The notes below the pieces were generated by a model, which did no database searches, had not been told where the DNA came from, and saw only the letters and a program-made list of their open reading frames with translations. 17,604 nucleotides of DNA, taken from assembly GCA_964450845.1 (NCBI GenBank), contig CAYVGZ010000027.1, forward strand, positions 1 through 17,604, read 5' to 3'. The stretch's first letter is position 1; each line of letters opens with the position of its first letter. Made by a program: the position numbers and the translations under genes. Source of the stretch: an uncultured Candidatus Bathyarchaeia archaeon (GTDB lineage Archaea > Thermoproteota > Bathyarchaeia > Bathyarchaeales > Bathycorpusculaceae). Positions 1 through 17,604 of the stretch are shown in pieces.

Positions 1-1056
1 GATTACGCCTGTGCCGATGGCGTCTATTCCATAATAATTGCAAAGATCCATGCCTTTTATTATGGCGTCAAGGCGATCTACACCACAGTAGGGTCCCATA
101 GCCCACAATGTTTCGTATTCCATCCGCGTTGTAGTACCTTTATAAGGACCTTCTGGAACGACGCAAACGTGTTCGCATCTCATTGCGCAAGAGCTGCATC
201 CAATGATTTTGGCAACAAACCTTTCGTTCAAGCTTTCTCCGCTTACTTTTTCTGCCCCTTCAAAACGTGAATTGTTATAGTTTCTTGTGGGCATGCACGA
301 CAGCGAATTGTGGACTAGAACGTTTTCAGGAGTGCCTAATGTTCTGTATTTCTGTGTGGCTGGGCCTTTCATTCTTTCGTGGAATTCTTTGACGTATTCC
401 ATGAATTCGTCTGGTTTAGCTACCAAAATGTCGCGTGTTCCACGCACAGCAATTGCCTTAAGATTCTTTGAACCCATAACAGCGCCCATTCCCGTTCTTC
501 CAGCGGCTCTGGTTTTGTCGTTGATTATGCATGCTATTCGAACGAGTTTTTCTCCAGCAGGGCCTATGGCTGCAACGCGGATATAATAGTCACCTAACTC
601 TTCCCTTATAGCATCTTCAGTGTCGGCTGGTGATTTACCCATTAAATGCGAAGCGTCCAATAGCTGGACTGAATCATCGTCAATCCAAACGTAAACTAGT
701 TTTTCCGCTTTGCCCTTAAAAATTACAGCATCATATCCAGCCCGTTTTAACTCTGTTCCAAAGGACCCATGGGATTTAGCTTCGCCAACACCATAGCTTT
801 GTGGCGACTTTGCAACAAAGGCATGTCCATTTCCGCCCGTAGGCCAAACTGAGCCTGATATGGGTCCAGTTGCTAGAATTAATGGGTTTTCTGGGCTGAA
901 CGGCTCCACGCCAGGTTCAGAGTGGTCTAACCATAATCGTATGCCTAAACCTATTCCGCCAATGTATTTTTTAGCGTACTCTTCATTCAAAGGTTCAACG
1001 TGGGTTTTTCCAGTTGTCAAGTCTATGTGAAGTACTCGACCAGCATAACCGTACAT
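1..1056 (-). CDS. aor: Tungsten-containing aldehyde:ferredoxin oxidoreductase family protein (352 codons visible; 3' end runs off the window)
   Basis: Not in the ORF track because it runs off the edge. Manual translation from ATG at 1056 gives MYGYAGRVLHIDLTTGK...IGGIGLG...GPAGEKLVRIACIIND...RAAGRTGMGAVMGSKNLKAIAV...GCSSCAMRC...EYETLWAMGPYCG...CNYYGIDAI, which are classic AOR motifs including the CxxCxxxC [4Fe-4S] ligands. RBS GGAGG lies 8 nt upstream. Confidence 0.93.
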   Translation of the reverse strand, partial: MYGYAGRVLHIDLTTGKTHVEPLNEEYAKKYIGGIGLGIRLWLDHSEPGVEPFSPENPLILATGPISGSVWPTGGNGHAFVAKSPQSYGVGEAKSHGSFGTELKRAGYDAVIFKGKAEKLVYVWIDDDSVQLLDASHLMGKSPADTEDAIREELGDYYIRVAAIGPAGEKLVRIACIINDKTRAAGRTGMGAVMGSKNLKAIAVRGTRDILVAKPDEFMEYVKEFHERMKGPATQKYRTLGTPENVLVHNSLSCMPTRNYNNSRFEGAEKVSGESLNERFVAKIIGCSSCAMRCEHVCVVPEGPYKGTTTRMEYETLWAMGPYCGVDRLDAIIKGMDLCNYYGIDAIGTGVI

Positions 1057-1214
1057 TGGTTTTTCCTCCGCTTTTGTAACTTTAAAGTTTCAACATTCAT
1101 ATTAATTTATCTATTTTAACTGTGTTATTTACACGGAGTTAACGCATAGATGACGCAAATTTTCAGCATGTTTTAGGGCTTTATTGGTGGTTAGTAAAGA
1201 GGAGAAAGAAAATT

Positions 1215-2780
1215 TTAGATAGCTTCCCTCAAGAGTTCAACAATGTCTTTCACTGCAATCTTATTTTCTACATCCAATACCTTAACAGCATCTTCCAAGG
1301 TCGTCATACAGAACGGGCAAGCCACAGCTATGGTGTCAACATTGAGTTCTAATGCCTCTTTAACTCGGTCTACACTAGGCCTCTTTTCAGGAGTTGCCTC
1401 CTCTGTCCACACCCTTCCTGCTCCGCCACCACAGCAGAAACTGCTTTCTCTTGTTCGCTTCATTTCAACAAGTTCTAAGCCATTTATCGACTGCAAAATC
1501 TGTCTTGGTTCATCGTAAATTTCGTTGCGTTTACCTAAAAAGCATGGGTCGTGATAGGCAACTCTTTTCTTAACTGGTTTTGTGGGTTTTATTTTGCCCT
1601 GTTTGATGGCTTCAGCCAAGAATTGCGTGTAATGTTGAACGTTTAGTTTTTCGTCAGCGTATGGCTTATCATTTTTGAATGTATTGTAACAGTGCGGTGA
1701 CAACGTGACGATTTTTTCCGCATTGAATTTTTTGAACATTTCTATGTTGTGAAGGGCAAGTTCTTCGAACAATCCTTTTTCGCCCATTCTTAGCATATGG
1801 TCTCCACAACACCATTCTTCAGTGCCCAACGTAGCAAAGCTAACTCCTAAGCTGTTGAACATTAAAGCCATAGCTCTGGCAATTTCCATGTTTCTCGCAT
1901 CGTAAGTTGTCGAACAGCAAGTGAAGTACAGAACATCAGCCTTTGTAACTGTTGGAAACGTGTCAACGTTCAAGCCCTTAGCCCAATCCATTCTCTTACT
2001 CTGATGCGTTCCCATTGGGTTGTGGTATTTGTAGACGCTTTCCAGAACATCTTTAACAGTTCTCGGAATGTTTCCAGCTTCTACCAGAAGGCAGTGGTCA
2101 TCAACTATCGAGTTTGCGCAGCCAACGAGTTTGGGACAGAACAACGTGCATGAGTTACACTGGGTGCACAGCCAAATGTTGTCTGCCATGGGCTTTAATC
2201 GTTCGTCGCAGCCTGCGTCTCTTGAATCTGCGATGAATCGGTAATTAGCTGTTAATGCTGCAGGTCCGAGAAATCTTTCATCTATTGCGGCTGGACATGC
2301 TGAGTAGCAGATTGAGCATTTTGTACATAAAGTTAAGTCCCAGTATTTTTTGAGGTCAGTTGGCACTTGAGTAAATTCTTCGGTTTTCTTGAAGGCTTCT
2401 TCTGGCTTTATTAGTAACGTTTTGATTTTCTTAAATTTATCAAAGAAAGGTTCGATGTCAACCACTAAGTCTTTTATAACTGGCATGTTTGCTAGCGGTT
2501 CAATAGTTAAGGAGTCAACTCCGAGGTCAAGTACTTGCGTGTAACAGGCTAGCATGGGTTTTCCGTTAACATTTATTCCGCAGCTTCCGCAAATTCCAAA
2601 TCTGCACGAATGCCTAAAAGTGAGGGTCTCGTCAAGGTTGTCTTTAATGTATATGAGACCATCAAGCAACGTGTTTCCCATGCGAACTGGAACCTTGTAC
2701 GTTGAGAAATAGCGCCTTTTGCTTTCAGGGTCGAATCGAAGAATCTTAAATTCAACAATCTTCTCAACTTTAGAGTTCAT
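1215..2780 (-). CDS. tfrB: Succinate dehydrogenase/fumarate reductase Fe-S subunit fused to two CCG (HdrD-like) domains; thiol:fumarate reductase subunit B-like
   Basis: N-terminal SdhB/FrdB: CRFGICGSC...MLAC ([2Fe-2S]), CTKCSICYSACP, CTQCNSCTLFCP. C-terminal ~270 aa: YFTCC...WCCGD...SPHC and YHDPC...CCGGG...ACPFC (CCG domains). RBS AGGTGA lies 4 nt upstream. The symbol reflects architecture only; activity is unproven. Confidence 0.85.
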   Translation of the reverse strand: MNSKVEKIVEFKILRFDPESKRRYFSTYKVPVRMGNTLLDGLIYIKDNLDETLTFRHSCRFGICGSCGINVNGKPMLACYTQVLDLGVDSLTIEPLANMPVIKDLVVDIEPFFDKFKKIKTLLIKPEEAFKKTEEFTQVPTDLKKYWDLTLCTKCSICYSACPAAIDERFLGPAALTANYRFIADSRDAGCDERLKPMADNIWLCTQCNSCTLFCPKLVGCANSIVDDHCLLVEAGNIPRTVKDVLESVYKYHNPMGTHQSKRMDWAKGLNVDTFPTVTKADVLYFTCCSTTYDARNMEIARAMALMFNSLGVSFATLGTEEWCCGDHMLRMGEKGLFEELALHNIEMFKKFNAEKIVTLSPHCYNTFKNDKPYADEKLNVQHYTQFLAEAIKQGKIKPTKPVKKRVAYHDPCFLGKRNEIYDEPRQILQSINGLELVEMKRTRESSFCCGGGAGRVWTEEATPEKRPSVDRVKEALELNVDTIAVACPFCMTTLEDAVKVLDVENKIAVKDIVELLREAI

Positions 2781-2795
2781 ATACGTTCACCTTTC

Positions 2796-4496
2796 CTAAT
2801 ATTTTCTTTCAACTGGAGGCCACTTAGTTATCTTGGCTGGAACATACTCAAGACGAGGTCCTTCTTTTGTGCAGTAGGCGAGAGAGTGTTTTAACCAGTT
2901 TTCATCGTCCCGCTTCGGGTAATCACGCCTTGAATGGGCTCCTCTCGACTCTGTTCTGGCAAGCGCACCGACTATAGTTACTTCTGCAAGGTCTAACATG
3001 AAGTCAAGTTGCAGGGCTGAAGTAAATGCGGTGTTAAAGGTTTTGCCTTTGTCTTCAACCTTTATTTTCCTGAATCTTTGTTTGAGTTCCCTTATTTCTT
3101 TCAAGGCGCTCTCAAGCTGGTCGCCTCTCCTGAAAATCCAAACCTTCGTGTTCATAACCCGCCTCATCTCATCTCTGAGGCCAGGCACTCTTTCATCGCC
3201 TTCGCTGCCCAAGATTCCGTCAAAGATCCTCTTCTCTTCTGCTAAAAGTTTTTCATGTGAGATTTCATAAAAACTGCTAGACAAAGCGCATTTTGCAGCT
3301 TCCTCTCCAGCAACCGCTCCGAAAACTAGACAATCAATCGTCGAATTTGTGCCAAGTCTGTTTGCTCCATGAACGCTGATACACGAGCATTCGCCAGCAG
3401 CATAAAGTCCTGAAATCGGCGTTTCAGCTTTAACGTTAGCGCGGATTCCGCCCATTGCGTAGTGAGCTGCTGGTCTGATAGGTATCGGCTCCTTGACAGG
3501 GTCCACTCCCCCAATTTTTATTGCGACCTCGCGGATGAGGGGCAGCCTCTCGTTTATCTTCTCCTCGCCTAAATGCGTAATGTCTAAAGCTATGTAAGGT
3601 CCAAATGGTCCTGCTAACCCACGTCCTTCCAAGATTTCTGTTTCCTCTGCCCTAGCGACTACGTCCCTAGGGGCCAGCTCCATTCTTTGTGCTGCATAGT
3701 TTTTCATGAAACGCTCACCCTTGGCGTTGAGTAAGTATCCTCCTTCGCCTCGAGATCCTTCGGTTATCAGCACTCCAGAGGGAACCAGACCTGTGGGATG
3801 AAATTGGACAAACTCCATATCCATTAGTGGTGCTCCAACACGGTAAGCCATAGCCATTCCGTCGCCTGTGGATGCGTGGGAGAAGGTTGTAAATTCGTAC
3901 ATGCGTTGGTAGCCGCCAATCGCCATTATTATGGCTTTAGTTTGGAAAGCTTGCATTTCGCCAGTTTTTTGTTCTATTGCTGTCAAGCCTACGGCTCTGT
4001 TGTCTTTAACTATTATAGAGGTGACAAACCATTCGTCGTAAAACTTTATGTTACCATGGGACGTGGCTTTTCCATACAATGTGTGCATTTCATGAAAGCC
4101 CGTCATATCAGCTGCGAAGCATGCCCGTGGGAAGCTATGTCCGCCGAATGGGCGTTGGTCTATTTTTCCGTCGGGAGTGCGGCTCCATGGACATCCCCAA
4201 TGCTCCATTAAAATAATTTCCTTTGGTGCTTGTCTGACAAAAAAATCTACAACATCTTGGTCTGCTAGATAGTCTGCTCCTTTAACGGTGTCAAAGGCAT
4301 GCAAATCGTATGAATCTTTCTCCCTTAAAACAGCCGCTGTTCCGCCTTGTGCACACACAGAGTGCGAGCGGATGGGGTGAAGTTTAGAAATTACAGCTAT
4401 GTCTAGTTTATTGCTGACTTCAGCAGCAGCAACTGCAGCTCTAAGACCCGCTAAGCCAGCTCCTACAATAACTATGTCGTGTTTATATTCTTCCAT
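2796..4496 (-). CDS. sdhA: Succinate dehydrogenase/fumarate reductase flavoprotein subunit (SdhA/FrdA/TfrA)
   Basis: GAGLAG FAD-binding motif, [10 protein letters not shown] (covalent-FAD His), [43 protein letters not shown] upstream. Confidence 0.95.
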
Positions 4497-4540
4497 TCAA
4501 TTGTTCACCTTGTTGGAAGGAACCTAATTTTGTAATCTAA

Positions 4541-4556
4541 CCTTTATAGTTTTTCC
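4541..4556 (-). promoter_or_regulatory. Putative BRE+TATA promoter for the sdhA-tfrB operon
   Basis: The minus strand reads GGAAAAACTATAAAGG about 45-60 nt upstream of the ATG at 4496, a purine-rich element followed by TATAAA. Pattern match only. Confidence 0.45.
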
Positions 4557-4647
4557 ACGCTTTTTATGTGTAAGAATGTTTATTATTGATCAAATCTAAT
4601 TGTTTCGTGGTTAAGATGTCTGTTCCCGTCTGGAAAGGGGCAAAAAC

Positions 4648-6159
4648 ATGTTTAAGAAAATCTTGGTTGCCAATCGTGGAGAGATTGCAATTAGAGTGAT
4701 TAGGGCTTGTAAGGAACTAGAAGTGAAGACAGTTGCGGTTTACTCCCAGACCGATGCTGAATCTCTGCATGTTCAGTATGCAGACGAATGCCATTGCATA
4801 GGCCCAGCAGAACCCACCCAAAGCTACCTAAACATTGGCAAAATAATTGAATTGGCTAAGAAATCAGAGTGTGAGGCCATACATCCCGGTTATGGATTTC
4901 TCTCTCAGATACCAACCTTCGCAGAGGCATGTGAGGAAAATAGCTTAGAATTCATCGGACCTCCAAGTAGGGTTTTACAAAAGATGGGTTGCAAAGTGGA
5001 AGCCCGCAAAATTGCTGTCAAGGCTGGGGTTCCAATAGTCCCGGGAAGCATAGAACCTGCTAAAAGCATGGATGACGCTATGGAAGTGGGGGAAAAGGTC
5101 GGATATCCTGTTCTTGTTAAGGCTGTCTATGGTGGCGGGGGAAAAGGTATGCGAATAGTCACGAATGAGAATGAGATGCAACGAACATTGGAACTTGCAG
5201 CCTCAGAAGCTGAAAGCTCCTTCGGAAGTCGAGAAATTTACGTGGAAAAATTCCTTCCAAAAGTAAGACACATAGAATTTCAAGTTTTAGCTGACAAAAC
5301 TGGAAAAGTTATTCACCTTGGAGAACGGGAATGCTCAATTCAAAGAAGATACCAAAAGCTCATTGAAGAAACTCCATCCCCATTCATGACAGAAGAGCTG
5401 AGGAGAGAGATGGGAGAGGCTGCTGTAAAAATTGCAAATGCCGTAAACTACATCAACGCGGGAACAGTTGAGTTCTTAGTTGAACAAGATAAAAACTACC
5501 ATTTCTTGGAGATGAACACTAGGCTTCAGGTTGAGCACCTCATCACCGAGATGGTGACGGGTATAGACATTGTGAAAGCTCAGATCAAAATAGCGGCTGG
5601 CCAAAAACTTGAGCATGAGCAAAGCGATGTCGTCATGAGAGGACATGCAATAAACTGCAGGGTCAATGCTGAAGACCCATACAACAATTTCATGCCAAGC
5701 CCTGGAACAGTAACGAAGTTCCAACTGCCGGGAGGGCCTGGAGTAAGAGTTGACACTCACCTGTACGCTGGCTACTCCATTTCGGTTTTCTACGACCCAT
5801 TGATAGTGAAGCTTGCTGTTTGGGGGTCGAACCGTGGCGAGGCTATACAAAAAATGAGGAATGCCTTAAACGAGCTCGTAATAGAAAGTGTGAAAACTAC
5901 CATTCCTTTCCACAAGAAAATCATGGAAGACGAAGGCTATCTCAAGGGAGATATTTACATAAACTTTGTTGAGGAAAGAATTGGAGAGGTTCTACCAAAA
6001 TGTGCTTTAGAGGATGAGGAGGCCGCTGCAATAGTTGCAGTTTTGGCTGATCAAATAGAAAGAAGAGGTGTTCAAGCAGTTATTCCGAGAAGGGAGCCTA
6101 GGGCAGTTTCCCTTTGGAGACTTGCCGGTAGGACAAGGAGACTGGAGAGAACGCGTTGA
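4648..6159 (+). CDS. accC: Biotin carboxylase subunit (AccC/PycA/PccA-N type) with a C-terminal docking-tail extension
   Basis: MFKKILVANRGEIA, HPGYGFLS, KAVYGGGGKGMR, ERECSIQRRYQK, FLEMNTRLQVEH, RVNAEDP, GVRVD, YDPLIVKL. The ATP-grasp BC core is ~450 aa, followed by a ~50 aa tail. Confidence 0.96.
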   Translation: MFKKILVANRGEIAIRVIRACKELEVKTVAVYSQTDAESLHVQYADECHCIGPAEPTQSYLNIGKIIELAKKSECEAIHPGYGFLSQIPTFAEACEENSLEFIGPPSRVLQKMGCKVEARKIAVKAGVPIVPGSIEPAKSMDDAMEVGEKVGYPVLVKAVYGGGGKGMRIVTNENEMQRTLELAASEAESSFGSREIYVEKFLPKVRHIEFQVLADKTGKVIHLGERECSIQRRYQKLIEETPSPFMTEELRREMGEAAVKIANAVNYINAGTVEFLVEQDKNYHFLEMNTRLQVEHLITEMVTGIDIVKAQIKIAAGQKLEHEQSDVVMRGHAINCRVNAEDPYNNFMPSPGTVTKFQLPGGPGVRVDTHLYAGYSISVFYDPLIVKLAVWGSNRGEAIQKMRNALNELVIESVKTTIPFHKKIMEDEGYLKGDIYINFVEERIGEVLPKCALEDEEAAAIVAVLADQIERRGVQAVIPRREPRAVSLWRLAGRTRRLERTR

Positions 6160-6698
6160 CGATCCAAGAGGTTTTGGTGAACAGAAAACCGCACAAGGTC
6201 AAGGTTTTGGAGAGAAATGGAAACATCTTTACACTAGAGGTGAACGAGAAAACAGTCAACGTAAAATTCAAGAACATGGTTCAAGGTAAAACAGCAATAT
6301 TGGAGATTAACGATAAAACTTTTCAACCAAGTGTTGAGAGAATTCAAGGGAACGTTCTTCAAATTAAAATAGGCGGAAAACTTTTCGAAGTTCAATTTCA
6401 ACCTAAAATCCCAAAAGAATCGAATGCAAAGCATGAGCCTATAGTTACTATTGCGAAAAAACCAGCAATAGGTTTGGTAATAGAAAAAGACGCTGTGGCT
6501 GCTCCAATTGCGGGCAGAATCGTGCTGCTTAGGGCTAACGTTGGGCAAAAGGTTGAAAGAGGCGAGTGTGTCTGCATCTTGGAAGCCATGAAAATGCAGA
6601 ACGAAATAACCGCACCTAAGGCAGGAGTTGTCAAGGAATTTAGGGTTTCCAAAGGAGCTATTGTAAACAAAGGAGACATTTTAGCAGTTATTAGCTAG
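6156..6698 (+). CDS. Biotin carboxyl carrier protein 1 (N-terminal four-hairpin beta domain + biotinyl domain)
   Basis: The TTG start overlaps the BC stop (TTGA). Biotinylation motif EAMKMQNEI has its Lys codon at 6591-6593. APIAGRIV precedes it and the gene ends GDIL. Confidence 0.93.
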   Translation: MTIQEVLVNRKPHKVKVLERNGNIFTLEVNEKTVNVKFKNMVQGKTAILEINDKTFQPSVERIQGNVLQIKIGGKLFEVQFQPKIPKESNAKHEPIVTIAKKPAIGLVIEKDAVAAPIAGRIVLLRANVGQKVERGECVCILEAMKMQNEITAPKAGVVKEFRVSKGAIVNKGDILAVIS

Positions 6699-6729
6699 AA
6701 GCAACTGCTTTTACTGAAAAGTAGGTTAG

Positions 6730-7092
6730 GTGTGGAATGTGGCTAAATGGCTGAGGCGAATTCTGGGCACATGGGCGTTTCTCCTTTTAATTAATGGGTC
6801 TGCGTTAGGTTATTTGATTGTTAGTTTATTTTTTATTCCTAATGTTTGGGGAGTTTTAATCGGTTCGAGCGTAATGGCTCTTGGTTTTTGTTGGTATTAT
6901 GTACGGTATGTTAAGAAAAAGCAGCCGCGGTATCCCTTGGTGGCACCTGAGGGGAAGGCTGATTTTTATCTTCCAAGAACCAAAATTCCGAGACCTGTGT
7001 ATGCAGATTTTCGTGAGATTGAGGAGAAAAAGCGGAAGCTTGCTAAGGTTAAGAAGTTGGCTCGAAAGAAGGTCGTTCGGAAGAAAAAATAG
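6730..7092 (+). CDS. Hypothetical membrane protein (two predicted TM segments, Pro-rich linker, Lys/Arg-rich tail)
   Basis: GTG-start 120-aa ORF fills the gap between BCCP-1 and mce on the same strand. It has hydrophobic stretches TWAFLLLINGSALGYLIVSLFFIP and VWGVLIGSSVMALGFCWYY and the basic tail KKRKLAKVKKLARKKVVRKKK. No family recognised. Confidence 0.7.
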   Translation: MWNVAKWLRRILGTWAFLLLINGSALGYLIVSLFFIPNVWGVLIGSSVMALGFCWYYVRYVKKKQPRYPLVAPEGKADFYLPRTKIPRPVYADFREIEEKKRKLAKVKKLARKKVVRKKK

Positions 7093-7182
7093 CGCGCTAT
7101 CTTTCTCTGTGACTAGACCCTTCCTTATAAATGGATCGAACTTCTGGTAGTTTGTGAGTTAGAACTTCTTTGTTTTTGATTC

Positions 7183-7197
7183 AGAAAGTTTTTAATA
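7183..7197 (+). promoter_or_regulatory. Putative BRE+TATA promoter for mce-birA
   Basis: AGAAAGTTTTTAATA lies about 45-58 nt upstream of the TTG at 7241 and matches the typical archaeal BRE/TATA pattern. Confidence 0.5.
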
Positions 7198-7240
7198 ACG
7201 TGTTTAGTATGGCTTTATTCTGAATAGGAGTAGATTTAGA

Positions 7241-7645
7241 TTGTTTGTTGGTGTTGACCATGTTGGTGTTGCCGTGCGGAATTTGGATGAGGCTATAAGC
7301 GTTTACCGAGATGTTTTGGGTTTCAAGCTTGAGAGTGTTCATGTTTTAACGGAGCGAAAGGTTAGAGTGGCTTTTCTCTCCACTGGCGGAGAAACTAGCA
7401 TTGAGCTTTTGGAGCCTATTGGCAACGACAGCCCAGTTGCAAAGTTTCTTGAAAGTCGTGGAGAAGGCATTCAACATTTGGCTATGAAGGTTAAGAATAT
7501 TGAAGCGGTTTTGGCTGAACTTAAACGGAAAGCCGTGGTGCTTGTTGATGATAAGCCTAGGGCTGGCGCCGAAGGCACAAAAATTGCTTTTGTTCATCCA
7601 AAGAGCACGAAGGGCGTGCTTTTGGAACTTGTTGAAAAGCCGTAG
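7241..7645 (+). CDS. mce: Methylmalonyl-CoA epimerase (VOC family)
   Basis: VDHVGVAV, IELLEP, FLESRGEGIQHLA, GAEGTKIAFVHPKSTKGVLLELVE. TTG start with GGAG upstream. Confidence 0.95.
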   Translation: MFVGVDHVGVAVRNLDEAISVYRDVLGFKLESVHVLTERKVRVAFLSTGGETSIELLEPIGNDSPVAKFLESRGEGIQHLAMKVKNIEAVLAELKRKAVVLVDDKPRAGAEGTKIAFVHPKSTKGVLLELVEKP

Positions 7646-7647
7646 GT

Positions 7648-8445
7648 TTGTTGATGAATGTGAATGTGGACAGGCTTCAGGAAGGCTTACGCACTAAACG
7701 TTTTGGTAGGAACATTCTTTTTTTGCGTAAGGTTGGTTCTACGAATGATTTGGCTAAAGAGTTGGCTGGTTATGGGGCTGCTGAAGGAACGGTTGTGGTT
7801 GCGGAGACACAAACTGCTGGGCGTGGAAGGCTTGATAGAGAATGGGTTTCGCCTAAAGGCGGTTTGTGGTTTTCTGTTGTTCTTAAACCTGAACTTAAAC
7901 CTGCAGAGGCTGTTAGGCTTGTGTTTGTGGCTGGTTTAGCTGTGGCTGAGGTTTTGCATGAACTGTATAGGGTGAGGGTGGAGACGAAGTGGCCTAACGA
8001 TGTAGTGATGAAGGGGCGCAAAGTTTGCGGCATACTCACAGAAATGAACACGACGGGCGAAAAAGTCAATTATGTCACAGTAGGGGTTGGAGTTAACGCG
8101 AACCTTGATGTGGAAAAGGTTTTTCCTGAAGATTTGAGAACGGTTGCTACTTCGCTTGAAAATGAGCTTGGCAGAAAGGTTGGGTTAGAAGAATTGTTTA
8201 AGGCGTTGCTTGAGAGGTTGGAAAATATTTATGGGTTGTTTTTGGAGGAAGGTTTTGCTTCAGTTCTGGGGAAATGGAAAAAGTATGCGGGCTTTTTAGG
8301 TTGTCAAGTGGAAGTGACAAGTGGAACTGAGAAATGGGTTGGGCTCGCATCTGATGTTGGGAATGACGGGGCTTTGGTTATGAGGTTGGAAGATGGAACG
8401 GTGAAGCGTGTTTTCGTTGGGGATGCTGCTCTGCGGTCAAAATGA
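7648..8445 (+). CDS. birA: Biotin-protein ligase (group I, no N-terminal HTH)
   Basis: STND, QTAGRGRLDREWVSPKGGLWFS, KWPNDV, KVCGILTE, GVGVN. The start could be TTG 7648/7651 or ATG 7654. Confidence 0.95.
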   Translation: MLMNVNVDRLQEGLRTKRFGRNILFLRKVGSTNDLAKELAGYGAAEGTVVVAETQTAGRGRLDREWVSPKGGLWFSVVLKPELKPAEAVRLVFVAGLAVAEVLHELYRVRVETKWPNDVVMKGRKVCGILTEMNTTGEKVNYVTVGVGVNANLDVEKVFPEDLRTVATSLENELGRKVGLEELFKALLERLENIYGLFLEEGFASVLGKWKKYAGFLGCQVEVTSGTEKWVGLASDVGNDGALVMRLEDGTVKRVFVGDAALRSK

Positions 8446-8459
8446 GCAGTTATTTTTAT

Positions 8460-9230
8460 TTAGGGTCTTTTTCCAGTGATGTAGAAGCCGCGTTTTTCGA
8501 GTTGTTCAAGCAGTTCTTTTGGTTTTGGGTGCCATTGTCCCCATTTTCTGCAGATGTGTTCAGTCCAGCTATAGTTGTCATGCGTGAACGTTTCTTTGCG
8601 ATGTGCTCGTAATGGTATTTTTGCATTCATTTTTCTGTAATAGTCCTGTGCTAAATAGCCTTCATCCATTTGCTTCATGGCTTTTGACACTATTTTTTCG
8701 TCTAATTTTGGATATTTGTCTTCGAATAGTGTGAATTCCATGGGATAACGTGGTCGTGGCGGCGGATCTTCTGCTGGATAACCCATTACAAGCTGCACCA
8801 AGGGGAACACTCTTTTTGGTAGGCTATATTCTTCTGCGATTTTGTCAGCTCGGTACATTGCGCTTCCGAGGAAGCAACTTCCAAGTCCGAGGCTTCTGCC
8901 TGCGACTACCATGTTTTCTGCCATGTAAGCAGCGTCTTGAATTCCGAAGAACAGTAGCGTTAGGTCGTTTGTGGCTAGTTTCCATTTTCTTTTAGCCATG
9001 ATCAGTTCGAACTTGTGAGAATCTATGCAAATCGTGAATAAGAGCGGGGCTTTGAATGGGTTGCGTTTTTTGTTTCGTGACAATAATACGCTGTAATATT
9101 GCGAAGCGAACGGCGCTTGTTGACCTGCTCTGACGATTGTTTCTATTATTTCGTCTGATGGTGTTTCGTCTGTGTATTTTCGGATTGACTTATGCTCAAG
9201 CATGGTTTGAATAACAAGATTCTTCTTCAT
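8460..9230 (-). CDS. Nitroreductase/flavin reductase family protein (NfrA-like)
   Basis: HKSIRKY FMN-binding motif, DAAYMAENMVVAGRSLGLGSCFLG, LVMGYPAEDPPPRPRYP, plus a C-terminal extension. Confidence 0.88.
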   Translation of the reverse strand: MKKNLVIQTMLEHKSIRKYTDETPSDEIIETIVRAGQQAPFASQYYSVLLSRNKKRNPFKAPLLFTICIDSHKFELIMAKRKWKLATNDLTLLFFGIQDAAYMAENMVVAGRSLGLGSCFLGSAMYRADKIAEEYSLPKRVFPLVQLVMGYPAEDPPPRPRYPMEFTLFEDKYPKLDEKIVSKAMKQMDEGYLAQDYYRKMNAKIPLRAHRKETFTHDNYSWTEHICRKWGQWHPKPKELLEQLEKRGFYITGKRP

Positions 9231-9268
9231 GACATCATCGTCTTTACGCCTAAATCCAACATTCTGCA

Positions 9269-9283
9269 GATATATGAGTTTCC
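9269..9283 (-). promoter_or_regulatory. Putative BRE+TATA promoter for the nitroreductase gene
   Basis: The minus strand reads GGAAACTCATATATC about 40-53 nt upstream of ATG 9230. Confidence 0.4.
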
Positions 9284-9337
9284 GTATGTCCTAAATATCC
9301 GTTCAAGCAATAATACCCAATAACTTGAGGAGTTCGA

Positions 9338-10906
9338 ATGACCGCGATAAAGGAACCTTCGGTTGATGATAAGATTAAGCGTTTACGCGAATTAAACGAA
9401 CAAGCCAAACTGGGCGGCGGACAAAAACGAATTGAAGACCAACACGCTAAAGGCAAGTTAACAGCCAGAGAACGCATCGAGCTATTACTTGACCCAGGCA
9501 GTTTTAACGAGCTTGACCAGTTCGTTGTGCATCAATGCACCGAATTTGGTATTGGTGAAAAGAAATTCCTCGGCGACGGCGTCGTAACAGGCTACGGCAC
9601 AATAGACGGCAGACTCGTCTACGTCTTCAGTCAAGACTTCACAGTCTTCGGCGGTTCACTCGGCGAAATGTTCGCAAAAAAAGTCTGCAAACTCATGGAT
9701 TTAGCCTTAAAAACAGGCGCACCCGTCATAGGCTTAAACGATTCAGGCGGAGCACGCATACAAGAAGGCGTAGCAAGCCTCGCGGGCTACGGTGACATAT
9801 TCTTCCGAAACGTCATAACTTCAGGCGTCGTACCGCAAATAAGCGCAATTATGGGTCCATGTGCAGGCGGAGCCGTCTATTCTCCAGCCCTAACAGACTT
9901 TATAATTATGGTGGATAAGACAAGCCACATGTTCATCACAGGCCCAGACGTAGTTAAAGCAGCATTAGGGCAAGAAGTCACTTTCGAAGAGCTCGGCGGG
10001 GCAATGGTTCACAGTCAAACAAGCGGCGTAGCGCATTTCATTGAAAAAGACGAACAACACTGCATACAGCTAATCAAGAAACTCTTAGGCTATTTGCCAA
10101 GCAATTATTTGGAAGACCCGCCAACAATAGAGCCAACAGACGACCCAAACAGAACAGACGAAACCTTGGCTCACATACTTCCAGACGACCCAGACAAGCC
10201 CTACGACGTTAAAGAAATCATAACACGCTTAGTAGACAACGGCGAATTCTTCGAAATCCAGCCCCTCTGGGCACAAAACATCGTGATCGGCTTCGCACGT
10301 TTAAATGGCAAAACCATAGGCATAGTAGCCAACCAACCCGCACACTACGCTGGCGCATTAGACATACATAGCAGCATGAAAGCTGGCCGTTTCATACGCT
10401 TCTGCGACTGCTTCAACATCCCAATAATCACATTCGTAGATGTGCCGGGCTTTCTGCCAGGTCTAGAACAGGAACACGGCGGCATAATCAAACACGGGTC
10501 AAAACTATTGTACGCTTACTGTGAAGCAACAGTGCCAAAAATCACTGTGATACTCCGCAAAGACTATGGCGGTGCTTACGATGTAATGGGTAGCAAACAC
10601 AGCGGAGCAGACATAAACTACGCATGGCCAACAGCCGAAATAGCCGTAATGGGACCGCACGGAGCAATAAACATAATCTTCCGCAAAGAAATCGCCGAAG
10701 CCACCGATCCGGAACAAAAACGCGTGGAACTTGTAAGTGAATATCGCCAAAAATTCGCAAGCCCTTACATAGCAGCACAGAAAGGCTACATAGACGAAGT
10801 AATAGAACCTGCCCAAACCCGACCCAAACTAATCAGCGCTCTGGAAAGCTTAACCACAAAACGCGAACCAAGACCAATGCGAAAACATGGAAACGTACCA
10901 TTATAA
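9338..10906 (+). CDS. pccB: Acyl-CoA carboxylase carboxyltransferase subunit (PccB / MmdA / transcarboxylase 12S type)
   Basis: [99 protein letters not shown] upstream. Confidence 0.96.
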
Positions 10907-10943
10907 GTCAATTGAAAAAACAAAAACCACTGGTGTTCTGGTG

Positions 10944-11741
10944 ATGGACAGAAAAAGGTTGACCCGTGACATAATAATCCAAACGCTTGTGAATGCCTTA
11001 AAACCGCTCGATTATGTCCACACCTTTTATGAGGGAGGCGCCGCTGCCTTCAACCGAATTGATGAATGGTCCGACATCGACCTCTATCTAGTCGTAGACG
11101 ACGAAAAAGTCAATGAGGCATTCCTAGCAGCCGAAAAAGCATTAAAATCGTTATCATCTATCAAGCAAAAGTTTGATGTGCAGCAAACTGGCTGGCCAGG
11201 TGTCTTTCAGGCTTTTTACAGGTTGGAAGACGCAAGTGAGTATCTTATCATTGACCTTTGTGTTTTGAACTTCAGCGGTTCAGAAACGTTTTTGGAGCCA
11301 GAGATACATGGTAACGTCGTGTTCTACTTCAACAAATCTGGTAAGATTAAGCCTCCGCAATTGGATAGGGAAGCACTAGTCAAGAAAGTGCACGCGAGAT
11401 TTGATAGATTGCAGGCAAGGTTTGCCATGTTCAACAACTTCGTGCAAAAGAAGATCAACAGAGGTCATCTTCTTGAAGCCATAGACCTGTATCACGGTCT
11501 TACCCTTGCCACGCTAGTTGAAGCTTTGCGGATTAAACACAATCCTATACATTACAATTTCAAGATGGAATATCTGCATTACGAGCTTCCATCCGACGTA
11601 ATCAAGAGACTTGAGCATCTATACTTTGTCAAAGACGCGAAGGATCTGCAAGAAAAATACTACGAGGCAACCGAGTGGTTCCATAGGATAATTCAGGAGA
11701 TCGATCAAAAGGAAATAGAAAGGCTAATAGGAATACGATAG
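10944..11741 (+). CDS. Pol-beta superfamily nucleotidyltransferase with a C-terminal helical domain (LinB/AadK-like architecture)
   Basis: EGGAAAFNRIDEWSDIDLYLVV is the G[G/S]...DxD NTase motif, with a third acidic residue in IIDL. Helical C-terminus contains KKINRGHLLEA. The start was moved from the track's 10887 (overlaps pccB) to ATG 10944; GTG 10941 is also possible. Confidence 0.75.
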   Translation: MDRKRLTRDIIIQTLVNALKPLDYVHTFYEGGAAAFNRIDEWSDIDLYLVVDDEKVNEAFLAAEKALKSLSSIKQKFDVQQTGWPGVFQAFYRLEDASEYLIIDLCVLNFSGSETFLEPEIHGNVVFYFNKSGKIKPPQLDREALVKKVHARFDRLQARFAMFNNFVQKKINRGHLLEAIDLYHGLTLATLVEALRIKHNPIHYNFKMEYLHYELPSDVIKRLEHLYFVKDAKDLQEKYYEATEWFHRIIQEIDQKEIERLIGIR

Positions 11742-11753
11742 GGCTTGTGCGTG

Positions 11754-12104
11754 TTAGAATAAGATTTCTTTATTCATCTTTACCTTGTCATTCTCGATTG
11801 GTACGCCTTCTTTTTCTACGAGCTTCCTTCTAGACTCAGCGGCATTTCTTTCTCCTCCGAATCCACCGTCACACCTGACAACGCGATGGCATGGAACAAT
11901 TGGGTGAAGCGGATTTTTGTGTAACGCATTAGCAACAGCCCGATAAGCGTGTGGTTTGCCGATTTTTTCTGCTATTCTCTTGTATGTGCTGACTTTTCCA
12001 TGTGGAATCTTGAATGTGGCGACCAAAACTTTCTTTTCAAATTCTGTCTTGTTAGATAAGAAACGTCTAACATCTTCTTCCGTTTTAACTGCATCTTTAT
12101 CCAT
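11754..12104 (-). CDS. ogt: O6-methylguanine-DNA methyltransferase family protein (single DNA-binding/catalytic domain)
   Basis: IPHGKVSTY, RAVANAL, NPLHPIVPCHRVV with the active-site Cys. The likely start is ATG 12104 (MDKDAV) rather than 12125. Confidence 0.88.
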   Translation of the reverse strand: MDKDAVKTEEDVRRFLSNKTEFEKKVLVATFKIPHGKVSTYKRIAEKIGKPHAYRAVANALHKNPLHPIVPCHRVVRCDGGFGGERNAAESRRKLVEKEGVPIENDKVKMNKEILF

Positions 12105-12174
12105 TAAGCATCCCCATTTACACATTTAGGGAATTTGAATCTCTTATAAGTCTTTAAATTTCTCTTTAATCATT

Positions 12175-12888
12175 CTAATATTCAACGATTTTGGGCAGTT
12201 TCTTGGCTTCTGCAATAGTAGACTCGAGTTCTTTTGGCAATGGAGCTATTCCTTCAAAGCCTGTTCTCTCAACAAACTTGATAAGCATAACTCTAAGCTC
12301 TTCTGGATTCCACTTAGCCAGTTTCTCGATTGAATCAACACCTGCATCATAGTAAAGCCTTGCCCGAATGCCCTTTACACCTTGGATTCGAGCCAAATCT
12401 GACAGTTTAACAAGCTCCAGAATGGCTTCTGCTGGCACTCCAGTCTTCGCTGATAGCTCCTTTCTTTTGTCTCTTGTTCGTCCTGCCTCCAACATTTGCT
12501 TCACGTTTTTAATGCCTATACTCGCAAGTTTTTTAACATGTTCTTGACTGACTCCTCGGAACTCCTTCAGCGCAAAAGGTGCTTTCTCTATTCTTTTACC
12601 TCTCAATTCTCTTGCACATTCGTGCATCTCCTTGTTAGAGGTATACTCGTAGTAATAGCGAATCCCCCACAAGCATAGCTTAGCAGACTCGTTTCGCTCT
12701 TCTTCAAACCATGACACAAATGCTTCAAGATCTTCTGGACATGCCTTGTCTAATCCTTTGCGACCTCTTTTCTCTTGCAAATATTGCTCAAACTCAGTTA
12801 CGTATACAATAACCCGTCTGACCACACTTGGAGACCGCACACCTCGTTTTAAGAATTTCCGAAAGCCTTCTTCATCCACTTTTCTCAC
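12175..12888 (-). CDS. DUF4332-type helix-hairpin-helix protein with an N-terminal integrase SAM-like (core-binding) domain
   Basis: The C-terminal half (LKEFRGV...LASIGI...LSDLARIQGVKGIRARLYYDAGVDSIEKLA...LPKIVEY) fits DUF4332 from memory. The N-terminal ~85 aa (FRKFL...SPSVVRRV...FEQYL...EDLEAFV...LWGIRYYYEY) follows the integrase N-terminal SAM-like pattern. No recombinase catalytic domain. Confidence 0.7.
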   Translation of the reverse strand: MRKVDEEGFRKFLKRGVRSPSVVRRVIVYVTEFEQYLQEKRGRKGLDKACPEDLEAFVSWFEEERNESAKLCLWGIRYYYEYTSNKEMHECARELRGKRIEKAPFALKEFRGVSQEHVKKLASIGIKNVKQMLEAGRTRDKRKELSAKTGVPAEAILELVKLSDLARIQGVKGIRARLYYDAGVDSIEKLAKWNPEELRVMLIKFVERTGFEGIAPLPKELESTIAEAKKLPKIVEY

Positions 12889-13011
12889 ACGCCCTTACTA
12901 CGTTTGCGTTATCTTGTCGAATAAAGCTATTTCTTGACACCTAAATGAATTAATATGGCTTCACCTACCCTTTCTAATCTCAAATTCAATCTATATATAA
13001 GGGGGGTCTAG

Positions 13012-14559
13012 ACGCCTAAGAGCAAACCAGTCAAAATCACCGACACAACACTTCGCGACGCACACCAATCTTTAATGGCTACGAGAATGCGCACAGACGC
13101 TATGCTTCCCATAGCTGAAAAAATCGACCAAGTAGGCTTCTTCTCGCTAGAAATGTGGGGAGGAGCAACATTCGACGTTGCAATCCGCTTCTTAGCCGAA
13201 GACCCGTGGGAACGAATCCGCACTTTGAAACGTCACATAAAGCGAACACCCTTTCAAATGTTACTGCGTGGACAAAATGTTGTTGGCTACCACAACTATC
13301 CAGACGACATCGTCATAAAATTCGTAGAAAAAGCCGCCGAAAACGGCATCGACATATTCCGCGTTTTCGACGCTTTAAACGACATAAGAAACATGGAAGT
13401 AGCTATAAAAACAGTAAAAAAAACTGGCAAACACGCCCAAGGAACCATCTGCTACACAATCAGCCCAGTCCACACAATAAAATACTACGTGGAAACCGCC
13501 CAAAAACTAGCCCAACTTGACTGCGACTCCATCTGCATCAAAGACATGGCTGGAATGCTCGCACCACAACCGGCATACGAACTCATAGCTGCACTAAAAA
13601 AGAAAGTTGGGCTTCCCGTACATTTACACTCTCACAGCACAAGCGGCATGGTCATGATGACTTACCTCCGCGCATGCGAAGCAGGCGTAGACATAATCGA
13701 CACAGCCTTCTCGCCATTAGCTTGGGGCACTTCCCAGCCTCCAGTCGAATCTGTCGTAGCTGCCTTGAAAGGAACACCCTACGACCCAGGACTTGACATA
13801 GAACTCTTGAGCGAGATTGCAGATTACTTCCAAGAGCTACGAGAGAAATACTACGACCCACTAAAGCTTATCGACTCAAAAGCTGAAAGAGTTGACGCTT
13901 CCATTATCGTTCATCAAATTCCCGGCGGAATGTTCTCTAACCTTCTTGAACAGCTGAAAGAGCAGAAAGCGCTCGGCAGACTGAAGGAAGTTCTTGAAGA
14001 AGTTCCGAAAGTTAGAAAAGAGCTTGGTTATCCACCACTCGTAACGCCCACAAGCCAGCTCGTCGGCATACAAGCCGTGTGTAATGTTCTTTCAGGCAAA
14101 CGTTACAGCATTGTGCCAAAGGAGATAAAAGACTACGTGAAAGGCTTCTACGGAAAACCACCAGCTCCAATTAATCCGAAAGTGAAAAAGAAAATCATCG
14201 GCGACGAAGAACCCATAACATGCCGCCCAGCTGACCTTTTAGAGCCATCTCTCGACAAGATGCCAAGTGAAGCAAAATCCTACATTGAAAGTGAAGAGGA
14301 CAAACTAACCTATGCATTGTTTCCACAAACAGCCCTAGAATTCTTCAAGAGGAGAAAAGCCAAACGAGAAGAAGCTAAACCTGGAATCCCCCCTGAGAGA
14401 ATTGGCGAACTTGAAGAGGTCGCCGCAGTCTCGGTTGCAGTTGCCACCTACTTGACAAGCTCAAGCGGTGTAAAAGCGCTAATACTAGCAAAAACTAAAG
14501 CAGCCACATCATCTTGGGTATTAGCTGGTAGACAAAGCCTAGCTGATCATGGTGCATAA
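13012..14559 (+). CDS. Pyruvate/oxaloacetate carboxyltransferase (transcarboxylase 5S / PycB / OadA type) with a C-terminal docking tail and no fused biotinyl domain
   Basis: DTTLRDAHQSLMATRM, EMWGGATFD, QMLLRGQN, FRVFDALND, CIKDMAG, HLHSHST, QIPGGM, PPLVTP. The frame stays open upstream of the track's ATG (13075) to an in-frame TAG at 13009-13011. The catalytic DTTLRD motif lies in that upstream part, so the proposed start is ACG 13012. The product call is high confidence and the start is uncertain. Confidence 0.9.
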   Translation, partial: TPKSKPVKITDTTLRDAHQSLMATRMRTDAMLPIAEKIDQVGFFSLEMWGGATFDVAIRFLAEDPWERIRTLKRHIKRTPFQMLLRGQNVVGYHNYPDDIVIKFVEKAAENGIDIFRVFDALNDIRNMEVAIKTVKKTGKHAQGTICYTISPVHTIKYYVETAQKLAQLDCDSICIKDMAGMLAPQPAYELIAALKKKVGLPVHLHSHSTSGMVMMTYLRACEAGVDIIDTAFSPLAWGTSQPPVESVVAALKGTPYDPGLDIELLSEIADYFQELREKYYDPLKLIDSKAERVDASIIVHQIPGGMFSNLLEQLKEQKALGRLKEVLEEVPKVRKELGYPPLVTPTSQLVGIQAVCNVLSGKRYSIVPKEIKDYVKGFYGKPPAPINPKVKKKIIGDEEPITCRPADLLEPSLDKMPSEAKSYIESEEDKLTYALFPQTALEFFKRRKAKREEAKPGIPPERIGELEEVAAVSVAVATYLTSSSGVKALILAKTKAATSSWVLAGRQSLADHGA

Positions 14560-14561
14560 AA

Positions 14562-15116
14562 GTGCCTGTTTACGAAATTTTCATAGACAGCAAACCCCGA
14601 AAAATCGAACTGAAAAAGACTGGAGAAAACTTTTTCACAGTTAAAATAGACAGCAAGTCCCTCAGCATAGAATTACCATCCGACAAGCTCAACCTAGAAA
14701 AGCTTTCCTCCATAAAAATAGATGGAAAAACATACCACATAGAATTGCCCAGAATCGATTGGGAAAAACTCTTTCCCGTCAAGGTTGAAGAAATCACATT
14801 CAAAGCTGAAGTAAAAACTTCCACAAAGAAACCAACATTAACAGCTTTTGAACCAGTCCCCTTAACACCCACAAAGAAAACTATGGCGACAAAACAAGTT
14901 GTCGAAGGCACCATAACAGCGCCAATGACAGGAAAAATCCTCTCAGTTAAAGTCAAGAAAGGAGATCAAGTGGAACTTGACCAAGTTGTCTGCATCCTTG
15001 AAGCTATGAAAATGGAAAACGAAATTACGGCGCCCAAGGCTGGAACCATTCGAGAAGTGTATGTTTCAGAGGGTTCATCGGTGAGTGAAGGCGAACCCCT
15101 TTTCATAGTTGACTAG
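14562..15116 (+). CDS. Biotin carboxyl carrier protein 2 (N-terminal four-hairpin beta domain + biotinyl domain)
   Basis: GTG start 2 nt after the CT stop. APMTGKIL precedes the biotinylation motif EAMKMENEI (Lys codon 15009-15011). The gene ends GEPLF. Confidence 0.94.
14574..14813 (+). repeat. Four degenerate ~21-24 codon intragenic repeats in BCCP-2
   Basis: Protein level: [13 protein letters not shown] / [13 protein letters not shown] / [13 protein letters not shown] / [16 protein letters not shown] level: ATAGACAGCAA at 14583 and 14646, CATAGAATT at 14666 and 14738. Confidence 0.7.
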
Positions 15117-16792
15117 AAGATGGAAGGCGGTTTATACTCGCCAAAAACTTCGCGTAAAGTGTCACATATTTCGCCGAGGGTTACATACTCCTTTACTGAT
15201 TGAAGTATGAAGGGCATGAGGTTCACGTTTTCTTGTTCTGCTGCTCTACGCAGCTTGTTTAGGGCTTCGTCCACTTTAGCTTGGTTTCTTAGCGTTTTTA
15301 CCAGTTTTAGGCGTTCAACAAGCTTCTTCTCGATTTCAGGGTCTATTTGCAAAATCTTTATGGGAGCTTTTTCTTCAGTCGTGAACTCGTTCACGCCTAC
15401 GACTATTCGCTTTTTTGCTTCAACTTCCTTTTGGAAACGGTAGGCACTTTCCATAATCTCATGTTGCATGAAACCTTTTTCAATTGCGGCAACCGCTCCA
15501 CCCATAGCGTCAATTTGTTCGATATATTTTGCAGTTCTCTCTTCAATCTGATTTGTTAAATACTCCACGTAATATGAACCTGCAAGAGGATCAACAGTGT
15601 CGACTACTCCGCTTTCGTACGCTATAATCTGCTGAGTTCTGAGAGCAACTGTCACTGCTTGCTCGCTAGGTAAAGCATACGCCTCATCAAACGAGTTTGT
15701 ATGTAAAGACTGTGTTCCGCCTAAAACTGCTGCCAAAGCTTGAAGCGCCGTTCGAATAATGTTGTTGTAGGGTTGCTGAGCAGTGAGCAAGACGCCTGAG
15801 GTTTGAGTGTGGAAGCGCAACATCCATGAAGCAGGATTTTTGGCTTCGAAACGTTCACGCATGATCCTAGCCCATAATCTCCTTGCAGCTCTGAATTTGG
15901 CGATTTCTTCGAAGAAGTTGTTGTGAGCAGCGAAGAAAAAGGATAATCTGCCTGCAAACTTGTCTAAGTCTAAGCTCCTTTCAATTGCTGCCTGCACGTA
16001 GGCGATTGCGTTTGCAAATGTGAAGGCGATTTCTTGGACAGCAGTGGCGCCTGCCTCGCGGATGTGGTAGCCGCTTATACTGATGGTGTTCCACTGGGGC
16101 ATGTGCTTGGAGCAATGTTCGAAAATGTCCGTAACCAATCGCATTGAAGGCTTAGGTGGAAAAATGTACATGCCTCTAGCTACGTACTCCTTTAAAATGT
16201 CGTTTTGAACTGTTCCGCCAAGCTGAGACTGCTCAATGCCTTTTTTTTGTCCAACCGCAACATACATTGCAAGCAAAACATTTGTAGGAGCATTAATTGT
16301 CATAGAAGTTGTAATCTTGTCCAATGGTATTCCTTCAAAGACGATTTCCATATCTCGCAAAGTGCTTGCGCTTACCCCAGCCTTGCCGACCTCACCACGC
16401 GCCATTGGATGGTCACAGTCATATCCCACTTGAGTTGGAAAATCGAACGCTACGCTTAGCCCCTTTTGACCCTGCTCCAGCAGATATTTGAAGCGTTGGT
16501 TTGTCTGCTCAGCAGTGCCAAAGCCCGCATATTGCCTCATAGTCCATAATCTAGCCCGATACATTGTTGGATAAACGCCACGAATGAGCGGATATTCACC
16601 TGGAAATCCTAAATCCCGCACATAATCAAAATCTGCAATATCCAGCGGAGTATAGATTCGGTTGACCGGGACATTGGAGCTTGTGGAGAATTCACCTTTT
16701 TCAGGAAGCTTTTCGAGACTTTTCGACGCGATTTCTTTTTCCCAGCTCTCTTTGCTCTGCTTAATTTCTTTCAGTTTTTGCTTGTCAAACAA
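15113..16792 (-). CDS. mcmA: Methylmalonyl-CoA mutase large (substrate-binding) subunit, split type
   Basis: [70 protein letters not shown]. No DxHxxG B12-binding domain. TTG start with GGTG upstream. Confidence 0.95.
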
Positions 16793-16843
16793 CTTTCAAA
16801 ACACCAACGATGACTCTGTTTAGGCTTTTTCAATTGTTCCACG

Positions 16844-16858
16844 TATATAGGCGTTTTC
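16844..16858 (-). promoter_or_regulatory. Putative BRE+TATA promoter for the mutase
   Basis: The minus strand reads GAAAACGCCTATATA about 52-66 nt upstream of the TTG at 16792. Confidence 0.5.
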
Positions 16859-16952
16859 TTGAGCAGATAAAATTACGCCAGAGAAAAATTCTTTCGTCCA
16901 TCAATGAAAAAATAGATCAAACTTATTTAAATTCTAACCGCAAAAACATAGT

Positions 16953-16967
16953 GAAACGGATATATAG
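16953..16967 (+). promoter_or_regulatory. Putative BRE+TATA promoter for moaD/SAMP
   Basis: GAAACGGATATATAG lies about 44-58 nt upstream of the TTG at 17011 and closely resembles the divergent mutase element. Confidence 0.5.
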
Positions 16968-17010
16968 CAACTTGAAATCTGAAATAGTATAGAAGCTTAG
17001 AGGTTCAACA

Positions 17011-17301
17011 TTGAAGGTGAAAGTAGAGTTCTTGGGTCACATCAGAAATATAATCGGTAGTGATCGAGAGGAAGAGGTTGAAATTAGCGAGGAAGCTTCA
17101 ATTGCTGATTTATTAACTAAGCTTTCCGAAAAATATGGAAATCCCTTCAAAAAAGCTGTTTACGAAAAAAGTGACACTGACGTAAAATCAAACTACATTA
17201 TCACAGTTAACGGTTATCTGCTTAACCAGTTAAAAGGGCTTGAGACTAAACTTAAAAACAATGATCATGTAACATTGTTGCCCATTGTAAGCGGTGGCTA
17301 G
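17011..17301 (+). CDS. moaD: MoaD/ThiS/SAMP ubiquitin-like (beta-grasp) protein
   Basis: MKVKVEFLGHIR..., ITVNG, and C-terminal LLPIVSGG diglycine. Confidence 0.92.
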   Translation: MKVKVEFLGHIRNIIGSDREEEVEISEEASIADLLTKLSEKYGNPFKKAVYEKSDTDVKSNYIITVNGYLLNQLKGLETKLKNNDHVTLLPIVSGG

Positions 17302-17604
17302 TACTCTTCTTTTTTGTCGATTAAGCCATCCCTTCTAGCCTTGTATTCGGCAATTTTGAAGACAACAAACCCGATAATTATCGTTGCAATCATCGTCAAA
17401 ACCAAATACAATAAATCGGTTTGAATCGAAGACGTAGATTGATGCAATATCGAGAATCTTATACTTCTGAGAAAATATGTGATCGGCAAACCGTTTGAAA
17501 TGGTTTGACCCCAAGAAGGCAAAATTTCTGGCATGAACACGACTCCGCCGAAAAGGTATAGGATGCCTGATACGTATTCTGTTAGCATAAACTGAACTTT
17601 TGAC
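17298..17604 (-). CDS. ABC-2 type transporter permease (C-terminal part; gene runs off the window)
   Basis: The frame is open to the window edge (SKVQFMLTEY...). LFGGVVFMPEILPSWGQTISNGLPITYFLRSIR resembles the ABC-2 permease 'FPxxxLPxW...PxTY' segment and is followed by a terminal TM helix. Confidence 0.8.
   Translation of the reverse strand, partial: SKVQFMLTEYVSGILYLFGGVVFMPEILPSWGQTISNGLPITYFLRSIRFSILHQSTSSIQTDLLYLVLTMIATIIIGFVVFKIAEYKARRDGLIDKKEEY

Follow-up and report, generated by a model that had tools for sequence, protein, structure and literature searches.

A Bathyarchaeia gene cluster for a biotin carboxylase system that may also transcarboxylate

Does a locus with one biotin carboxylase (BC), two carboxyltransferases and two BCCPs encode ATP-dependent carboxylases, a transcarboxylase, or both? 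The question is raised by a contig from a Bathyarchaeia MAG (93.5% complete). The whole contig, 17,604 nucleotides, was analysed and is called the window here; its genes are listed in Table 1. A first-pass annotation read the locus as a switchable carboxylase/transcarboxylase. On balance, the genes probably encode one integrated biotin-enzyme system which would serve propionyl-CoA carboxylase (PCC), pyruvate carboxylase (PC) and transcarboxylation. Judged from sequence, it is an integrated PCC and PC system that probably also transcarboxylates.

Table 1. Genes of the window and the domains or models that identify them
Feature	Position	Strand	Domains or models
Fumarate reductase Fe-S/CCG subunit	1215-2780	-	Pfam Fer2_3 + Fer4 + 2x CCG
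Fumarate reductase / succinate dehydrogenase flavoprotein subunit	2796-4496	-	FAD_binding_2 + Succ_DH_flav_C
Biotin carboxylase (BC), ATP-grasp	4648-6159	+	Biotin_carb_N, CPSase_L_D2, Biotin_carb_C
BCCP-1	6156-6698	+	Biotin_lipoyl
Unrelated gene interrupting cluster	6730-7092
Methylmalonyl-CoA epimerase	7241-7645	+	TIGR03081, 160 bits vs cut-off 115
BirA-type biotin-protein ligase	7648-8445	+	BPL_LplA_LipB; TIGR00121, 209 bits vs cut-off 83
Unrelated gene interrupting cluster	8460-9230	-
Acyl-CoA carboxyltransferase (CT), PccB/MmdA/12S family	9338-10906	+	PF01039, 682 bits
Unrelated gene interrupting cluster	10887-11741
Unrelated gene interrupting cluster	11754-12125	-
Unrelated gene interrupting cluster	12175-12888	-
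Pyruvate carboxyltransferase (PyrCT), PycB/OadA/5S family, without fused BCCP	13012-14559	+	PYC_OADA + HMGL-like
BCCP-2	14562-15116	+	Biotin_lipoyl
Methylmalonyl-CoA mutase large (substrate-binding) subunit	15113-16792	-	MM_CoA_mutase, 763 bits

Pfam and NCBIfam models place every gene named earlier (BC, CT, PyrCT, two BCCPs, BirA, epimerase, mutase and fumarate reductase) where the first-pass annotation had put it. The genes had been called clustered; they are co-located but not contiguous, as five unrelated genes lie in between. Opposite-strand genes split the operon of the window into at least three transcription units, and the mutase gene is convergent on the BCCP-2 gene. A search of the whole MAG finds BC, CT and PyrCT in one copy each.

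In G071 and G008, which are the closest relatives, the genes form an uninterrupted co-directional operon, BC-BCCP1-epimerase-BirA-CT-PyrCT-BCCP2, flanked by fumarate reductase and mutase. Loci L047 and L048 have the same gene order, with a single nitroreductase gene inserted in L047. This gene order indicates that the split cluster was ancestrally one operon, BC included. The flavoprotein gene has the same position relative to BC in G071 and L044, and the mutase large-subunit gene keeps its place in G071, G008, G114 and L044. Genomes of the same family which lack the cluster also lack the mutase.

The genes for CT, PyrCT and BCCP-2 stay side by side as a conserved triad with the subunit composition of a transcarboxylase. 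The three genes are adjacent in all 12 Bathyarchaeia loci mapped across that stretch, where the triad's partner is BC-BCCP, BCCP-OadB or neither of these. In the sister family f11, the order is BCCP-OadB-CT-adaptor-PyrCT-BCCP. No BC was found in the triad-bearing Bathyarchaeia G097 and G142, the PyrCT of which carries the C-terminal tail described below. Outside the Bathyarchaeia, a triad with a tail-bearing PyrCT and no detectable BC is present in 7 of 15 genomes: a Hermodarchaeota, three Thorarchaeota, an Anaerolineaceae and two Bacillota (Asgard, Chloroflexota and Bacillota). The missing BC in G102 and G067 may reflect an assembly artefact, as the gene lies on short contigs in their relatives.

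Against PDB chains, CT scores 751 bits with 1vrg, 708 with PccB 1xnv (a further entry is 1xny), 687 with the Sulfolobus CT 1x0u and 618 with 12S 1on3; its best NCBIfam model is mmdA, under the cut-off. PyrCT had been described as 5S-type. Its sequence holds no 5S-specific mark: the beta chain of two-subunit PC (5ks8_C, 550 bits) and OadA (2nx9, 524 bits) outscore 5S (1rqb, 472 bits). The segments HQSLMATRM, GKHAQGTICYTISPVHT and PQPAY, named in the first-pass annotation as matching 5S, are exact in the P. shermanii 5S chain 1rqb but are family-wide. In the phylogeny, the clade of this PyrCT has OadB-linked copies from other Bathyarchaeia as its sister and falls together with methanogen PycB. 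No alignment columns separate the PC, OAD and TC classes of the family; as analysed here, phylogeny and residues do not tell these classes apart for PyrCT.

BCCP-1 and BCCP-2 both carry the biotinylation motif EAMKM; they are distinct paralogues, one beside BC and one beside PyrCT, with about 30% identity. BCCP-1 consists of a beta-rich N-terminal domain, a linker and a biotinyl domain. Its N-domain has a weak match to PCC_BT (PF18140, E 3.9e-4, profile positions 35-111 of 126), under the cut-off. BCCP-2 has an N-terminal beta domain of eight strands, a disordered linker and a biotinyl domain (AlphaFold model, pLDDT 74.6); the biotinyl domain matches 2d5d with Z 15.3 and the 1.3S domain 1dd2 with Z 13.5. 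The one sub-threshold Pfam match and a generic beta-barrel model hint weakly at a BT-like N-domain. BirA is of the catalytic type, without a repressor domain.

A homologous tail ends both BC and PyrCT; this is a new observation. It is about 46 residues long in each protein (BC, about 6001-6138; PyrCT, about 14398-14538). The two tails align with an hhalign probability of 98.2% (E 5e-14) and Smith-Waterman z scores of 10-15, and none of 2000 shuffles reaches the observed pairwise score. The tail shows a weak likeness to the OadG/epsilon adaptor subunits of biotin decarboxylases; four of 18 tails match Pfam OAD_gamma weakly, and one matches ACC_epsilon weakly. The two-part motif also occurs in OadG-like proteins and, in Bacillota loci, in free small subunits adjoining CT; its helix half forms the C-terminus of PycA in methanogens and Pseudomonas. 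The tail profile does not match the C-terminus of P. shermanii 5S. In oxaloacetate decarboxylase, according to a passage in PMC2881705, the C-terminus of the gamma subunit binds the association domain which precedes the biotin domain. The BCCP N-domain or CT could be the partner of the tail. A homologous docking tail on BC and PyrCT argues for one integrated assembly; it also makes it probable that the cell can transfer CO2 between propionyl-CoA and pyruvate both with ATP and without it.

By homology, BC puts CO2 onto biotin, CT exchanges the carboxyl between biotin and propionyl-CoA/methylmalonyl-CoA, and PyrCT exchanges it between biotin and pyruvate/oxaloacetate. BC and PyrCT would each hold a BCCP by the same tail, a putative helix and hook of the OadG/epsilon adaptor type docking on the BCCP's beta-rich N-domain. 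Lacking an arm itself, CT would be served by arms anchored on BC or PyrCT. BC acting with CT would be a propionyl-CoA carboxylase, and BC acting with PyrCT a pyruvate carboxylase; the latter pairing is the sole oxaloacetate route found in the genome besides malic enzyme. We infer that CT and PyrCT could also exchange carboxyl groups without ATP, as a methylmalonyl-CoA:pyruvate transcarboxylation. Together with MDH, fumarase, a TfrAB-type fumarate reductase, succinyl-CoA synthetase, mutase and epimerase, this would link pyruvate to propionyl-CoA. The route could form propionate as an electron sink, or it could oxidise or assimilate propionyl-CoA.

The gene set for a methylmalonyl-CoA (Wood-Werkman-type) route is complete in the genome, partners outside the cluster included. 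A class I fumarase, an MDH-like gene, succinyl-CoA synthetase and the mutase B12 subunit (MCM small subunit) with MeaB are encoded; the partners that the first-pass annotation had named for a genome search (succinyl-CoA synthetase, fumarase, MDH, the B12 subunit and MeaB) are all present, MDH as the MDH-like gene. There are also three ADP-forming acyl-CoA synthetases (ACD). Neither PEP carboxylase (PEPC) nor PEP carboxykinase (PEPCK) was found in the genome; malic enzyme is present as an alternative C3/C4 link. A fumarate reductase next to the cluster had been noted correctly, but it has the TfrAB architecture and lacks a membrane anchor. The flavoprotein matches NF004724 at 875 bits, over the cut-off. 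The Fe-S subunit is fused to two CCG (HdrB-like) domains, and its best full-length NCBIfam match is TfrB NF004898 (315 bits, below the cut-off of 385).

The switchable reading is partly supported. The gene set, the triad, triads in genomes with no BC found, the common tail and the failure to find OadB speak for it; the PyrCT sequence bears no mark of 5S. ATP-dependent carboxylation of pyruvate and propionyl-CoA is at least as well founded, since BC belongs to the ancestral operon and PEPC and PEPCK were not found. PCC and a pyruvate carboxylase sharing one BC had been the annotation's own alternative, and on the same two grounds it is at least as well founded.

A stricter form of that alternative, two ordinary ATP-dependent carboxylases with a shared BC and no physiologically relevant transcarboxylation, is possible but rather unlikely. 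One would be an archaeal three-subunit propionyl-/acetyl-CoA carboxylase (BC, BCCP-1, CT) taking amino-acid-derived propionyl-CoA to succinyl-CoA; the other would be an archaeal pyruvate carboxylase with a split beta subunit (PyrCT and BCCP-2) for anaplerosis. Clustering would be due only to common BC, BirA and biotin. In Actinobacteria, one BC subunit common to several CTs is established. BC is the only one in the genome and lies within the same ancestral operon, the two BCCPs are distinct paralogues, PEPC and PEPCK were not found, and PyrCT matches two-subunit PC beta best and groups with methanogen PycB. Known carboxylases resemble the locus in part. Two-subunit PC (PycA and PycB of methanogens and Pseudomonas; PDB 5ks8) has a separate BC subunit too, and its beta chain is the best solved relative of PyrCT. 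However, the BCCP is fused in PycB but encoded by a gene of its own in the Bathyarchaeia locus, where PyrCT also bears a complete tail (helix and hook); in addition, BC is followed by its own BCCP, and an acyl-CoA CT lies directly upstream of PyrCT. The archaeal three-subunit acetyl-/propionyl-CoA carboxylase (AccA/AccB/PccB type; PDB 1x0u) shares adjacent BC and BCCP genes and a CT of the PccB family, and a likeness to the actinobacterial epsilon-subunit acyl-CoA carboxylases lies in the one tail with a weak ACC_epsilon match. Unlike these enzymes, the locus pairs its acyl-CoA CT with a pyruvate CT rather than with another acyl-CoA CT, and it has a second BCCP. Separate carboxylases leave unexplained that PyrCT invariably adjoins CT and not BC, that the triad persists in genomes where BC was not found, and that PyrCT bears the docking tail of BC. 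As soon as the two CTs have access to one and the same carboxybiotin arm, the chemistry entails exchange of the carboxyl group.

It is improbable that CT, PyrCT and BCCP-2 form a pure transcarboxylase for Wood-Werkman-type propionate fermentation or syntrophic-type oxidation, with BC-BCCP-1 acting as an independent acetyl-/propionyl-CoA carboxylase and not interacting with PyrCT. The triad does have the 12S, 5S and 1.3S composition of the P. freudenreichii transcarboxylase (EC 2.1.3.1; PDB 1on3, 1rqb, 1dd2); in relatives of the locus the CT, PyrCT and BCCP genes are adjacent, and a link to epimerase, mutase and fumarate reductase is shared. Triads without BC occur in Asgard archaea and Bacillota. 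In the Pelotomaculum-type mmc cluster, mmcH/I/J/L encode MMD alpha, epsilon and gamma and 5S (reviewed in PMC8892533). The triad adjoins epimerase and mutase as in such clusters of syntrophic propionate oxidisers (PMC8892533); both have an acyl-CoA CT, a small epsilon-type subunit, a BCCP and a 5S-type CT, with mutase, epimerase, succinyl-CoA synthetase, MDH and fumarase genes beside them in the mmc cluster, and the membrane beta subunit is missing in both. In contrast to the mmc cluster, the Bathyarchaeia system has a BC and an archaeal host, and its epsilon-like element, a free subunit in the mmc cluster, is apparently fused to PyrCT and to BC at their C-terminal ends. In contrast to P. freudenreichii, the ancestral operon also encodes BC; there are two BCCPs of about 180 residues each with an extra eight-stranded N-domain (1.3S has 123 residues), and PyrCT has an OadG/epsilon-like tail with no detectable match in the 5S chain and is at least as close to PycB and OadA as to 5S. 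The homologous BC and PyrCT tails argue for shared partners. Without BC acting on PyrCT, no oxaloacetate-forming carboxylase is recognisable except malic enzyme, and the anchorless TfrAB-type reductase offers no obvious energy conservation for Wood-Werkman fermentation.

Na+-translocating decarboxylases (OadABG, MmdABCDE) share with the locus an unfused PyrCT and BCCP and an OadG/delta/epsilon-like docking motif. Split-alpha forms occur in Archaeoglobus fulgidus, according to a passage in PMC8100219 citing Dahinden et al. 2004. In the Bathyarchaeia locus, BC occupies the place of the pump module of relatives, and neither OadB nor a membrane-anchored gamma subunit was found in the genome. The earlier statement that the window lacks OadB holds; nor was OAD_beta found anywhere in the 93.5%-complete genome, or in any of the class-sample genomes from families f1-f7 (these include the window's own family and those listed as the same order). 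The archaeal 3-hydroxypropionate/4-hydroxybutyrate cycle uses PCC, epimerase and mutase. It is very unlikely that the genes encode a Na+-translocating oxaloacetate/methylmalonyl-CoA decarboxylase with OadB/MmdB elsewhere or missed, or part of an autotrophic cycle of that type: the f11 pump-like order, mmdA as best (sub-cut-off) CT model and the weak OadG likeness of the tail favour the pump, but OAD_beta, not found as described, is detected at full score in 22 other Bathyarchaeia, and the 4-hydroxybutyryl-CoA dehydratase family (HpaB_N) was not found in seven cluster-bearing genomes, with the Sulfolobus control detected.

The PyrCT reading frame opens at ACG 13012, immediately 3' of a TAG stop, and holds no ATG, GTG or TTG upstream of the essential ITDTTLRDAHQS motif. 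The TAG-ACG is kept in L044 and L045, and a GGAGGGG resembling an SD sequence lies 7 nt upstream of it; ACG is the probable start. The dN/dS of PyrCT is 0.08-0.09.

ORF listing and Pfam/NCBIfam scans bear out the gene inventory of the first-pass annotation. The cluster contains a biotin carboxylase (BC), an acyl-CoA carboxyltransferase (CT), a pyruvate carboxyltransferase (PyrCT) of the PycB/OadA/5S family and two biotin carrier proteins (BCCP-1 and BCCP-2), both with EAMKM. The window (17,604 bases) makes up one entire contig (C27), whose host genome measures 1.64 Mb in 120 contigs and is 93.5% complete and 1.1% contaminated; all close homologues are labelled Bathyarchaeia or Bathyarchaeota. 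Judged by sequence, all parts of the cluster are of known families, and their roles are established by homology: BC would carboxylate biotin in an ATP-dependent reaction, CT would exchange carboxyl groups with propionyl-CoA/methylmalonyl-CoA, and PyrCT would do so with pyruvate/oxaloacetate. BC, CT and PyrCT are each present in one copy genome-wide, inside the window.

Genes called in the window, with the basis of each assignment
Feature	Position	Strand	Basis
Aldehyde:ferredoxin oxidoreductase	1-1056	-	ORF listing, Pfam/NCBIfam
Fumarate reductase Fe-S subunit fused to two CCG domains	1215-2780	-	Best full-length match TfrB, under its cut-off
Fumarate reductase flavoprotein	2796-4496	-	Pfam/NCBIfam
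BC	4648-6159	+	Pfam/NCBIfam, all three domains
BCCP-1	6156-6698	+	Pfam/NCBIfam; EAMKM present
Small 2-TM ORF	6730-7092	+	120 residues, two predicted TM helices
Methylmalonyl-CoA epimerase	7241-7645	+	Pfam/NCBIfam
BirA-type ligase	7648-8445	+	Pfam/NCBIfam
Nitroreductase	8460-9230	-	Pfam/NCBIfam
CT, PccB/MmdA/12S family	9338-10906	+	PF01039, 682 bits
Nucleotidyltransferase-like ORF	10887-11741	+	Weak match
MGMT-type DNA-binding domain protein	11754-12125	-	Pfam/NCBIfam
DUF4332 protein	12175-12888	-	Pfam/NCBIfam
PyrCT	13012-14559	+	Pfam/NCBIfam
BCCP-2	14562-15116	+	Pfam/NCBIfam; EAMKM present
Methylmalonyl-CoA mutase large subunit	15113-16792	-	Pfam/NCBIfam
ThiS-like gene	17011-17301	+	Pfam/NCBIfam

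Three activities could follow from these parts. Transfer from BC to CT would make a propionyl-CoA carboxylase (PCC), transfer from BC to PyrCT a pyruvate carboxylase (PC), and transfer from CT to PyrCT through a common arm would be ATP-free transcarboxylation. The BC to PyrCT step is the sole route to oxaloacetate found in the genome besides malic enzyme; neither PEP carboxylase (archaeal or bacterial) nor PEPCK of either type was found there. The first-pass annotation had proposed a Wood-Werkman-like switchable carboxylase/transcarboxylase in an archaeon, and we lean slightly towards a system with all three activities. The transcarboxylase leg is supported by the invariant adjacency of CT, PyrCT and BCCP, by the persistence of this triad where no BC was found, and by a C-terminal tail which is common to BC and PyrCT.

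The cluster is an eroded operon. The neighbourhoods of 20 Bathyarchaeia loci were retrieved and mapped using the window's proteins. In the closest genomes outside the genus (G071 and G008) the genes form an uninterrupted, co-directional series, BC-BCCP-1-epimerase-BirA-CT-PyrCT-BCCP-2, with the mutase convergent downstream in both and the fumarate reductase divergent upstream in G071; two other loci, L047 and L048, have the same order. Independent assemblies from the window's own genus (L044 from JGI and L045 from ENA) keep the window's gene order, most inserted genes included. The five interrupting genes are thus later insertions. Three inserted genes lie between CT and PyrCT, which are 2.1 kb apart in the window and adjacent in relatives. 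G008 (L029, 13178-14538), whose operon is intact in other respects, has its BC in the form of two overlapping ORFs (316 and 161 residues), the result of either a frameshift or a faulty assembly.

The PyrCT frame begins with ACG (region 13009-13077) immediately after a TAG stop, and no ATG, GTG or TTG stands ahead of the metal-binding RD motif, the essential ITDTTLRDAHQS. TAG-ACG and an SD-like GGAGGGG/GGGGGG 7 nt upstream are kept in both same-genus assemblies; the start in other genera is TTG or ATG. The dN/dS values against these two assemblies are 0.09 and 0.08 across the whole frame, N-terminus included, which indicates that the gene is under purifying selection and that translation probably starts at the non-canonical codon. 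Gene callers shorten the protein to 494 or 485 residues.

Several known systems resemble part of the cluster. Like transcarboxylase (TC, EC 2.1.3.1), it has a 12S/PccB-family CT (618 bits to the 12S structure 1on3) and a PyrCT which is a separate chain without a biotinyl domain; unlike TC, it encodes a three-domain BC, which is also part of the ancestral operon. Two-subunit pyruvate carboxylase (PycA/PycB) likewise combines BC with a PycB/OadA-family CT, and its beta subunit (5ks8_C) is the best PDB match of PyrCT. However, BCCP is fused in 34 of 34 PycB-type homologues in the tree described below, whereas the window's PyrCT ends in a 46-residue tail and BCCP is the next gene. Adjacent BC and BCCP genes with a PccB-family CT recall the archaeal three-subunit propionyl-/acyl-CoA carboxylase, and sets of this type without PyrCT are found in other Bathyarchaeia. 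The Na+ decarboxylases (OAD/MMD) differ in two respects: the cluster has no free OadG-like gene, only a soluble fused motif of weak similarity, and the membrane beta subunit (OAD_beta, PF03977) was found neither in the 93.5%-complete host genome nor in families f1-f7 of the class sample, with 22 other Bathyarchaeia above the cut-off. TC-type clusters are known from syntrophic propionate oxidisers (PMC8892533). Full-text literature searches found no description of a Bathyarchaeia operon of this type. A BC in one operon with a TC triad, a constant core on which BC and OadB replace each other as modules, and a tail common to BC and PyrCT all appear not to have been described before.

The sequence of PyrCT itself is silent on function, which its partner subunits would set. 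It scores 550 bits against PC beta (5ks8_C), 524 against OadA (2nx9), 472 against P. shermanii 5S (1rqb), and about 338 or less against single-chain PC. A maximum likelihood tree of 89 CT domains (IQ-TREE quick search, LG+G4, SH-aLRT support) was built without P. freudenreichii, Vibrio or M. jannaschii references and contains no 5S sequence. The window-type clade (support 96) is sister to OadB-linked copies of family f11 (94), and together they group with methanogen PycB and an Archaeoglobaceae copy (92); copies from genus g70 fall elsewhere, with CT-linked copies from Acidobacteriota, Chloroflexota and Asgard archaea (95-97). PycB-type, OadB-linked and CT-linked copies are interleaved, with at least 21 context-label changes over five classes. 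The phylogeny that had been suggested as a test against 5S, OadA and PycB thus assigns no function in this tree without a 5S sequence. Specificity-determining residues were also tried and rejected: no alignment column of the 89 sequences splits fused PycB-type copies from CT- or OadB-linked ones. The three segments which the first-pass annotation matched to 5S do have exact copies in 1rqb, and 5ks8 and 2nx9 deviate from them; they are not diagnostic of 5S, as the same variants occur in all classes of the 89 sequences. Such a class-blind sequence fits a pyruvate CT site chemistry common to PC, OAD and TC. The lack of a sequence marker and the presence of BC in the operon weaken the transcarboxylase leg, and the latter suits two ordinary carboxylases that share BC. 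This alternative, against which stand the triads where no BC was found, is possible but clearly less probable than the three-activity system.

The same core is combined with different modules in other Bathyarchaeia. Among 151 genomes of at least 80% completeness, PyrCT is found in 16, CT in 41, BC in 22 and OadB in 23. PyrCT, CT and BC without OadB are found in the window's order, in families f1, f4, f5 and f6 (genomes G000, which is the window's own, G008, G058, G071, G108 and G114); members of f4 and f6 have their BC-BCCP pair at a separate locus. Family f11 has a decarboxylase-type locus, BCCP-OadB-CT-adaptor-PyrCT-BCCP, with an OadG-like gene and without BC. At the f11 locus L034 (G005, 6082-12325), and also at L035 and L036, the genes encode an OadG-like protein, BCCP, OadB, CT, a 147-residue coiled-coil adaptor, PyrCT and BCCP; together they apparently make up a dual-substrate (methylmalonyl-CoA and oxaloacetate) Na+-decarboxylase with two carrier proteins. 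Several families carry CT-BC-BCCP without PyrCT (PCC type). In genus g70, genomes G097 and G142 carry CT-PyrCT-BCCP, and no BC was found genome-wide, also by protein query. The CT-BC-BCCP locus of G139 (L032) and the CT-PyrCT-BCCP locus of G142 (L031) have a common flank of about 1.2 kb (76% identity), and the CT of G139 is only 69% identical to those of G097 and G142; the whole carboxylase module seems to have been exchanged as a cassette. BC, OadB and PyrCT each have their own BCCP in this sample, and CT never does. Members of the window's family without carboxylase genes are also without the mutase. That BC was not found in G102 and G067 was given reduced weight in judging whether the window's order has a BC-free system, as three sister MAGs have their BC-BCCP pair on contigs of 3-8 kb; in G067, the cluster is also cut at contig ends.

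Beyond Bathyarchaeia, one scan of species-representative genomes gave 80 named loci with contexts in four classes. PyrCT-BCCP fusions beside BC are classical two-subunit pyruvate carboxylases (methanogens, Pseudomonas and Clostridia). The order CT-(small TM protein)-BCCP-OadB-PyrCT is found in Oscillospiraceae and others. A third class, CT-BCCP-PyrCT or CT-PyrCT-BCCP, has no BC or OadB nearby and often adjoins the epimerase and mutase. It includes a Hermodarchaeota locus (L051, epimerase-BirA-CT-PyrCT-BCCP-mutase large subunit-mutase small subunit-MeaB) and loci from Thorarchaeota, Anaerolineae, Acidobacteriota, Peptococcaceae, Archaeoglobaceae and Bacillota. The fourth is a single Chloroflexia locus, CT-BC-BCCP-PyrCT-BCCP, which resembles the window. 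A search for BC alone found none genome-wide in 7 of 15 triad genomes of unstated completeness (one Hermodarchaeota, three Thorarchaeota, one Anaerolineaceae and two Bacillota). L051 and the Thorarchaeota loci L063, L076 and L087 have the same PyrCT tail, and BC was not found in these four genomes; these Asgard triads are candidate archaeal transcarboxylases. For the window, a pure TC accompanied by an unrelated ACC or PCC is quite improbable. BC-less triads speak for it, and the homology of the BC and PyrCT tails speaks against it.

Partner genes elsewhere in the genome complete the route from pyruvate/oxaloacetate through succinate and methylmalonyl-CoA to propionyl-CoA. The partners that the first-pass annotation had listed were largely found, namely succinyl-CoA synthetase (alpha and beta), a class I fumarase, an MDH/LDH-family dehydrogenase, the B12-binding mutase small subunit and MeaB; a CoA transferase of the AcetylCoA_hydro type was not found in the genome. 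The small subunit and MeaB come after a second mutase large-subunit paralogue, which is split over contig ends (C31:5-862 and C90:1-2024; loci L003 and L009). Two such paralogues are present in most cluster-bearing Bathyarchaeia. The genome also has three ADP-forming acyl-CoA synthetase genes and one malic enzyme, and the 4-hydroxybutyryl-CoA dehydratase family was not found in it. An autotrophic HP/HB-type cycle is unlikely, and a pump-type or autotrophic reading of the cluster is most improbable. As the TfrAB-type reductase has no membrane anchor, it would fit fumarate reduction as a sink for electrons better than succinate oxidation. If carbon flows towards propionate, decarboxylation of methylmalonyl-CoA/oxaloacetate might, on a reading that we consider rather unlikely, be coupled to ATP formation via reversed BC and not to a Na+ gradient, since BC occupies the place which the Na+ pump OadB has in sister lineages.

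Window-type PyrCT extends about 75 residues past the catalytic domain, and BC is about 50 residues longer than standard AccC. Comparison of profiles shows these extensions to be homologous (probability 98.2%, E 5e-14, 46 columns); their local pairwise alignments reach z values of 9.5-15, and the observed score was reached by 0 of 2000 shuffles. The tail consists of an alanine-rich amphipathic helix (EE-AA-x-S/A-x-A-x-A) and, about 10 residues on, a hook (V-x-A-x-IP-x-R ... S-x-W-x-LAGR). Both parts are also found at the C-terminus of unfused PyrCT in triads of Asgard archaea, Chloroflexota and Acidobacteriota and in one of Bacillota, in a free, soluble protein of 90 residues whose gene separates CT from BCCP in a Bacillota triad, in a TM-helix protein of 108 residues at an OadB locus, and in two f11 proteins, the adaptor of 147 residues and the OadG-like one. 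The C-terminus of methanogen and Pseudomonas PycA has the helix half only, and OadB-type unfused PyrCT is without the tail. Pfam matches of the tails are weak (OAD_gamma, PF04277, in 4 of 18, best E 0.002; ACC_epsilon in 1 of 18); the window's PyrCT tail has no Pfam match and only a chance-level NCBIfam match (E 0.067). Alignment of the tails to the f11 adaptor and OadG-like proteins with hhalign is no more than suggestive (P 0.002-0.04, 14-18 columns). Profile searches against PDB sequences gave chance-level matches only, with no solved structure matching the tail, and the C-terminus of P. shermanii 5S does not match it.

Candidate partners of the tail are the carrier proteins. With an identity of about 30%, BCCP-1 and BCCP-2 are paralogues of the same build, in which a disordered linker joins an N-domain (about 86 residues) to the biotinyl domain. 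In the predicted model of BCCP-2 (pLDDT 74.6), the N-domain has eight beta strands and the biotinyl domain resembles P. horikoshii BCCP (Z 15.3) and the 1.3S domain (Z 13.5); the search with the full-length model was dominated by the biotinyl domain. The model of the isolated N-domain is poor (pLDDT 52) and matched generic eight-stranded barrels only (Z 5-7), and profile searches with the N-domain against PDB sequences gave chance-level matches only. The N-domains align between the CT and biotin domains of the PycB and OadA family profiles, and that of BCCP-1 matches PCC_BT (PF18140) under the cut-off and in the barrel part only (E 3.9e-4). In oxaloacetate decarboxylase, the C-terminus of the gamma subunit is tightly bound by an association domain that precedes the biotin domain (PMC2881705). 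By analogy, each tail may clamp one BCCP by its N-domain, which would give both BC and PyrCT a swinging BCCP arm; CT would be served by those arms. Alternatively, CT itself could be the partner of the tail. Actinobacterial epsilon subunits bind CT in this way. Whether the partner is the BCCP N-domain or CT, BC and PyrCT would use one kind of docking site. A three-activity system could even be one hybrid holoenzyme, in which a PccB-type CT core bears BC:BCCP-1 and PyrCT:BCCP-2 via the same OadG/epsilon-like tail and performs all three reactions; we consider this arrangement rather unlikely.

Biotin enzymes are a textbook case of modular catalysis, and carboxylases, decarboxylases and transcarboxylases are usually treated separately. 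In this cluster and its relatives, one carboxyl-transfer core (CT, PyrCT and BCCP) is combined either with an ATP module, or with a Na+ pump module, or with neither, and the common docking tail offers a concrete handle on module assembly. The annotation of such genes is inconsistent and varies between 'oxaloacetate decarboxylase alpha', 'pyruvate carboxylase subunit B' and 'pyruvate/oxaloacetate carboxyltransferase'. Bathyarchaeia and Asgard archaea are abundant in sediments. If the hybrid were true, the reading of propionate/succinate metabolism in their MAGs would change, and metabolic engineers would gain from the cluster a compact carboxylation module in which the use of ATP is optional. 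The evidence is purely genomic and is relevant to specialists in biotin enzymes and archaeal metabolism.

Some other genes of the window deserve mention. The fumarate reductase (1215-4496) consists of the flavoprotein and an Fe-S subunit of TfrB architecture, is without a membrane anchor gene and adjoins the aldehyde:ferredoxin oxidoreductase. The small 2-TM ORF, which has a very basic C-terminus and no family match, sits between BCCP-1 and the epimerase; it was considered as a missing membrane subunit and rejected, as it has no similarity to OadG or OadB and, of the loci compared, L044 (the nearest relative) alone shares it, L045 and all others being without it. The first 20 bases of the nucleotidyltransferase-like ORF (284 residues) are also the last ones of CT, and the adjacent 123-residue protein has an MGMT DNA-binding domain only (alkyltransferase-like); both are kept in L044 and L045.

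Follow-up and report, generated by a model that had tools for sequence, protein, structure and literature searches.

A C-terminal tail shared by a biotin carboxylase and a 5S-type carboxyltransferase of Bathyarchaeia, proposed as one half of a split BT-like domain

Gene content of the locus

The window analyzed here, i.e., the whole stretch of 17,604 nucleotides from an uncultured Candidatus Bathyarchaeia archaeon (contig CAYVGZ010000027.1), carries two forward-strand gene pairs, each made up of a catalytic subunit of a biotin enzyme and a carrier (BCCP) directly downstream. The first comprises a biotin carboxylase of 503 aa (BC; 4648..6159; Pfam Biotin_carb_N, CPSase_L_D2 and Biotin_carb_C), with no other in the genome (single PF02785 match), and BCCP1 (6156..6698), in which a BT-like barrel (about 6156-6410) is joined through a linker to a biotinyl domain (about 6492-6695; Pfam Biotin_lipoyl). 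The second comprises a 5S-type pyruvate/oxaloacetate carboxyltransferase (CT; 13012..14559; Pfam HMGL-like plus PYC_OADA), also encoded by one gene in the genome, and BCCP2 (14562..15116), with an N-terminal barrel (residues 3-85, about 14568-14816), a disordered linker and a biotinyl domain (about 14910-15113) in its AF2 model. The CT frame opens at an ACG (13012) after a TAG stop; the ATG at 13075 is internal and cannot be the start, being preceded by the D-T-T-L-R-D-A-H-Q-S motif for metal binding. As had been claimed, each catalytic gene is coupled to its own BCCP: the TGA stop of the BC gene overlaps the TTG start of BCCP1 (TTGA, 6156-6159), and the TAA stop of the CT gene (14557-14559) lies 2 nt ahead of the GTG start of BCCP2. 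The two carriers are 30% identical over their full length.

Between these pairs, on the same strand, are genes for a glyoxalase-family protein that is a probable methylmalonyl-CoA epimerase (7241..7645; Pfam Glyoxalase_4; syntenic in relatives), a BirA-like biotin protein ligase (7648..8445; Pfam BPL_LplA_LipB and BPL_C) and PccB, a 12S-type acyl-CoA carboxyltransferase (9338..10906; Pfam Carboxyl_trans, E=4e-205; NCBIfam mmdA subfamily, E=5e-260), which is single-copy and the only one of its type in the genome. On the reverse strand, a Pfam search identifies a TfrAB-like set of a fumarate reductase-like flavoprotein and an Fe-S subunit containing two CCG domains (1215..4496), and the large subunit of methylmalonyl-CoA mutase (15113..16792; Pfam MM_CoA_mutase, E=2e-229).

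A common tail on two catalytic subunits

The BC and the CT end in tails (6001..6156 and 14401..14556, respectively, both on the forward strand) with a common layout, namely an Ala/Val-rich helix followed by G-V-K-A-L-I-P and then S-x-W-x-L-A-G-R. In the BC the Ala/Val-rich helix leads to G-V-Q-A-V-I-P, S-L-W-R-L-A-G-R and a basic end, and in the CT the helix E-E-V-A-A-V-S-V-A-V-A-T-Y-L is followed by G-V-K-A-L-I and S-S-W-V-L-A-G-R-Q, both helices being made of A/V/S residues. Translation of 6016-6135 and 14413-14535 reproduces exactly the two sequences on which the original prediction of a shared tail was based, and the equal spacing that it noted is likewise seen, with 16 residues from the G to the W in either tail; a one-residue difference between them lies in the helix preceding the GV.

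Searches of the complete set of six-frame ORFs from the genome (16,607) link the two tails reciprocally and uniquely. An HMM built only from tails of CT homologues recovers the BC tail as its sole other match (E=5.8e-5; next 1.3), and one built only from BC tails recovers the CT tail (E=2.1e-3; next 1.3). Tail-region searches show that the tail is kept in 117 CT homologues and 16 BC homologues, as a conserved module within one order of Bathyarchaeia. Its best-kept part is the S-x-W-x-L-A-G-R beyond the helix (W invariant; S, L, A and R at least 90%), within a conserved segment of 25-30 residues that follows the helix. The likeness could in principle reflect chance or the composition of two Ala-rich C-termini, given that the motif is short and that pairwise BLASTP aligns just 22 residues (E=1e-4), but this is extremely improbable in view of the reciprocal, genome-unique HMM matches, the conservation in more than 100 homologues and the invariant BCCP gene context. 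Sequence comparison instead supports the tail as a shared, homologous assembly module placed on two different folds.

None of the Pfam domains of the two proteins covers either tail, and the best 5S-model match of the CT ends at position 451 of 500, with the tail outside it. The CT tail has no match in Pfam or NCBIfam, and a search of solved structures with the tail profile returned none; the part after the helix, which would correspond to the "hook" of PCC, is therefore assigned by position and not by sequence. When the CT is modelled alone, the tail appears as a low-confidence helix (pLDDT 33-61). A tail of this kind on a 5S-type transferase is absent from Pfam and NCBIfam and no description of it was found in the literature searched, in keeping with the novelty that had been presumed for it.

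The carrier barrel as the complementary half of a BT-like domain

In relatives, every tail gene examined is directly followed by a BCCP with the same N-domain (21/21 for the CT tail, 5/5 for the BC tail). In the AF2 model of BCCP2, this N-domain (about 86 residues) has eight strands (3-8, 11-19, 24-29, 32-37, 50-53, 56-61, 71-75 and 78-85) with pLDDT 71-90. Its best Foldseek matches are PCC alpha chains (about 186 columns, E=5.7e-12, as against about 5e-7 for carrier-only chains), although a second structural aligner gives full-length PCC alpha matches a Z no higher than carrier-only ones. A single unbroken alignment joins the BCCP2 profile to human PCC alpha 567-726, and another to the BT-like linker 466-614 of the beta subunit of a two-subunit pyruvate carboxylase (PC). 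By the AF2 model, Foldseek and profile alignment alike, the N-domain thus has the eight-stranded barrel of a BT or BT-like domain.

The BT barrel of PCC alpha, which begins just past the BT helix and hook, is the part that matches the carrier barrel in the alignment. BCCP1 matches Pfam PCC_BT (PF18140; E=3.7e-4, under the curated cut-off) only at model positions 35-111 of 126, which identifies the helix-and-hook part as what the carrier lacks. The anticipated resemblance of the tail to the BT helix and hook is borne out. Further, on a fused PycB model the CT matches up to position 451 and BCCP2 from 460, which makes the tail an insert at the very point where CT and BCCP are split.

When the CT tail was paired with residues 1-90 of BCCP2 in a single complex prediction, support was weak, with an ipSAE of 0.55 (best of 3 controls 0.00), in a range, at or below 0.60, that holds only 7 of the 80 solved complexes used in calibration plus both passing mismatches, the mark having been passed by 58/80 solved complexes and 2/110 mismatched pairs. 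At least 89% of contacts agree among the runs, with a partner pLDDT of at least 55; the pass may also reflect likeness to solved BT domains. Strict gene adjacency, a barrel matching PCC alpha just past its helix and hook, the precedents discussed below and this weak complex prediction suggest that the direct partner of the tail is probably the barrel with which the neighboring BCCP begins.

Comparison with known biotin-dependent systems

In the alpha subunits of PCC and MCC, as here, an eight-stranded barrel leads straight into the linker and biotinyl domain. Both also have a small-residue helix, central in those subunits and predicted to be so here, with a connecting segment after it, and the partner, a proposed one here, is a PccB-type hexamer. 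Unlike those enzymes, the locus appears to divide the domain over two polypeptides, so that the enzyme ends in the helix and hook and a free BCCP begins with the barrel; moreover, one of the helix donors is a 5S-type TIM-barrel transferase and not a biotin carboxylase.

OadG, AccE and PycA are precedents for a helix supplied in trans to such a barrel. In the two-subunit PC of Methylobacillus flagellatus (PDB 5KS8) the C-terminus of the BC subunit provides the helix, and deletion of this Ala-rich PycA helix or the A465R substitution abolishes the holoenzyme; the barrel is composed of two four-stranded sheets from two CT-BCCP chains, and the CT has no helix of its own (PMC5059739). Here, by contrast, one carrier gives all eight strands, and the CT is separate from the carrier and bears its own helix. 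The PycA/PycB layout, in which a sheet-forming linker fuses the CT to the BCCP and the helix comes from alpha alone, is not seen, CT and BCCP2 being separate genes; none of the 117 tail-bearing CT homologues is longer than 546 aa.

In the acyl-CoA carboxylases of actinobacteria, including mycobacterial LCC, the AccE subunit has a two-part logic like that proposed for the tail: its N-helix lies inside a barrel of AccA3 hairpins, and docking on the AccD core is left to the hairpin at its C-terminus (PMC13012033). AccE differs in being a free subunit, in its barrel, which is formed by hairpins of four AccA3 chains, and in its docking part, which is a helical hairpin. The suggested resemblance to AccE/PccE holds only weakly, as the BC tail scores weakly against ACC_epsilon (PF13822; 16.2 bits, E=0.016, under the 25-bit curated cut-off) but the CT tail has no match to that model.

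A parallel in motif comes from the OadG/MmdD/MmdE subunits of sodium-pumping decarboxylases, which share the helix, G-x-K-x-x-I-P and W-x-L-A-G-R with the tail; the OadG C-tail binds the association domain of OadA, between its CT and BCCP (PMC7274780). A search of 1.84 billion proteins with the tail profile matched OadG/MmdD-like membrane subunits (P0158, P0159 and P0157; E=1.8e-4 to 8e-4), the first of which is itself a match to Pfam OAD_gamma (E=1.2e-11), and in a Bathyarchaeia decarboxylase operon with OadB the OadG-like subunit (P0240) bears the tail motif. The tails share the C-terminal association helix and motif of OAD_gamma/MmdD; those proteins, however, are small membrane-anchored or free subunits of OadB pumps, whereas the motif here is fused to soluble catalytic subunits as a C-terminal extension, without the N-terminal membrane helix by which the pump's beta subunit is bound.

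These parallels leave room for a narrower role, in which the tail helix fills the carrier barrel only to keep the BCCP on its own enzyme, in place of the covalent connection that fused forms have, and has no part in PccB binding, with PccB complexes arising via other surfaces or transiently. BCCP adjacency, the barrel fold, the in-trans helix precedents and the position of the tail precisely at the CT/BCCP split point would all fit such a tether, as would the fact that the helix-barrel units of OAD and two-subunit PC are not docked on a 12S-type hexamer (PMC7274780, PMC5059739). Even so, we regard it as doubtful. The best-conserved part is the S-x-W-x-L-A-G-R beyond the helix, and its being common to two families with barrels just 30% identical suggests a further common partner. 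In PCC and AccE, contact with the CT core is made by the stretch that follows the helix. Additionally, among NCBIfam models, in weak matches, those of OadG, whose only partner is of the 5S type, stop at the helix, whereas those of MmdD and MmdE, with a 12S-type partner, span the Trp motif.

Distribution in relatives and transcarboxylase composition

Among the 22 genomes with a tailed 5S gene, a biotin carboxylase was not found in 9 (89-100% complete), with the reservation that gene absence is never certain in MAGs, and PccB, the 5S transferase and BCCP2 are kept in all 9. Apart from BC-BCCP1, missing as a pair, the loci of these 9 keep synteny with the window. No OadB was found in the 23 tail-bearing genomes. 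In these BC-less relatives, the 5S module has the gene composition of a transcarboxylase (EC 2.1.3.1); in the genome of the window, the BC-BCCP1 pair is additional to the 12S-type CT, 5S-type CT and carrier. The enzyme of Propionibacterium freudenreichii similarly has three components (12S, 5S and 1.3S) and the same pathway neighbors, and the relatives likewise lack a BC. At its N-terminus, the 1.3S carrier of the bacterial enzyme bears a short peptide and not a BT barrel, in contrast to the BT-like barrel of the carrier here.

It could alternatively be supposed that tails and barrels cross-pair, e.g., the BC tail in the BCCP2 barrel, to yield mainly a pyruvate carboxylase of BC and the 5S subunit, with PccB separate. 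A C-terminal helix on the BC is a hallmark of the alpha subunit of two-subunit PC, and a long extension is found at the C-terminus of archaeal PycA (PMC5059739); the genome contains one BC gene and one 5S gene, and databases name CT homologues pyruvate carboxylase subunit B. This is nonetheless unlikely: since the tailed 5S gene and BCCP2 persist in nine genomes without a BC, the BC-BCCP1 pair having been lost as a unit from a syntenic locus, PC cannot be the conserved role of the 5S module. Further, the helix of the 5S gene would compete with that of the BC, and the genes are placed among those of the methylmalonyl-CoA pathway.

PccB is present in 21/23 tail-bearing genomes, and in the two where it was not found the CT gene is at a contig edge. 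One genome has the BC tail, BCCP and PccB and no 5S gene, such that the BC and 5S modules are each found alone with PccB. The original prediction held the tail to be a shared plug by which either module docks on the single PccB, in what would be mutually exclusive holoenzymes; PccB indeed emerges as the common denominator, but the direct partner is probably the BCCP barrel. The idea that the tail binds PccB by itself, without involvement of the barrel, could draw on this co-occurrence, on the slight ACC_epsilon likeness and on the portion of AccE that docks straight on the CT core (PMC13012033). We consider it very unlikely, as a hydrophobic helix composed entirely of small residues is typical of the buried central helix of a BT-type domain (PMC5059739), exactly that helix is missing from the carrier barrel, and OadG-like subunits, which are known to partner an association domain on the carrier side, also bear the motif (PMC7274780).

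A proposed split adaptor on a common core

We favor, with a probability of roughly 0.55, a reading in which a split BT-like domain joins each module and both modules, one ATP-using and the other ATP-free, can be mounted on one PccB, the proposed common core. The tail would be the detached front half of the domain, i.e., its small-residue central helix and next segment, in which G-V-K-A-L-I-P ... S-x-W-x-L-A-G-R may sit at the place of the PCC hook, and the back half would be the barrel of eight strands with which the BCCP immediately downstream begins. Helix-in-barrel assembly would tie each carrier to its own enzyme, BC to BCCP1 and the 5S transferase to BCCP2. Following the example of PCC/MCC and mycobacterial AccE, the domain so assembled could then anchor the module on the PccB hexamer, probably via the Trp segment. 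BC-BCCP1-PccB would be a putative ATP-dependent acyl-CoA (propionyl/acetyl-CoA) carboxylase, and 5S-BCCP2-PccB a putative ATP-free methylmalonyl-CoA:pyruvate transcarboxylase serving the surrounding methylmalonyl-CoA pathway genes (mutase, epimerase-like and fumarate reductase-like).

More tentatively, one PccB hexamer might be a universal chassis for two interchangeable cassettes, ATP-using BC-BCCP1 and oxaloacetate-fed 5S-BCCP2, attached via the same split-BT adaptor, with switchable or even mixed particles in cells that have both and with the ATP-using cassette gained and lost as a unit. Such particles, if they exist, could carboxylate propionyl-CoA with ATP or oxaloacetate and perhaps pyruvate as well.

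Biotin enzymes draw on a small common set of parts, and the function of the enzyme is decided by the way in which these are joined. The locus suggests a portable two-piece connector, with a helix and hook on any catalytic subunit and a barrel on the carrier, that would allow the archaeon to equip one acyl-CoA carboxyltransferase with a carboxyl donor that depends on ATP or with one that does not. If true, this would explain how an archaeal transcarboxylase assembles without the N-terminal peptide of the bacterial 1.3S subunit, and would link the PycA helix, AccE and the OadG/MmdD/MmdE tails as one adaptor principle. A tail coupled with a barrel-bearing BCCP would then be a simple sequence marker distinguishing transcarboxylase-type 5S genes from those of pyruvate carboxylase and oxaloacetate decarboxylase in Bathyarchaeia, with a bearing on whether the abundant Bathyarchaeia of sediments produce or consume propionate. 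Databases currently name these Bathyarchaeia 5S genes inconsistently.

Organization of the carboxylase locus

The genome to which the window belongs (1.64 Mb in 120 contigs, 93% complete) encodes a single biotin carboxylase (BC), a single 5S-type transferase, a single PccB, the 12S-type acyl-CoA carboxyltransferase, and two biotin carriers of the BCCP1/BCCP2 kind. In the window, a fragment of an aldehyde:ferredoxin oxidoreductase is followed, on the minus strand (1215-4496), by genes for a fumarate reductase-like flavoprotein and for an Fe-S subunit bearing two CCG domains, and then by BC (4648-6159) and BCCP1 (6156-6698). Next are genes for a glyoxalase-family protein that is probably a methylmalonyl-CoA epimerase and for a biotin ligase, a minus-strand gene of the nitroreductase family, and PccB (9338-10906). 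Three genes, small or unknown, separate PccB from the 5S-type pyruvate/oxaloacetate carboxyltransferase (frame 13012-14559), which is followed by BCCP2 (14562-15116) and, on the minus strand, a methylmalonyl-CoA mutase. The start and stop arrangements of the BC/BCCP1 and transferase/BCCP2 pairs, which had been described as translationally coupled, were confirmed in the sequence.

A homologous tail on two unrelated enzymes

The original prediction centered on a C-terminal stretch common to BC and the 5S-type transferase, comprising a helix, a GV element and a WxLAGR motif, which it regarded as a shared assembly module. The translated tails are identical to those it quoted, and both are C-terminal to the final Pfam domain of the enzyme that carries them. 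As pairwise BLASTP aligns only 22 residues of the two tails (E=1e-4), an independent HMM test was made. Searches with the tail regions recovered 117 transferase and 16 BC homologues, all with the tail, and two HMMs, one from transferase tails only and one from BC tails only, were compared with all 16,607 six-frame ORFs of the genome. Each HMM ranks its own gene top and has the tail of the opposite family as its only other match, with cross-family E-values of 5.8e-5 and 2.1e-3 as against 1.3 for the next-best match. The Trp is invariant in the joint alignment of both families, and conservation is at least 90% at two Glu and four Ala positions as well as at the S, L, A and R of SxWxLAxR. The likeness reflects homology rather than composition, and the view of the tail as a shared assembly module holds.

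The isolated transferase tail matches no family in Pfam or NCBIfam, even at E-values up to 10, and the tail profile finds only chance matches among PDB sequences (E of 0.25 or more). When the transferase is folded alone the tail is low-confidence and unpacked, a result uninformative about partners. No fused transferase-tail-BCCP protein was found among the tail-bearing homologues, the longest being 546 aa in a search that covered lengths to 865 aa.

Across 301 Bathyarchaeia genomes, strong matches to the tail profile occur in 23, all belonging to four families of the window's order, and 6 of these 23 have the two tails on a single contig, separated by 5-8 kb. A 5S-type gene is present in 33 of the sampled Bathyarchaeia genomes; in 22 of them, from the window's order, it has the tail, and in 11, from other families, it does not. 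Outside Bathyarchaeia, a phylum-wide scan of 350 sampled genomes found no tail on BC genes, although it used an insensitive 47-position profile and other archaeal BC tails may still be related. In every locus examined (21 transferase and 5 BC genes), a BCCP gene lies directly 3' of the tail-bearing gene, and these adjoining carriers all have the same N-terminal domain of ~86 residues.

The carrier N-terminal domain resembles a BT barrel

BCCP1 and BCCP2 share 30% identity over their full length, including this N-terminal domain. In an AlphaFold2 model of BCCP2 built with 71 homologues, residues 3-85 form eight β-strands (pLDDT 71-90), followed by a disordered linker and the biotinyl domain. 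Foldseek searches of the PDB with this model place the alpha chains of propionyl-CoA carboxylase (PCC) at the top (~186 columns, E=5.7e-12), with carrier-only chains about five orders of magnitude worse. Further, the BCCP2 family profile aligns in one stretch to residues 567-726 of human PCC alpha (E=2e-22). It likewise aligns to MCC alpha and, in two-subunit pyruvate carboxylase, to beta-subunit residues 466-614, a stretch that includes the BT-like sheet; the N-terminal domain as a single sequence had no matches in the PDB, whereas the profile version succeeded. A structural second look with VIA gave Z 14.7 for full-length PCC alpha (rmsd ~18 Å) and Z 15.5 for carrier-only chains, scores in which the barrel's share is not separated, and the barrel assignment rests on the Foldseek E-values and the sequence profile, not on the VIA Z. 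Additionally, BCCP1 matches the Pfam PCC_BT model at positions 35-111 of 126 (E=3.7e-4, short of the curated cut-off). The carrier thus has the barrel of a BT domain, the BC-CT interaction domain of PCC and MCC alpha, and lacks the first ~34 model positions that represent its helix and hook.

In the fused PycB/OadA models of NCBIfam, the transferase extends to position 451 and BCCP2 aligns from position 460. The ~50-residue tail is therefore an insertion exactly at the split between transferase and carrier.

The probable direct partner of the tail

Comparable arrangements are known from several biotin-dependent enzymes. In two-subunit pyruvate carboxylase, a C-terminal helix of the BC subunit, composed entirely of small residues, is buried in a barrel formed by the CT-BCCP linkers, and deletion of the helix or a single Ala-to-Arg change abolishes the holoenzyme; in PCC, the helix and barrel of the BT domain are joined by an additional hook with an important role in holoenzyme contacts (PMC5059739). 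The gamma subunit of the sodium-pumping oxaloacetate decarboxylase uses its cytoplasmic tail to bind the association domain, which lies between CT and BCCP (PMC7274780, citing Balsera 2011 and Dahinden 2005). AccE has its N-terminal helix inside a barrel of AccA3 hairpins, and its C-terminal hairpin is anchored to the core formed by AccD (PMC13012033). The AccE- and BT-like character ascribed to the tail is borne out. Its docking directly on PccB, as originally proposed, needs revision: PccB stands as the common partner (see below), but the buried-helix type of tail, the adjacent helix-less barrel and the relatives of the tail among OadG proteins point to the barrel of the adjacent carrier as the direct partner. 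The assembled BT-like domain would then contact PccB, probably via the Trp segment, and the two resulting holoenzymes may be exclusive, mixed or independent.

Complex prediction with BCCP2 residues 1-90 and the transferase tail, each supplied as an alignment, gave an ipSAE of 0.55 as against 0.00 for the best of three controls, a verdict of weak support, with runs agreeing in at least 89% of contacts and a partner pLDDT of at least 55. The mark applied is passed by 58 of 80 solved complexes and 2 of 110 mismatches, and at 0.60 or under it includes only 7 of the 80 solved complexes but both passing mismatches. Since solved BT domains exist, the pass may reflect likeness to them, and the prediction counts as a small addition to a helix-in-barrel reading that adjacency, fold and precedent had already made likely.

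In-trans BT helices are already known from PycA, AccE and OadG. What this locus adds is a 5S-type transferase with a helix of this sort, a free carrier supplying the whole barrel, and the use of one adaptor on both BC and 5S subunits encoded together around a single PccB.

The tail as a mobile adaptor

Searching 1.84 billion representative proteins with the tail profile gave 20 matches, mostly gene fragments, from which no census is possible because full-length transferases and BCs stand behind cluster heads. Besides transferase and BC fragments, the matches to the joint profile include three small proteins, of which one is a true OAD_gamma member (Pfam E=1.2e-11) and two show weak similarity to the MmdD and MmdE models. 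MmdD and MmdE are part of an enzyme with a 12S-type transferase. The OadG models stop at the helix and the MmdD and MmdE models run through the Trp motif, a suggestive pattern drawn from weak matches.

An operon from another Bathyarchaeia family (locus L046, 3911-10041, G023:C10) encodes a BCCP, an OadG-like subunit, OadB, an MmdA-type CT, a 150-aa soluble protein, a 5S CT and a BCCP, and may represent a pump fed by two carboxyltransferases. Its OadG-like subunit ends in a helix, GLKFNIP and SNIWSLAGR, and the soluble protein combines an N-terminal helix of the tail kind with WGLASR, but the 5S transferase is without a tail. This marks the motif as a mobile adaptor, placed on different subunits by different lineages.

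PccB as the common partner and a transcarboxylase-like composition

BC is absent from 9 of the 22 genomes with a tailed 5S gene; these nine are 89-100% complete, three of them at 100%, and all nine have PccB. Seven of the nine have an assembled locus syntenic with the window minus BC-BCCP1, which keeps, to varying extents, the epimerase-like gene, BirA, PccB, the 5S gene and BCCP2; the mutase is mostly kept and the fumarate reductase genes are present in one. Conversely, one genome has a tailed BC, a BCCP and PccB without a 5S gene, and both modules occur together in eleven. PccB went undetected in two genomes, whose 5S gene is at a contig edge, just at the place that PccB occupies elsewhere. 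The proposal that PccB serves two alternative modules is upheld by its presence in all nine BC-less genomes and in the one with BC alone.

In the relative G008, rated 100% complete, the BC gene is split over two reading frames, of 316 and 161 aa (G008:C4:24192-24676); this is a frameshift or sequencing error, and would fit dispensability of BC in the lineage.

A decarboxylase pump acting on oxaloacetate or methylmalonyl-CoA was rejected for the window's lineage, as OadB is absent from all 23 tail-bearing genomes. A 12S-type and a 5S-type transferase with a carrier, lacking both BC and pump, match, by gene content, the composition of a transcarboxylase; in Asgard archaea, such gene sets have already been read this way in the literature (PMC7015854). 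The neighboring mutase, epimerase-like and fumarate reductase-like genes belong to the methylmalonyl-CoA route that connects succinate with propionate. Literature searches found nothing specific on a Bathyarchaeia transcarboxylase or a solved archaeal split-BT carboxylase.

Additional features of the locus

The fumarate reductase-like pair (1215-4496, minus strand) has no membrane anchor genes nearby, and the fusion of its Fe-S subunit to two CCG domains is a thiol:fumarate reductase-like architecture; the pair is syntenic in the relative G184. Between pccB and the 5S gene, a 284-aa ORF (10887-11741, plus strand) overlaps the end of pccB and has a positional counterpart conserved in G184 and G298, its sole match being a weak one to the nucleotidyltransferase model Adenyl_transf (E=2.4e-4). 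It is followed by genes for a protein with a 6-O-methylguanine-DNA methyltransferase DNA-binding domain (11754-12125, minus strand), whose neighborhood position is kept in G184 and G296, and for a DUF4332 protein (12175-12888, minus strand). The ends of BCCP2 and the convergent mutase gene overlap by 4 nt (15113-15116), a tail-to-tail layout that recurs in G184, G208, G072 and G296.

In the 5S frame (13009-13077), an ACG directly follows an in-frame TAG, and no ATG, GTG or TTG precedes the catalytic DTTLRDAHQS motif within the frame. The relatives G184 (L019) and G298 (L030) share the stop-ACG at a site occupied by ATG or TTG in other homologues, suggesting that the transferase has a conserved, non-canonical start at ACG.
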